Origin: Candidatus Poribacteria bacterium
GTDB lineage: Bacteria > Poribacteria > WGA-4E > PCPOR2b
Length of the DNA stretch: 64,000 bases
Assembly: GCA_965215015.1 (NCBI GenBank)
Contig: OZ244042.1
Coordinates: 2,560,001-2,624,000, forward strand
Direction: 5' to 3'
The notes below the pieces were generated by a model. It was not told the origin of the DNA and made no database searches. It was given only the letters and a program-made list of their open reading frames with translations. This document shows positions 1 through 64,000 of this stretch, in pieces. A program made the translations under genes and the position numbers. The stretch's first letter is position 1; each line of letters begins with the position of its first letter.

Positions 1-1140
1 TTGGGAACGGAATCTGCCTTCGAGGTACTTGCCAAAGCCAAGGAATTAGAAGCGCAGGGTAGAGACATCGTCCATCTCGAAATTGGTCAGCCAGATTTCA
101 TAACCCCTGCGAATATTTGCGAGGCAGCCTTCAAGGCAATGAAGGATGGTCACACCGGATATGGACCATCTGCGGGTTTATTGGAGTTTCGTGAAGTTAT
201 CGCTGAGCATATTTCGGAGACGCGGGGTGTAGAGATTCATCCGGATGAAGTCACTGTTACACCCGGTGCCAAGCCTATCATTTTCTTTACCATTTTGGCA
301 CTTATCAATGAAGGAGATGAAGTTATCTATCCTAACCCCGGATTTCCGATTTATGAATCTGTCATTGATTTCATTGACGGGAAAGCAGTCCCTTTGCCAT
401 TACGTGAGGAGGTTGATTTTCGCTTCCGGATTGAAGATCTTGAGGCTTTCATCTCGGATCGGACGAAACTGTTGATTATCAACTCACCACAAAACCCGAC
501 AGGCGGCACGTTGGCAAAAAGTGATTTGGAAGCAATTGCCGAGCTAGCAATTAAGCACGATTTCTATGTGCTGACAGATGAGGTATATTCGCGAATCCTT
601 TATGAAGGTGTCCATGATAGTCTCATCAGTCTACCGGGTATGAAGGAGCGCACGATTCTGCTTGAGGGACATTCCAAGACCTATGCTATGACCGGCTGGC
701 GGTTGGGTTATGGGATAGCTCCCACAGAATTGGCGGATAAGATTACACAGTTGACTATAAATTCCAACTCGTGCACTGCAACTTTCACGCAATTTGCAGG
801 GATAGAGGCACTGAAGGGGCCGCAGGATTTTGTCCACGAAATGGTTACTGAGTTTAGAACACGACGTGACGCAATTGTTGACGGTCTCAATGCAATTGAG
901 GGTGTGAGTTGTATCAAACCCCTTGGTGCATTCTACGTGTTCCCGAATGTCTCACAGCTGCCCCTTTCCTGCCAAGACCTATCGGACTACCTGCTTGAAG
1001 ACGCAGGGGTTGCAGTCTTGCCGGGCACTGCTTTTGGTAAACTTGGCGATGGCTACTTGAGACTGTCGTATGCAAATTCGCTGGAGAATATTCAGGAAGC
1101 CCTAGCCCGGATGGATTCAGCAATTTCAAGGATTCGGTAG
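1..1140 (+). CDS. PLP-dependent aminotransferase class I/II (aspartate aminotransferase-like), probably 5'-truncated by the window edge
   Basis: IGQPDF, NSPQNPTG, DEVY and SKTYAMTGWRLGY (PLP lysine) motifs. Confidence 0.9.
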   Translation: MGTESAFEVLAKAKELEAQGRDIVHLEIGQPDFITPANICEAAFKAMKDGHTGYGPSAGLLEFREVIAEHISETRGVEIHPDEVTVTPGAKPIIFFTILALINEGDEVIYPNPGFPIYESVIDFIDGKAVPLPLREEVDFRFRIEDLEAFISDRTKLLIINSPQNPTGGTLAKSDLEAIAELAIKHDFYVLTDEVYSRILYEGVHDSLISLPGMKERTILLEGHSKTYAMTGWRLGYGIAPTELADKITQLTINSNSCTATFTQFAGIEALKGPQDFVHEMVTEFRTRRDAIVDGLNAIEGVSCIKPLGAFYVFPNVSQLPLSCQDLSDYLLEDAGVAVLPGTAFGKLGDGYLRLSYANSLENIQEALARMDSAISRIR

Positions 1141-1168
1141 TTGCTTTTAATTTTCGCAGGTAAACTTG

Positions 1169-2083
1169 ATGTCCAACAAAGCAACCGCTCGTGTTCCAGC
1201 GAGCACAACAAACCTAGGACCGGGCTTTGATGTCCTTGGGTTAGCCCTACAACTTTATAGCACTATCTCGCTTGAAGATATTGACGAGGGGACGGAAATT
1301 GAGGTCACCGGCGTTGATGTGGATAAGCTCTCCAACAACGAGAGCAATATTGCTTACCGAGCCGCAAAATTGGTTTTCGACAAGTGTGGATATAAGCCGA
1401 CAGGTTTGCGATTGGTTCTAACAAATGGCATTCCCGCAATCCGGGGATTGGGAGGCAGTGGCACAGCAATACTCGGTGGATTGTTGACAGCCAATGCCTT
1501 ATGTGATGAACCGTTTTCTCGGTCTGAACTGCTCGATTTTGCCACAGAGTTTGAAGGGCATCCGGATAATGTTGCTGCATCACTGCTAGGTGGTTTGGTT
1601 ATATCTATGATGCGGGGTAACCACGTACATTCGATCCAATTGGATTGTGGTTCAGATCTGCGTGTTGTTGTGGCAATCCCCGACTTTTCGTTGTCCACCG
1701 AAGCAGCCCGTAGCGTTCTGCCCCAAACAGTTGATTTCGCTGATGCTATCCACAATGTGAGCCGTTCTTCGATGCTAGTGGCAGCAATTGCAACAGGCAA
1801 ATTAGACATGTTATCACTTGCCATGGCAGATCGACTCCATCAGCCGTATCGAACTTCTCTGATCCCCGGATTTGATGATGTGGCTGAATCCGCAATGCGT
1901 GCAGGAGCATTAAGTGTGGCTCTGAGTGGAGCGGGCCCCAGTGTTGCAGCTTACTGCACAACATCAACGGATGAGGTCGGTTCACAAATGAGTGAAGCGT
2001 TTGAGCGAAATCAGATTTCTTGCGACATCAAGGTGTTATCCATCGATTCCGCCGGCGCAACTGTGCAGATGAGCAAAATCTAA
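1169..2083 (+). CDS. thrB: Homoserine kinase
   Basis: VPASTTNLGPGFDVLG, GHMP loop IPAIRGLGGSG, EGHPDN, LSGAGP. Confidence 0.95.
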   Translation: MSNKATARVPASTTNLGPGFDVLGLALQLYSTISLEDIDEGTEIEVTGVDVDKLSNNESNIAYRAAKLVFDKCGYKPTGLRLVLTNGIPAIRGLGGSGTAILGGLLTANALCDEPFSRSELLDFATEFEGHPDNVAASLLGGLVISMMRGNHVHSIQLDCGSDLRVVVAIPDFSLSTEAARSVLPQTVDFADAIHNVSRSSMLVAAIATGKLDMLSLAMADRLHQPYRTSLIPGFDDVAESAMRAGALSVALSGAGPSVAAYCTTSTDEVGSQMSEAFERNQISCDIKVLSIDSAGATVQMSKI

Positions 2084-2200
2084 TCACCTGAAATCTGTTT
2101 TCTAGATTCTTAGCCAATCCGTTGATTCTTCCCTCCTACCTCTTATTTTCTGTTTCGTTCACTATTTACTGGGCATTGTAAAAAGTAACAGAGCGAGCAA

Positions 2201-3499
2201 ATGATGAATACAGACACCGCAAAAATCTACACAAAGGGCGGCAGAGGCGGAAACGGCTGCATCAGTTTTCGTCGAGAAAAGTTTGTGCAGCGCGGCGGGC
2301 CGAATGGTGGCGACGGTGGGCAAGGTGGAAGTGTCATTTTAGAAGTTACGGAGGGGATGAGCACCCTCATCGATTTCCGATACAATCCTCATCAAGTTGC
2401 GGAGAATGGTCAACACGGCATGGGGAAACTGATGCACGGGGCGGATGCAGCAGATAGAATCGTCAAAGTCCCAGCGGGTACGATTGTGCGGGTGCCAGAG
2501 ACGGAGGAGGTCATTGCCGACCTGAAGGAGATAGGGCAGCGTGCAGTTGTCGCACGGGGTGGAATTGGTGGCAAAGGAAATGCACGTTTCAAGAGCAGCA
2601 CGTTTCAGACCCCACGTGTCGCTGAGAAGGGAGAACCGGGGGAAGAACGTACTATCGCGCTAGAGGTCAAGCTGATTGCAGACGTTGGCTTGGTCGGCTA
2701 TCCAAATGGAGGTAAATCGACGCTGCTCGCACGGACCTCCGCCGCAAAGCCGAAGATTGCGGACTACCCCTTTACAACACTGACTCCCAACTTAGGCGTT
2801 GTCCGAGTGGATCCTGAACACAACTTTGTGCTTGCAGATATTCCCGGTCTCATTGAGGGCGCACATGAAGGGGCAGGGCTGGGGCACGACTTTCTGCGGC
2901 ATATCGAGCGGACGAAGATGCTCCTCCACGTCATCGATACTGCTTCCATCGATGGACGCGACCCAATCACCGATTACGAACAGATCAACACAGAGCTCGA
3001 ACGGTACAACCCCCGCTTAACTCGCCTGCCACAGTTAATTGTCCTTAATAAAATGGACCTGCCCGATGCACAGACTAATTTGCAGCGCGTCAAAGATTAC
3101 TTCGGGAAACGGCGTGTCTTTCCGATCTCTGCGGTCACTGGTGAGGGAGTAGACCGGCTGATTAGAGCAACCTACCAACTTCTGCAGCGGATAAATGAAC
3201 GAATCCGTGAGAGACAAGAAGCCGTGGAGCCTCAACCAACCTTCCACATCCCCAAACCTAATGAACGATTTGAACTTATTGCGCGGAAAGATCGTTTTAT
3301 CGTGCGCGGCGAAGAACCGCGTCGCGCTGTTCTCATGACCGATATGGAAAATGATCAGGCATTGGTTCTCCTCCATCGGAAACTGAAAAAAATGGGCGTC
3401 CTGAATGCACTCATCAAAGCTGGTGTCACGGAAGGCGATACTGTTCAGGTTGATGCCTTCGAGTTTACGTTCAGTCCTGATGAAATCAACACACATTGA
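2201..3499 (+). CDS. obgE: GTPase Obg/CgtA with C-terminal OCT domain
   Basis: Gly-rich Obg fold (SFRREKF..GGPNGGDGG), G1 GYPNGGKST, YPFTT, DIPG, NKMD. Confidence 0.97.
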   Translation: MMNTDTAKIYTKGGRGGNGCISFRREKFVQRGGPNGGDGGQGGSVILEVTEGMSTLIDFRYNPHQVAENGQHGMGKLMHGADAADRIVKVPAGTIVRVPETEEVIADLKEIGQRAVVARGGIGGKGNARFKSSTFQTPRVAEKGEPGEERTIALEVKLIADVGLVGYPNGGKSTLLARTSAAKPKIADYPFTTLTPNLGVVRVDPEHNFVLADIPGLIEGAHEGAGLGHDFLRHIERTKMLLHVIDTASIDGRDPITDYEQINTELERYNPRLTRLPQLIVLNKMDLPDAQTNLQRVKDYFGKRRVFPISAVTGEGVDRLIRATYQLLQRINERIRERQEAVEPQPTFHIPKPNERFELIARKDRFIVRGEEPRRAVLMTDMENDQALVLLHRKLKKMGVLNALIKAGVTEGDTVQVDAFEFTFSPDEINTH

Positions 3500-4628
3500 A
3501 CCTCGCCAACTGTTAGCGCGTGCTCGACGAGTGGTTGTGAAGGTTGGCAGCACAACCGTTTCAGAGAACTTTGACCTGAATCACGAGCGTTTAGACGCAT
3601 TGGTGCAGGATCTCGCATCAGTAAAACAAACGGGCAAAGAGGTTATTCTCGTTACCTCTGGTGCAATCGCCGCAGGCACAGGCAAATTGGGGCTCACACA
3701 ACGCCCACAAACGCTCCCCGGATTGCAGGCGGCGGCGTCAGTTGGACAGACCCGCTTGATGCACGCTTACGAGCATCGATTTTCGCAATACAACCAGATT
3801 ACAGGGATGATGCTACTGACACAGGATGACTTCAATTTCCGCGAGCGCTATACACATATGAGCAATACGCTACGCGCTCTGATGCGGCTTGGCATCCTTC
3901 CGATTATCAACGAAAATGATACCGTCGCAGTTGAGGAAATCAAGGTCGGTGATAATGATACGTTGGCGGCTTATGTGACTAATCTTGCGGAGGCGGATTT
4001 ACTGATTATCTTATCAGATCAGGATGGGTTTTATACCGCAGACCCGCGCAAGGATCCGGAAGCAAAATTGATTAGTCTTGTCTATGATGTTACCGATGAA
4101 CTCAAACGGTCCGCGGGAAGTGCGGGCAGCCAGAGCGGCACCGGCGGCATGGCTACGAAATTACACGCTGCCGAAATTGTGACCGGATCGGGTGAGATGA
4201 TGGTGCTTGCGAATGGCACCGAACCCCAAGTCGTCAACAGAGTACTAGCGGGTGAAAAGATAGGGACGCTGTTTCTCCCGCAGGAGCGGATGTCAGGACG
4301 GAAACGCTGGATTGCCTATTCACGCCTACCGAAAGGTCGCCTATTTGTGGACAGTGGGGCGCGCCGTGCATTGGTCCATCACGGCAGAAGTCTCCTACCA
4401 TCTGGAATTCAACGGGTAGAAGGAAATTTTAGGCACGGAGACACCGTCTCCTGTCAAGACGAAGATGGAGTTGAACTCGCTAGGGGATTGGTCAATTATA
4501 ACACCCACGAATTGAAGCGGATTATGGGCAAACAGACCAGCGAAATTGAAAAGGTCCTCGGCTATTACTATTATAACGAAGTGATTCACCGGGATAATTT
4601 GGTTGTGATGCACAGGACAGAAACGTGA
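3480..4628 (+). CDS. proB: Glutamate 5-kinase with PUA domain
   Basis: VVKVGS, SGAIAAG, INENDTV, GDNDTL, GTGGMATK, IHRDNLV; start moved to ATG 3480, overlapping the obgE end. Confidence 0.95.
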   Translation: MKSTHIEPRQLLARARRVVVKVGSTTVSENFDLNHERLDALVQDLASVKQTGKEVILVTSGAIAAGTGKLGLTQRPQTLPGLQAAASVGQTRLMHAYEHRFSQYNQITGMMLLTQDDFNFRERYTHMSNTLRALMRLGILPIINENDTVAVEEIKVGDNDTLAAYVTNLAEADLLIILSDQDGFYTADPRKDPEAKLISLVYDVTDELKRSAGSAGSQSGTGGMATKLHAAEIVTGSGEMMVLANGTEPQVVNRVLAGEKIGTLFLPQERMSGRKRWIAYSRLPKGRLFVDSGARRALVHHGRSLLPSGIQRVEGNFRHGDTVSCQDEDGVELARGLVNYNTHELKRIMGKQTSEIEKVLGYYYYNEVIHRDNLVVMHRTET

Positions 4629-4780
4629 GAAGGGTATGGCACTCAATCCAAAATATCCGATAGTAACAAAGCCAGCCGTGATAGTGGAAGAAGAACAGCA
4701 CTAAAAAACGGGCTTCAAAGATTAAATCTCTGAAGCCCGCTGACAATTATAGTGTTTCGATTGGAATTTAGAAGATCGAT

Positions 4781-5248
4781 TTAATTCAATTTGTCGAGCT
4801 CACTCAGCACCTGATTCACCGCAAGGGTATTGTCTGGGGGTGCATCTTCGACATGCTTGAAAACGATATTGCCTGCCTCGTCAATGATGATAACGCCGCG
4901 GTTCGTGATACCGACCTCTTCAAGTGCCATTCCAAACTGCTTCGATACCTCAAGATTCATGTCAGCTAGGAGCGGGAACTTAACACCGCCAAGATGTTCG
5001 CTCCACGCTTTATGTGCAAACGCTGAATCACGATTTATCGCGATGATCTCAGCATTTTTCGCACGAATCTCATCAACCTTTTCATTAAAATCGGGAATCT
5101 GTACGGAGCATACCGGCGAGAAATCAAGGGGATAAAATATCACCACGAGATTCTTCCCTTTGAAGTTGTCCAAAGAAACCTCTGTATCCTCGGATCCGAG
5201 AGTGCCTGTGAGTGTAAAATCAGGTGCCGCACTTCCTACATCTGCCAT
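4781..5248 (-). CDS. Peroxiredoxin (AhpC/TSA family, AhpE-like 1-Cys)
   Basis: APDFTL, FYPLDFSPVC peroxidatic motif, FPLLAD; AGGAGG upstream of ATG 5248. Confidence 0.88.
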   Translation of the reverse strand: MADVGSAAPDFTLTGTLGSEDTEVSLDNFKGKNLVVIFYPLDFSPVCSVQIPDFNEKVDEIRAKNAEIIAINRDSAFAHKAWSEHLGGVKFPLLADMNLEVSKQFGMALEEVGITNRGVIIIDEAGNIVFKHVEDAPPDNTLAVNQVLSELDKLN

Positions 5249-5468
5249 TGAGTAGACCTCCTGTAAACATTTTGTCGTGATTCGATAGTTGGTACAGTTA
5301 TGTTTGCATCGCAAAGTCTATCACAAATTCAGAAAAGTGTCAAGCGGAGAGTAAGACTATGGATTACTGAATGCCCTAACCCCGATTGTTTTGCAGGTGA
5401 TGGGTAAATTCATTGCCTTCAAACGCTCTAAATTTCCGCAAAGGCGACAAGAAAAGGTAGGCTCAAAG

Positions 5469-6500
5469 ATGGAACACAACTTCAACATTAAGCTTCTGTT
5501 GCTGCTCCTCCTGTTGTGTGTATGGAATCCATTTGGCGCGCCACCGACACATGCCAATCCGAAGGGAGCTATCGCGTTTCTCTCAAATCGAAACAATCCT
5601 GATGAGCCACGGTTGTATACAACCATTTATCTAATCAACGCTAATGGCATGGACGAACGGCTGTGGCTTGAAAATCCTGAAGGTTTTTCCGGTATGACGT
5701 GGTCCCCTGATGGCAAATCGGTTGCCTTGGCTCAGTATGATGCCGATGAGGGCAGTCACATTTTTGTGAGGAATCTTCGTACTAGGCAGCAAAAGAATAT
5801 CACTGCCCAATGGGTGGGATGGCGACGGAGTTTTGGAGGCCCGTCCTGGTCCCCTGATGGCAAGTGGTTAGCTGTGACATGTTCTAAATTGGATGTGGGA
5901 GATGACGATGTGTGTCGCATGACCGCCGATGGAGACCAGTTGCAAATTCTGATGCGGGAGGCGCGGGGAATCTTTAGCTCTTCTCCCTCCTGGTCCCCCC
6001 ACGGTGATAAAATTGCATTTAACAGAGAAGCCGAAATCTTTGTGATGGACCGTAACGGTAGAAACCGGGTTAGATTGTCCCAACAGGGAGACGTGAGCGA
6101 TTGGAGACCTGCTTGGTCCCCCGACGGGACAAAGATAGCGTTCGACTCCAATCGAGACGCACAACCACCCCTCCTAGGGATAGAAGATGATATCTACGTG
6201 ATGAATGCTGATGGTTCCAACGTTGTTCGATTGACCGATCATCCCTCGGCGGACCGTATGCCTGCATGGTCACCTGATGGAAGGTGGATTGCTTTCCAGT
6301 CTCTGCGAGATGGCACGATTCAAAATCGCAACTGGAATATTTACATCATGGATGCCAACGGAGAGAATGAGAGGCGACTGACGGATCATCCGGGACGGGA
6401 CGTTAGACCGACTTGGGTGATTCCCGACCGGTTCCTCCCTGTTGATACACGAGGCAACTGTGTCACATTTTGGGGACGGCTGAGATCAGAACGGCAATGA
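5469..6500 (+). CDS. Secreted TolB-like/PD40 beta-propeller protein
   Basis: Leu-rich signal peptide ending THA; repeated PxWSPDG..IAF units; tail LPVDTRGNCVTFWGRLR. Confidence 0.88.
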   Translation: MEHNFNIKLLLLLLLLCVWNPFGAPPTHANPKGAIAFLSNRNNPDEPRLYTTIYLINANGMDERLWLENPEGFSGMTWSPDGKSVALAQYDADEGSHIFVRNLRTRQQKNITAQWVGWRRSFGGPSWSPDGKWLAVTCSKLDVGDDDVCRMTADGDQLQILMREARGIFSSSPSWSPHGDKIAFNREAEIFVMDRNGRNRVRLSQQGDVSDWRPAWSPDGTKIAFDSNRDAQPPLLGIEDDIYVMNADGSNVVRLTDHPSADRMPAWSPDGRWIAFQSLRDGTIQNRNWNIYIMDANGENERRLTDHPGRDVRPTWVIPDRFLPVDTRGNCVTFWGRLRSERQ

Positions 6501-6559
6501 GGGATGAAACCGCGGTATTGATTAAAAGAAAAAGATAAGACGGATAAATTGCTTGCGGG

Positions 6560-6850
6560 TTATTTTTTTAATGCTGACCCCTTGTCTATAAACCACCGGT
6601 GCCACCGCTGCCACATCAATTTTCGCTTGAGATCTTTCACATGGATCCGATGCACAAACAACCGTTTTCCTTCCAACTCAAGCACAGGAATTAGTTCTTT
6701 ATATTTTGTGAACAGCCCCAAGTTCGTCGTGATGTCAATTTCTTCAATCTGGATTGGAAATTGCGCTGCAAGCAATTCAAGTGATTCCTTCGCTTCATCA
6801 CAAAGGGGACAATCGGCTTTCGTGTAAAGTTGGAGTTTGATTGTATCCAT
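6560..6850 (-). CDS. Glutaredoxin-like protein (DUF836 type)
   Basis: LYTKADCPLCDEAK CxxC, EEIDI, IPVL. Confidence 0.85.
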   Translation of the reverse strand: MDTIKLQLYTKADCPLCDEAKESLELLAAQFPIQIEEIDITTNLGLFTKYKELIPVLELEGKRLFVHRIHVKDLKRKLMWQRWHRWFIDKGSALKK

Positions 6851-6980
6851 TAACTGGGTCCTTCAAGTCATGGCTGTGTACGGGACTCATCGAGTGATGG
6901 GCAGATAGACAACAATCATAAACATCTCTATTTTCGCAGAAATATGTATCACCGTCAAACCTTTTTAGCGTCATTCTGGC

Positions 6981-7009
6981 TTGACATGGGGGATGCTATG
7001 CAGTATAAT
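6981..7009 (+). promoter_or_regulatory. Sigma70-type promoter for argF-thrC
   Basis: TTGACA-17 bp-TATAAT, perfect consensus, 30 bp before ATG 7040. Confidence 0.8.
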
Positions 7010-7039
7010 CATGGCTTTCAAACCTTTGGGGGACCTATC

Positions 7040-7954
7040 ATGAATCTCGTTTCACTGAAAAACTGGTCTATAGAGGATATCATTGAGGTTGTTGAAGGCA
7101 GCATCGCAATCAAAAACAATCCAGAACAGTATGCGAATGCTACGAGCCAGCGCAGTCTTGCCATGCTTTTCCAGAAGACCTCAACCCGAACTCGCTGTGC
7201 TGGGGAAGTCGGTATGACCCAATTGGGTGGTCACGCAGTTTATCTGGATTGGCGCACCACCAACTTCGCGCTCGCGGATCTACGCGATGAAATCCGTGTG
7301 CTATCGGCTTATTCAGATGTAATCCTCGCACGTTTCCTCAAACATGCAGATGTTGTGCAGGCAGCCGAGAGCGCGACGGTCCCGCTCATCAATGGGTGCT
7401 GCGACCGTTATCACCCAACGCAAGCACTCGGCGACTTAATGACCATACAGGAAAAATTGGGGCGTATCGAAGGAGTCAAACTCACTTATATCGGTGTGCA
7501 CAATAACGTATGCAATTCGTTGATTACCGCCGGGCTAAAGACGGGTATGGAAATAACTGTCGTTGCGCCGGAGATTAATCCCGCAGCTGTCGATGAAGAG
7601 CTCTATGAAGCAGCACGTAAAGCGGGCACTTATAAAGCGTCGAATCAACTGCATCAAGTAATCGCAAACAGCGATGTTGTTTATACAGACACATGGGTCG
7701 ATATGGAGTTTTTCACAGATTCAGCGTTTAAGGAGGAGAAGGAGCGACGCATTGAAATGCTTTCGCCGTATCAGTTGAATGCGGAGTTACTCGCAGGGCA
7801 GGATGTTTTAGTTATGCACTGTCTGCCCGCTCACCGTGGTTATGAGGTTTCCGGTGAAATCGTTGAAGACCCGAGATCAATTATGTTCAACCAATCGGAG
7901 AATCGGCTTCATAGTATGAAGGGGTTAATCCTGAAACTGTTGGAAATACTATGA
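7040..7954 (+). CDS. argF: Ornithine carbamoyltransferase
   Basis: FQKTSTRTR, HPTQALGD, HCLPAHRG, QSENRLH; start placed downstream of the promoter. Confidence 0.85.
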   Translation: MNLVSLKNWSIEDIIEVVEGSIAIKNNPEQYANATSQRSLAMLFQKTSTRTRCAGEVGMTQLGGHAVYLDWRTTNFALADLRDEIRVLSAYSDVILARFLKHADVVQAAESATVPLINGCCDRYHPTQALGDLMTIQEKLGRIEGVKLTYIGVHNNVCNSLITAGLKTGMEITVVAPEINPAAVDEELYEAARKAGTYKASNQLHQVIANSDVVYTDTWVDMEFFTDSAFKEEKERRIEMLSPYQLNAELLAGQDVLVMHCLPAHRGYEVSGEIVEDPRSIMFNQSENRLHSMKGLILKLLEIL

Positions 7955-9102
7955 GTTATTTGACTCACCTCGAATGCAGCCGTTGCGCCCAAACCTACGA
8001 TCCCAACGTCCCGCAGAACTTGTGCACGCAGTGTGGGAAGCCGCTATTTCTACGTTATGCGTTGGACAAGATCGCTCAAACTTGGGATAAATCTTCCCTA
8101 TTATCGGGACGTGATCTATCAATGTGGCGGTATGCTGAACTCTTACCTGTGATTGATTCGCAGCACATTGTTTCCCTCAATGAGTCGATGACGCCGCTCC
8201 TGCGAACACAACAGCTCGCTGCTTTCTTAGGACTTGAGGCTTTATGGGTGAAAGATGAGTCCCGTCTGCCGACCGGGAGCTTTAAGGCGCGCGGGTTGGC
8301 AATGGCAGTTTCTAAAGCCAAAGAGCTTGGATTGAACAAACTTGCAATCCCGTCCGCCGGTAATGCGGCGACTGCACTCTCGTGTTACGCAGCTCAAGCG
8401 GGGATGGAGGCTCATATCTTCATGCCTCAAGATGCTCCTCCGTTTAATCGTAACTCCTGTCAACTGGCTGGTGCCAATGTTACCCTCATTGACGGATTGA
8501 TTACGGATGCGGGAAAAATCGTTGCCGAGCGCAAGGAAGATGAAGGGTGGTTTGACGTTTCAACGCTCAAAGAACCGTATCGCGTTGAAGGAAAAAAGAC
8601 AATGGGGCTTGAGATTGCGGAGCAGTTCGATTGGGAACTTCCTGATGTCATTATCTATCCGACGGGCGGGGGTACAGGGATTGTTGGCATGTGGAAGGTA
8701 TTTCAGGAGTTGGAAACTATCGGGTGGATTGATGAGAAACGTCCGCGTATGGTCTCCGTACAAGCAGCGGGTTGCGCTCCAATCGTTAAAGCGTGGCAGG
8801 AAGGGGCGACCGAAGCTGAACCCTGGACAAACGCACACACAACTGCGGCAGGGTTACGGGTGCCACAAGCTGTGGGTGATTTTCTGATACTTGATGCTAT
8901 CTACCAGAGCGGTGGGGCTGCAATCGCCGTCACTGACGATGAAATACAGGAGGCGATGGGGACTTTGGCGACACATGAGGGGATTTTGGCTTGCCCTGAG
9001 GGTGCGGCAACTGTTGCCGGACTCTGTAAACTGGTAGCAGCTGGAGAAATTCAACCCGGAAACAGGGTAGTATTATTCAACACAGGTGGGTATCAGGTGT
9101 AA
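7951..9102 (+). CDS. thrC: Threonine synthase
   Basis: N-terminal Cys pairs, PTGSFKARG, SAGNAA, EGKKTMG, YPTGGGTG, FNTG. Confidence 0.9.
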   Translation: MSYLTHLECSRCAQTYDPNVPQNLCTQCGKPLFLRYALDKIAQTWDKSSLLSGRDLSMWRYAELLPVIDSQHIVSLNESMTPLLRTQQLAAFLGLEALWVKDESRLPTGSFKARGLAMAVSKAKELGLNKLAIPSAGNAATALSCYAAQAGMEAHIFMPQDAPPFNRNSCQLAGANVTLIDGLITDAGKIVAERKEDEGWFDVSTLKEPYRVEGKKTMGLEIAEQFDWELPDVIIYPTGGGTGIVGMWKVFQELETIGWIDEKRPRMVSVQAAGCAPIVKAWQEGATEAEPWTNAHTTAAGLRVPQAVGDFLILDAIYQSGGAAIAVTDDEIQEAMGTLATHEGILACPEGAATVAGLCKLVAAGEIQPGNRVVLFNTGGYQV

Positions 9103-9173
9103 ATCCTCCCGTGCCTTTTTGAGAGTGTAAACTTGTAGATAGATTTACGGTGCAACAAGAACAGATTGCCAAC

Positions 9174-9320
9174 CTCATTCGCCCCAACGGTGCAGGAAAA
9201 ACGACACTTTTTAACTACGTCACAGGGCTGGAACGTCTAACCGAAGGAAGCGTCAAGTTTCAAAATTGAAGCATTGTTAGTCTGCGTCCGGATCGAAGAA
9301 CATTGCGTCACCTTTCCTGA
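9174..9320 (+). pseudogene. Remnant of an ABC transporter ATP-binding subunit (LivG-like)
   Basis: Hand translation LIRPNGAGKTTLFNYVTGLERLTEGSVKFQN*SIVSLRPD: Walker A context, internal stop, no start codon. Confidence 0.7.
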
Positions 9321-9381
9321 TGTTGGGTTTAAACGTTCAGCTGTGTAAGTCCTATCCTATAATCAAATTATTGTTCGTATT

Positions 9382-9550
9382 TTGACGTACTCCCACCCCT
9401 AAAGGATTGGGATTATTAGCAGCTTGAAGACGTACACCTAACAAGCGTCCCCTTCCTATAAGCGTCGAATGGTGGTATCAACGACCCTTGCGAAGAGATT
9501 TACAACCTTTGAAACTTTCTAATCTTATTCACTTTTGTCTTCCTCCATTG
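9382..9550 (-). mobile_element. IS200/IS605-like right-end remnant, non-autonomous
   Basis: TTGACGTACTCCCACCCCTA is identical to 34779-34798; subterminal imperfect hairpin; minus strand ends in GTCAA. Confidence 0.55.
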
Positions 9551-9833
9551 TTTAGCTACTACAATGACGCAATATGTGTCAATCATATCGCAAGAAAAGC
9601 GTGGTATTCTACACTGAAAATACCGCTTGATAGGTGTGGTTTTCGTATATTATCATTTCCGATAATTGTACCCGACATCATAACGCAAGTTGCTACCTAT
9701 TAGAAAAGCATCGGTTTTTCGTTAAAGTTGATGCGTTTTATCTTTCGCCTCAGCTGCTCTGAATCCCAATCTTATCGGGGAAGAGTGCAAGGTGTATGGA
9801 AATAGCTATTGCCTCGCCAGGGCTTTGCAGGTT

Positions 9834-10805
9834 TCAAACATCTTTATTCTCAAGCCGTGTCCAACCCCGTCCGGGATGGTATGCTCCCGCTCCCTGATAA
9901 CGCTCTCGAATTTTACGGAATTCTTCGGGGTTGCGAACCTCCTGTTCTGGGTGTTTGGGGTTACGCAAAACAAAATCGGCTTCTGGCGGGTAACATGCCA
10001 TCGTAACGGTTTCTCGCTCCGGCGTATAGGATTCAGGACCTTCGTCTACGTTGTTTGGAGCTTCGGCACTTTGATAGCGCAGGTCTACACTCCAGCGCAC
10101 CTGTTCGCCGTGATTTTCAAACGAAGCGTGTGGTGTTAGATTGGTCATGAACAGCACATCCCCTGCCTTCATTTCCATCGGAATGGGGCCCGTGTCTGGA
10201 AATTCATCCGTAGGTATTTCGAGGTATCCGCCATGCCCTCCAGTATAATGTTGAAAAACTCCTCGCCGATGCACCTTTGGCATCACGTAGAGACAACCGT
10301 TATTCCGGTTTGAATCAACTAGAGGAATCCAGCAAGTGACAAGAAGATGCTTATCACAGTGGGGGAGGAAATAACCGGAGTCTTGATGCCACGGCACCTC
10401 ACCCCGTTCCCATTCAGGGAGCTTTGGACGGATGCGGTAAGCCGAAGCACCGATAATGGTGGGACCGATAAGGCTTTCGATACAAGACAGTAAGGGTGGG
10501 TGGGTGAGCATACCGAACATTGATGCGCCGCTAAAACCGCCGCCGCCTGATCCCATGACACCTCTGGTAATTTCTATCGCAGCGTCGAGGTTAGATTTTC
10601 TGATACGTCCCAGACGGTTACCGAACGGTTCGTTGGCATAAATGTCTTCCAACATACCCTCAGATTGCAAGCGTTTGGCCTCTGCATCGACAATTTCGCT
10701 AAGCGCGTCTTGGATTGGCTGTAGAGCGTCCGCCGAAAAGACAGTGGGCTTCACTACATACCCTTCCTCATTAAACTGTTGCAGTTCCGTGTTGGTGAGG
10801 CTCAT
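9834..10805 (-). CDS. Phytanoyl-CoA dioxygenase family Fe(II)/2OG enzyme
   Basis: QFNEEGYVV, WHQD (HxD), WIPLVD..NGCL, HAS, RWSVDLRY; GGAG RBS before ATG 10805. Confidence 0.9.
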   Translation of the reverse strand: MSLTNTELQQFNEEGYVVKPTVFSADALQPIQDALSEIVDAEAKRLQSEGMLEDIYANEPFGNRLGRIRKSNLDAAIEITRGVMGSGGGGFSGASMFGMLTHPPLLSCIESLIGPTIIGASAYRIRPKLPEWERGEVPWHQDSGYFLPHCDKHLLVTCWIPLVDSNRNNGCLYVMPKVHRRGVFQHYTGGHGGYLEIPTDEFPDTGPIPMEMKAGDVLFMTNLTPHASFENHGEQVRWSVDLRYQSAEAPNNVDEGPESYTPERETVTMACYPPEADFVLRNPKHPEQEVRNPEEFRKIRERYQGAGAYHPGRGWTRLENKDV

Positions 10806-10874
10806 CAATATCTCCTCCAAAGTTGATTGAATTTGTTTTTGCAGTTTTCTATAGTTGTTCAAAGATGATGATAG

Positions 10875-12764
10875 GTGGTGATGAATTTGTTTAGTGTACA
10901 AAAATCGAAGCAAAAAAGCAAGCAGGAGAAATATGAACCAAAAAAAACATGGGATGTCATTATCGTGCGGGACGTTATGGTTCCTATGCGGGACGGTGTG
11001 AATCTAGTGGCAGATCTTTACTTTCCTGCGGAAGATGGTCGGCCGCTTACGGGTAAACTTCCCGCTGTTTTACAGCGAACCCCCTATAAGAAGGAAAGCT
11101 ACGAAAATATGGCGAATTTCTTCGCCAAGCACGGTTATCTGTCGGTGGTGCAGGACTGCCGCGGTCGTTTCAAATCCGAGGGTGATTTTTTCCCGTTTCG
11201 AGATGAGCCGCAAGATGGCTACGACACAGTCGTATGGCTCGCAAATCACCCGGCTTGCAACGGGAAGGTGGGTATGTATGGCTGTTCTCACATGGCTTGG
11301 GTTCAGTTTCACGCAGCGACGCAGAATCCACCGGGATTAGCTACAATAATCCCGTATGAGGGGCCTATCAATGCCTATTACTACAGTATGCGTGTGGGTG
11401 GTGCGCTACATTTGGGACTTTTGAAGTGGATTCTTGAAACAGCCATAACCAGCCAAGAGGCACAACAGAACCCCGCTATCGCCGAAGCGGTTTGGACGAT
11501 GAGTTCAGGTCAGAATTTTCTGAATTGGGCTTCTCGAATCCCGTGGAAACGTGGACAGACACCGCTCAGTATTATCCCCAAATATGAAGATGCTGCTTTC
11601 CAGCTTTACTTTGACAACTACGACTATACGAACTTTTGGCGCCAACCCGGTTTTGCGATGGACGAGTATTTTGAATGCTTTCCGGAAATTCCTATCCTAT
11701 GGGTTGTCGGTTGGTATGACTGGTATCCGCGCACTATTATTGATGGATACCAGAAGATGGTGCAGAGACAGCGGGAAAATCAGTATCTCCTCGTCGGCCC
11801 CTGGACACATAACAACTTCAATTCTTCGTGCGGTGATGTCAATTTCGGGAGGGCAGGGAATATTCACACTTACGACGATTTCTTAAACTTGGAGTTGGCA
11901 TGGTTTGATCGTTGGCTCAAGGACGATCAGGCCGCCGCTATCGGAACGCCGGTCAAGGTGTTTACAATGGGAGGTGGGGATGGAGAGCGGGACAGTAATG
12001 AAAGGTTGAAGCACGGCGGAGAGTGGTATTACGACGACATTTGGCCCCCCGAAGACGTCCAACCGACACCATTCTACCTGCACCCCAATGGCACCTTATC
12101 ACAAGATAAGCCAGGTCAGGAGAACGCGTGGACGACTTATACCTATGATCCGCGGAACACGGTTTCCAGCAATGGCCGCTGCATCATCCCCTACGGTCCT
12201 GCAGCTGAAAGCGGTTTCTCCGGGATGGGGCCACGCGACCAGATTGACTTGGAGACCTTGCCGGGACACGGAATTCCGGGTATGCCCATCGCCTCTCGTC
12301 CCGATGTATTGGTCTTCCAGACCCAGCCGCTATCTGAAAAGGTCAGAATCGCCGGAAACATAAAGGTCATCCTGTGGGTATCGTCGGATGCGCCCGACAC
12401 TGATTTTTTCGTGAAGCTGATTGACCTGTATCCTCCGAGCGTTGACTATCCGACAGGTTACGCCTTTCCAGTATCGGAAGGTATTCTCCGTGCGCGTTAT
12501 CGGGAGGGGTGCGAAACATCGAAGTTGATGGAATCAGGGCAGATATATCAGATCGAGATTCCGCTTGAGCCCTCCGCCAATCTGTTTGGGGTGAATCACC
12601 GGATTCGCGTCGATATTTGTAGCAGCAACTTCCCCAACTTTGACATCAATCGTAACACCGGCGATCCGAATGATAGGCGGTGGCGCATCGCTGAAAACAC
12701 TGTTTATCACGAGGAAAATCACGCTTCCCGTATCGTACTGCCCATATCCCCATTTGGTTCTTAA
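10875..12764 (+). CDS. CocE/NonD family serine hydrolase (start uncertain)
   Basis: VPMRDGV, RTPY, QDCRGRFKSEG, GMYGCS, GWYD, GPWTH, SSNFPNFDIN. Confidence 0.9.
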   Translation: MVMNLFSVQKSKQKSKQEKYEPKKTWDVIIVRDVMVPMRDGVNLVADLYFPAEDGRPLTGKLPAVLQRTPYKKESYENMANFFAKHGYLSVVQDCRGRFKSEGDFFPFRDEPQDGYDTVVWLANHPACNGKVGMYGCSHMAWVQFHAATQNPPGLATIIPYEGPINAYYYSMRVGGALHLGLLKWILETAITSQEAQQNPAIAEAVWTMSSGQNFLNWASRIPWKRGQTPLSIIPKYEDAAFQLYFDNYDYTNFWRQPGFAMDEYFECFPEIPILWVVGWYDWYPRTIIDGYQKMVQRQRENQYLLVGPWTHNNFNSSCGDVNFGRAGNIHTYDDFLNLELAWFDRWLKDDQAAAIGTPVKVFTMGGGDGERDSNERLKHGGEWYYDDIWPPEDVQPTPFYLHPNGTLSQDKPGQENAWTTYTYDPRNTVSSNGRCIIPYGPAAESGFSGMGPRDQIDLETLPGHGIPGMPIASRPDVLVFQTQPLSEKVRIAGNIKVILWVSSDAPDTDFFVKLIDLYPPSVDYPTGYAFPVSEGILRARYREGCETSKLMESGQIYQIEIPLEPSANLFGVNHRIRVDICSSNFPNFDINRNTGDPNDRRWRIAENTVYHEENHASRIVLPISPFGS

Positions 12765-13945
12765 GTTTCCGAACAGAGAATCAGCGCACCTGTGTAGGCG
12801 TGTGCAAAATTTCGATTGCCGATGGGAGCAAACTCGGCATTTCCGAAGAAACCGATAATGGGTAGGTCCGGAAATTTCTCCTTGATAATCTGGATATCGT
12901 GGTTTGCCTCACCGTATAACCCCGCGCCCCTGCCTAAGCAATTAAAGTAAAGTCCGAAAGCCGGTGGATGCGCCTGTGCCCTTTCATGCAGTCGATTCAC
13001 AATGGCCTGAATATCCTCTGCGGCGGCAAAAGGATTACGCAGGTGGAACTGCACGATTTGTCCCGTTTCGATTCTCTCTGCAACTCCGATTGTAGCACTC
13101 TGTGGATCAATACCTGTGATGTTACGAATCAAGTAATCGCCCGGTTTCGGTAACCGATTTGACATATCCATTGCGATACCTACAAAAATCATTCTGCCTG
13201 AGCGCTGTATATCTTCCTTGGTCAGCAGCGCGAGTGATTCTTGCAGTACCTCTACCGCCCCCCTGCCATCCAGTTCAAAAATTAGATTGTCTTCTGCACG
13301 GGTAATTTCAACAGGGTTACCGATAGGTTGGCACCCTTGTGCAACACCAATTTCGGTATGGAAATTCCCTGTCAGCAGCACCCCTGCAACACTCGATTCT
13401 GTAATTTTCGTCCCGCACCATTGGTGCATTTGTCCGCTCATCAGATCCCCGGAGGCAGCCCCTCCAACGATTGGAAGGGCCTCTCCATTCCCGCCAATTT
13501 GTTGGACAAGTTCAGCGGGTTGGACACATCGCACGTCCGGCAAAACGACCAAGAGTGATTTCTCACGCAGTTCCGGTTGTATTTGATTGCGTATCGTTGT
13601 ACCGACAGGCGATGTTCCGTCCTCAGAAACGCAGAAGGAAAGGGCAGATAGCTGATCTGAACGCAGTACAAGGACAGCGACAACGGATTTCCCTTCAAAC
13701 TCGCCCTCCGAAGTGAGGACCCCCATCCCGCTACAACCGATCAGGTGCTCGCAGCCCGATATTTTCTTTACTTCTTTACAGAGCTGCACATATTCACTTT
13801 GATAGTCTACCGTTGCGAAAACAAACGCAAGATCCGCTTTCGCCAATCTTGCCTTGCCCATTGCCCTTGTGGTTGCCTGTTCAGCGGCTTCAGATGCTGA
13901 AGCACTGAAGCTATGCCCAACACCAGCACGTATCATCGATTTCAC
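12761..13945 (-). CDS. FIST N/C-domain signal-transduction protein
   Basis: LIGCSG, GGAASG, VAQGCQPIG, ELDG, YFNCLGRG, GFFGNAE. Confidence 0.88.
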   Translation of the reverse strand: MKSMIRAGVGHSFSASASEAAEQATTRAMGKARLAKADLAFVFATVDYQSEYVQLCKEVKKISGCEHLIGCSGMGVLTSEGEFEGKSVVAVLVLRSDQLSALSFCVSEDGTSPVGTTIRNQIQPELREKSLLVVLPDVRCVQPAELVQQIGGNGEALPIVGGAASGDLMSGQMHQWCGTKITESSVAGVLLTGNFHTEIGVAQGCQPIGNPVEITRAEDNLIFELDGRGAVEVLQESLALLTKEDIQRSGRMIFVGIAMDMSNRLPKPGDYLIRNITGIDPQSATIGVAERIETGQIVQFHLRNPFAAAEDIQAIVNRLHERAQAHPPAFGLYFNCLGRGAGLYGEANHDIQIIKEKFPDLPIIGFFGNAEFAPIGNRNFAHAYTGALILCSET

Positions 13946-14042
13946 CTTGCCTTTCTGTAACTCAGAATACTAAGATGTTTTGCTTCCTTTGATTATATCC
14001 CATTATCATCCTTTGCAATTCCAATTGTAGAGTAAATCTCAG

Positions 14043-15293
14043 TTATCCTGCTGTAATGACGAATTCTAGCCGGCGGTGCGCCTCCCGCAGGGAAGCTTCG
14101 ACACTTTCAGGAGTGTTGCCCCTTGCAAAGATAAATCCGAGATAACTCGCGCCTTCCGGCAAAGGGAGGACCTTCTGCCCAATCGGTATGCTGATGGTAA
14201 TCTCCTCGATTCCTGAGACCCGTTCTGCTTCTGTTTTGCCGCGTATTTCCCGCAAAATCCCGGCGCGAGGGATAGGAATCATCATTACGCCCGCGGGCTG
14301 TCGCTCACGCTGCAACGACTCAACTTCCATCCCGATAGCGTGGCGAATGATGAGTTCTTCCAACGAAATATCCGTTCCAAAGCGCAACGTCCGCGCACAA
14401 AGCCCACCAATTGACCGCGCAGCTATCTCGATTATCCATGCGCCATCGCCATTGACTCGCAGCTCCGCGTGGACGGGACCTTCCCGCAAACCGAGCGCGT
14501 CCGCTGTCTGTGCCGTGCAGGATATGATATCTTCTTGAACGCTGACCGGCAACCGGGAGGGGGTGATGTAGAGTGTTTCCTCAAAGAAGGGTCCGTCTAA
14601 CGGATCGGGTTTATCGAAAATAGCGAGCACCTTGAGATAGCCCTGAATTAGGATACCTTCAAGAGCCACCTCTATTCCCGGTATAAAATCTTCAACAAGA
14701 ATTTGCTGTGGTCTGGCATCTTTCCGCACTTTAACGTCAGGTGAGCCTAAAATACTAACAATTCTCTGAAACGCTTTCGCAAACTCCTCCGAATCATTCG
14801 CACGGATGACGCCTCGACTTGCCGAAAGAGAAAGAGGTTTGAGGACACACGGAAAGCCCATGCGCCTCGCGACTTCTGCCGGATCGGTGCTGATTGAAAC
14901 CAGCTCAAAGCGAGGTGAGGGAATGCCCGCCGCTGCAAGCACTTTCCGCATCTGATATTTGCTGCGGGTAGTGCGAGCAGATTCCACAGAATTATGCGGC
15001 AGAGACAACGCCTTCGCCGCCATTGAAACCAGAACTGTTGTGTCGTCATCAACGCCTACAATTGCGTCAATTGGATGGGTTTGGGCCAGTGCAACAATCG
15101 CCTCCGTTGCCTTCTCAGGTTTACTAAAGTTAATGACTAAGGACTTTCGAGGCGAAAACTCAGATAACGTTTGCGGTTGATCCGATCCAATCGCGACCGC
15201 TACACCTAACTGCGATGCAGCTGAGAGAAATGCCTCCGCGCGATATGTTTTGGTAGGCAATAGTAAGAGAATACATTTTTTAGTTGAGTTCAT
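14043..15293 (-). CDS. ATP-grasp domain protein
   Basis: FPCVLKPLSLSASRGV, VEDFIPG, FDKPDPLDGPFFEET, HAELR, EIAAR. Confidence 0.85.
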   Translation of the reverse strand: MNSTKKCILLLLPTKTYRAEAFLSAASQLGVAVAIGSDQPQTLSEFSPRKSLVINFSKPEKATEAIVALAQTHPIDAIVGVDDDTTVLVSMAAKALSLPHNSVESARTTRSKYQMRKVLAAAGIPSPRFELVSISTDPAEVARRMGFPCVLKPLSLSASRGVIRANDSEEFAKAFQRIVSILGSPDVKVRKDARPQQILVEDFIPGIEVALEGILIQGYLKVLAIFDKPDPLDGPFFEETLYITPSRLPVSVQEDIISCTAQTADALGLREGPVHAELRVNGDGAWIIEIAARSIGGLCARTLRFGTDISLEELIIRHAIGMEVESLQRERQPAGVMMIPIPRAGILREIRGKTEAERVSGIEEITISIPIGQKVLPLPEGASYLGFIFARGNTPESVEASLREAHRRLEFVITAG

Positions 15294-15554
15294 GAAATAT
15301 CTTCCAACTGAAAGTGCGTTTAGCAAATTATACAAAACTCGCCAATCTAAGGCAATTAGAAAAAGCAGGCAGAATGCAAATGCAATTGCAATTCCTTATG
15401 TTCTATGTTAAACTATAAAAGTTTTGAAAGAAGTTTAGAGAGTTCTTGAGAAACCACCAATATTGCGTTATCCACCAATGCTGATAAGTTGATAATGGTT
15501 TAGGTGTTGATAAGCACCTAAAACCCATATACCTAATTTTAAGGAGTAAAAAAA

Positions 15555-16385
15555 ATGATGTACCGAAAGTTTTTAGGCATTTTTGCCCTTATCACAACCA
15601 TCAGCATTTTGGCAGGGTGTGCACCAAAGCCGCAGATTGAAATTTATATGGAGCCTATTGCGGGCAGAGAACGAGCCCAAATTGACCCACAGACAGGCTC
15701 TGTCTCTGTGGAACAGCACGGCGTTCAGATTACGCTTGAACCACTCGATGAGGTAGATCTGTTTGAGCTCACGGAAGATGCGCGGATTAATCCGTACATC
15801 GGGATTGACCGTTGGGGCAACGTTGAGCCGCTGTATACCGTTTTCGGTGTTCACATAGAAAACAGAACCAATTCACGGGTCATCATTGATTCGACAGCAA
15901 TTTTAGTCGATCTAAACGGTGAGCAATATGCCGCCCTTCCCTATGATTACTTCAAAGAACTCTACGAGAACGTGAGACCACGAACAGTGGCATTCTACGA
16001 CGCTGGCTATCGATACCGTTATCCTTACCCACGTTCATACTATCGCAGCCCCTACCGTTATTATTACCACCACCCATATAACTATCGCTTAGGCTACCGG
16101 TATCATCGCCGCTCCCCTTACACACCGTATCGGGTGTACGATTACTATCTAGATCCAGATGTGATAAATCATGAACGGTTGGTTGCGCGTGATACCGTGT
16201 TCGATGGCGGTCAGCTTTTCTCAGGGGCGCAGCGTGAGGGACTCTTGGTCTTTGATAGGCTTGACATTGGTACGACGGATGTAAAGGTTATCTTGCCGGA
16301 AGTCCTGATTATCAATGAGGAGAAACAGCGATCAAAATCCGATTTCATTTTTGATTTTCGACAAGTTGTGAACGTAAAAGAATGA
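15555..16385 (+). CDS. Hypothetical lipoprotein with a Tyr/Arg-rich insert
   Basis: Lipobox ILAG-C; AAGGAG RBS; central low-complexity Y/R/P segment. Confidence 0.75.
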   Translation: MMYRKFLGIFALITTISILAGCAPKPQIEIYMEPIAGRERAQIDPQTGSVSVEQHGVQITLEPLDEVDLFELTEDARINPYIGIDRWGNVEPLYTVFGVHIENRTNSRVIIDSTAILVDLNGEQYAALPYDYFKELYENVRPRTVAFYDAGYRYRYPYPRSYYRSPYRYYYHHPYNYRLGYRYHRRSPYTPYRVYDYYLDPDVINHERLVARDTVFDGGQLFSGAQREGLLVFDRLDIGTTDVKVILPEVLIINEEKQRSKSDFIFDFRQVVNVKE

Positions 16386-16418
16386 AACCTTTGAAAGGTT
16401 ACACAGAGTCACTTAGAT

Positions 16419-16451
16419 TGCCAGCAATGAAATTCCGTTGCTGGCATTTTT
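16419..16451 (+). terminator. Intrinsic terminator
   Basis: TGCCAGCAA..TTGCTGGCA stem followed by TTTTT. Confidence 0.65.
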
Positions 16452-16497
16452 CTGTTTTGTAGCAGGGGATAAACCTAAGATAAAGAAAGGAGCAAAT

Positions 16498-18117
16498 ATG
16501 CAGATAAAAGTATCGTGGTTTTATAGTAAGGTGGGGGTGATTACCCTACTCCTAGCACTGCTAACCATTATATACGTAACATCCGCTTGGGCACAACAAA
16601 ACGAAGAACCTTCCGTTCTCCACAAAGTCAATGCACAGATTACGGCGGTTCTCTTTTTCGACATCGCCTTCGGTAGTATTCAGATTGATGAGGCCGATCG
16701 AGATGGAAATCCGGTGCTGGACGCATCCGATAATCCCAAGAAAAGGGTTATTCCTGTCCCCTTTCTGCTCGTTGTCCTAATTCTCGGCGCAATCTTTTTC
16801 ACCTTCTGGTATCGCTGGATTAACGTGCGAGGATTCAAGCACTCTATTGACATCATTCGCGGGAAGTATGACAACCCAGAGGATACCGGGGAAATTTCCC
16901 ATTTCCGTGCCTTGACAAGCGCGTTGTCCGCAACGGTCGGACTCGGAAACATTGCGGGGGTAGCAATTGCGATTCAGTTAGGTGGTCCAGGTGCCGTTTT
17001 TTGGATGCTTGTCGCAGCAGTGTTCGGGATGGCTGCAAAGTTCAGCAGCTGTACGCTATCCCAGATGTATCGGCAGACGAATGCAGATGGCAGCATTTCC
17101 GGCGGTCCTATGTACTACATTGATATCGGTTTGAGACAGATAGGAGGAGGCTGGGCACCTCTGGGGAAGGTGCTAGCGATCGTGTATGCGCTTATGATTA
17201 TGGGAGGTGCTGTCGGTGGGGGCAATATGTTTCAGGTAAATCAGACCGCCGAGGCGTTTCGGAGTACCTTCGGACTTTCGGAAGGAGCCAATTGGGTCAT
17301 TGGTATCGTAATAGCAATTTTGGTTGGGGTGGTAATTATTGGTGGAATTAAACGAATTGGCGCAGCAACTTCTAGAATTGTACCGATCATGTGTGGTTTA
17401 TATGTCTGCTTTTCGATTCTAATAATCTTGATTAACATTACCAGAATTCCTGAAGCTATCGGCCTCATCTGGCACATGGCTTTTACAGGCAATGCTTTCT
17501 ACGGCGGCTTTGTTGGCGTACTGGTGTGGGGTATCAAGCGTGCCTCTTTTTCCAACGAGGCAGGTCTGGGCAGTGCTGCTATCGCTCACGCAGCAGCAAA
17601 AACAGAAGAACCCGTTCGGGAAGGGCTCGTGGCAATGATTGGTCCCTTCATTGATACTATTATTGTATGTTCGATGACGGCACTGGTAGTTATCATTACG
17701 GGTACGTGGAACGATCCCAGCATCCCGCAGTCCGCTGGCGTTACATTGACGACAAAAGCATTTGAAAGTGCCATAAGCTGGTTTCCCGTAGTCCTTACCA
17801 TCAGTGTCGGACTGTTTGCCTATTCCACGATGATTTCTTGGGGTTACTACGGTGAACGGGGTTGGATCTATCTGATTGACCACTTCGGTGGCACCGGTCT
17901 AAAAACCGTTATTGTCTTCAGAGTTATTTTCGTCCTCTTTGTTCTCGTCGGTGCGGTTCATCCATTGAAGGCTGTCTTAGAGTTCTCGGATGTGATGATT
18001 CTCTGCATGGCTTTCCCGAACATCATTGGAAGCATTATCCTTGCACCAAGGGTACTGGAAAAAGTCAGGGACTATTGGAACCGTTACCAATCAGGTGAAA
18101 TGGAACCAGTTCGGTAA
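16498..18117 (+). CDS. Alanine/glycine:cation symporter (AGCS/AlsT family)
   Basis: ATVGLGNIAGVA, GGPGAVFWM, GGPMYY, FSNEAGLGSA, FIDTII. Confidence 0.93.
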   Translation: MQIKVSWFYSKVGVITLLLALLTIIYVTSAWAQQNEEPSVLHKVNAQITAVLFFDIAFGSIQIDEADRDGNPVLDASDNPKKRVIPVPFLLVVLILGAIFFTFWYRWINVRGFKHSIDIIRGKYDNPEDTGEISHFRALTSALSATVGLGNIAGVAIAIQLGGPGAVFWMLVAAVFGMAAKFSSCTLSQMYRQTNADGSISGGPMYYIDIGLRQIGGGWAPLGKVLAIVYALMIMGGAVGGGNMFQVNQTAEAFRSTFGLSEGANWVIGIVIAILVGVVIIGGIKRIGAATSRIVPIMCGLYVCFSILIILINITRIPEAIGLIWHMAFTGNAFYGGFVGVLVWGIKRASFSNEAGLGSAAIAHAAAKTEEPVREGLVAMIGPFIDTIIVCSMTALVVIITGTWNDPSIPQSAGVTLTTKAFESAISWFPVVLTISVGLFAYSTMISWGYYGERGWIYLIDHFGGTGLKTVIVFRVIFVLFVLVGAVHPLKAVLEFSDVMILCMAFPNIIGSIILAPRVLEKVRDYWNRYQSGEMEPVR

Positions 18118-18235
18118 ATGATGCTAACTTGAGGATGTGACATTTTTTCGTAACCCAAGATTCTAGATTGATTCTTGAGTAAAGGAGCGAATCTAGGAGG
18201 TTAGGCTACGACGGGTCACATACAACAATCAGAGT

Positions 18236-19485
18236 TTAGCCGGATAGCAAAGGTAACTGCACCGGCTGGCCCGTTTCATAGCATTGCAAAGCGGCGAAAG
18301 CAATTTCGTGCGTTTTAATCGCGTCCTCTAGATTGCAGTGTGATTCGCGATCATTCAAGATGCAATCGACAAAGTGATTCATTTGTCCCTGGAACGGATG
18401 ATGCGTGACATCGGCACTGTCTGGCAGGATGGCAGGTATTTCGACCCACCCGTTCTGTCCCGGATATTTATGTGACCAGATCCGATTATCCTTAATCGAT
18501 CCGCGGTTTCCAAAAATCTCAAGCGGAAACGTGTAGGGCATGATACAACCGTAATTGACGGAGACTTTACCTAACACACCGTTGGCAAACTTGACGAGAC
18601 AAATTTCAAAATCGTCATATTCCAAGGGCTGTGCTTCCTGCCATTGGGAGGTGAAGTAGTCATACTCCTCCGAAACCCCTTTACGGTAACCACCGGAATA
18701 AGCAAACACTTCGATGGGATTGGCGGCTTCATACTCACCTTCTTGACGAGACAAATTTCAAAATCGTCATATTCCAAGGGCTGTGCTTCCTGCCATTGGG
18801 AGGTGAAGTAGTCATACTCCTCCGAAACCCCTTTACGGTAACCACCGGAATAAGCAAACACTTCGATGGGATTGGCGGCTTCATACTCACCTTTAGCAGC
18901 AAACCAACGAAGCGAATCAGCGGCGTGACAGCCTCCCGTAATCATCGCGCTTACACCCGTTGATTTCTTCCGGGCGTCCTCATAGCCCGTCCACCAGCTA
19001 GCGATGTCGTGCTGATAGTCTGTTTCGACAAAGTAGGGGGTACCAATTGCGTTATCAGCAATCATCGCCTTGAGGGTTTCAAAGAGCGGATTCCAACGCA
19101 AGACAAAGCTGACTATCGTCTTCACCCCCGCGGCTCGGACCGCATCACGCATCGCTCTGATTTCCTCGAGACTATTGGCAATCGGCTTTTCGATAACAAC
19201 ATGCTTCCCGCTCTCCACTGCGGCAATGGTGTTTTCTGCGTGTAAATATTGCGGCGTACAGATGGAAACAATGTCTACACAATCGTGCTTGAGAGCTTGC
19301 TCATAGTTATCATAAAATCTGATATCCTCCAATCCCGCCTCCGCTGCACGGGTCTGGCAACTTGTCAGTTTGCGGCTGGAAATCGCAACGACTTCTGTGT
19401 GTGGATTCGCTTGAAATGCTTTAATATGTTGCGTTGAAACCCATCCTGCCCCATGTACCAGCACGCCTAATTTTTTCTGATCCAT
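18236..19485 (-). pseudogene. Gfo/Idh/MocA oxidoreductase split by a 152-bp tandem duplication (probably intact in vivo)
   Basis: GAGWVS, CTPQYLH, IEKP, GGCHAAD; the two ORFs share a duplicated peptide, and removing one copy restores a single frame. Confidence 0.85.
18590..18893. repeat. Exact tandem duplication, 2 x 152 bp
   Basis: 18590-18741 equals 18742-18893 (CTTGACGAGAC...CTCACCTT). Confidence 0.95.
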
Positions 19486-19626
19486 CTTAACCTCCCCTTT
19501 CTCGCTCGTAGTATTGGCGACAGCATAGGATAATTCGTCGATAAAGTCAACTCTTTTTTGCGATTCACCTTTCTAGTCTCCATTGGAAGTTCCATGCTCT
19601 AAGAGCGCGTAAATCATACTTTCCTG

Positions 19627-19654
19627 TTGACACAGATTTGGGAATGGTTATAAT
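19627..19654 (+). promoter_or_regulatory. Sigma70-type promoter
   Basis: TTGACA-16 bp-TATAAT upstream of the SelA-like gene. Confidence 0.55.
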
Positions 19655-19771
19655 TGCCTCCACTTGCCTCCACGTTGTCCAGTTGATTTTCAAACGAATG
19701 AAGGTTGGCACGTAAGTGAGTTTCAGGGGGGCAGCAAGGATATATCCGTTTGAACGCGAGGAAAAGAACAG

Positions 19772-21019
19772 ATGAGCTATCCAACCGAACAACTAATAGC
19801 ACAAGAAACAGATCACAGCTTTGATGTCAACGTTTATACCCGCCTCGGCGTCAAGCCATTTATTAATGCTAATCTCCCTTTCACGTTTTTGAGCGCGACG
19901 GTGGTATGGCCGGAGGTGCGCCGAGCGATTGACGAGGCAGCGCATTATATGGTTGATGTAGTTGAACTGCAGCGGGGGGTGGGCAGGCGTCTTTCAGAGA
20001 TTTCAGGGGCAGAGTCCGGTATGATCTCCTCCGGAGCCGCCGGATCGATGGCACTTGCGACAGCAGCATGTATCGCAGGCACCGACCCAGAGAAAATTTG
20101 GCAACTCCCCGACACCACGGGTCTCAAAGATCAGGTTATCATGTGGGGCGGGCGAAGTATTTTCGACAGTGCATTGCGGCTGGTTGGGGGCAAACCGATA
20201 GTGGTTAGTTCGCTGGAGGTGCTGCGCCGTTCTATTAACGATAAGACTGCCATGCTCTGCACAGGATACTCCGCTGATCCAGACCCGGTGGCCCCACCAC
20301 CTTTGGCAGAAATGGTGTCGATTTGCAAGCCTTTGGGTGTCCCTGTATTCGTTGACGCAGCGGGTGGTATCCCGCCCATTGACAACCTCCGAAGATATGC
20401 CCGTATGGGCGTAGATTTGTATGGGTTTAGCGGAGGCAAGGGCTTACGGGGACCTCAAGCGAGTGGACTATTGCTTGGGCGGCAGGACCTGATTGAGGCG
20501 GCACTTGCCAATGCGGCGCCAGTTGAGGGGGCCGTATGCCGCGCCATGAAGGTCGGCAAGGAGGAAATTATCGGTTGCATGGCAGCCCTTGAAAAGTGGT
20601 TGACCATCGACCTTGATGCCTTGTATTGTGAACAGACGGAGATGTTGCAGAGAATCGCAATGTTCGTAGAGTCCGTCCCCGGTGTTGAAACTCAAATTGA
20701 AGTCCGTACCGGCAGTAACCGCTTTATGCAACTAGTTGTGCACTGGGACGAAGAGGCTTTTGGGCTCACTGTGGACGAGTGTGGACGCGAGTTGCGAGAA
20801 GGTGCCCCGTCTATATCGGTGCTGTGTAGTTACAACCCCTACGTAACGCGAGTTCGCGAATTCTACCCTCCAGCCGCTGTTGATGAGAAACCTATCAAGC
20901 GTCAGGGCAGCCCGCTAACGGTTTTTTCCCTTAGTCTTCAACCCGGCGAGGAACAAATTGTTGGAACCCGGCTTCGCGATGTTTTGAGGGCGGCACTTAA
21001 TAGGACTTTGTCATATTAA
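19772..21019 (+). CDS. SelA-like PLP enzyme (DgaE-like)
   Basis: LGVKPFINA, SGAAG, VDAAG, FSGGKGLRGPQ, RAMKVGKEEI. Confidence 0.85.
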   Translation: MSYPTEQLIAQETDHSFDVNVYTRLGVKPFINANLPFTFLSATVVWPEVRRAIDEAAHYMVDVVELQRGVGRRLSEISGAESGMISSGAAGSMALATAACIAGTDPEKIWQLPDTTGLKDQVIMWGGRSIFDSALRLVGGKPIVVSSLEVLRRSINDKTAMLCTGYSADPDPVAPPPLAEMVSICKPLGVPVFVDAAGGIPPIDNLRRYARMGVDLYGFSGGKGLRGPQASGLLLGRQDLIEAALANAAPVEGAVCRAMKVGKEEIIGCMAALEKWLTIDLDALYCEQTEMLQRIAMFVESVPGVETQIEVRTGSNRFMQLVVHWDEEAFGLTVDECGRELREGAPSISVLCSYNPYVTRVREFYPPAAVDEKPIKRQGSPLTVFSLSLQPGEEQIVGTRLRDVLRAALNRTLSY

Positions 21020-21095
21020 AATGGCCGAACACAAGTCTCACTACGAAGCGTTTTATTAAAAGCCAATAACTACTTATCTCCTTTCGTAATTATTC

Positions 21096-23849
21096 CTAAC
21101 GTCTCCGGATGGTGAGGTTCAAGGGCAAAAACAGCAGCACAGCACAGAATGCAAGCATCCACTGCCACTCTTTGAACAAGGGAGCAAACCCGAATATTCG
21201 TTGCGTCGTTGGCAGGTAGACTATTGATAGATGCAACACAGTACATGCAAAAATGGTAAAGCATAAAGGAAGATTTGCCTTTATCCTTTGGAAGACAGAT
21301 TCCCAAAAGAGGCGATGGCATTGGAAGTTTGAGATTAACAACCCCAAAATCAACGTTGTACACGCTGCTGTTTGGGCTGCGGCCTGAAGGTGCTGATCCG
21401 TTCCAGTTGAACTCATAGATGTAAGAATAAAGCTAAAAATGGTCATTGACGCAATGACAAAGCTGCGCAGCAGCACATCGTAGAAATCGGCTCGTGATAG
21501 GAAGGGTGGAATCTTTTGAGGTTTGCTATACTTGAAATCGCCACGGATGCGATCATGGCCCAGACTCATCAGTGGTATCAGATTTACGAGCAGATGCACC
21601 CAGAATAGCTGAAGCAAACTCAAGGGCATGGGTAGGTCACGCAGCGGTGGGAAAAAGAAACCCATATACGGCAGCGCACTTCCAATAATAAGTGTGATAA
21701 GCTGTGCAAGGCTGCAGGACAGCAACCAGCGCATTGAACTTCTCAAGTTCATATAAGATTCCCGTACGTGATGTATGAGCCTTGAGATGACGTCAAAACC
21801 ATCTTTAAGCACTACACATGTTGCATGGTGTTGAACAATATGCGAAGAGCGAATAGCGGAGGCAAAACTGACGTCAGCCATTCGCATTGCTCGTAAGTCG
21901 AGAGGGGATTTCCCCCAAAATCCGACAGAATTGCCAAGCCGTTTTAGATGTTGCACCAGATTTTGTTTCTGTTCAATAGAAGGCCGGCAATATACAAGTA
22001 AGCGATTCACAATTGATTCATAGTGATCCTCACTGAACTCAGCCAATTCTTCCTGTGTAACAACACCGTGTTTGTCTTGAACAATAGCAAGTTCTTTGGC
22101 AATATCTAGAGCGGCGTTCCGGTCTCTATCTGTTATGGTGATAATCTTAAGTCCCGCGTCAAGACAGGATTGGATTATCTCCCTTGAATCTGGGTAATCT
22201 AGTTCTGTAAAACTGATAAAGCCCAAGAACGTCATGTTCTGCTGCGTTTCTTCTAGGGAGGGCCGAGTACTCAAGTTTCGATAAGCAATGGCAAGGGCTC
22301 GAGTTCTGCTGCTTGATAGGTATTCAATCGCCTGCTGCGTCAATTGCTTTTGATCAAAACTCATGTAATTGGCATTTCCATCAAGTTGAATGCGATGACA
22401 CGTTTGTATAACTGCCTCTGCATCTCCAAACATCAGCTTTAAGAACTTTCCATCTTGGAGTGCGAAAACAAGCGTTTTGTATGGATGTTCTGGGGTCTGA
22501 GGTTGTTCATCGATCTTAGTGAAAGCCTCATTGTAACGTTCCAAATCAAATCCAATTCTTTCGGCAATTTGGTTTAACGTGGCACCGATGCTCGCTTCTG
22601 CTATAGTCGAAGTTCTATCTAGGCTCTTCCGGCCGTTATCACTGGCACAACGGCTTGCGAGTAAGATCAGCAGTGGAAACTCGGATGGCACCTCCGAATC
22701 CGGCAGCGTGTTTGAAATTGTATCTCCGCCAATCTTATCTGATATGTGCTCACCAAGGGATTTGAGCCAATCTTCCCATGTCTGCTGATCCACGAGGCTT
22801 TCATCCACGAAAACATGTGAAACAGTCAGCTCCTCCTTCATAAAATTGCCGACTTCATTCACACAAACTGCTGTTAGTTTGCTCAGTCTCTCCAGATTAA
22901 CGAGATTACGAATTGCGACCCCCTTTTCCAAGAGTCTGTAAGCGTGTTGAGCCAAGATGGCTCGACTCGTTGAAGCAATCCCTTCAGGAATCGAAGCGAC
23001 GACAAAACCGAATCCGAGAAACAGAAGTTCACTCCAGTGGGTACTTTTGTCTTGAAGTAGCCACGCTACGGCCACCGCTGCCCCTCCCAGTATACCTCCA
23101 GCGATTCGGAAATAGTCGTAAAAGAAGCCCATCTGTACTTCCGCTTCGGCATCTAGGTCAACAATTGCAGGCGTGCGCTGATCGGATTGATTTATTCCCA
23201 ATTGATTGCCGCTCCCAACAACAATTGCCTGCGCTTCTCCTTCAAGGACATACGTTCCGGCAAAAATCATATTGCTCTGCTTTTCAGGGGGCAGGTCCGG
23301 TGTAGAAATTTCCTCATCAGTTTTCTGCGTGTAGGTTGTGGTTCCAAATACCGGGGCTTCATCAACAACCAGAGCGTCGGCCTCAACAATGCGGGCATCA
23401 GCGGCAATATAATCTCCTTCTTTCAGGAGTAACAGATCACCGGGAACAATTGCTGTAGGGGGAAGCTTGATAACATTCCCATCCCGAATAACGGATACAC
23501 TGACCTCTAAATGCGTTGTAATAGACTGCAGCTGATAGTGTGTTCTGCCAGCCTGAATGAATCGCCAGAGAATATGAAAACAGAGAATCGCCGAAAACAC
23601 CAAGATTTCGTGAATCGCACGTTGGAAATAGAGAAGTGCACAGATAACAACGAACAGGAGAATGACTGTTAAGTTGGAAAATTGCTTCAGTAAGAGAATG
23701 AACAGTGAACTTTCTTGAGATCGCAGCGTTTCGTTGCGACCATATTTGTTAGCTTGAGCGGCTGCTTCCTCGCTACTTAATCCGCGTTCAAGGTCTGTCC
23801 TGAATTCATGTAGAAGATGTGGAATTTTTTGGGTGTACCAATTTGACAT
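21096..23849 (-). CDS. Type IIA P-type ATPase homologue lacking catalytic motifs (pseudo-ATPase)
   Basis: GLSSEEA..YGRN, VIRDG, VPGD, ADAR, SIPEGI and a multi-TM layout are present; DKTGT is replaced by NEVGN. Confidence 0.85.
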   Translation of the reverse strand: MSNWYTQKIPHLLHEFRTDLERGLSSEEAAAQANKYGRNETLRSQESSLFILLLKQFSNLTVILLFVVICALLYFQRAIHEILVFSAILCFHILWRFIQAGRTHYQLQSITTHLEVSVSVIRDGNVIKLPPTAIVPGDLLLLKEGDYIAADARIVEADALVVDEAPVFGTTTYTQKTDEEISTPDLPPEKQSNMIFAGTYVLEGEAQAIVVGSGNQLGINQSDQRTPAIVDLDAEAEVQMGFFYDYFRIAGGILGGAAVAVAWLLQDKSTHWSELLFLGFGFVVASIPEGIASTSRAILAQHAYRLLEKGVAIRNLVNLERLSKLTAVCVNEVGNFMKEELTVSHVFVDESLVDQQTWEDWLKSLGEHISDKIGGDTISNTLPDSEVPSEFPLLILLASRCASDNGRKSLDRTSTIAEASIGATLNQIAERIGFDLERYNEAFTKIDEQPQTPEHPYKTLVFALQDGKFLKLMFGDAEAVIQTCHRIQLDGNANYMSFDQKQLTQQAIEYLSSSRTRALAIAYRNLSTRPSLEETQQNMTFLGFISFTELDYPDSREIIQSCLDAGLKIITITDRDRNAALDIAKELAIVQDKHGVVTQEELAEFSEDHYESIVNRLLVYCRPSIEQKQNLVQHLKRLGNSVGFWGKSPLDLRAMRMADVSFASAIRSSHIVQHHATCVVLKDGFDVISRLIHHVRESYMNLRSSMRWLLSCSLAQLITLIIGSALPYMGFFFPPLRDLPMPLSLLQLFWVHLLVNLIPLMSLGHDRIRGDFKYSKPQKIPPFLSRADFYDVLLRSFVIASMTIFSFILTSMSSTGTDQHLQAAAQTAACTTLILGLLISNFQCHRLFWESVFQRIKANLPLCFTIFACTVLHLSIVYLPTTQRIFGFAPLFKEWQWMLAFCAVLLFLPLNLTIRRR

Positions 23850-24000
23850 GGTTCAAAATTCTTGTCTGAAAACTGAGTAGGCGTAGAAACTGAAGATGTT
23901 GTTAAAAGGTTGGGATGACTCAAATAGAATCTATCCGATAACATCTGCCTCGTAGTAGGGGTTGAAATATATTTTACCATGTAATTGTATGTCTGAAAAC

Positions 24001-24030
24001 AAAAAAAGCCTCGTCTAATGACAAGGCTTT
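24001..24030 (-). terminator. Intrinsic terminator after rplU-rpmA
   Basis: Minus strand AAAGCCTTGTC-ATTA-GACGAGGCTTT followed by a T run. Confidence 0.7.
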
Positions 24031-24035
24031 AATAA

Positions 24036-24176
24036 TGACAAGGCTTTAAACGTAACCAATATGATGGTGCGACAATCTTGACTCAATCCGCGCGGAACAT
24101 TGCACGAGAGTCCGGGCATTTTCAATTTACCTTATACGGTGGCGCGATATTCAGGGTATTTGAAGCGGGCTTGTCA
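24036..24176. ncRNA. Candidate rod-like structured RNA (possibly 6S-like)
   Basis: Nested pairings TGACAAG/CTTGTCA, GCTTTAAA/TTTGAAGC and AATAT/ATATT close a ~141-nt intergenic segment. Confidence 0.3.
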
Positions 24177-24194
24177 GCAAGATTAGATAAGTGG

Positions 24195-24461
24195 CTAAAA
24201 ATCGGGACGTTCTGAGTAAACGCTAACTTTTCTGCGGAATTTATCCTTCCGCTCAAACCAGACATAACCATCAATTGTCGAGTAGAGCGTGTAATCGTTC
24301 CCAACCCCAACATTTTTTCCGGGGTGGATGTGTGTACCGCGCTGTCGGACCAGAATGCTTCCAGCGGTTACAGCACTCCCAGAAAACTGCTTGACGCCAA
24401 GCCGTTTACCGATACTATCTCGTCCATTGCTTGTACTTCCGCCGCCTTTTTTATGAGCCAT
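24195..24461 (-). CDS. rpmA: 50S ribosomal protein L27
   Basis: [31 protein letters not shown]. Confidence 0.97.
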
Positions 24462-24804
24462 TTTCGTTTTCCTCCTTAGCTGCGAGATTTTCGCCTCGTA
24501 TTTCAGTAATACGCAATCGGGTAAATTGCTGCCGGTGTCCCAATTTCCGCTTGTAGCCTTTGCGCCTTTTCGACTTGAAAACAACGATTTTTTTGCTCTT
24601 AGCTTGTTGCACAACTTCACCAATAACGGCGGCATTTTCGAGGTATGGTGTACCCACTTGTACATTGCCGCTACTATCGCCTATAGCCAATATTTCTGAT
24701 AGGGTTACCTCTTCACCGACAGGTGCATCTAACTTTTCAATGTCAATTAGCGTATCCACCTGCACACGATGCTGTTTCCCACCTGAGGCAAATACAGCAT
24801 ACAT
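24451..24804 (-). CDS. rplU: 50S ribosomal protein L21
   Basis: [31 protein letters not shown]. Confidence 0.97.
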
Positions 24805-24874
24805 CTTTCTTTCTCCTTAAAAAATTTGTGTAGTAGTTACGTCCCCTTTAAAGTAGGTGGGGACGCAAATAAAA

Positions 24875-24903
24875 AGTATAACAAAAATTTTCTTAACAGT
24901 CAA
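24875..24903 (-). promoter_or_regulatory. Sigma70-type promoter for rplU, followed by a leader hairpin at 24838-24866
   Basis: Minus strand TTGACT-17 bp-TATACT; GCGTCCCC..GGGGACGT stem in the 5' UTR. Confidence 0.65.
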
Positions 24904-24905
24904 TG

Positions 24906-26453
24906 CTAATTCAAGTGAATCTCGCGATTAGAACCTTCTGCAAAGATTTGGTAATCTTCAAGATGTATATCCGCATCTCCTTGCAGCCAAATCTGTAGAT
25001 TCATTGATTTTTCGAGTTGTCCCAGTCTACTCGCTTTATCGTCAAGCAGATGGGATACGATATGTTCGTTTGCAACTACCCTCAACCTTCTTTTCCGCGA
25101 TTTCCGATGGGCTTTTTTTATAGACCGTAACAGATTAATTGTAATTGTATCGGTCGAGAGGACGGAACCGTGTCCATCACAATAGGGGCAAGATTCGGTG
25201 AGAACGGTCGCTAAGCTGGGACGGGTCCGCTGTCGTGTCATTTCCACAAGTCCAAGTTCGGATATGTGCAAAAGGTTGGTTCGGGCCCGATCTTTGTCTA
25301 ACGCCTGCTGCAACAACTTATAGACCATTCGGCGATGTTCGGGGGCATCCATGTCAATAAAATCGATGACGATAATTCCTCCCAAGTCTCTTAGGCGAAT
25401 CTGCCGCACGACCTCCTCAACGGCTTCTAGGTTTGCGCTCAAGATGGTATTATCGGGATTTCCTTTCCCGACAAATTTCCCCGTATTGACATCAATAGAA
25501 ACCATCGCCTCCGTCTGTTGGATAACGAGGTGTCCACCACATTTGAGCCAGATTTTTTCACTCAGTGCTTTTTCGAGTTCTTTATCAATACCGTAGGATT
25601 CAAAGATAGGTGTTGATTTATCGTAGAATTTAATCTGTGAACTCGGTTCAGAAAGAGAAGATGAGAGATAATTCATTGCTTCCTGATACTGCTCTTTGGA
25701 ATCTATGACCACCCGTGTGACCTCACTTGTGAACGAATCTCGAACAACTCGGACAATAAAGCTATGTTCTTTATGGACCAGGCTAGGTGCGGACATTTTC
25801 TCAGCTTGTTTAACAATCCGTTTCCATTGTTCAACAAGGTACTTAATCTCCGCGGTAAAGTCCGCTTCACTTTTTCCTTCAGCAGACGTCCGAATAATAA
25901 ATCCACCTTCAATATCAGTACGTATTGCTTCGGCAATCTCTCTGAGGCGTTGTCTTTCTTCTGCTGATTCAATTCGTCGGGAGACGCCGATATTCGACGC
26001 GGTGGGCAGATAGACAACGTACCGCCCAGGAAGTGTGATGCAGGTGGTCACACGGGGCCCCTTTGTGCCGATCGGCTCCTTTCCAACCTGCACTAGGATG
26101 TCTTGATTTGGGTGAATGAGGTCGCTGATGGAATAAGCATATCCCCTTCCGGGCTTCGGTGACTTTGCTGAATTTTTATTTAGGTCGAGTTTCGCGGCAT
26201 CTTCGCTGGAGCTATTCTCATCCAGATCGCGAATGATATCCGAAATATGCAGAAAAGCGTGTCGTTCCAATCCAATATTCACGAAGGCAATCTGCATACC
26301 GGGGAGGACGTTTTCTACACGCCCTTTATAAGTGTTGTTAAGCGTATGCTCGTTATTTTTGCGTTCAATAGCAATTTCGGTCAGAACGCCATCTTCGAGT
26401 ATAGCACATCGCGTTTCATACTCATCGTCAGAAATGATAATCTCTTTTTGCAT
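24906..26453 (-). CDS. rng: Ribonuclease E/G family
   Basis: S1 region VLPGMQIAFV, KEPIGTKGP, IDVNTG, RLRDLGGIIVIDFIDM, CPYC; GGAGG RBS. Confidence 0.92.
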   Translation of the reverse strand: MQKEIIISDDEYETRCAILEDGVLTEIAIERKNNEHTLNNTYKGRVENVLPGMQIAFVNIGLERHAFLHISDIIRDLDENSSSEDAAKLDLNKNSAKSPKPGRGYAYSISDLIHPNQDILVQVGKEPIGTKGPRVTTCITLPGRYVVYLPTASNIGVSRRIESAEERQRLREIAEAIRTDIEGGFIIRTSAEGKSEADFTAEIKYLVEQWKRIVKQAEKMSAPSLVHKEHSFIVRVVRDSFTSEVTRVVIDSKEQYQEAMNYLSSSLSEPSSQIKFYDKSTPIFESYGIDKELEKALSEKIWLKCGGHLVIQQTEAMVSIDVNTGKFVGKGNPDNTILSANLEAVEEVVRQIRLRDLGGIIVIDFIDMDAPEHRRMVYKLLQQALDKDRARTNLLHISELGLVEMTRQRTRPSLATVLTESCPYCDGHGSVLSTDTITINLLRSIKKAHRKSRKRRLRVVANEHIVSHLLDDKASRLGQLEKSMNLQIWLQGDADIHLEDYQIFAEGSNREIHLN

Positions 26454-26813
26454 TGTCGCCTCCGGTCTGAAGTTCAAGAACTAGGCCACAAAACTCACAA
26501 CCGATCTATCCATGGAGGCAACGAACAAAACAATGAGGTTCGAGAAAAAGCAATCTTTTAATTGATAATAGTAATCCGTATGCTTTTGCATTGTCCGGTA
26601 ATATCGGACAATATAGCCCCGGCGTAAGACCTACGACAGGTACAGTGTCACTCTTTTTTTCTTTGGTACTGTACTATCAGTATATTCGTAACAATCTTCA
26701 CCATGATTGCATCCAGAGCTGAAACGTAAAGCAATTCTCCTATCACGTTTCACGTATTGCATCCAAATTCTTAAATTGTTGAGAAATATCGTAAGAATTT
26801 GAAAATTAAAAGA

Positions 26814-26933
26814 TTAAGTGAGCATGTGCACTATCACTAAATATGTAAGAAGACCGCATGAAAGCAGGATAAACACCAAAAGTACCAAGCCGTTGGAAGC
26901 AGCGAGAAAATAGGTGAGGGCGTGAAGGAACAC
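26814..26933 (-). CDS. Possible 39-aa hydrophobic small protein
   Basis: GTG-start ORF FLHALTYFLAASNGLVLLVFILLSCGLLTYLVIVHMLT in a ~570-bp gap; no clear RBS. Confidence 0.25.
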   Translation of the reverse strand: MFLHALTYFLAASNGLVLLVFILLSCGLLTYLVIVHMLT

Positions 26934-27052
26934 CCTTCTGCCCCTGCTGTATTATGGCTTATGTATGTTCGCGCTAGACTGAAAATGCTGTCCCATGGAA
27001 TTCTTCACAGCTATCTGTTAGTACACCCTCCCAACCTGAGTTGATTAGAACC

Positions 27053-28627
27053 TTAACTTTGTTCGCGCGGAGTCATTGTGACCACTGGTATAATCAATTC
27101 TCCCGTTGAGATACCTCCGTGTTGGAAACCACCTCGAAACTGGCGGGTATATTCATTGAATTGATTGGGGTAAACGAAGTAATAATCTTCTTTTGCGATA
27201 ATGTAGTTTTTGCTTGAGGTTTCAGCAGGTAATCTATACTGTCTCGGATTGTCGATATAAATGGCTTGATTCGTATCACACCCTAAATTTGCGCCAACTT
27301 TGAAACGGAGGCTTGTAGAGGTTTCGCGGTTCCCATACGCCCTTGATGGTCGATTACAGAGGACCGAACCGTGATCTGACGTGAGAACGATAGCGGCGTT
27401 CTGATTCGAGATAATCTTTAAGATTTTGAACAGTGCCGAGTGAGCGAACCAAGATTTCGTTAGGGATTGAAAGGCAGATTCATCCGGCGCAATCTGTTGA
27501 AGAATATCGGACTGCGAACGCTGATGCGTCAACATATCAATGAAATTAACGACCAAAGCAGATAGGCTGATCCGATCAAATGAAGATACTTGGCGTATAA
27601 ATTCATTGCCACCTTTGATATCGAAGATTTTAAAATACTTTAATCCGGGTTTAAGCTTGATTCCTGCACGTTGGATTTGGAGTTGGAGGAGGTGTCTTTC
27701 GTAACGGTTTGTGCTGGTTTCGTCCGCAGCGTCCTCCTGCCAGTACTGTGGAAATCTTTCTGCAATCTCTTGTGGAAACAGACCACTAAAAATCGCATTG
27801 CGTGAGTAGAGTGTTGCGCTCGGTAAAATTGAAAAGTAGTAATCCCTATCAATATAGAAGTAGGGTTGGAGCAAGGATTCGATTGCTATCCAGTGATCCA
27901 GTCGTAGACAATCAACGACAATCAAATACACCTGGCGTTCTTGGCGCAGATGCGGGATAACAAATTTATCGACAACATCAACAGACAAGGGCGGTGAATC
28001 CTCACCTTGTAACCAGCCGAGATAGTTTTCCTGCACATAATCGGAAAATAGAGCATTACACTCTTTTTTCTGCTCTAAATGGGTTTCTTCAAGCCCTGTT
28101 TGGGCCAAGCAATCAAACTCAAAATCCCATTGGAGCAATTTCAGATAGATTTCTATCCATTGCCGCCAGTCTGGGCCTGCGTCCTTACTGGCGCGGATCT
28201 GATTAAAATCGTGGGTATAGTTGCGTGGCACCTGTGCTTCGATGATTTTGGTCTGATCCAGTACACGCTTCAAGGTTGAAGCAATCTGAGCAACGCCAAT
28301 GGGTTTCACCAAAAAGTCGCTAATCCGTTTGCCTAGTGCCTCATTGATTAACCGGTCCTCACTGCCTTGCGTGACCATAATTACTGGCAAGATAGGATTA
28401 ATTTCACGGATTCGATCAAGCGTTGTCATACCATCTTGCCCGGGCATAACCTGATCAAGCAAGACGGCATCATAATAAGATTCTTTGAGTAGCGAGATAG
28501 CATCGGTCCCATTGGAAACCGGTGTGATATCGTAAGATTTTTCGCGGAGCAGAAGAATGTGGGGTTTCAGTGCATCGATTTCATCATCAACCCATAGAAT
28601 TTTACGCGTTGTGGCTTGTGCTAACAC
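27053..28627 (-). CDS. PorX-like response regulator (REC + PglZ/alkaline-phosphatase domain)
   Basis: ILWVDDE, LLDQVMPG, VDCLRLD, ILPSATLYSRN, NFIDMLTH, TSDHG, FQHGG. Confidence 0.9.
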   Translation of the reverse strand: MLAQATTRKILWVDDEIDALKPHILLLREKSYDITPVSNGTDAISLLKESYYDAVLLDQVMPGQDGMTTLDRIREINPILPVIMVTQGSEDRLINEALGKRISDFLVKPIGVAQIASTLKRVLDQTKIIEAQVPRNYTHDFNQIRASKDAGPDWRQWIEIYLKLLQWDFEFDCLAQTGLEETHLEQKKECNALFSDYVQENYLGWLQGEDSPPLSVDVVDKFVIPHLRQERQVYLIVVDCLRLDHWIAIESLLQPYFYIDRDYYFSILPSATLYSRNAIFSGLFPQEIAERFPQYWQEDAADETSTNRYERHLLQLQIQRAGIKLKPGLKYFKIFDIKGGNEFIRQVSSFDRISLSALVVNFIDMLTHQRSQSDILQQIAPDESAFQSLTKSWFAHSALFKILKIISNQNAAIVLTSDHGSVLCNRPSRAYGNRETSTSLRFKVGANLGCDTNQAIYIDNPRQYRLPAETSSKNYIIAKEDYYFVYPNQFNEYTRQFRGGFQHGGISTGELIIPVVTMTPREQS

Positions 28628-28705
28628 TTTGTCCCCTTTTCTTTTTCCCCTTAAATTTCACCCGGAATAAATTATAAGTAGATTTTTTCTCAGCATCTTT
28701 GATGC

Positions 28706-30187
28706 TTACCTACTTCCAACTGTTTTTAGGGGTAATACAATCTCAAAGGTTGTACCCTGTGAGCTTGTCTCAATGAGTCGAATCTGTCCATGATGATACG
28801 CTTCAATGATTCGTTTAACAAGCGTCAAACCAAGTCCCCATCCATGTTTCTTCGTTGTCATCCCCGGATGAAAGATTTTATTACGGTTTTTCCGGGAAAC
28901 TCCTTTTCCGTTATCTTTGTATACAATGACAATCTGATGCCCCCTCGGATGGAGCCGTGGGTCGATTTGGATGATACCATTTTCCTTATCTATTGCATCA
29001 AGTGAATTCCGGATCAGGTTTTCAAAAACCCACTGTAGTAAATCCGCATTCGCTACAATTTCGGGAAGTTCGCGGTTAACCACGCGCAATTCAACCTGTT
29101 TACTTAGATTGGGCAAACGCTTTTGAAAATAGGCGACAGCATCTCTGATAACTGAGTTAATGTTGACGCAGGTTTGCTGTGGGTACGAACCAATCTTGCC
29201 AAAACGTTCTGTAATACGCTGGAGTCGAGCGAGATCGCTCTGCATATTTGCATAAATTTCGGAAGTTGTATTGGCTCCCTTCTGCTTGTCCAATTCCATC
29301 AATAGCTCGACCCACCCCATCAACGAGGAGATCGGTGTCCCGAGTTGATGCGCGGTCTCTTTCGCAAGTCCACCCCAGATCGACGCCTGTTCAAAGGTTT
29401 TAATTCGGCGATAGCTCAAAAAGCTAACAATCAAGATGCTCGAGAACACAGCGACCAATACGATGGGCATAATGAAGATGCCATAGTCGGGGATTACCTC
29501 GTAGTACAGATAGCCCTGAAGGGGACCGGGGTTGGTTTGCAGTAGAGCGTACCGCCCCACGGCTTTGGAATTTTGAACGAACCTCTTGGCTCTTTCGTAT
29601 TGCTCTGGCGTGGCGGTCTTTGCTGTGAGCAATTCAGTCCAGATTTTCCACTGCTGCGGATTATGCTCTAAATCCGTCATGGCAAAGGGCAGTCGATCTA
29701 TTGCATTTGCGTCCGCCTCGCCATGATGGAAATACCCATCAATCAGGAAATCATGGAGCGGTTTTGGGGTTTCGTCCTGCTTCATCCGATTGAGAATTTT
29801 ATTGAGTTTTAATGTCTCAGCATCAGAGAGCAGCATGCTATCATTGATTTTGTTTTCAATCGTCTTATCGCTGAGGTTTTTAGCCTTTTGGGCTTGACCG
29901 TCGGCATCCGTGATGATGAATGATAGCCGGCTTTCATTGAACAACTTCTCCTTAGTAATCTGGCTCAACTGATCTTGAAGTTGTCCATCTTTGATACCTC
30001 CAAGTAAAGCTGCAAGGTCCGCCAACGGTTCGACTTGCTTCTCGAAAACTTTAGTGCGTTGGAGAAGCAGGTGGGTGTAATACACGAAGGCAAGCGAAAG
30101 GATCAGCAGCCCAACAATGAAACAGGTAAGCAAGAAATTGGAGGCAGCGTAGCCGGTAGGTACAGTCCTCTGACGTTTGAAAAACAT
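28706..30187 (-). CDS. Membrane sensor histidine kinase
   Basis: Two TM segments, AKETAHQLGTP H-box, ENLIRNSLDA, DNGKG, GWGLGL. Confidence 0.92.
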   Translation of the reverse strand: MFFKRQRTVPTGYAASNFLLTCFIVGLLILSLAFVYYTHLLLQRTKVFEKQVEPLADLAALLGGIKDGQLQDQLSQITKEKLFNESRLSFIITDADGQAQKAKNLSDKTIENKINDSMLLSDAETLKLNKILNRMKQDETPKPLHDFLIDGYFHHGEADANAIDRLPFAMTDLEHNPQQWKIWTELLTAKTATPEQYERAKRFVQNSKAVGRYALLQTNPGPLQGYLYYEVIPDYGIFIMPIVLVAVFSSILIVSFLSYRRIKTFEQASIWGGLAKETAHQLGTPISSLMGWVELLMELDKQKGANTTSEIYANMQSDLARLQRITERFGKIGSYPQQTCVNINSVIRDAVAYFQKRLPNLSKQVELRVVNRELPEIVANADLLQWVFENLIRNSLDAIDKENGIIQIDPRLHPRGHQIVIVYKDNGKGVSRKNRNKIFHPGMTTKKHGWGLGLTLVKRIIEAYHHGQIRLIETSSQGTTFEIVLPLKTVGSR

Positions 30188-30304
30188 CTGTGTGCCCCAA
30201 TCAAGCACGGCAAAGACTTATGCACGCACGAAATATTTGATACTATTGTATCAGAAAACATACTCTAAAGTCAAGTACTCGTTTGGGGCATTCCAAAAAC
30301 AAGC

Positions 30305-30334
30305 TTGACATAGCCTTGTGGATTCTTTTATAAT
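30305..30334 (+). promoter_or_regulatory. Sigma70-type promoter
   Basis: TTGACA-18 bp-TATAAT. Confidence 0.65.
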
Positions 30335-30382
30335 CACCTCTAGTTTTTTTACTCACAACGTCAGTAAGCGGAAGGAATTTTG

Positions 30383-31330
30383 ATGAAATGTGTAGGCAAT
30401 AGACTTCACTTTATCGTCTTGATATTATCTGTATCCCTCTGGATCGGTTGCCAAGGCGGCGCATTCAACATAGGCGATGTTGGCACTAGCGAAAATCCAC
30501 TCGAAAAATCGGGCGAGTTGACCGAGAGTGAAGTCTGGGCGGGAAAGATTTTAATTGCCGGTGATGTTATTGTACCTGAAGGGAAAACGTTGACGATTCG
30601 ATCCGACTCTGTTGTTGGTTTTGATCCAATAACCGGCGTCCATCAGTTGATTGTGCGTGGGTCGCTGTATGCAGAAGGCAAGCCAGATCACCTGATTATA
30701 TTTGGTTCGCTCGGAACTGAGACAGCGATGCCTAAAACCGGCGATTGGGGCGGTATTCGATTTGAAGAGACAAGTCCCAACTCTCGTCTAAGTTACTGCC
30801 GTATTCTGCATGCTGACACAGCACTCTCCTCCCAATCCGATGGCGTGCAGATTGAAAGTTGCCTGTTAAACGATAACGAGCTGGCAATTCTTTGCGACGA
30901 TGGATCCCCAACGATAAGTGGTAACGAGATTAACAAAAATGGCATAGCGATTAAATGTCTCAAAAATGCGGCCCCAGAAATCGCCCGGAACTCAATCCAA
31001 GCGAATGAGTTTGGGATTGTCTGCGATGATGATTCCCGACCGACCATTCATTACAACGAAATATCCAGCAACTATCAAGACGCAATTAGGAGCTATGCTG
31101 CTGCTTCACCCGAGATTGTTTCCAACAACATCGTTTTGAATCGGGGATGGGCGGTATATGATGGCGGGCGATTGCGCGAAAATTATATCCGTGGGAACAA
31201 GGAGATCGGGCCCGAAGTCGTTGACCGTGGTACGGGGCGCGAGAGTGGGCAATTCTACGGTGTAGATGAAGTCTTTGATCCGCGTGCTGCCCCTGTGCCG
31301 GATGCTGGCGTCCAACGAGACGGATATTAA
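30383..31330 (+). CDS. Lipoprotein with right-handed parallel beta-helix (NosD-like)
   Basis: WIG-C lipobox-like site; GDWGGI; repeated P-x-I-x-x-N-x-I-x-x-N units. Confidence 0.8.
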   Translation: MKCVGNRLHFIVLILSVSLWIGCQGGAFNIGDVGTSENPLEKSGELTESEVWAGKILIAGDVIVPEGKTLTIRSDSVVGFDPITGVHQLIVRGSLYAEGKPDHLIIFGSLGTETAMPKTGDWGGIRFEETSPNSRLSYCRILHADTALSSQSDGVQIESCLLNDNELAILCDDGSPTISGNEINKNGIAIKCLKNAAPEIARNSIQANEFGIVCDDDSRPTIHYNEISSNYQDAIRSYAAASPEIVSNNIVLNRGWAVYDGGRLRENYIRGNKEIGPEVVDRGTGRESGQFYGVDEVFDPRAAPVPDAGVQRDGY

Positions 31331-31405
31331 GGGCTTAATTGGAAAAAGTACACGTTTTTCACGCAAAAGGGACTCGTGTAAGGAAAAGGATACTAAGGAC
31401 GCGAT

Positions 31406-32104
31406 ATGGCGAAACCCACGCAAATCCCAACCGCGCAACACAACTGGGACGCTTGGATTGGCACAGATGAAGCAGGCAAAGGAGATTATTTCGGATCGCT
31501 GGCGGTAGCCGGCGTATATGTCAACTCCGAAATCTGTAAGGTTTTGCACACATTGGGGGTGCGCGATGGGAAACAACTGTCTGATTCACAGGTCAAGAAA
31601 CTTGCCCAAGAGATCCGGATACACTGTGGTAATTATATCTCTCTGTCTGACCTTGAACCATTTGAATATAATAAGCGGTACGATTCATTCAGGGAAAGCG
31701 GTCGAAACCTGAATCATCTCCTTGCGTCGCTTCACACCGAAGTAATTCTGAATCTCTTCAACGAGTATGTGGACTGCCGTCACGTCCTGGTGGACCGTTT
31801 CGCCAAGGAGGAGGTATTGGCAACACAATTAGGCCCTGCTATGAACCCCGACATCACGTTGGTACAGATTCCGAAGGCTGAGAGCGATATTGCTGTCGCC
31901 GCTGCATCAATTATTGCCCGTGATGTTTTTCTCCAGCAGCTAGAACAACTTTCTAAAGAGTACCAAATTCAACTGCCCAAAGGCGCGTCGCAAGTGATTG
32001 ATGTAGGCAAACAATTCGTTCAGCGGCATGGCTCCGAATCTTTATACCATGTTGCTAAGCTGCACTTTCGGACAACGATGGACATTTTAGGAAGTGAGAA
32101 GTAA
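31406..32104 (+). CDS. rnhC: Ribonuclease HIII, catalytic domain only
   Basis: IGTDEAGKGDYFG, NLNHLLA, AVAAASIIAR, LPKGAS, AKLHF. Confidence 0.88.
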   Translation: MAKPTQIPTAQHNWDAWIGTDEAGKGDYFGSLAVAGVYVNSEICKVLHTLGVRDGKQLSDSQVKKLAQEIRIHCGNYISLSDLEPFEYNKRYDSFRESGRNLNHLLASLHTEVILNLFNEYVDCRHVLVDRFAKEEVLATQLGPAMNPDITLVQIPKAESDIAVAAASIIARDVFLQQLEQLSKEYQIQLPKGASQVIDVGKQFVQRHGSESLYHVAKLHFRTTMDILGSEK

Positions 32105-32132
32105 ACCCAAAGTACAATAGAATGGAGGAGAA

Positions 32133-32267
32133 TTATCAGAATCTTCCGCTCTAAAATCCCGTCTTTTCAGGTGGGGATACAGATTGGCAAAGGGTATTCA
32201 GTCAAACAACGGTTGAAGTTGTCTGAGGCTAATAATCGCAAAATAGAGTATACCTGTTTTGTCTTTC
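32133..32267 (+). mobile_element. Dispersed ~135-bp repeat, putative IS605-family left end (copy 1)
   Basis: Homologous to the reverse complement of 35071-35206 and to 46640-46724. Confidence 0.7.
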
Positions 32268-32319
32268 CTAAGAGACTCTATCGCACGATAGGGTCTCTCA
32301 CCGCTGAAGGTAAGAAGTG

Positions 32320-33290
32320 CGGTCGTGCCCCACCCCTAAGATAAGAACCTACCCCCCCTAGCCCCCCCGCAAGCAGGGGGGAAGACGTGCAATGAATTGC
32401 ACTACTACAAACAGGAGGAAAAGGAGGCGTGCCCCCACCGTTAAGATAAGAACCCCCCTAGCCTCCCGCAAGCAGGGGTAATTTGTTGGTGGGGGACAAT
32501 CCGTGGAGGGTGTTATCGCTCTAGTAACTAGTAAGATGGGTTCGGCTTGTGGTTTTGTGAATGAGGTGCTGAATCTTCGGAGCAGGATATGGCAGTGTCC
32601 GAACGGCGATACAGGGTTAGATAGTAGAGATTGCACCGCCGGGGGGAAAGCCCCCTAACCCCAAATACCCATACGGTATCTCTTCCCCCTGCTTGCGGGA
32701 GATTGAGGGGGTTAGGCTCAATGATCCAGGAGCTGACGGACAACCCACCGGGTGTTTATCTGGGGGCAATTTTTCCTTCCCCCTGCTTGCGGGGGGACCG
32801 AGGGGGGTTCTTAGTTGAATCTTCGGGGCAGGACATAGCAGTGTCCGAACGGCGCTACAGAGTTAGATAGAGATTGCACCGCCGGGGGAAAGCCCCCCTA
32901 ACCCCAAATACCCATACGGTATCTCTTCCCTCTGCTTGGGGGAGATTGAGGGGGTTAGGCTCAATGATCCAGGAGCTGACGGACAACCCACCGGGTGTTT
33001 ATCTGGGGGCAATTTTTCCTTCCTCCTTCTTGGGGGGGATTGATGGGGTTAGGCTCAATGAGCCAGGAGCTGACGGACATCCCGCCGGGTGTTTATCTGG
33101 GGGCAATTTTTCCTTCCTCCTTCTTGGGGGGGATTGATGGGGTTAGGCTCAATGAGCCAGGAGCTGACGGCCCCCCCGCCGGGTGTTTATCTGGGGGCAA
33201 TTTTTCCTTCCCCCTGCTTGCGGGGGGACCGAGGGGGGTTCTTAATGGTAGTGTCCAAGCTGCGATACACATCTTAAAAGTGATATAGAA
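32320..33290 (+). repeat. Composite repeat array: degenerate TnpB C-terminal fragments with GC-rich palindromic units (~243-bp and ~94-bp periods)
   Basis: Hand translation TSKMGSACGFVNEVLNLRSRIWQCPNGDTGLD, LNLRGRT*QCPNGATELDRD and W*CPSCDTHL; the unit GGGGTTAGGCTCAATGA..TTTTTCCTTCC occurs 4 times. Confidence 0.8.
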
Positions 33291-33312
33291 TGAGGGGGCT
33301 TCGACAAGCGTT

Positions 33313-34488
33313 ATGGAAAAGCTATTTCTGGTGCACTATGGCGAGTTGGGGTTAAAAGGCAAGAACCGTTCATTTTTTGAGAAGAAGCTCGTTCAAAATA
33401 TAAAACTGTCATTGAAAGGCATGGGATACGCAGAAGTGCGGCGAATATATGGACGGATTCTGGTGATGTTACGACCGGGAACAGATGTCCCGGCAATCCA
33501 AGAGCGGTTGGGCAAAGTTATGGGGATTGCTCATTTCGAGCTCGCCTTAAGGACAGCACAGACCCTCGATGCCATCCAAGCTGCCGCATTGGAGCTCGTC
33601 AAAGATCGGCAGTTTAAGACACTCAAGGTTGAAACGAAACGAGCGAACAAACGCTTTCCACTCACTTCACCTGAGATTAGTGCGGCGGTGGGCGCGTATC
33701 TACTCAGCGCAACCGGCGCATCAGCGGATATGCACACCCCCAATCTGCGATGCAATATCGAAATTGTTGAAGAGGCAGCGTATATCTATGTCGAAAAGAT
33801 TCGGGGGGTAGGCGGTCTGCCTGTTGGCACCAGCGGGAAGGTCCTCGTCATGCTTTCTGGTGGGATTGATTCGCCGGTTGCGGCTTGGAGGCTGATGAAA
33901 CGTGGTGTCAAAGCACTCTTTGTTCACTTTTACAGCTATCCCTACACGGACAAGGCATCACTTGAAAAGGTGGAGGAAATCGCTGAGATTTTGGCGACCT
34001 GGAATTATCGAACACAGATTTACCTCGTCCCATTTGCCGAGGTGCAGCGGGAAATTGTAACCCAAACCCCGGCCCCGTTTCGGGTCATCCTCTACCGTAG
34101 AATGATGGTACGCATCGCGCAGCAGATTGCAGCGGCTGCAAAAGCGGAGTGCCTTGTCACCGGGGAAAGCCTTGGGCAGGTTGCCTCACAAACGTTGGTC
34201 AACCTTCGCGTGATTGAGGAAGCAGCAGGTATCCCCATTTTGCGCCCCCTAATCGGCGATGATAAAGCAGAGATTATAGAGTTAGCGGAGCAGATCGGCA
34301 CCTTTGAAATTTCGATACTGCCCCATGATGATTGCTGTTCGCTCTTTGTCCCCGACCACCCGGCGACCCACGCATCGCTGGAGGCGGTTCAAGAGGCGGA
34401 GGCAGTCCTGGATGTCAACGCGTCTGTGAAGCGAGCACTGGAATCGGTTAAAAAGAAGGTAGTTGAAACTGCCAATTTTGAGCTCTGA
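33313..34488 (+). CDS. thiI: tRNA 4-thiouridine synthase ThiI (no rhodanese domain)
   Basis: HYGELGLKGKNR, THUMP domain, LSGGIDSPVA PP-loop, GESLGQVASQT, DCC. Confidence 0.95.
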   Translation: MEKLFLVHYGELGLKGKNRSFFEKKLVQNIKLSLKGMGYAEVRRIYGRILVMLRPGTDVPAIQERLGKVMGIAHFELALRTAQTLDAIQAAALELVKDRQFKTLKVETKRANKRFPLTSPEISAAVGAYLLSATGASADMHTPNLRCNIEIVEEAAYIYVEKIRGVGGLPVGTSGKVLVMLSGGIDSPVAAWRLMKRGVKALFVHFYSYPYTDKASLEKVEEIAEILATWNYRTQIYLVPFAEVQREIVTQTPAPFRVILYRRMMVRIAQQIAAAAKAECLVTGESLGQVASQTLVNLRVIEEAAGIPILRPLIGDDKAEIIELAEQIGTFEISILPHDDCCSLFVPDHPATHASLEAVQEAEAVLDVNASVKRALESVKKKVVETANFEL

Positions 34489-34579
34489 CTTTAATTTCTG
34501 TTAGTCGGTTTCTGTGAGAATCGCTTTCAACGGTTTCGGATAGTTCGTCAAAATCCCATCGACGCCGATTTCGATGTAA

Positions 34580-34736
34580 ACTCGAATCTTCCACCATCTA
34601 GAAGTCGTGCAATGCCTTTGCAACCTTGCGTGCATAGTGCCCGTCTGGCTGGCCTCCTTCCTTGAGGTGGACGTTGAGTCCCACCGTTCCTTGCACGAGG
34701 TCTAACACTTCCTCCCACGTCGGTACATGCTCGACC
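34580..34736 (-). pseudogene. Glycerophosphodiester phosphodiesterase-like fragment
   Basis: Hand translation EHVPTWEEVLDLVQGTVGLNVHLKEGG..LHDF*, resembling the GDPD signature PTLEEVL..LNIELK. Confidence 0.6.
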
Positions 34737-34778
34737 CAATGACAGAAATCTTCGCAGATTTCTATCATTGGTTTGTTA

Positions 34779-35206
34779 TTGACGTACTCCCACCCCTACC
34801 GGTGGGGTAACCGTGGTGAGACGAAAGCCACTGCAACACCCTCCCGTCGGAGTATGGGAAAACCGTTGCGAATTTATACCCCTGCTAACCATTTTCAGCA
34901 GTGCCACCGTCTCTATTTAAATGGGTTGAAACCTCTGGGATTTGTCGGATTGTTAGGGCACGCCCTAACAAGCCTCTGGTTCTGAACCTGAAGGTGATAG
35001 ATCGTTCAACCTAACAGGCGGTTTCAAACATGAATGTTGACAAATCCCACCGATGCTGACATGCTCCCACGAAAGCGAAGAAAAGTATACCCCATTTTGC
35101 GATTGTTAGCCGCCAGACAATTTCAACCGTTGTTTGGCCGAATACCGTTTGCCAATCTGTATTCCCGTCTTAAAAGACGCGGTTTTAGATCGGAAGATTC
35201 TGATAA
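34779..35206 (-). mobile_element. Non-autonomous IS605/TnpB-derived element (~430 bp) with both putative ends
   Basis: Left-end repeat at 35071-35206, residual THLNRD peptide, right end ...GGGTGGGAGTACGTCAA shared with 9382. Confidence 0.65.
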
Positions 35207-35317
35207 GAGTACAGGCTACAGTGGTCAGGTACGCAATCAAGATAAGTCGTAGGACAAGCCAATCCCCCACGTCAAGGCAAAGTTGGCTGGACACCGATTG
35301 ACGCGGAAGGAGACTTT

Positions 35318-36343
35318 ATGGATGAAGTACGTCTAAAAACAATTTTGGAAGGGTTTCGGGAACGAAAGATTCTGGTTGTCGGGGATTTCTACCTTGACGC
35401 ATACTGGCTGGTCGATAAAACGAAATCCACCCTGTCCCTAGAAACCCCTTGGCATACAAATCCCGTCATAGATCAACGCTACAACCCCGGTGCTGCGGGG
35501 ACTGTTACTAACAACCTCACTGCCCTAGAGGTCGGAGAAGTTTACACACTAGGTGTTATCGGTAAGGACGGGTTTGGCAACACCTTGCTCGATCGCTTAA
35601 AAGCTAACGGTTGCATTACAGATTTCATGATTACCGCCCCGGATCGAGTTACCCCGACCTATCTCAAACCCATCCACCGCGGATATGAAGGGATTGAAAC
35701 AGAAGGGCCCCGATTTGATATCGAGAACCCATCCATGGTGCGATCTGAGGTGGAGGATAGGGTGCTCCATGCCTTGCGCCGGTGTGTGTTGCAGGTGGAA
35801 GGGGTCATTGTTGGAGATCAGATGCCGCACGACAATCGAGGCGTTATCACCGATCGGGTTCGGACAGAAATCTGCCGACTTGCCGTGGAGTTTCCCGACA
35901 AACTCTTTTTTGCAGATTCGCGTACACGGATTGGAGAGTACCATCACGTCATTATCAAGCCGAACCGATTTGAGGCGAAACGCGCAATCGATCCGGATTG
36001 GACTGGAGGAGAGGTCGATCTGGAGGAGGCAAAGCGATGTGGGCGGATCTTAACAGACCGGACAGAGAAGCCACTTTTTGTAACCGTTGGTTCGGAGGGT
36101 ATCTTGGTGTTCTGTGCTGGACGGGTTGAGCAGGTACCGGGCATCCCGCTTGAGACGGAGATCGATCCGGTGGGAGCGGGGGACAGCGTTTCTGCTGCAA
36201 TTGTTGCGACACTCTGTGGTGGCTCTGATTACCTTGAAGCGGCACAGGTTGGAAACCTGGTCGCATCGGTTACCGTTACTAAAATGGGAACAACCGGCAC
36301 CGCTTCACACGCAGAGGTGATTAATAGATTCGGAGAGATCTGA
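35318..36343 (+). CDS. PfkB-family carbohydrate kinase (HldE/RfaE domain I-like)
   Basis: [35 protein letters not shown]. Confidence 0.88.
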
Positions 36344-36350
36344 TTCTATC

Positions 36351-36790
36351 CCGCGCTCGACCGTGGGGACGATGACCGATCTCTACGATTATATGCGGAT
36401 GCTATTTGCCACGATCGGGGTATCCCACTGTCCCTATTGTGGCGTCAAAGTCCCCACCCGAACCCCCTCTACCAACTGATGGAACATATACTCTCATTGC
36501 CTGAAGGGACTGAAGTCGTAATCTACGCGCCGGTCTTCAAGATTTACGGTGAAGATTATCCCTACCTCCTTGATGACGTCCGTCTGAAGGGGGGGGCACC
36601 GGGTTCGGATTAATGGTGATTTGCACTATCTCAGCGAAGATATTGAGCGAGATGAACGGGGGAGTGCAACATTCAAGCCATCATTGACAGGTTCGCTATC
36701 AAGCCAGATATTAACAAACAGATCCTCGCCGCCCTCGATCACGCCATGCTGGTTGGTGAAGGATTTATGAGTTTCCGTCTAGGCGAGCAT
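36351..36790 (+). pseudogene. Internal fragment of a UvrA-like gene with frameshifts
   Basis: Hand translation [31 protein letters not shown], then after frameshifts ILSLPEGTEVVIYAPV and IIDRF. Confidence 0.8.
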
Positions 36791-36808
36791 GGACAAAATG
36801 GGAAGGGT

Positions 36809-38179
36809 TCACTCAAACGTGCGGTAATTCAGAAACGTTTTATCATTTTTCCGAATTACGACATCTTTCAACGTATCTGTTTTAACTCGTCGGTCGGTGC
36901 GGTCGGAGAATGCAAGCGTAATATTATGCGTACCCGCTGGTAAGCGCATCCGCACAAGAAAGATCTGATTCGGCAGGGTTTGCCATGAACGGGTGTCCGC
37001 ACTCTCGGTAGCAACATTCAGTAAGTTGACGAGCCGCCCGACTACTTCTCCCTCCTGATTGGCACGACGGAAACCGAGATATTTTAATACCCCGCGCACA
37101 ACCGTGCGGAGCATAATGGTCGGCAGCTCTGATTCAAACGTTTTTATCGCTGCAGCTTCGATATCCTCAACTAAGACCCCCGCGGCGTGTCCATACGCTG
37201 TGTTTGTGTCAATGCCAATGAGCCTTGGTCGATTTGAACGGTAGGTGGGAATTGCGACACGCAAGAGATATTCCACTTCGACTTTTCTATACTGCTGGTT
37301 TCGTCTGCGTACCAGCTGGCGTGCATATTCCCGAACCCTTTTTTCGTCTCCAGCGTCGTCGTCTTGGACAATAGGGTCGGACTTGAGAATTGGGAAAACT
37401 AAGTTCTCCTCAATTTTTGGGGGTACGAATCCCGTTTCGTAGAGCAGGATGAGCTCACCTGAATTGGGAGCACCTTCGGGGGGGACACCGTAGGTTGCCG
37501 CGTATTTCTCAAATTCTTCTTGAAAGCCTAACCGCCCCGCGAGACGCACCAGAGACTCCCCGACATCCTGTGGAAAAGGGAGCCCCAGTGCCCCTTCGTA
37601 CTGTTTATATGCCCTTTCTGCCCAGCGATAGGCGATGAACGCATCGTTCCAATCCCCCGCCCACTCGTAGAGGATAGCCGACAGATAGGCAATGAAAGCG
37701 GCACCGACAAATTCGTAATTTTCATCGGCATCGGCATAGAACTGAAGCAATCTGCCCGCTTTTCGACATTCAACGAGTGCGTCGTCTGGCATGTTCAAAT
37801 AGACGTAATTGAATGCGCGATAGTAATGAATAAGCAGCCGCTCATACTGGCTCCCAGCGTATGAGCGGAAATTGTCTGAAGTGAGCAATGAGACAGCTTC
37901 CCGCGAGATACTTTTGGTATACAAGTCATCCGAGGTAATCTCAGCAAGCTCAAAGGTGCGATTGCTCTCATCGAACCGGGCACCGTAGTGGGCGATGAGC
38001 CCACGTTCAAAAAGATATGGTAACTTGGCTTCTCTCTTACCGCCTGCATCCAGTTCTATCAATGCTCCATCAAAATCGCCCTGTTCAAAAGCGATTTGCA
38101 CCTCCTCCATGCTGTAAGGGCTACACCCAAAACTCAGGTATAGCAACCCCAAGAGCGGAAGGATTTTCACGATTTGCAT
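36809..38179 (-). CDS. COG3014-like lipoprotein (TPR-like N-terminal half)
   Basis: SFG-C lipobox, ERGLIAH, ALVECR, ADTRSWQTLP; directly downstream of lpoB. Confidence 0.8.
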   Translation of the reverse strand: MQIVKILPLLGLLYLSFGCSPYSMEEVQIAFEQGDFDGALIELDAGGKREAKLPYLFERGLIAHYGARFDESNRTFELAEITSDDLYTKSISREAVSLLTSDNFRSYAGSQYERLLIHYYRAFNYVYLNMPDDALVECRKAGRLLQFYADADENYEFVGAAFIAYLSAILYEWAGDWNDAFIAYRWAERAYKQYEGALGLPFPQDVGESLVRLAGRLGFQEEFEKYAATYGVPPEGAPNSGELILLYETGFVPPKIEENLVFPILKSDPIVQDDDAGDEKRVREYARQLVRRRNQQYRKVEVEYLLRVAIPTYRSNRPRLIGIDTNTAYGHAAGVLVEDIEAAAIKTFESELPTIMLRTVVRGVLKYLGFRRANQEGEVVGRLVNLLNVATESADTRSWQTLPNQIFLVRMRLPAGTHNITLAFSDRTDRRVKTDTLKDVVIRKNDKTFLNYRTFE

Positions 38180-38191
38180 AGCTCGGTCTTT

Positions 38192-38797
38192 CTAAAAAGT
38201 TGCTCGCTTTCGCTCGATGAATTTTTTAATTTTCTTTTGACCAAGCCATACTTTTTCATTGGTTTCAATATTGGTCAAGGTCAGGTCGGTTTGATAAAAT
38301 GTGACCTGTTTCCCCCCTTCACGGTCTTCAATCGTGTTGATCTGCCCGGTCATCATGTAGTCTGCGCCCAACTCTTTTCCCATTGCCTTAACCGTTTCGA
38401 GACTGGCAAACTTGCCCTGGTCTCCTTTCTCATCACGTAGTTCCCCCCGCTCGATGGCACTGGCGACAACGGACACCAAACCGGAGTTGATGAACGCCCG
38501 TTCAATATCGCTGACAAATGTAGGAATTGCGATATGCTCCGTACTGCGGTTGCGGATCGCGCCAACAATGACAATCGGCCGCTTGCCTTGGGTGCCAACC
38601 GTGTGCCGTGAGATCCACGGGTGATTGAGACAATCCGCAATCATTGCCTCGGAAACTTGACGTGAATCGGTGTCATTCCATCTGCCTGACAGGTCAATAG
38701 TTGTGTCGGCTTCGATGCGCTCGACTGTTTTTGTTGAGCCGCATCCTGCAAGGATGATGAACAGAATGCAACTGATTGAGATGATTACCTGTTTCAT
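38192..38797 (-). CDS. lpoB: Penicillin-binding protein activator LpoB-like lipoprotein
   Basis: LAG-C lipobox, DLSGRWNDTDS, NRSTEHI, GADY, KIKK. Confidence 0.8.
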   Translation of the reverse strand: MKQVIISISCILFIILAGCGSTKTVERIEADTTIDLSGRWNDTDSRQVSEAMIADCLNHPWISRHTVGTQGKRPIVIVGAIRNRSTEHIAIPTFVSDIERAFINSGLVSVVASAIERGELRDEKGDQGKFASLETVKAMGKELGADYMMTGQINTIEDREGGKQVTFYQTDLTLTNIETNEKVWLGQKKIKKFIERKRATF

Positions 38798-39160
38798 GAG
38801 TCCTCCTCATTTTTGAGAGTGTATAGGTTCTGTTGACATTTCAACGCAGTCAGATAAAATCTGACACGAATTGTTACTAAACGCAATTTACATAGTACAT
38901 TGAGCATAAGCAATTTAGTTACTACAGTTATCTCGAATTATACAACATACCGAATTTTTTGGCAAACACTTTTTCAAGTTGACCTTGTGTATGTTTTTGA
39001 CAGGGCTATGATTTCAAAAGCAACTTCATAATTACAAAGCCGTTGTCGAAACTCTGGCCCCCCGTCGTCGCAAAATAGATCAATAAAGTGAGTTGATTTT
39101 CCAAAATTGACAGCAGGAGTCGAGATCTGAATCTCGACCAACGGGGTTTATCATTCGTAC

Positions 39161-39207
39161 AAAAAAAAGCTGCTAAATGCCTCGTTGCGAGGAGGCATTT
39201 AGCAGCT
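39161..39207 (-). terminator. Strong intrinsic terminator of the giant protein gene
   Basis: 16-bp stem AGCTGCTAAATGCCTC/GAGGCATTTAGCAGCT followed by a T run on the minus strand. Confidence 0.9.
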
Positions 39208-39243
39208 ATGTTAAGTGAATGTATAGTAAGTATAGTGTGGACG

Positions 39244-42200
39244 CTACTTCAGAATCAGCATCTTACGGGTTGCAGAGAAGTCTCCTGCACTCAGGCTGTA
39301 GAAGTAGATGCCACTGGCTACCTGTTCACCGAAACGGTTTCGGCCGTCCCAGTAGATGGCTTTGGCTCTCGACTCATACACCGCCGCTGTCTGATGCCCC
39401 ATATCGAGGGTTCGCACCACGAGACCGGTGCTATCGTAGATGGTCAAGACGACCTCCGCATCTGATGCCAACCGATACGGTATCCACGTTTCGGGGTTGA
39501 ACGGATTGGGATAGTTCCGAAGTAGCTCCGTCTCTGACGGAATCTCATAGGCGATGAGGTCTGCCAACTCAATCCGAGTGGCTTTCACATCGTCAATGGT
39601 AACGATATGACGCACCGGCTGGACACCGATTAACGGACTCGGTGAATCTGCCGAAATCTCCAGCACATCCCCAACCTGTGCCGCATGACCCACCTTCAGG
39701 TCAACAAAGGTCATGTTGTAACCTGTTGTTGTCTCTGCGGAGGTCACCCGGTTGAGTGCGGCTTTGGTGGACAGGTTCTTCACCTTGACCCGGAATCCGT
39801 CCTGCACCACTCCGGTGGTCTCATCAACGACCGAACCGTTGACATCAAGGACGGGGGTTTGACCGGCAACCTGATGGCTAACCAACGCGATAGGTGCAGC
39901 CGCCGCAGTGTCGTGGCTCCAACCGGTTCCGATAAGTGCAGCGGTTGCATCGGTGGTCGCTGTGACTAGATAGGCAGCATCCCCCATGACCGGTCCATCA
40001 TTTACATCCTCGGCCAGTCCATCATTTATATCTGCTGCCGCTGCAACGGACCTGTATCCATCCGCCGTTGAAACAACGAGACTGATGACAACGCCGCGAG
40101 CAAATAGCGAGGCAATGTCGCTGACATTGGTCACTCTCGCATCGTTAACGGGTAGACCGATGAGGTTAGAACCGGCTGTTAGATTGATGGTTGATGCGCC
40201 GTCGTCCCATGCATACCCGGTGAAAGTCACCGTCGCTTCAGCACTCATGGAAAGGAGGATACCCAGGTCTGCGGTAATCGGTACATCGTCGCTGCGACTA
40301 TTCCATAAATCGGTCGCCCTATCATAGACAATGAGCAGATTGGCGTTGCTGCCAAGCATCTCGCGGAGGTCGCCTACCGTGTCGAGCCCCTCAACTGCCA
40401 ACGGGACGTGGAACAGACTGATCCCTGCCGGTATCTGCGAGGTATAGGACAGTTTGTTATCCAACGTAACCATCGCCGTGCCGCTGCCGCTGTTGCCTGC
40501 GGCGTCGATCGCGGTTATGGTGATGGTTTTGGCCCCGTTGAGGGCTGTGTTAGCTTCACTGACAACGACTGAGGCACTATACGAACCATCGGCCCCCATC
40601 GTCAGAGCGACCGCATCGGTTTGGGTGGTATCTAACATGGAGACATCCGCCATCACGGAGGTGATGCTGCTCGCGTCGGAGACGGTCGCAGAGATTTCCA
40701 CCGACTCACCGTCGGCAACGGTCTCAGGAGACGCCATCGCCATCACGGTCGGCATCGTGCTGTCAAGTGTCAACGCATTGGACACCATCACACTTTGACC
40801 ATTCAGACTGACAGACACATCATACATACCATCGGGGTGCTGAACGACATCGGCGTGCTGATCAGCCACGACGGTAAACGACCCACTGTAGGCACCGCTC
40901 GATACTTCTGCCATCGAGTGGTCGGTGACAATCGACCCGACGGAGAACATCACGGTTCGACCGGCTGTGCCCATCGCACTGACGGTGACCGTATCCCCCG
41001 CCCTCGCGAGTGCAGGTTCAATCGTGACGCTGCCTTCGGTAATGGCTACCACAGAGGTGGTGACCGTGACCGGATGGCTCGCCATCGTCAGACCGGGTGC
41101 TGTCGCGGTAATCGTTGCCATCCCGGGTGTCGCATCTTGATAGTAGACCATCGCTGAGACCTCGCCGCCTGCAACGGTTACGGTGATGCTCTCGGTTCCC
41201 GTCCCCTCAGCGAGCTCAGAGAACGTGCCTGCGGAGCTGGAGGTCAGGGTGACCGACACATCGGACCCCATCGCTACCTCATGCCCCTCGGCATCTCTCA
41301 ATCCGACGGTGATACCTAACGGCATCGCCCCCTCGTCGGCAGAAACCGTGCCGGCACTGCTCAGTGTGAGTTGGCTCGGCGTCGAATCTTGGACGCGCAC
41401 CGACACGTTGGAAGCTACCTGTCGACCATCAAACAGCATGGCGAATTGAGAGACCTCACGGTTGGCAGGGGCGTCGGCATTTTGGTAGGTGAAGATAATT
41501 TCATCACCCGCTTCGACCTCAAGCCCACCTAATTTCACACGCGCCACCATGTCTCGACCGACCGGTGTCAGTTTCTCGACACTCACCGTCGTCGCAACCC
41601 CCATATGCCGGTGCACCACGGTGTAGGTTCCCTTATTTTCAGGGTCCATCGCCGCACTGCTCGGTGTAGTCCAACCGGGGGGCACCTGCACCCGGAATTC
41701 CCGTGGCGCGTTGACGCGGCCGACAGCAGTGTAGGTAAAGGTCAGGTTCACCCCTGTCGCCCCGGCGTCTACAATCCGCGGTGCGACCTCACCCGAACCG
41801 GCACCCTGTCTCGCCTCCTCGACGTCGACGGTCAGCATCGTCTCATCGCCGGAGACAGGGTCAAACCTATCGGCTGCATCGCCCCCGTGCACTCCAACCG
41901 CAAAGGCGACATCGGTGTCCACGTTGGGCTGCACATCACCGGTATAGACAAAGGTCACCGTCCCGTTGGCACTCAAGTTGACGCCTTCGACGATAGCCAT
42001 TTGACCACTAAAGGTGGGGGGGATTGCGGGTGTAATTTCCACCGTATCCGCCGTCGGTGCAGACCAACCGGCGGGGACCTCGAGCCGCACCTTGCCACCG
42101 ACCATTTGACCGGCTGCCGTGTAGGTGACGGTCAGCTCCCTGCCGGTATCACCGGTATGAAGCGACCCCTCCCCATCGGTCACGGCAATGACGGCTTTGC

Positions 42201-45200
42201 CTTTACCACTGGCTTGTGGGTTGACTGTGACGGTCGGCTGCGTTCGAATCGGTGCCAGGTTACCGTCTTCACCGCCCCGAACGGCAAACCGAAACGCATC
42301 AACCCCTGTCGTGGCTGAAGCTACCGCGCGCCCGGCATCGGTCGCACCGTAGGTAATCGTTATCTCATTGGCTTTGTCAAGCGAAAAGATAGGCACGGTG
42401 ACAGAGAATCTATCATCGTCCGTGACGCTGCCAAGCCCCACGCCATCCACCTCAGTATACCCCGGTAGACTGACCTCTTCTACCTGCGGTTGACTCCAGC
42501 TCGACGGGACGGTGAATTTCAGCTCCCCATCTTCAATCGTCTGACTCGGTTTGTAGGTAAACACCAATACCACATCGTCGGACGCCGCACGGACGGAGGA
42601 GGTATCCAATGTAACCGTTCCCGTCCCGTCCAATGCGCTCGTCACTTTGACTTGTAAGATACCGGCGGCATCTTTATAAAGAAACTGGGTCTTGTCCGGG
42701 TTTCTTATCTTCTCCCGGCCGGTGTGTTCCAAGGTGCTGGTAATAGCCTCGAAAACGCCGTCGCCGTCCCCGTCGGATCTAATCACGAACTGGGCGGTGC
42801 CAACATTGTCCTGAACCTCCGCACCGACGTCAGAATCAGAACCGGTGCCACCTCCATAGATAAATCGGAAACTCCCCCCTTTGGCAAGGGTATCGATGGT
42901 TGCTATCACGTAGCGATCGTTTATATTATCAGGAAGCAAGGAGACCCCTGCCCCTCTGACCGTCACATAATTCCGCTTGGTCGGATCCTCCTGCATCGAC
43001 CCCCAACCGTCTGGAATTCCAAGACTCACGGCACCGCCGTCCATCGTGCCGGCTGCGGTGAACACGACCTCAATCGCCCGATTGCTACTACCTGCCTCAA
43101 TCGTCCCCGGCGATAGCACGGCTGCCCCCATACCGTCTTCGACGTTGCTCAGCGTGACGGTGGCGGTTCCAGCCGTCCGGGTGCTAGCACCCGATGACGT
43201 TCTGAAGGTGCCGGACACTTGGACCGCACCGGCGACATAATGTAATACAGCTTTACTATCATCGGCAGCACCATACGTAATCGTGACGGACTCCCCGACA
43301 TCGAGCTGACCGATTGCAACGGTGATGGTGCGCCCGGAGACGGTTATCTGATCCGCACCAATCGCCCCGGCATTCCTGCTCTTTTGTGCATCGCCGGAGA
43401 CGGATACCTCACCGGCGGTTGCGTCTGCCTTGGTCGGTGGACTGCCCAAAGTGGACGGGATGGTCAACCGCACCTCGCCGTCCCGTATGGGGGTCGAATC
43501 CGCTATAAACTTGAAATTGATAGTCTGTTCACTTCCGGCGGGGAAGGTGTCGGTGCCGTCGACTTCAAATCGAACCGCATCGCCTGAGGTCTTCACAACC
43601 GAGAGGATGGGGCGATCATCAATGTCGGTACCCTGGCCCTCCTGAAGTTCATCATCATTAACCATCACCACCCAGAGATACTCGTCGGCTTCTGAGAGGA
43701 TATTGACCCTACGGATTCTAGCGGTCACGGTTTTCCCTTTTTCAAGGTCGAGACCTGACCACTCAAGGGTATCCCCGGCCTCGTTTACCTCTAACCCTTC
43801 AGAACCCGAAACATACCCATAGCCCGTCGAGGTGCCGGTTTGGAGTTTCTGGGTATCATCATCGATAACAATGCCCTTCGGCTCAATCGTTAGCGTGGCA
43901 TTCTCAAGATCGGTGTAGGCGGTATACGTCAGGGCGATATCTCTCCGTTGAGAACCCGCCTCCACAGAAGCAGGAGACAAGTCCAACTTACCAGAACCCG
44001 CCTTAGCAACCCACACCCCACCACTAACTGCTACAGGTTCGGTCATAGAACCAATAGTGGTCTCCGCGGTGATACTCGGGGGGATAAACGGGTCCGCATC
44101 AGTCCCCGCACCCGTCCCGATACCAATCCCCTCCTCACGAGTATACGAAACAATAATTTGCTGACCCGTATCAAGCGTAATGTTCTCGATAAATAGCTTC
44201 GCGAACAGCCCGTCCAGGGTGGCCGTAGGCGTCCTACCGAACGTAACAAACAAATCAGTATCTGGATCTGGATCGGCTGCCCCGCCCCTGCCTCTCACAG
44301 TAAAACCGGTATTCTCAAAATTATCATAAGGCGCCCGCCTTGTATATGCTATAAGCGTGTCCATAGGCCCTAAATGTGCCACACCTTTGCCTACGGGGTG
44401 AAATGATATATCTAGGTCACTATCGTGCATCGGCCCAGGGGCTGTGAAGGTGAGAGTGAATTCGGTATTTTCCTCACCCGAAAATACCCGCCCCGGTTCA
44501 ATTGTCAGCTTTCTTTCGTCTTTGAGAGAGTCACGGTCACCCCCTCCTATAATATTACCGACCTTGACAGAAGGTGGATCCCCCGGTAACAGACTAAGCA
44601 CACCATTCCGGGTACTCTCACTACATAGGAATTCATCGGAAAAAGGCAGGCTAGAAGGAACCGGAGTCGTTACATCACCCAATCGGATGGTGAGTTTTCT
44701 ATCACCCGCGGTAACCCACGCCGAATCGAGGGCGACGGTTATCCGATTGTCCGCTTCAAAGACCACCCTATCCGTATCACTACCTGAGACGGTGCCATCT
44801 CCATCTGTTTTGTATATTTCTGTACCATCATCCCTGACCGATAGAAACTTGTTAGACACCTTCCAACCGGATGGAAACGCTATCCGAAAGCGTCCATCAG
44901 ACAGGTTCTCAGTCGTCGGTCTGTAGGTAAATTCCAGAACGTTCCAATAACTGCCAGCACGAAGCGGAGGCGTGCCAAGCGGAAGCGTGCTGTCAGTAGC
45001 AACATTAATAGCTGGAGGTGCCTCACCAGCCGTTTCTCGGAAACCCCAACCTACTTCTACTGCACCTGCACCTGCTACACCCGGAACTGTTACATAAAAG
45101 TGGTCTTCACTGGGGGTGCCTGTTTGTCTGCTGTTTTCCAGATGTTGGAGAAGAGGAACATCATCGGGCGTGAGGGTATCCTCACTACGCGAGACTCCAT

Positions 45201-46203
45201 GAGAGCCATATACGGGCGCATGGGTCGGGGGCTGAAATATCGTGGACGGCGGTACGAAATCCTGCGCATTGGGATTCGGCGAAGGATGTGACATTGCCAC
45301 CTGTATGTCCGAAGTAATAATATAGGCTCCTCCCTCTGGGGATCCCGGCTGGAAGCGCGACGGGAGATCGGTTGGTAATAGGGAATCCGTGTTCAGCCTC
45401 CTCCAGTTATCTGCGGTGCCTGATTCTCCTGGGGCGTTGACCATGTACTCGAATCTATAGGTAGTATCAATGGGCTTGACAGAGAAACGTACGATAGAGG
45501 TGATTAGGAATCTAAGCCTTACTACCGGAGCATCCGCTTTATGTGCAGCAGTTCTGCGCCTATCCATTGGAACCACAGTTTCAAAATCGTCAGCTGAGTG
45601 TCTGATTGTTAGCCGACGATTCCCGTTGTTAACGAATACACCCTTATCACCCCAATTTCCGTCAGACTCCTTAGTATAACTCATCCTATATTGCTCTGGC
45701 GCGTTTGGATTGCCGTAAAACACCCCATCACCTTCGTTCGGGCGAGTGTCGCTGTCGGGGTCCCACCTGGCCAGGGTGTAGATGGGGAGAGCGATAAGGG
45801 TGTTTCTTCGCCAACCCGTAGCGTTTGCATCTCTATGAGGATCAGCTATACCTTTGGTATAAGCTGTGTGGTTAGCACGCAACCGGATGTACAGGGTGTC
45901 TTCCGGGTTCACGAACTCAACCCCGGGTGGGAGGTCCAACCGAAACCCTGCCTTCGCGTCTTTGTTGTGCGTTGTATAATAAACCCTCATATAGTAATTG
46001 ACGCCAGGCTGAATATCGTCTAGTGGAATCGTCTGTAGGTGAGCGTCGATCGGGTCAAAGTAGAAAGTCACCGTGTCCGCATATATAGCACCTTGCGGTG
46101 CTGCCTCGTTAATAAACAACCCCACAAACAACATCAAACTGATAACAAAAAATACGCTTAATTTCCGAAGATTTACATTTCGTTGGTTTAATCGTTTAAT
46201 CAC
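39244..46203 (-). CDS. Giant secreted/surface protein (2319 aa) with tandem beta-rich repeats and a C-terminal FlgD-Ig/T9SS-like sorting domain
   Basis: N-terminal hydrophobic signal; repeated G-x-G..P..V.AG..FTYTA..G...P.GW units; C-terminus NYPNPFNPETWIPY..WDGRN..ASGIYFY..RKMLILK. Confidence 0.9.
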   Translation of the reverse strand: MIKRLNQRNVNLRKLSVFFVISLMLFVGLFINEAAPQGAIYADTVTFYFDPIDAHLQTIPLDDIQPGVNYYMRVYYTTHNKDAKAGFRLDLPPGVEFVNPEDTLYIRLRANHTAYTKGIADPHRDANATGWRRNTLIALPIYTLARWDPDSDTRPNEGDGVFYGNPNAPEQYRMSYTKESDGNWGDKGVFVNNGNRRLTIRHSADDFETVVPMDRRRTAAHKADAPVVRLRFLITSIVRFSVKPIDTTYRFEYMVNAPGESGTADNWRRLNTDSLLPTDLPSRFQPGSPEGGAYIITSDIQVAMSHPSPNPNAQDFVPPSTIFQPPTHAPVYGSHGVSRSEDTLTPDDVPLLQHLENSRQTGTPSEDHFYVTVPGVAGAGAVEVGWGFRETAGEAPPAINVATDSTLPLGTPPLRAGSYWNVLEFTYRPTTENLSDGRFRIAFPSGWKVSNKFLSVRDDGTEIYKTDGDGTVSGSDTDRVVFEADNRITVALDSAWVTAGDRKLTIRLGDVTTPVPSSLPFSDEFLCSESTRNGVLSLLPGDPPSVKVGNIIGGGDRDSLKDERKLTIEPGRVFSGEENTEFTLTFTAPGPMHDSDLDISFHPVGKGVAHLGPMDTLIAYTRRAPYDNFENTGFTVRGRGGAADPDPDTDLFVTFGRTPTATLDGLFAKLFIENITLDTGQQIIVSYTREEGIGIGTGAGTDADPFIPPSITAETTIGSMTEPVAVSGGVWVAKAGSGKLDLSPASVEAGSQRRDIALTYTAYTDLENATLTIEPKGIVIDDDTQKLQTGTSTGYGYVSGSEGLEVNEAGDTLEWSGLDLEKGKTVTARIRRVNILSEADEYLWVVMVNDDELQEGQGTDIDDRPILSVVKTSGDAVRFEVDGTDTFPAGSEQTINFKFIADSTPIRDGEVRLTIPSTLGSPPTKADATAGEVSVSGDAQKSRNAGAIGADQITVSGRTITVAIGQLDVGESVTITYGAADDSKAVLHYVAGAVQVSGTFRTSSGASTRTAGTATVTLSNVEDGMGAAVLSPGTIEAGSSNRAIEVVFTAAGTMDGGAVSLGIPDGWGSMQEDPTKRNYVTVRGAGVSLLPDNINDRYVIATIDTLAKGGSFRFIYGGGTGSDSDVGAEVQDNVGTAQFVIRSDGDGDGVFEAITSTLEHTGREKIRNPDKTQFLYKDAAGILQVKVTSALDGTGTVTLDTSSVRAASDDVVLVFTYKPSQTIEDGELKFTVPSSWSQPQVEEVSLPGYTEVDGVGLGSVTDDDRFSVTVPIFSLDKANEITITYGATDAGRAVASATTGVDAFRFAVRGGEDGNLAPIRTQPTVTVNPQASGKGKAVIAVTDGEGSLHTGDTGRELTVTYTAAGQMVGGKVRLEVPAGWSAPTADTVEITPAIPPTFSGQMAIVEGVNLSANGTVTFVYTGDVQPNVDTDVAFAVGVHGGDAADRFDPVSGDETMLTVDVEEARQGAGSGEVAPRIVDAGATGVNLTFTYTAVGRVNAPREFRVQVPPGWTTPSSAAMDPENKGTYTVVHRHMGVATTVSVEKLTPVGRDMVARVKLGGLEVEAGDEIIFTYQNADAPANREVSQFAMLFDGRQVASNVSVRVQDSTPSQLTLSSAGTVSADEGAMPLGITVGLRDAEGHEVAMGSDVSVTLTSSSAGTFSELAEGTGTESITVTVAGGEVSAMVYYQDATPGMATITATAPGLTMASHPVTVTTSVVAITEGSVTIEPALARAGDTVTVSAMGTAGRTVMFSVGSIVTDHSMAEVSSGAYSGSFTVVADQHADVVQHPDGMYDVSVSLNGQSVMVSNALTLDSTMPTVMAMASPETVADGESVEISATVSDASSITSVMADVSMLDTTQTDAVALTMGADGSYSASVVVSEANTALNGAKTITITAIDAAGNSGSGTAMVTLDNKLSYTSQIPAGISLFHVPLAVEGLDTVGDLREMLGSNANLLIVYDRATDLWNSRSDDVPITADLGILLSMSAEATVTFTGYAWDDGASTINLTAGSNLIGLPVNDARVTNVSDIASLFARGVVISLVVSTADGYRSVAAAADINDGLAEDVNDGPVMGDAAYLVTATTDATAALIGTGWSHDTAAAAPIALVSHQVAGQTPVLDVNGSVVDETTGVVQDGFRVKVKNLSTKAALNRVTSAETTTGYNMTFVDLKVGHAAQVGDVLEISADSPSPLIGVQPVRHIVTIDDVKATRIELADLIAYEIPSETELLRNYPNPFNPETWIPYRLASDAEVVLTIYDSTGLVVRTLDMGHQTAAVYESRAKAIYWDGRNRFGEQVASGIYFYSLSAGDFSATRKMLILK

Positions 46204-46271
46204 AATAAAATCCTTTCACGTGAGTTAATCTTAGGTTGGTTAACAATGATAGGGGCCCTTTTCACGTCTTA

Positions 46272-46632
46272 CAGACGCTACTGCAAAAGATAACCCTCCA
46301 TCTATTGAATTCGCTTTGTTAACGTTTTTGAAAACAAAAAAGACCAATACTAAAGTAAAGGGTCTTGAATACACAACTCTATAATACAACCGATCGAAAG
46401 ATTTGTCGATCGAAATCGAACATTTACCCCCATTTTTTTAGTCAGACGCTACTGCAAAAGATAACGTTCTGCCTATTGGGCCTCTTGTCATTCATTAGGT
46501 CAATTATGCACCAAAACGTTGTTGAAAACAGAAAAGGCTAATGGTGAAGTAAAGGGTTTTGAATACACAATTCTATAATACAACTCTATAATACAACCGA
46601 TCGAAGGATTTGTCGATCGTAATCGAACATTT
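46272..46632 (-). promoter_or_regulatory. Duplicated upstream module (two imperfect copies), each with a putative promoter and a palindrome
   Basis: ~46272-46425 versus ~46443-46632; minus strand TCGACA-17 bp-TATTAT overlapped by CGATCGA..TCGATCG. Confidence 0.65.
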
Positions 46633-46639
46633 TTTTTAG

Positions 46640-46930
46640 AGAATCTGTGGATAGAACCCCGTCTTTTAAGACGGGTATACAGATTGGCAAAGGGGATTCA
46701 GTCAAACAACGGTTGAAATTGTCTCATTGTTAGGCTCTTGAATCCGTCGCTCACCCCCAAATGAAATGGAGATGAAAGCCACTCCGATGAAGACCTACAA
46801 GTTCAAACCGACGCATACGAGAAAAGCCTTGGGGGACGCAAGCAGGGGACAATCCGTGGCAAGTCAGACGTGTTTGGAGGGAGGTTGCTTGAGCGATAGT
46901 CTACTGGCAAGCTATTGAACGCTCAGAGAC
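46640..46930 (+). mobile_element. IS605/TnpB-derived remnant (left-end copy 3 plus TnpB-like N-terminus)
   Basis: Hairpin CCCGTCTTTTAAGACGGG; ATG 46787 gives MKTYKFK, then the similarity is lost. Confidence 0.6.
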
Positions 46931-46952
46931 TCATGCCCAATGAATTAGGCAC

Positions 46953-47042
46953 CTATGCCTTTACTCCAAGATCTTGGCAAAATTTGAGACCCGCTTCAAA
47001 CCCGAACTTCATGATGAAAAATGTGTTAATGCCGAGTTTCAT
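46953..47042 (-). pseudogene. N-terminal stub of a sugar-phosphate isomerase/epimerase (TIM barrel)
   Basis: MKLGINTFFIMKFGFEAGLKFCQDLGVKA* with an AAGGA RBS; the stop falls at a REP-like palindrome. Confidence 0.5.
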
Positions 47043-47364
47043 GTAACCTGCCCCTTCCTTGTGAAATGCGAAATTTTCTGTGATTGTTCCTCTCCCTAGT
47101 TTTCACTCCAGTCCGACCTTTCAACCGTTACGACAAGAGGGCATAACCATTATACGCGCTCATTAACCAAGGTCAACAAGAAATGTGGTGCGGTAGAGAT
47201 ACTCAGACTGGAATGATGTATGATCCGTGAAACGTAGGTGTAAAGATAGATCAATTCCCTTCATCTATCACTTTTTTATTGCCCGCTGACAGATGATATG
47301 ATATGATGCGATTACGCTATAATATTGGTATTGAACAAATAGCTTCAAATGGAGGGGCATATCA

Positions 47365-48579
47365 ATGGCAAAAACAGTTGGCATCGTTGGAACCTTAGAC
47401 ACAAAAGGCATGGAGTTTCAGTTTATCAAAGAACGAATCGAGGCAAGTAGCACTTCAACATGCGTTGTCAACACAGGGATTCTGGGAGAACCACACTTTG
47501 AACCGGATGTCTCCGCCGGTGAGGTTGCAGCAGCAGGAGGCACGTCACTACAAGCCCTTCAGGACGGAGGCGATCGGGGTGTGGCTGTGGCAGCGATGGC
47601 GGAGGGCGCAGCGAAGATTATCGCTGAATTGCAGAGCGATGGAAAAATTGACGGTGTAATCTCCCTCGGTGGTTCCGCTGGAACTACAATTGGAACGACA
47701 GCAATGCGGGCGGTTCCTGTCGGTGTACCGAAGATTATGGTATCAACCTTGGCTTCCGGCGACACAAGTCCCTATGTGGACACGAAGGACATTTCAATGA
47801 TGTACTCCGTCGTGGACATCGCGGGCATCAATAGCCTCTCCCGGCAGATTTTGGCAAACGCCGCCGGTGCGATCGTGGGCATGGTCAATACGGAACTACC
47901 GGCGGCGGCGGATAACCCCCTGATTGGTGCCACGATGTTCGGTGTGACGACACCGTGTGTGACAAAGGCACGTGAACTCCTTGAGGATGCCGGTTACGAA
48001 GTCCTTGTCTTTCATGCCACCGGTGCCGGTGGGCGGGCGATGGAAGATTTAGTTAAGGGTGGATTTATTGCTGGCGTTCTTGATGTGACGACGACAGAAC
48101 TGGCCGATGAACTGGTCGGTGGGGTTTTGAGCGCGGGACCAGACCGTTTAGAAGCAGCAGGGGACCTCGGTGTGCCGCAGGTCGTTGCGCCGGGGGCGTT
48201 AGATATGGTCAATTTCGGACCTCCCGACACAGTACCGGAGCAGTTTAAAGATCGGACATTCTACCAGCACAACCCAACGGTAACGCTGATGCGAACGACC
48301 GTTGCCGAAAATGCCGAATTGGGGAAGATCATGGGACAGAAGTTAAGCCGAGCCAAAGGACCTACGACGGTGATAATCCCCCAACAAGGCGTCTCGGCAA
48401 TCGATAAGGAAGGGCAGCCGTTCTACTCAGCGGAAGCCGAGGCTGCATGGATCGAAAATCTGAAGGCAAATCTTGGGGACAACGTTACGTTGATTGAGAT
48501 GGATAATCACATCAATGACGATGCGTTTGCAACGAAGTTGGTGGAAACATTACTGACAAGTTTGAACGGCGATGCGTAA
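47365..48579 (+). CDS. Tm-1-like ATP-binding domain protein (UPF0261)
   Basis: GTLDTKG.E, GGSAGT, VDIAGIN, TMFGVTTPCV, FHATG.GG, DMVNFG. Confidence 0.92.
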   Translation: MAKTVGIVGTLDTKGMEFQFIKERIEASSTSTCVVNTGILGEPHFEPDVSAGEVAAAGGTSLQALQDGGDRGVAVAAMAEGAAKIIAELQSDGKIDGVISLGGSAGTTIGTTAMRAVPVGVPKIMVSTLASGDTSPYVDTKDISMMYSVVDIAGINSLSRQILANAAGAIVGMVNTELPAAADNPLIGATMFGVTTPCVTKARELLEDAGYEVLVFHATGAGGRAMEDLVKGGFIAGVLDVTTTELADELVGGVLSAGPDRLEAAGDLGVPQVVAPGALDMVNFGPPDTVPEQFKDRTFYQHNPTVTLMRTTVAENAELGKIMGQKLSRAKGPTTVIIPQQGVSAIDKEGQPFYSAEAEAAWIENLKANLGDNVTLIEMDNHINDDAFATKLVETLLTSLNGDA

Positions 48580-48613
48580 TGCTATAGTGGCTTGCGCCTG
48601 AAAGGAAACTTAC

Positions 48614-49300
48614 ATGGCACTCACACCGGTTCTCTCACGTCAGCAGATCCAGCGGTATTGCGAAGCCAATTACCTGCTAGTATCCGGGTTGATTCCGGAC
48701 GCTATCGCAGAACGGGCGGAAGCAGCAATGTGGCGGTGGCTCGGTCTTCAACCCCATGATCCGGAGGCGTGGGAAAATGTACAGGCCCCCGAGACGTGCG
48801 ATGATCCTGACGTCCTTGCCATGTATACTCCACAACTCCTGACCGCCGCTGCACAACTTGGCGAGGGCGATATGGCTCCCGACGTTTACCGTCCGCCGAA
48901 GAGTATAAGGCCCATCAATATCTTCCCGCAAACAGGTGAATGGGTGTCGCCGGAATCTCATATTGACCATGCAATTAAGGAACACGGGCACAAGACGTTT
49001 CCACCTGCCTTTCGCGTTGCAACCCTCACATATCTGACTGACGTAGAACCTCATGGTGGTGGTACAGTCGTCTGGCCTCGGTCTCGCCACAAAATCGAGG
49101 CACTGGCTCGTAGCGATCCGGACCGCTATGAATATATGTGGGTCCTCAATCAGGGATACAATCGTGAAGAACTGGGGGACTATGTCGAGTTAACGCCTAA
49201 ACGCGGTGATGTACTCTTCTACCACGTCTTCTGTGCTCATGCCGGCAGTAAAAATGTTGGACGCGTGCCCCGTTTTGCCCTTCCCTGCAAATGGGGATAA
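48614..49300 (+). CDS. Phytanoyl-CoA dioxygenase family protein
   Basis: HID (HxD), YLTDVEPHGGGT, GDVLFYH..HAGS. Confidence 0.85.
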   Translation: MALTPVLSRQQIQRYCEANYLLVSGLIPDAIAERAEAAMWRWLGLQPHDPEAWENVQAPETCDDPDVLAMYTPQLLTAAAQLGEGDMAPDVYRPPKSIRPINIFPQTGEWVSPESHIDHAIKEHGHKTFPPAFRVATLTYLTDVEPHGGGTVVWPRSRHKIEALARSDPDRYEYMWVLNQGYNREELGDYVELTPKRGDVLFYHVFCAHAGSKNVGRVPRFALPCKWG

Positions 49301-49382
49301 CATTCAATCAGTAGAGTCAAATCTCGTAGGGACAGGTTTCCTAATCTGCCATATCTGATAAAATCAACGGAGGTTTTCAGTA

Positions 49383-50204
49383 ATGACACCTGAACAGAGA
49401 TACCTGTTTGACGTTACAGGATATTTACACTTAGAAAATGTCCTTACAGGCGATGCACTGCAAGAGACCCAAGAAGCGATTGACCGATATATCCAAGCCC
49501 CAGCGGACGAACTGCCCCCCGGATTTGAAATCAGAGGGCTTCATCAACACGGTTTTGCATTCGATAAGTGTCTTGAAGCCTTGACGCTCCATCCAGCCAC
49601 ATGGCCAATTGTCAAGGAGCTGACCTTTAACAAACCGCGTTTTGCCAGAGGGTCACTCAAACGGGAGCAACACACGGACTGGAAAGAAGGCGAGCGGGCA
49701 CGTACAAACCCGGGTGGACTCCATTGCGCCCGCGATGACTACGGTTGGTACAGCACCCTCTATAAGGTCAAAGATGGACACATCTATTGTGATGACTTTG
49801 TTGCCTTTTTCTATTTCACGGATGTGTTTCCCGGCGACGGTGGATTGATTGTAATTCCCGGTTCTCATAAAAGCGAGTTTCAACGCCCAAAGGATTTGTT
49901 GACACTCGACGAAGCGGATGGAATTGATCCAGAACCGAATCCGGTGTTTACAAATATCACCGCCCGGGCGGGCGATGTTGTGATTATATCTGAGCTGCTC
50001 ACCCACGGTGTCTTGCGATGGAAACCGACGGATCGGGATCGCCGTATACTGGTCCTACGTTACAAGCCGCAATATATGGGTGCACATTCGTTCCCGCAGC
50101 CGATTCTGGACCGATTATCGCCGGAGACGCTTGAATTGGTCGCATCGGCGGGATTCCAGCATACCAAAGAAATTGTTAAACAGGACATCGTCCATCTGTC
50201 TTGA
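49383..50204 (+). CDS. PhyH-family Fe/2OG enzyme with non-canonical HCA motif (paralog 1)
   Basis: YLFDVTGYL, LHCAR, FTDVFPGDGG..PGSHK, GDVVI..LTHG, RR. Confidence 0.85.
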   Translation: MTPEQRYLFDVTGYLHLENVLTGDALQETQEAIDRYIQAPADELPPGFEIRGLHQHGFAFDKCLEALTLHPATWPIVKELTFNKPRFARGSLKREQHTDWKEGERARTNPGGLHCARDDYGWYSTLYKVKDGHIYCDDFVAFFYFTDVFPGDGGLIVIPGSHKSEFQRPKDLLTLDEADGIDPEPNPVFTNITARAGDVVIISELLTHGVLRWKPTDRDRRILVLRYKPQYMGAHSFPQPILDRLSPETLELVASAGFQHTKEIVKQDIVHLS

Positions 50205-50219
50205 GCGGAGAGGCTACCA

Positions 50220-51038
50220 ATGACGCCCAAACAGAAGTATCTCTTTGATATCACAGGTTATCTTCATCTGAAAAACGTTCTCAGCCCTGAAGAGCTGCGG
50301 AATACCCAAGCAGCCATTGAGCGATGCTGTCAGACGCCGCCGGATCAGCTCCCGCCCGGTATCCACAGGAACGGAGAAGGGTTTTCGTACGGCTTTTCGT
50401 TCGATAAAGCACTGGAGGCTTTGACGCTCCATCCAGTGACTTGGCCCATCATCAAAGAATTGACGGGCGGAAAACCCCGTCTGAACCGAGGGACGCTCGC
50501 CATCAATACACACGAAAAGCGTCAGATAACACCCCTGCACTGTGCACGAGAAGACTTAGGTTGGCTGACCCGACGTTATGAGGTTAAAGATGGACAAATC
50601 TTCGCCAATGATCTTGTGGCATTCTTCTATTTCACGGATGTGTTTCCCGGCGATGGCGGATTGGTTGTGATTCCGGGGTCTCACAAGAGCGAATTTGAGC
50701 GACCGGAGGAGCTGTTTTTCCCAGATCCTGATGACCCCGACCCTGAATTGCATCCAGCAATGATAAATATTACACCTCGCGCAGGCGATGTAGTGCTTAT
50801 CTCGGAACTGCTCACGCATGGGGTTTTGGTCTGGAAACCGAAAGGCCGAGACCGCCGCTTTCTAATCCTACGGTATAAGACGCAATACTTTCAAGATGAA
50901 CAAGGGAACAAAAATCCGCTCCCGGAGGAGGTGTTAGCGAGATTGTCGCCGGAGACGCGAGAACTGACTGAACCCGCGTTTTATACGGATGTTAAGGATA
51001 TTGCTAGACAGGAGAGAGTTACACTGACGATAAACTAA
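50220..51038 (+). CDS. PhyH-family Fe/2OG enzyme with non-canonical HCA motif (paralog 2)
   Basis: Same motifs as the upstream gene; shares the long block VAFFYFTDVFPGDGGL. Confidence 0.85.
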   Translation: MTPKQKYLFDITGYLHLKNVLSPEELRNTQAAIERCCQTPPDQLPPGIHRNGEGFSYGFSFDKALEALTLHPVTWPIIKELTGGKPRLNRGTLAINTHEKRQITPLHCAREDLGWLTRRYEVKDGQIFANDLVAFFYFTDVFPGDGGLVVIPGSHKSEFERPEELFFPDPDDPDPELHPAMINITPRAGDVVLISELLTHGVLVWKPKGRDRRFLILRYKTQYFQDEQGNKNPLPEEVLARLSPETRELTEPAFYTDVKDIARQERVTLTIN

Positions 51039-51211
51039 CATCAAAGGGGCTATTTGTCCATTATAAAACTGTTGGAACGAGTTAGTGAGGGTATTGAGTC
51101 CATTCGTTCATTTGTTCAAAAATTCATTAATGAACCGATTGTTTTCACGTTTCACTCTCGGTATCAACAGTTGCAAACTAGCACCATTGGTTAATAGAAC
51201 AGGAGGCTATC

Positions 51212-52438
51212 ATGAAAATCACCGACATTGAATGTATCCCCATTGTTATGCCCCTTGCGGAACGCTACGACGATCACCACGGTCGTGTCCGCATGGGTAA
51301 CATTGACGAACACCTAGTTGTCAAGGTTCAAACAGATAATGGACTGGTCGGTTACGGCGATTATGAAGATGATCCCGCCCCAATCCCACAGTCGATGCTC
51401 GACATGCTCATCGGTCGCAGCCCGTTTGACTTTCTCCATAACAATTTTAATATGGCACTGGGGATGGCACTCTACGATGTGATGGGGAAACACCTCGAAG
51501 TGCCGGCTCACAAGCTGATGGGGCAAAAAGTACGAGATGCCGTGTCTGTGGCAGCATGGACTCGGCCATGTCCGCCGGAGGTTTTCCGCGACGAAATCCT
51601 GTACGCTGCCTCCCAAGGCTATACTATCTTTAAGATGCACTCCAGCGCACTGTATGATGTTATTGAGCAAACGCGGCTTGCTGAAGAGGTTGCACCCTCC
51701 GGCTTTAAGATTCACTGGGACTTCAATCACAACCGAAGTCTGGGAGTTGTGCTCCCCATTATCAGGGAATTGGAGAAGAACCACCCGATCGTCGGCTACA
51801 TTGAAGACCCCCTGCCTTGGACGGATGTTGACGGCTGGCGGAAACTGCGTGAGAAGACGCACATCCCGCTTATCATGCACGTTCCCCAACTCGGTGGTAT
51901 TCAGGAAGTCATCCAAGGTTGCGCTGACATCTATATGATTGGTGGTGGAATCGGCAACACTCTGATGAAAGGATTTGCCTATGGACAAGCAAACATCCAA
52001 ACGCTCATCCAGCAAAGCGGGGGCACACTGATGAAAGCGTTAACCCTGCACCAAGCTGCTGTTCTTCCGACTGCGACCGCTCATACGATAAACCTCGACG
52101 ACCAATACTCAGAGGACATAACAACGGAGCGTATTCCGGTGATTGAGGGATTTTCCCCTGTGCCTGAAGCCCCCGGACTGGGGTTCGAGGTGGACGAGGA
52201 TGCCATTGCACGGTTCGCATCCGGCACCCCATTAACAACCGGTAGAATCATCGGTATTCTGTCCTTGCCCGGCGGGCACAAGATTTACACCTCTCGCGGT
52301 CCGAGTGTCGCGAGTTTGACAGGCTATGAGGAAGGTGCTATCCGGGGAATTGACTTTGAGAAATGGGAAGACGATGGTTCTTCAGAATTTGAACGTATCT
52401 ATGAGCGGATAGAGAAAGAAGGCTCGTTCATAGAATAG
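51212..52438 (+). CDS. Mandelate racemase/muconate lactonizing enzyme (enolase superfamily)
   Basis: MKITDIE, TDNGLVGYG, ALYDVMGK, FKMH, DFN, IEDP, PGLG.EVD. Confidence 0.87.
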   Translation: MKITDIECIPIVMPLAERYDDHHGRVRMGNIDEHLVVKVQTDNGLVGYGDYEDDPAPIPQSMLDMLIGRSPFDFLHNNFNMALGMALYDVMGKHLEVPAHKLMGQKVRDAVSVAAWTRPCPPEVFRDEILYAASQGYTIFKMHSSALYDVIEQTRLAEEVAPSGFKIHWDFNHNRSLGVVLPIIRELEKNHPIVGYIEDPLPWTDVDGWRKLREKTHIPLIMHVPQLGGIQEVIQGCADIYMIGGGIGNTLMKGFAYGQANIQTLIQQSGGTLMKALTLHQAAVLPTATAHTINLDDQYSEDITTERIPVIEGFSPVPEAPGLGFEVDEDAIARFASGTPLTTGRIIGILSLPGGHKIYTSRGPSVASLTGYEEGAIRGIDFEKWEDDGSSEFERIYERIEKEGSFIE

Positions 52439-52454
52439 AAATGGGAGGGAAGAA

Positions 52455-53129
52455 ATGAAAGTCCTCATTACCGGTGCCGCCGGTGCTGTTGGTTCAACCC
52501 TTGTAAAAGGTATGAAAGATCGACATACCATTCGCGGGCTTGACCGCTTACCGATGCCCGACCTTGAAGACACAATCGAAGGAGATGTAGCAGACTTCGA
52601 CACCATGCTCAAAGCTACGGAGGGCATGGAGGCTGTTATTCACCTTACCGGGACCGACAGCGAGTGGGAGGCTGCCCTGCAAAGCAATTTCATAGGCACC
52701 TACAACATGCTTGAAGCCTCGCGCTTGAACAGTGTGAAACGGATTGCGTACGCTAGCCGCGCTGGCGTGTTGGGGCCCTATCCGAAAAGCATCAAGCGGA
52801 CAATTGACATGCCAACCAAGCCGGTCGGTCATTATACGGTTAGCAAGGTGTTCGGTGAGGCGATGGGATATTCTTACGCGAACCGGTACGATATGGAGTT
52901 CGTCGCGGTCCGAATTGGGAATTTTAACCGTCACAGACCGTTGCCTGAACATCCCCACCACCTCGGTCATGGTGATGCAGTGCGTGTGTTTGAGCAAGCC
53001 GTTACACACCCGGATATAAAGTTTGAAATTGTGTTCGGTGTCTCGGATAGCAATTGGCCCCTGTACGACCTAGACCATGGGCGTCTGGCAATCGGCTACT
53101 ATCCGCAAGACCGTTATGAGCATAAGTAA
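52455..53129 (+). CDS. NAD(P)-dependent oxidoreductase (extended SDR, uronate dehydrogenase-like)
   Basis: TGAAGAVG, YTVSKVFGEA, VRIG, FGVSDS. Confidence 0.85.
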   Translation: MKVLITGAAGAVGSTLVKGMKDRHTIRGLDRLPMPDLEDTIEGDVADFDTMLKATEGMEAVIHLTGTDSEWEAALQSNFIGTYNMLEASRLNSVKRIAYASRAGVLGPYPKSIKRTIDMPTKPVGHYTVSKVFGEAMGYSYANRYDMEFVAVRIGNFNRHRPLPEHPHHLGHGDAVRVFEQAVTHPDIKFEIVFGVSDSNWPLYDLDHGRLAIGYYPQDRYEHK

Positions 53130-53219
53130 ATTCGTACATTCAAGGCAGCAACTTACGCTTGTCATTGTTTCAACCGGTCCAACACCTCAACTGCGGCCCT
53201 GTTTTTTGGGAGCGGAATT

Positions 53220-56200
53220 GTGCGTAATATCAAACCGATTCTTGGGCTAACCTTCTTTTTTTCATGTGCGTGTGGTATCATCTACGAAGTCATCTGGGCA
53301 CGCCAGCTAACTCTGTTTTTCGGCAGTCTAGTGTTTGCTGTGAGCACACTGCTAAGTGCATTCGTAAGCGGGTTGGGACTCGGCAGCTTTTACTTCGGGC
53401 GGTTGGCAGGCAAAGAAAAGCGACCATTGCGCCTGTATGCCTTTCTCGGAGTGGGACTCGGAATCTTTGCACTCATCTTCCCGACCCTATTAGATATTCT
53501 CAACGCTCTCTGTATCCTCATCTATCGTGGACTGGGTGCGGGGTTCTATCTCCTGTCGTGGATTCGGTTTGTCCTGTCATTTGCTGTCCTGCTGATTCCA
53601 TCAACGCTGATGGGCGGCATACTTCCCCTTCTCAGTCAGCTCGCCCAAGAACGGTGTGCAGGATTCAAAGCGAGTCGTCTTTTCACCATTAATATGCTTG
53701 CTGCAAGCCTCGGTTGTATCGCTATCGGGTTCTTCCTGATTCAGCTTCTAGGTGTTCAGCATTCAGTCTATTTGGGTGTAGCGATTAATTTGATTCTGGG
53801 AGTTGTTGCTTTCGGTTTAGACCGTTCTTGGTCTGACACCTCTTTAGACATGCAGCAGGACTTAGACAACGGATTGGAAATATCCCCAAAAGGGGCAATA
53901 TGGCAACTATTGTTATGGACATTCGCTGTTGCGGGCTTCTGCGTGATGGCTTATGCTGTCCTGTGGACACGGATTCTGACCTCCTTTCTCGGCAACACAA
54001 ATTATGCTTTCTCGGTTATGCTGACTGCCTTACTGCTCGGCATTGCGGTTGGAAGTTTTCTATTTGAAGTAATCGTGCGGCGGGTTAAACTGTTTGTCAA
54101 TCTTTTCGGATTGATTCAGATTGGAATAGGCCTGTCCGCTGTTACGCTAATACCACCTTTCGGAAATCTATATGAGATCAGCAGAGAGTTGCAAGCTGCC
54201 TTTGGGGTTGGACGTTTTTGGGAATTTGTTGCAGGGTTTATCCTGATAATTGTTCCCACAATCCTGATAGGAGCTAGTTTTCCGTTGGTTATGCGGATTT
54301 GTGCCGCTGTCAAATCACAATCCGCAGCTTATCCATTCAGCACAATCGGTGCATTTCTTGGATCACTGTGTACAGGGTTTGTCCTGATTCCACTGATTGG
54401 GATACGTCCAAGCCTTCTCTTAATCTGCGTGTTGAGTGCGGTTATGGGGTGTGCACTAATTCTTCTGAATTCCGAAAAATCACAGATTTTCAGCGGCACC
54501 GCGATTGGTGGCACAATCTTGACCGTTGGAGTGGGACTGATGGTGTTACTGTGGGGGAGCTCACCTCTTTTTTTGAAAAGCGGCACCTTTTGGACGCAAC
54601 GCGTAAACGATACACTAGTCGGACATACCGAAACTGTTGATGCGAACATGGTCACATTTATGGATGATCAAGGTATCCATCGGCTGTATGTTGACAATGA
54701 CGAGATCGCCGATGCTTCTCGCCGGGGATCTGTGTCACATCGGATTATCGCCCATCTGCCGCTGTTGTTGCATCCAAACCCTGAACGCGGGCTTGTCCTC
54801 GGATTTGGGGTGGGAATCTCGTCCCATACCATGACGCAGCACGACGTGCATGTGGACGCCGTCGAAAATCCAGAGGGGCTCATCGAAGCGGCGCGGCAAC
54901 ACTTTACTGATGTAAACCGTAACGTCCTCGACAGCTCGACGCTCAATCATAGGTTCAATGATGAACGAAGCTATGTGTTGATGACACCAAAGCGATACGA
55001 TGTAATTTCCATAGGTGCCTTCCACCCGCTTGTGAGTTCAAAGGGTTCTAATCTTTACACCACAGATTTCTATAGATGGTGTAAGCGTATCCTCACAGAA
55101 GATGGTATAATATGTCGATGGATACCGCTCAAGCGGCTGCCGGGAACACATCTCAAAATGATTGTAAGGACCTTCATTGAGGTGTTTCCAAACGCGACAA
55201 TATGGTATAAATACACACCGGACTTTGCCATCCTGATTGGCACGCCAGGGCGGTTCAAGATAAATTATAAGCGTTTTATGGAGCGGGCGCAGGGTCCAAG
55301 GGTTCACCAAGCCCTCGCAGCTGATGACCTTGATGGTATGTCGCTACTCGATTCATTCATGATGGGCGAGAAGGTTGTCCGAGCGTATGTCGGTGATGGT
55401 CCAATCCATACAGACAATCACCCACATTTGGAATTCTTCCATCCCCGTGCACTTGTGAATACAAACCACAAAAACATTGAAGGGTTGATGAAATACCGTG
55501 AACGCGTCACACCCTATTTAGCGAACTACGGTCGCACGATGAACGCCAAAATTGAGGTGCGAAAGCGGATTGATCTCTACTTTGATGCCACACAGAAGTT
55601 AATCGAAGGACAGATTGAATATGCCAAAGGACAATATGAGAAGGCTGTTGGTGTATTGAATCAGGCTGTAGCCCTTAACCCAGACGATTATACGATTCGG
55701 TACAATCTTGGGGCTGCGGTAGAGTTAGCAAACAGGGTTTATCAACAGGAGCTCAAGCAGACCGAAAGGGTCCTCAAACAAGCACTACAGAGCAATCCAC
55801 GGGATGTCCAAAAACAGATCGAACTAGGTATCACCTATGAACTTCAGGGGGAATTGGCAAAGTCAGCGGACGCCTTTGAAGAAGCACTTAAATATGAACC
55901 GAGTCGCCTAGAGCTTTATTCGTTGCTCGGCCCGATTTATGAACGTCAAGAACGGTACGATGAGGCGTTGCACACGTACCAGCGGCTTGAGAAATTAGAA
56001 CCGAATCTCCCCGCTATCATTTTTGGTGCAATGGCATCGATTTATCATTTTCATAAGAAAATGCTTCCTGATGCCCTCAAATACGCGCAGAAGGCGTTGG
56101 CAGTCGATCCCAATTCTTGGCGTGTGCATAACCTGTTAGGGGTTATCTATACGGATAAGAAAGAATTTAGACAAGCCGTTGATGCGTTCAAAGCTGCGAT

Positions 56201-56381
56201 GCGACTCGCTCCGAATGAACCGATCTCACACAGCGATTTAGCGAAAGTATATCTCGCCCAAGGCAGGTACGACGAGGCGTTGAAATCGGTTGACACAGCA
56301 ATACGTCTCGCACCAAGGGATTCATACTTTCAAGAACAACGCCATCAGATTGAATCAACAATGGTGTCAAATAAAGAATGA
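53220..56381 (+). CDS. Fused membrane (MFS-like)/spermidine synthase-like/TPR protein
   Basis: YEVIWAR multi-TM domain, LVLGFGVG, LYTTDFY, TDNHPHLEF, C-terminal TPRs. Confidence 0.88.
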   Translation: MRNIKPILGLTFFFSCACGIIYEVIWARQLTLFFGSLVFAVSTLLSAFVSGLGLGSFYFGRLAGKEKRPLRLYAFLGVGLGIFALIFPTLLDILNALCILIYRGLGAGFYLLSWIRFVLSFAVLLIPSTLMGGILPLLSQLAQERCAGFKASRLFTINMLAASLGCIAIGFFLIQLLGVQHSVYLGVAINLILGVVAFGLDRSWSDTSLDMQQDLDNGLEISPKGAIWQLLLWTFAVAGFCVMAYAVLWTRILTSFLGNTNYAFSVMLTALLLGIAVGSFLFEVIVRRVKLFVNLFGLIQIGIGLSAVTLIPPFGNLYEISRELQAAFGVGRFWEFVAGFILIIVPTILIGASFPLVMRICAAVKSQSAAYPFSTIGAFLGSLCTGFVLIPLIGIRPSLLLICVLSAVMGCALILLNSEKSQIFSGTAIGGTILTVGVGLMVLLWGSSPLFLKSGTFWTQRVNDTLVGHTETVDANMVTFMDDQGIHRLYVDNDEIADASRRGSVSHRIIAHLPLLLHPNPERGLVLGFGVGISSHTMTQHDVHVDAVENPEGLIEAARQHFTDVNRNVLDSSTLNHRFNDERSYVLMTPKRYDVISIGAFHPLVSSKGSNLYTTDFYRWCKRILTEDGIICRWIPLKRLPGTHLKMIVRTFIEVFPNATIWYKYTPDFAILIGTPGRFKINYKRFMERAQGPRVHQALAADDLDGMSLLDSFMMGEKVVRAYVGDGPIHTDNHPHLEFFHPRALVNTNHKNIEGLMKYRERVTPYLANYGRTMNAKIEVRKRIDLYFDATQKLIEGQIEYAKGQYEKAVGVLNQAVALNPDDYTIRYNLGAAVELANRVYQQELKQTERVLKQALQSNPRDVQKQIELGITYELQGELAKSADAFEEALKYEPSRLELYSLLGPIYERQERYDEALHTYQRLEKLEPNLPAIIFGAMASIYHFHKKMLPDALKYAQKALAVDPNSWRVHNLLGVIYTDKKEFRQAVDAFKAAMRLAPNEPISHSDLAKVYLAQGRYDEALKSVDTAIRLAPRDSYFQEQRHQIESTMVSNKE

Positions 56382-56595
56382 AGCAGCCGAAGAACTGAAG
56401 GTTGAAACCACAAGGACCCGCTGCAGAGAAGCAAAGAAAAACAACAATGCGTTCATTTGTTCATTGGTTCATTGGTTCATGTTAAGAAATGGTGCAATAT
56501 AAATCGTGGGGAACAACTCTCGGACTGGTCGGTCACAGATTGGAGGATCGTTGTTCCTTACTGCCAAAAACTCGAGTTCTCTTTGCACTTTCTTT

Positions 56596-56697
56596 AGGAC
56601 TTACGCAGTTGAAGGCTCAATGCCAACACCAGAAAAGGGCGCGCAATGGTCATCGTGGGTTGAATGGCATTACGACACACTCAAGTGCCTAACTCCT
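56596..56697. mobile_element. 102-bp MITE-like element (copy 1)
   Basis: Imperfect TIRs AGGACTTACGCA/TGCCTAACTCCT; near-identical inverted copy at 62892-62993; its end also occurs at 58256. Confidence 0.8.
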
Positions 56698-56820
56698 ATT
56701 TCTTTTTACTTTTTATTATGAGCCTCGTTCATTAGTGCATTGACAGGTCACCGGTGAACCAATGAACTCAAAAAAATTCTGTGTCTCTGCGGTAAATTTG
56801 AGAGGAGTAATTGATAGAAA

Positions 56821-58086
56821 ATGCAGATTCAATCACCAAAAGGGACGAGAGACATCCTCCCTTCAGAAGTTCAAACATGGCAATGGGTCGAACAGATCGC
56901 ACGCTCTGTTTTTAGCACTTACGGGTATCAGGAGATCCGCACACCAATTTTTGAAAGCACAGACCTTTTCGTGCGCGGGGTCGGCGATACCACCGACATC
57001 GTTGAAAAAGAGATGTACACCTTCAATGACAGGGGCAATCGAAGTGTCTCATTGCGTCCAGAGGGCACAGCATCAGTGGTGCGTGCCATGCTCCAAAATC
57101 GTTTGATGGACGGTGCCAGCGTCTTAAAATTTTACTATATCGGTCAAATGTTTCGCTATGACCGTCCGCAGGCGGGACGGTATCGAGAGTTTTGGCAGAT
57201 TGGCATCGAAGCATTTGGGGCGGAGGCACCCGCAATCGACGCAGAGATTATCGCAGCAGGACACCAATTCTTCTCAACACTCGGTATCAAAGACCTCACA
57301 TTACACCTGAACAGCATCGGCGATACGGCATGTCGTCCAAAGTACGTTGAAGATCTGAAGGCCTATGCGAAAGCGCATCTTGATGAACTATGTGGAAAAT
57401 GTTATGCGCGTTACGAACGGAACCCGATGCGAATCTTGGATTGTAAGGAGAGCGGTTGTCGTGCCGTTGTCGCTAATGCCCCTCTTTTGTCTAACTATTT
57501 GTGTGATGCCTGCCGTGAGAATTTCGATATGGTAAAAAGCTATCTCGATGGACTCGAAATTGATTACCACGAAGATCCATACGTCGTTAGAGGATTGGAT
57601 TACTACTCTCGCACCGCGTTTGAATTCACAGCAGGCGGCCTAGGTGCACAGAACGCCATTGGTGGTGGTGGGCGGTATGATTATCTAGCAGAAGAAATCG
57701 GTGGAGCCCCAACCCCCGGCATTGGATTCGCGCTCGGTATGGATCGGATTATCATCGCCTTAGACGCCCAGAATGTTACGGTGCCAACCTCTGCACCGGT
57801 GGATGTCTATCTCACGGTATTAGGAGAAGCAGCGATGCCTATAGCCCTACAGTTGGCACAAGATCTTCGTGAGAATGGCGTCAAAACGGATTTGGAGTTT
57901 AAAGGGCGTGGCTTGCGTGCACAAATGAGGACTGCAAACAAACTGAACGCACGGTATGTTATCATGATCGGCGAAGATGAAATCAACAACGCAGCTGCAA
58001 CGGTGCGGGATATGGGAAGCGGCGATCAGCAGTCAATTGTGTTCCCACAGTTAGCGGAAATGATGCGTGAAAAGTTGGATAGCTAG
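56821..58086 (+). CDS. hisS: Histidine--tRNA ligase
   Basis: PKGTRD, LRPEGTA, MFRYDRPQAGRYREF, VRGLDYY, GGGRYD. Confidence 0.97.
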   Translation: MQIQSPKGTRDILPSEVQTWQWVEQIARSVFSTYGYQEIRTPIFESTDLFVRGVGDTTDIVEKEMYTFNDRGNRSVSLRPEGTASVVRAMLQNRLMDGASVLKFYYIGQMFRYDRPQAGRYREFWQIGIEAFGAEAPAIDAEIIAAGHQFFSTLGIKDLTLHLNSIGDTACRPKYVEDLKAYAKAHLDELCGKCYARYERNPMRILDCKESGCRAVVANAPLLSNYLCDACRENFDMVKSYLDGLEIDYHEDPYVVRGLDYYSRTAFEFTAGGLGAQNAIGGGGRYDYLAEEIGGAPTPGIGFALGMDRIIIALDAQNVTVPTSAPVDVYLTVLGEAAMPIALQLAQDLRENGVKTDLEFKGRGLRAQMRTANKLNARYVIMIGEDEINNAAATVRDMGSGDQQSIVFPQLAEMMREKLDS

Positions 58087-58099
58087 ATTTGACATTTGA

Positions 58100-58350
58100 C
58101 AGTGGTATAGGTCAGGCATCTTGCCCACCCCTCCTGCCCGGCTCAATATCGGCTAGCCTGTAGGTCAAGATTCCTATCTCGACACCCAAATGTCAACAGA
58201 ACCTAGAATCTGATCAGTCAAGTGTATCACCCTGAAAGTTGAAATTGCACTTTTTAGGACTTACGCAGTTGAAGGCTCAAAGCCTTGTAGCTCAGCAATT
58301 TATCGCCGCTAGACACCGTTTCCAACGCCCGATTCATCGGGCAACTACAG
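58100..58350. repeat. Cluster of REP/MITE-like elements
   Basis: GTAG-initiated imperfect palindromes; AAATGTCAACAGAACCTA is the reverse complement of TAGGTTCTGTTGACATTT at ~38824; AGGACTTACGCAGTTGAAGGCTCAA. Confidence 0.6.
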
Positions 58351-58428
58351 CAGAGACACCATAAGGAATCCTAGGGAACACCGATCGGTGTTCCCTCTTT
58401 TGATAAATCAAAGGAGAGAATCAAGACA

Positions 58429-60204
58429 ATGTCTGAAATGAAACGGACACATTATTGTGGAGAACTACGGTTTGCCGATGCCGGTAAATCGGCGCGACTC
58501 ACCGGTTGGGTATCCCGCCGCCGAGATCATGGCGGCGTTATTTTTGTAGACCTACGCGATCGAACCGGAATCACGCAGGTGGTCTTCGATCCGATGGTGG
58601 ATCCCGAAGCGCACCGGGCCGCACACGAAATTCGCAACGAATTTGTGTTAAGCGTCAGTGGAAAAGTACGGGAGCGGGGAGAGGGGCTCGTCAACCCCAA
58701 CCTCCTTACCGGCGAGATCGAATTAGCGACAGATGAACTGGAAATCCTAAATGTTGCGAAAACACCCCCCTTTGTTGTCGAGGACAACATTGATACGGCA
58801 GAGGATGTTCGTATGCAGTACCGATATGTTGACCTCCGCCGTCCAACAATGCAGAAGATGCTACAGGTCCGGCACAAAGCGATGCTTGCTGCACGGAAAT
58901 ATATGGATGAACAGGGCTTCCTTGAGATTGAGACGCCAATCTTGATGAACAGTACACCGGAGGGGGCGCGTGATTTTCTGGTGCCAAGCCGGCTCAACCC
59001 CGGCAAATTCTATGCCTTGCCACAGTCCCCACAGCAGTTCAAACAACTATCAATGATGAGCGGTGTAGACCGTTATTTCCAAATCGCGCGTTGTTTCCGT
59101 GACGAAGATACCCGTGCAAATCGGCTGCTTGAATTGACGCAGCTTGATATCGAAATGTCCTTCGCAACCCGGGAGGATGTCATGGAAGTGACGGAAGGAT
59201 TATTCAAGAGAATCTTTGAGGAAGCGGCTGGCATTCCCATCCCTACGCCGCTCCGCCGCATCCCTTACAGTGAGGCAATGGAACGATACGGCACCGATAA
59301 GCCAGATACACGGTTTGGACTGGAGCTCTCCGACCTATCGGATCTGGTGGCGGCCTGTGATTTCAAAGTATTTACGGAGGCATTGACGAGAGGCGGCCAG
59401 GTAAAAGGGATTGCTGTTCCCGGCGGCGCTGCACTTTCCCGAAAGGAAATTGATGATCTCACCGCGCTCGTCGCCATCTATAAAGCAAAGGGATTGGCGT
59501 GGATCAAGGTGACGGAGAACGGTTTTGAGTCGAGCATCGTCAAGTTTTTCAGCGAGGATACCCTCACAGCTATTGGCGAACGGATGGGCGCGAAGCCGGG
59601 AGATATAATGATGTTCGTCGCTGACAAACCGCAGATTGTCGCGGACGCGCTTGCAAGCCTGCGTCTACATCTCGGCGAAAAACTAGAACTGATTGATTAC
59701 GACCGCTTCGATTTCCTGTGGATTATCGATTTCCCACTGTTCTTCTGGAATGCAGAGGAGAATCGTTACGAACCTTCTCAACACCTCTTCACTATGATGC
59801 CCGAGGAGGACATTCCACTGCTGGATAGCGATCCGGGGAAGGCGAGAGGTCTACAATATGACCTGATTATCAACGGAGAAGAGTGCGCCGGGGGTAGCAT
59901 CAGAATTCATCGATGGGAGCTCCAACAGAAGATATTTGAAATTATGAAAATCAAACCTCAGGAGGTGACTGAGCGATTTGGGTACTTCGTTGAAGCATTG
60001 CAATATGGAACACCGCCGCACGGTGGTATTGCTTCGGGGTTAGATCGGATGATGATGCTGATGACTAGCGAAAAAAATATCCGTGAAGTCACCGCGTTTC
60101 CCAAGACCCAGAACGGACTATGTCTTCTCACCGGTGCACCCTCTGAAGTCAACGACGAACAGCTTGAAGAGTTGTCAATTCAGGTTGATGTGGCTGAAGA
60201 TTAA
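58429..60204 (+). CDS. aspS: Aspartate--tRNA ligase (probably non-discriminating)
   Basis: RTHYCG, RRDHGG, STPEGARDF, LPQSPQ, GGSIRIH, PPHGG. Confidence 0.97.
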   Translation: MSEMKRTHYCGELRFADAGKSARLTGWVSRRRDHGGVIFVDLRDRTGITQVVFDPMVDPEAHRAAHEIRNEFVLSVSGKVRERGEGLVNPNLLTGEIELATDELEILNVAKTPPFVVEDNIDTAEDVRMQYRYVDLRRPTMQKMLQVRHKAMLAARKYMDEQGFLEIETPILMNSTPEGARDFLVPSRLNPGKFYALPQSPQQFKQLSMMSGVDRYFQIARCFRDEDTRANRLLELTQLDIEMSFATREDVMEVTEGLFKRIFEEAAGIPIPTPLRRIPYSEAMERYGTDKPDTRFGLELSDLSDLVAACDFKVFTEALTRGGQVKGIAVPGGAALSRKEIDDLTALVAIYKAKGLAWIKVTENGFESSIVKFFSEDTLTAIGERMGAKPGDIMMFVADKPQIVADALASLRLHLGEKLELIDYDRFDFLWIIDFPLFFWNAEENRYEPSQHLFTMMPEEDIPLLDSDPGKARGLQYDLIINGEECAGGSIRIHRWELQQKIFEIMKIKPQEVTERFGYFVEALQYGTPPHGGIASGLDRMMMLMTSEKNIREVTAFPKTQNGLCLLTGAPSEVNDEQLEELSIQVDVAED

Positions 60205-60397
60205 TCAGATTTATGGGGCAGTGCACATAAGTTTTACATCTCATTCATACATCTGTTTTGCGAAACCCATCTCAGACGTCTGACGTCATTATCTAGGGAG
60301 CTTTGTTTTCAGACAGTGCTGGGGCAGTGTAGCTGGTAACCTGTGTCAGGTTGAACACATGTTTCCCGACAAAAGGGCAAAAATGGAAATGGCTGCA

Positions 60398-60610
60398 ATG
60401 AAGGAAAAGATCCATTTCAGTCCAGGAGATTAACAGTTCATTGACCAAGCCATAGATTTTTGACAACCAATGGGTGAACGCGCAGTCCTCATGTTGGTTG
60501 GGAGTCGTGCCGCTAACTTTACCGATGAATGGTCGGACCTTGACCTGTGTATCATTGGCGATAAGCAGCGTCTTTCCCATGAAACCCGGAGAACTCCTGT
60601 TTCCTCAACC
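60398..60610 (+). pseudogene. Pol-beta-type nucleotidyltransferase remnant
   Basis: MKEKIHFSPGD*QFIDQAIDF*QPMGERAVLMLVGSRAANFTDEWSDLDL: GS..SDxD motif with two in-frame stops upstream. Confidence 0.65.
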
Positions 60611-60728
60611 AATTCGAGTGAAGGCAGGTCATCAATTCTTTCAAGTGTTCGTAATGTAGATGCATCGGGCATGACTCTTGCACAAGATATTGTGTGATTT
60701 TTCAATGATAACGAAGGAGATTTTTGAG

Positions 60729-61694
60729 ATGGAGAGAGACCAGTTGCTCAAAAAACGAATTGCAGTGTTGATGGGTGGGAGATCCGGTGAAAGGCAGGTG
60801 TCATTGCGATCCGGAGCAAGAATCACCGCCGCACTTGAACGGCTTGGTGCAGATGTCATGACAATCGATCCAATTGACCTCGATTGGGTGGAGCGGATGC
60901 GAGCCGCCTCAATTGAAATTGCATTTCTGGGGGTACACGGCAAAGGTTGCGAGGATGGAACGATTCAGGGCGTTTTAGAGGCATTTGAGTTTAGCTACAC
61001 CGGTTCCGGGGTGCTCCCAAGTGCGCTGGCAATGAATAAGGTCATGACCAAGCGGGTGCTATCTACGCTGAGCCTCCCGACGCCGGATTACCTCGCCGTT
61101 GACCCGAACCAAAATTTAGATCTGCAATGCGAGGAGGCTGTCGATCGCTTGGGTTTGCCACTTGTGCTTAAACCGGCATCAGAAGGTTCAAGCATTGGGG
61201 TATCGATTATTTGGGAGTTATCAGAGCTGAGGCGGATTGCCTATAAAACTCAACATCAGTTCGGAGAAATCCTTTTTGAGCGATATATCCAAGGGCAGGA
61301 AGTTACTGTTGGGGTACTAGGAATCGGAGCAAATCTCCGTGCTTTGCCCATACTCGAACTGGTTCCTCAACGGGAATTTTACGACTATGAAGCGAAGTAC
61401 ACCAAGGGGATGACAGAGTTTATTATTCCCGCGAGATTGTCCGATTCGCTGACCGAGCAGGTACAGGAGATTGCACTTGGGACACACCAAGCGGTCGGTT
61501 GTTGGGGTGTCTCACGGGTGGACATGTTAGTCGATACCGATGGACAACCTTACGTGATGGAGATTAATACACTACCGGGGTTGACCGATCTTAGCGACCT
61601 ACCAGCACAAGCAGCAGCAGCGGGAATGTCTTATGATGAATTGATCTATGAAATCCTAGAGAGTGCACAAGGGCGTCTCATTGCATTGGATTAG
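60729..61694 (+). CDS. ddl: D-alanine--D-alanine ligase
   Basis: GGRSGERQVSL.SG, HG..CEDG, EGSSIG, YDYEAKY, EINTLPG. Confidence 0.95.
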   Translation: MERDQLLKKRIAVLMGGRSGERQVSLRSGARITAALERLGADVMTIDPIDLDWVERMRAASIEIAFLGVHGKGCEDGTIQGVLEAFEFSYTGSGVLPSALAMNKVMTKRVLSTLSLPTPDYLAVDPNQNLDLQCEEAVDRLGLPLVLKPASEGSSIGVSIIWELSELRRIAYKTQHQFGEILFERYIQGQEVTVGVLGIGANLRALPILELVPQREFYDYEAKYTKGMTEFIIPARLSDSLTEQVQEIALGTHQAVGCWGVSRVDMLVDTDGQPYVMEINTLPGLTDLSDLPAQAAAAGMSYDELIYEILESAQGRLIALD

Positions 61695-61767
61695 TATCGA
61701 TAAGAGATAAGTCCTAATCGATTTGTCGTTAGCACTACTCCGATTTCGATGCATCATACTCAAGTGT

Positions 61768-62802
61768 CTAGGCAGGGATAATTTGCGTAGGAATAACATC
61801 GGAGGCACTCCCCTGCCGAAATTCAATGGCGGAATCAATTATCTTAAAAATATCAAACTGTGGTTGATAACCGATAAGCCGGGCACCTTTGGTCAGATCA
61901 AACTCATAATAGGTCGGCGTGTTTTCCGCTAATCGAACATCAACGTAATCCACGCCTAGCTTCCGCGCCAAATAAGGCACTGTCTCCTCCCATGTAAAAG
62001 GCTTTGGTCCAGCAAGTTGGAAGGTTTCCCCGTTTGACTCCGATTTGCCGATCGCAGCTAAGAAACCGAGCACGATGTCCCGCACATCTGCGATATGTTT
62101 CTTATACGATCTTCCGTTCTCATCCCGTGCGATTAGCAAACGTTCTCCGGCGTTCCCGAACCCTAGTAATTGTTGGCGGGTTTCAGCGGCGGCACCCGTG
62201 GTTTTGTCTGCGTAGGCGTTCTGCCAATGGTCAAGGCGGAACTGGGAAAAATTCAAGATCTCATCGCCAGCAACCACGAAGGCAAAACGGAAAATTGAAA
62301 TCGGCAGCTGATAGCTCCGATGATACCCACGGCACATCTCTTCTCCAAGTACCTTTGAAAGCGCATACCATCCGCCCGGCTTCTGAGGCATCTCGTCTTC
62401 ACGGATGGGTTCTGACACACCACTGGGAAGGTATTTCTCGTAGGTTGCGTCGGTGCTTACAAAGAAGAAGTGTTTGAGATCATCCGTATTTTCACGCGCA
62501 GCCTCTAGCATGTTGAACGTGCCGCGCGCATTAATCTCGAAATAGTCCTCATTAGAGAAGGGACCCCCGCCTTGGAATGCTGCTCCAAGATGACAAATCG
62601 CTTCTACTCCAGCGACTGCTTTGTTTACATCCGCAGAATTAACTAAGCTTCCCTCAACTAATTCAACCGGAAGCCCTTCAAACTTTTCCAGTCGCAAATC
62701 CTTTTCCCAAACCAATCCGCGGACTTCATGTCCTTCATCAATGAGTGCTTTGGCAAGATTTGCACCAATTCTGCCAGATATGCCGGTAACCAGAATTTTC
62801 AT
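61768..62802 (-). CDS. NAD-dependent epimerase/dehydratase
   Basis: TGISGRIG, YALSK, ADVRD. Confidence 0.88.
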   Translation of the reverse strand: MKILVTGISGRIGANLAKALIDEGHEVRGLVWEKDLRLEKFEGLPVELVEGSLVNSADVNKAVAGVEAICHLGAAFQGGGPFSNEDYFEINARGTFNMLEAARENTDDLKHFFFVSTDATYEKYLPSGVSEPIREDEMPQKPGGWYALSKVLGEEMCRGYHRSYQLPISIFRFAFVVAGDEILNFSQFRLDHWQNAYADKTTGAAAETRQQLLGFGNAGERLLIARDENGRSYKKHIADVRDIVLGFLAAIGKSESNGETFQLAGPKPFTWEETVPYLARKLGVDYVDVRLAENTPTYYEFDLTKGARLIGYQPQFDIFKIIDSAIEFRQGSASDVIPTQIIPA

Positions 62803-62891
62803 AAAAGACCTCTCTCAATTTTATTCCAAACTAAGCCAGTTTTTTGTTTGTGATTTTGACCCTATTTTGTTATTATGTTGTTATATTTTAG

Positions 62892-62993
62892 AGGAGTTAG
62901 GCACTTGAGTGTGTCGTGACGTCATTCAACCCACGATGACCATTGCGCGCCCTTTTCTGGTGTTGACGTTGAACCTTCAACTGCCTAAGACCC
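62892..62993. mobile_element. 102-bp MITE-like element (copy 2, inverted)
   Basis: Reverse complement of 56596-56697 with few mismatches. Confidence 0.8.
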
Positions 62994-63000
62994 AATCTTA

Positions 63001-63754
63001 CTAAAGTTTGTACAATTTAGGTGAAAAGGACAGAAAAGAGGGTATCCTTTCAGCAATCCACCACAATTTTGAAAGGAGAGTTATAATGCACCGCATTTTC
63101 TGGCTTGCTGCTATTTTAACACAATTTCGTCCCGTATTCAACCGTCAAAACTTCGACCTGTTTTGCCCCTTCATTGTCGGTCTTATCACTCACCGACCCC
63201 CTGCCACGGTGCCCAGCATTTATCAAGAGGTTCGCCTCAAAAGTGGTTACGGTTCATTGGTAAAGTGTCTCTTCCGTGGCAAATGGGACGGCGATCCGGT
63301 TGCCAAACATCTGATTAAGTTGCTACATAGGGGGTTGCCAACTTCTCTACGTTTACCACGAGCCCCGGGCGATATAGGCCGGGTGCAAACAATTTGGACT
63401 CTATTTCTTTAGAAATCATCGCTCTCCCAAGCGCATCACCAATCTATCAAAGTTTGACTAAAGTATCAATCGAGATGGGTGCAATTCAGTTTCGTGGCAA
63501 ATTGTCTGACCCAATGCCTATTCAACGCCCCTGTGCCCCAGGCATTCCACAATCAAGGGGGTATGCCGGGCATTGGGCATGGATTTTGGTATCGCCCCCG
63601 TAAGTTGACACGTGGGTTGATGATGGAGTACCTGTCTGCCTTAATTGAGAGACGTTTATTTTCGGCGACAACCCCGAAGCGACTCACTCGCTCGATATTC
63701 AACGGCCCCTTAGATAAAGCTGCATCAATCGGATACAAATTGTACAAACTTTAG
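63001..63754 (+). mobile_element. Internally deleted DDE insertion sequence (IS701-like) with intact ends
   Basis: Perfect 18-bp TIR CTAAAGTTTGTACAATTT/AAATTGTACAAACTTTAG, TTA on both flanks, broken transposase-like frame from ATG 63086. Confidence 0.8.
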
Positions 63755-63800
63755 TTATTTCAATTGAAAAGAGAAATTACACAAAAAAGGATTTGCCATT

Positions 63801-64000
63801 ATGTCTTATAAATATAAAGTGTTGATGACAGACTATGCTTGGCCCTCCGTCGAGCCGGAGCGGCGGGTCTTAGAAGAGATAGGTGCAGAACTAATCGTTG
63901 CGGAGAGCGGAACGGAGACAGAATTTATCGAATTGGCACCTCAAGTCGACGGTATCCTTACCTGTTGGCTCCATGTGACCACGGCGGTCGTTGAGGCTGC
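63801..64000 (+). CDS. D-2-hydroxyacid dehydrogenase (CtBP-like), 5' part
   Basis: Hand translation MSYKYKVLMTDYAWPSVEPERRVLEEIGAEL..VDGILTCW; runs off the window. Confidence 0.75.
   Translation, partial: MSYKYKVLMTDYAWPSVEPERRVLEEIGAELIVAESGTETEFIELAPQVDGILTCWLHVTTAVVEA

Follow-up and report, generated by a model that had tools for sequence, protein, structure and literature searches.

The window, a 64,000-nucleotide stretch of DNA from Candidatus Poribacteria, encodes a pseudo-pump: a P-type ATPase homologue in which the four-domain, 10-helix pump body is whole while the residues on which ATP binding, aspartyl-phosphate formation, Mg2+ binding, dephosphorylation and Ca2+ coordination depend are gone. 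Few membrane enzymes are understood as well as P-type ATPases, whose signature motifs are taken to be invariant. What is a pump body for once these motifs are lost? The gene is single-copy and under purifying selection throughout the phylum, and its pump residues have been lost; therefore, some non-pumping job for the pump body is expected. We regard the chances as evenly balanced that the protein is an inactivated, selectively maintained descendant of a P2A-type (LMCA1/SPCA/PMR1-like) Ca2+ pump that now works as an ATP-independent conformational membrane device.

The open reading frame is unbroken, as a sequence-only reading of the DNA had proposed, and lies on the minus strand; the plus-strand frame of the same interval contains many stops (Table 1). 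Pfam domains E1-E2_ATPase, Cation_ATPase_N and Cation_ATPase_C are matched, and no HAD/Hydrolase Pfam domain is matched at E<=0.01. These Pfam domains, together with a Foldseek probability of 1.00 to P2 pumps, place the protein in the P-type ATPase superfamily as a fold and homology group, one built from cytoplasmic A, P and N domains on a 6+4 TM core. It passes the general P-type ATPase profile TIGR01494 (79.2 bits, cut-off 62.3) and fails the PMR1-type profile TIGR01522 (244.3 bits, cut-off 798.3). By neither its score nor its Ca2+ site II residues does it qualify as a P2A Ca2+-ATPase of the PMR1/LMCA1 type, and it lacks the DKTGT, TGES, N-domain and HAD motif II-IV features of a catalytically competent P-type ATPase. 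Look-alikes in the ESM Atlas were generic P-type ATPase clusters only. No RNA record was listed as carrying the gene; the four listed records, all from a single study, are contigs of unspecified type. The sources annotate family proteins as 'Ca2+-transporting ATPase' or 'cation-transporting P-type ATPase'; such names would wrongly credit Poribacteria with a calcium pump. In the main texts of openly accessible papers, literature on inactive or degenerate P-type ATPases and on P-type ATPases of Poribacteria described neither this family nor any other bacterial dead P-type ATPase.

Table 1. Features of the pseudo-pump gene and its surroundings in the window (residue numbers in parentheses)
Feature	Positions	Strand	Basis or remark
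Pseudo-pump CDS	21096..23849	-	917 aa; P2A-type P-type ATPase homologue, A/P/N domains, 10 predicted TM helices
Former A-domain TGES loop, PVFGTT (166-171)	23337..23354	-	MAFFT, family motif list
TM4 IPEGI (287-291)	22977..22991	-	Family motif list, AlphaFold models
Former phosphorylation loop, CVNEVGN (329-335; canonical CSDKTGT)	22845..22865	-	Alignments, family motif list
Former N-domain KGAPE, MFGDAE (473-478)	22416..22433	-	HMMER, family motif list
Former TGD motif, TITDRDR (571-577)	22119..22139	-	Family motif list
Former GDGVND motif, FWGKSPLD (644-651)	21897..21920	-	Family motif list
TM5 SCSLAQL (711-717; canonical SCNLAEI)	21699..21719	-	MAFFT, family motif list
TM6 VHLLVNL (751-757; canonical VNLVTD)	21579..21599	-	MAFFT, family motif list
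Cytoplasmic TM8-TM9 loop, QCHRLFWESVFQRIKAN (843-859)	21273..21323	-	Family-conserved residues
Sigma-70-like promoter match, TTTTCA-17-TAAAAT with TG	23971..23999	-	About 120 nt upstream of ATG; consensus match only
Terminator-like hairpin and T-run	24005..24030	-	Downstream of rpmA (L27), upstream of pseudo-pump; consensus match only
thrB (homoserine kinase)	1166..2083	+	Ancestral pseudo-pump neighbour

Three kinds of alignment were used to establish motif equivalences, and residues were counted in the motif columns of 78 orthologous family sequences. A residue-level HMMER alignment with human SPCA1 (8iww; E 1.2e-57) pairs CSDKTGT with CVNEVGN, TGET with FGTT, KGA with FGD, TGD with TDR and GDGVND with GKSPLD. 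The same equivalences were recovered by MAFFT with canonical P2 ATPases, and a 91-member family profile aligned identical motif columns with Listeria LMCA1. The original claim that every catalytic motif is replaced thus stands. At the phosphorylation site, the window protein has N331 (codon AAT) at the Asp position and E332 in place of Lys. Its description as having no phospho-Asp holds only for the window protein and a handful of close relatives: across the family the residue is Asp in 56 sequences, Asn in 20, and Ser and His in one each, while the other motif losses are family-wide. Asp-bearing members have the context D-E-[VIKN]-G-x; the DKTGT Lys occurs in 0/78, as does the full Lys-Thr-Gly-Thr after Asp. 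The family tree requires no fewer than 10 changes of state at this site, with single transitions between GAT and AAT as the codon basis. Since the site switches so often, phosphorylation is not what selection preserves.

The remaining motifs are more uniform in their loss. F168 stands in place of the TGES Thr in 77/78 sequences, and the catalytic Glu is gone, its column holding T, S, G, M or R. The ATP-binding Lys of KGAPE is Phe in the window and in 65 of the 78, and the N-domain columns of the canonical conserved Phe and Arg are variable. In the TGD columns Thr is kept, Gly has become an acidic residue in 76/78 and Asp is gone; of the shared changes, the one at position 574 (Gly to Asp/Glu) seems to be the oldest. 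The first Asp of GDGVND, a Mg ligand, is Lys in the window and Q/K/R across the family; the last (D651) is invariant (78/78). What has been kept overall? In 132 canonical P2 ATPases, 108 positions are conserved at >=90%; the family keeps 39 of them, chiefly fold residues (PGD, ADxR, Gly). Six are altered and fixed (T168F, L236A, K332E, K474F, A643G and P653R), and 63 are now variable, including the N-domain Phe/Lys/Arg columns, the DPPR motif and, in GDGVND, both the first Asp and the Asn. In raw counts, Asp at the phospho-site accompanies K/R647 in 35/56 sequences and Asn does so in 1/20. Among phylogenetically independent pairs, four go the same way, none against and three are uninformative (p 0.125, not significant), so that covariation of D/N331 with position 647 is a hint only.

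Matches were found in 175/176 genomes of the Poribacteria phylum and in all 133 of high quality, nearly always in one copy, and span 31 genera and 11 families of that one phylum. Counting P2-type matches at E<=1e-30, genomes of the main order (G018-G175) have one each, except for more than one in G029 and G158 and none in G071; in most of these genomes the pseudo-pump is the only P2-type homologue left. Frames are intact at 78 of 79 fetched loci, the 79th being a 1.5-kb contig. Estimates of dN/dS between the window gene and 20 orthologues lie at 0.09-0.17, and the median over 163 pairs is 0.114, compared with 0.032-0.135 for five neighbouring genes. By domain, dN/dS runs from 0.064, in the P-domain segment around the old phospho-site, to 0.146, and it is not raised in Asn-bearing lineages such as that of the window. 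The sequence-only reading had proposed testing whether orthologues share the substitutions with dN/dS below 1, as they do in the family alignment, and had named a canonical DKTGT at this locus in close relatives as the contrary outcome; none was found among the 78 family sequences. Its proposal of selection for a non-pumping role is supported by these results.

How old is the loss? Nine deep-branching genomes have intact homologues that are differently degenerate. In the tree, a single clade (SH-aLRT 100) holds the 21 canonical rows, and all 29 pseudo-pump rows therefore fall on the other side of one branch. Our reading is that motif loss dates to near the phylum base, making this an ancient, selected pseudo-pump. 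We define a poribacterial pseudo-pump clade by single copy, a length of 900-960 aa and the residue set F168, E332, G334, D651, W272, W358, R707-W708, D791, R795, R846, W849 and R855. Every residue of this set occurs in the window protein, which falls inside the clade (SH-aLRT 100).

New constraints have accompanied the loss of old ones. The ion ligands of TM5 and TM6 are replaced and the TM4 PEG retained in the window, as MAFFT alignment with canonical P2 ATPases bears out. In TM4 the Pro and helix break are kept; the Glu is present in just 26/78 family members. In TM5 the canonical Asn is Ser in the window (T/S in 68/78) and the canonical Glu is Q716 (Q 67, L 11), and in TM6 the canonical Asn is His752 (H 35, Q 42, Y 1) and the canonical Asp is Asn756 (T 40, N 28, S 9, G 1). 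The old ion-site pocket accordingly stays polar, with Q716 in 67/78, H/Q752 in 77/78 and N/T/S756 in 77/78; these residues could merely satisfy each other structurally. Forty-one positions, 16 within TM5-10, are >=95% conserved in the family and not so in canonical pumps. Family-specific conserved residues of the TM8-TM9 loop (Q843, R846, W849, E850, R855) and two more where TM7 begins (D791, R795) make up a charged cluster that canonical pumps lack; D791, R795, R846, E850 and R855 are common to the deep lineages too. The most probable new functional surface is this cluster, which faces the cytoplasm on TM7 and the TM8-9 loop.

Two AlphaFold models of the pseudo-pump have pLDDT values of 81.2 and 84.7, and all five models of the second run score 81.6-84.7. 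In both, N331 closes the first P-domain beta strand (E327-331), in the place of the HAD nucleophile. The models resemble E1-like open shapes: their TM-scores are highest against open structures of the E1.Mg2+-type or inhibitor-bound kind (4h1w, 0.73 and 0.78) and reach 0.48-0.62 for E2/E2P states, although training-set bias may contribute to this predicted conformation.

How might such a protein work? An E1P/E2P cycle would be impossible for it, and any activity would proceed without ATP hydrolysis. In the device that we favour, the conserved cytoplasmic headpiece would serve as a ligand- or partner-binding module and would be coupled to the polar, uncharged intramembrane pocket of E289, S713, Q716, H752 and N756, with regulated passive translocation or transmembrane sensing as the outcome. 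The resting protein would be E1-like and open to the cytoplasm, as modelled. Judging by the residues present, the protein's own side chains E332, D574 and K647, with the retained K628 and D651, probably occupy the former phosphate pocket.

A real, if minority, possibility is that the protein serves only as a scaffold or anchor: an inert, rigid platform in the membrane to which other proteins are recruited, for example via the TM7/TM8-9 charged cluster, with neither flux nor sensing. Such a platform would fit the Arg, Trp and Asp residues that are conserved specifically in the family and lie on the cytoplasmic side of the membrane, the loss of acidic ion ligands and the single E1-like shape in both models. 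However, constraint on all three cytoplasmic domains and on ion-site positions that stay polar exceeds what a platform needs, and no conserved partner gene was found across family loci; the widely linked genes (thrB, an aminotransferase and a Ycf48-like protein) are housekeeping only.

A more specific form of the device that we favour, an ATP-independent ligand-gated conduit or transmembrane sensor held in an E1-like state by its self-occupied phosphate pocket and tied to aspartate-family amino-acid metabolism, we consider distinctly unlikely. The metabolic tie is proposed because the gene long sat directly behind an aminotransferase-thrB pair in most of the phylum. There, thrB is the immediate upstream neighbour (the ancestral order); in the window genome the two genes are 19 kb apart and on opposite strands. 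A single 22-kb inversion restoring both thrB-pseudo-pump and rpmA-obg adjacency was considered and is unsupported: L21/L27 lie within 1.5 kb of obg in 0/5 other Poribacteria genomes. Nor does the window contain the genes found downstream of the pseudo-pump in two loci (L016 and L018). From both results, the rearrangement is real and not one simple inversion. A two-component link was likewise rejected as a family-wide feature, because a histidine kinase and ECF sigma factor lie downstream in just 11 loci of one subclade.

It is improbable that the family is still enzymatic in a non-canonical way, with Asp-bearing orthologues being phosphorylated or acting as phosphatases or ATPases and the Asn of the window a recent loss. 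The Asp in most members, the HAD-motif residues still present (T/S573, K/R628, D651), the dN/dS minimum around the site and the TIGR01494 score above its cut-off speak for such an enzyme. Against it stand the repeated switching of the site, the unraised dN/dS of Asn lineages, the missing HAD match, and the absence from all core members of the Mg ligand, the DKTGT Lys and Thr, TGES and the N-domain ATP-binding residues. Because a partial HAD-like site remains, residual phosphate or metal binding is conceivable in Asp-bearing orthologues, to judge from their residues.

Pseudoenzymes often regulate active paralogues, and the sequence-only reading had named regulation of an active ATPase among the possible roles, beside those of sensor, channel and scaffold. 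We find an accessory partner of this kind very unlikely. Apart from the pseudo-pump, the window genome contains just one P-type ATPase, and that one is not of P2 type: it is a P1B pump of the CopA type, about 2 Mb distant, which, as an internal control, retains DKTGT, TGES, GDGIND and CPC; moreover, the conserved neighbourhoods of the pseudo-pump contain no pump gene, and within the main order only the two genomes named above have more than one P2-type match. A decaying pseudogene or annotation artefact, which the loss of all catalytic motifs might suggest, is refuted by the intact frames, low dN/dS, phylum-wide single copy and 41 newly fixed positions.

The family offers a natural experiment on what a pump scaffold can do without ATP, in a core gene of a dominant group of uncultured sponge symbionts. 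If the conduit or sensor reading were true, a primary active transporter would have been turned, early in the history of a bacterial phylum, into another kind of membrane machine, encoded by a core gene.

How does the pseudo-pump compare with known systems? Its best sequence and profile matches are Listeria LMCA1 (6zhf, 9euq), human SPCA1 (8iww, 8iwp) and PMR1-type TIGR01522. It shares with them domain order, 10-TM topology, the TM4 Pro break and A-domain core residues, and its model superposes on the CaE1 state of SPCA1 with TM-scores of 0.74/0.76; unlike them, it has DKTGT, TGES, KGAPE, TGD, GDGVND and the TM5/TM6 Ca2+ ligands replaced. Nearest in overall shape, with an open headpiece and cytoplasm-facing site, is SERCA1a in its E1.Mg2+ or sarcolipin- or phospholamban-bound forms (4h1w, 3w5b, 4kyt, 4y3u), at 18-19% identity. 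The open state of SERCA1a is a transient step of an ATP-driven cycle, whereas that of the pseudo-pump is a prediction for a protein that is probably unphosphorylatable. The ABC proteins SUR and CFTR are transporter-derived non-transporters, serving as a regulator or a gated passive pathway, and still bind nucleotide. They offer an analogy for mechanism from another superfamily; the pseudo-pump lacks the residues aligned to canonical nucleotide-binding ones. Alveolate P4-ATPase-guanylate cyclase fusions include flippase modules that in some lineages are without the Asp of DKTGT and the Glu of DGET, and a loss of ATPase activity is raised by the authors (PMC13466520). Like the pseudo-pump, these fusions keep the P-type ATPase body despite altered catalytic Asp and Glu (PMC13466520). 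They are eukaryotic, P4-type, cyclase-fused and lineage-specific in their loss, whereas the pseudo-pump is bacterial, P2A-derived and stand-alone, with a loss that we place near the base of its phylum.

The pseudo-pump frame runs through 917 codons of the minus strand with no stop, the plus-strand reading being stop-ridden, which bears out the unbroken 917-aa ORF described from sequence alone. Pfam recognizes three domains (table below), with no match to a HAD/Hydrolase domain at E<=0.01. The top NCBIfam model, the PMR1-type P2A Ca2+-ATPase, scores 244 bits, below its cut-off of 798, and the generic P-type model TIGR01494 is the only one whose cut-off is cleared (79 versus 62 bits). Human SPCA1 (E 1.2e-57) and LMCA1 of Listeria are its nearest relatives of solved structure. 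Pairwise alignment with SPCA1 sets CSDKTGT against CVNEVGN, TGET against FGTT, KGA against FGD, TGD against TDR and GDGVND against GKSPLD; aligning LMCA1 with a profile of 91 family sequences yields identical motif columns, in multiple alignments with canonical pumps the substitutions in TM5 and TM6 are seen as well, and TM4 IPEG is intact. The three approaches agree that the sequence-only reading was right for every motif. By these comparisons the protein is P2A-type by descent yet fails all tested defining catalytic features, and is therefore not classed as a Ca2+-ATPase. We infer that it cannot perform the Post-Albers cycle.

Features of the window and of the second P-type ATPase locus (positions are those of the window unless stated)
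Feature	Position	Strand	Remarks
Aspartate-type aminotransferase	1-1140	+	cut by window start
thrB	1166-2083	+	
obg	2201-3499		follows thrB
ATP-grasp L-amino-acid-ligase-like gene	14043-15335	-	near the symporter gene
276-aa ORF	within 14043-18117		between ATP-grasp and symporter genes
Sodium:alanine symporter gene	16438-18117	+	
Pseudo-pump	21096-23849	-	
Cation_ATPase_N (Pfam)	pseudo-pump residues 4-69		
E1-E2_ATPase (Pfam)	pseudo-pump residues 116-307		
Cation_ATPase_C (Pfam)	pseudo-pump residues 740-908		
rpmA ORF and overlapping rplU	24195-24804	-	rpmA ORF as listed 156 aa; L27 domain at residues 70-149 only
rplU (L21) ORF	24451-24804		overlapped by 5' part of rpmA ORF
Histidine kinase, then response regulator with PglZ output domain	27053-30208	-	kept beside RNase E/G in the genus; regulator 92-94% identical
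2319-aa ORF	39244-46203	-	weak domain matches only: BslA-like and NPCBM-associated (~1355-1395), C-terminal FlgD-Ig
1053-aa protein	53220-56381	+	spermine/spermidine-synthase domain (506-667), long C-terminal TPR array
CopA-like P1B pump	589-3132 of L080 (locus on G000:C1, window genome)		~2 Mb from window; sole other P-type ATPase of the genome

Elsewhere in the window, either the true L27 start of rpmA lies further downstream or its L27 has an unusual N-terminal extension, and the 2319-aa ORF is probably a giant surface protein.

Is the gene merely a decaying relic? Among the best 79 of 338 stretches encoding a relative in a species-representative genome collection, 78 carry a full-length open frame, the exception being a 1.5-kb contig; in one further locus the gene is cut by a contig end. 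The sequence-only reading had looked to dN/dS below 1 among orthologues as a sign of selection, and this is what we find: 0.086-0.169 for the window gene against 20 near orthologues, with a median of 0.114 over 163 pairs (a genus-level clade of 19 sequences, dS 0.2-1.5). The corresponding values for five flanking genes of these loci are 0.032-0.135. Constraint extends to all domains, from the N-terminal A segment (0.146), TM1-2 (0.112), the A domain (0.109) and TM3-4 (0.105) through the P segment that surrounds the former phosphorylation site (0.064) to the N domain (0.141), the second P segment (0.099) and TM5-10 (0.093). Pseudogene decay is the least likely of the explanations considered.

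The best 79 of 338 loci come, by record title, from Candidatus or uncultured Poribacteria (74) and 'uncultured bacterium' MAGs (5). A profile search (E<=1e-30) matched 175 of the 176 genomes of the phylum, spanning all 31 genera and including each of the 133 with completeness of 90% or more and contamination of 5% or less; the one unmatched genome has a completeness of 81%. Within the main order (G018-G175), multiple matches occur only in G029 and G158. Selection has maintained the pseudo-pump, near-universal and single-copy, from an early stage of the phylum's history. The complete genome of the window encodes only two P-type ATPases, the second being a CopA-type pump of 847 aa with two metal-binding (HMA) domains and intact CPC, TGES, DKTGT and GDGIND, a useful internal control for motif loss. 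Since this is the only other P-type ATPase, a P2-type partner is absent from the genome. That the pseudo-pump regulates CopA is less likely than residual chemistry, and likelier than decay.

Intact but differently degenerate homologues occur in nine genomes of other families and classes of the phylum (L082-L090; G001, G002, G005, G007, G008, G011, G014, G016 and G017), with canonical DKTGT pumps seen in just two. Their catalytic motifs (CSNKKGI, CVEREWG, CVELESS, LADETSN, CFDP[RQK]GV and CVEHTGG among the versions) seem to have diverged separately from lineage to lineage once the pump was inactivated. The derived state shared most widely is an acidic residue replacing the Gly of TGD. In a representative-library search, scores of 1100-1420 bits for core clusters and 610-680 for divergent pseudo clusters leave a gap between the family and canonical pumps, which reach at most 470; one divergent cluster, P0151, named by a source 'cation-transporting P-type ATPase [Candidatus Poribacteria bacterium]', falls inside the canonical range at 431.5 bits. 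A maximum-likelihood tree of 50 rows (LG+G4, quick search in IQ-TREE), unrooted and with several rows of odd composition, places the 21 canonical rows in one clade (SH-aLRT 100), and therefore all 29 pseudo rows lie beyond one branch. This topology is consistent with a single ancient inactivation.

Which residues has selection kept? We compared 78 family sequences (the window and 77 loci from the best 79 of 338, excluding the fragment L025 and L026, which was removed by a motif filter) with 132 canonical P2 ATPases taken from the representative-library search, at 108 positions, each at least 90% conserved in the latter. Thirty-nine positions are kept, mostly fold residues; they include PGD, ADxR, K176, N193, several Gly, the Pro of TM4 and the final Asp of GDGVND. 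Six are changed and fixed (T168F, L236A, K332E, K474F, A643G, P653R), and 63 are variable, among them those aligned with ATP-binding and Mg2+-binding residues. The old phosphorylation position is Asp or Asn in 76 of 78 sequences (D 56, N 20, S 1, H 1). Asn marks the window and a few near relatives, and most orthologues have Asp within D-E-x-G-x; the codons, GAT/GAC versus AAT/AAC, are single transitions apart, and the family tree calls for 10 or more changes of state. Evidently the protein can do without a phosphorylatable Asp, and residual chemistry in Asp-bearing orthologues ranks below a purely structural scaffold. In the membrane, Q occupies the TM5 Glu position in 67 of 78, and the TM6 Asn position holds H in 35 and Q in 42 (a hand tally of the motif list); T, N or S stands at the TM6 Asp position in 77, and the TM4 Glu is retained in 26. 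The old Ca2+ site has kept its polarity and lost its acidic ligands. Forty-one positions reach 95% conservation in the family without doing so in canonical pumps, and TM5-10 contains 16 of these. D791, R795, R846, E850 and R855, at the cytoplasmic end of TM7 and in the TM8-9 loop, are common even to deep-branching relatives and missing in canonical pumps.

AlphaFold with 20 aligned sequences gave a model with pLDDT 81.2 and pTM 0.71 (the remaining four, pLDDT 59-69); with 91 sequences these rose to 84.7 and 0.79 (all five, 81.6-84.7). Both models predict a P2 pump fold with 10 TM helices and TM4 broken at Pro, and N331, the old phosphorylation position, ends the first P-domain strand. Foldseek returns P2 pumps at the top for both (probability 1.00), with TM-scores for the 20- and 91-sequence models of 0.73 and 0.78 to SERCA-sarcolipin (4h1w), 0.70 and 0.74 to E1.Mg2+ (3w5b) and 0.69 and 0.74 to SPCA1 CaE1 (8iwp). 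E2/E2P states score lower, at 0.48-0.62, than these open E1-type states, which weakly hints at an E1-like, open resting state.

In 56 of the best 79 of 338 loci, including L016, whose protein is 70% identical to that of the window, the pseudo-pump lies downstream of a class I/II aminotransferase (aspartate type) and thrB on the same strand, and in 55 of those 56 a Ycf48-like BNR protein is also upstream on that strand. Between thrB and the pseudo-pump lies a median of 90 nt (1-568 in 55 loci from the same best 79), and thrB is immediately upstream in five of nine deep pseudo-lineage loci. For thrB the TIGR00191 score is 279 bits, above the cut-off of 168. Aminotransferase and thrB are the ancestral upstream neighbours elsewhere in the phylum. 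The linkage is broken in the window's genus: the gene lies 19 kb from thrB in inverted orientation, where it follows RNase E/G-rplU-rpmA and a DgaE-like PLP enzyme gene converges on it, a genus-specific rearrangement. Upstream of the pseudo-pump are a terminator-like hairpin, placed after rpmA, and a promoter-like site; both are consensus matches only. Because the same constraint persists without the thrB context, co-transcription with thrB is non-essential; deep thrB synteny is nevertheless the sole contextual lead to function. Two subclades have other neighbours: in 11 loci (L023, L027, L028, L030-L035, L038, L061) the gene is closely followed by a HAMP-HisKA-HATPase histidine kinase and an ECF sigma factor, and in 33 loci it converges with the gene of a DUF6785/DUF6784 membrane protein.

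What could such a protein do? We infer an ATP-independent role for which the whole machine (headpiece, membrane core, polar pocket and new charged cytoplasmic surface) would be needed. Such a role would couple the cytoplasmic side with the membrane core, as a regulated passive pathway or a sensor. The main alternative is a purely structural scaffold.

Searches of the main texts of openly accessible papers turned up no account of a dead P-type ATPase in bacteria, nor of this Poribacteria family. New here are the recurrent Asp/Asn switching at the nucleophile, the variously degenerate deep lineages and the tree that divides at one branch, a catalogue of constraints peculiar to the family, the ancestral linkage to thrB with its breakdown in the window's genus, the absence of a P2 paralogue from the window genome, and the convergence of predicted models on an E1-like form. 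The nearest published precedent found is that of the alveolate P4-ATPase-guanylate cyclases, whose flippase module is without the DKTGT Asp and the DGET Glu in some lineages (PMC13466520).
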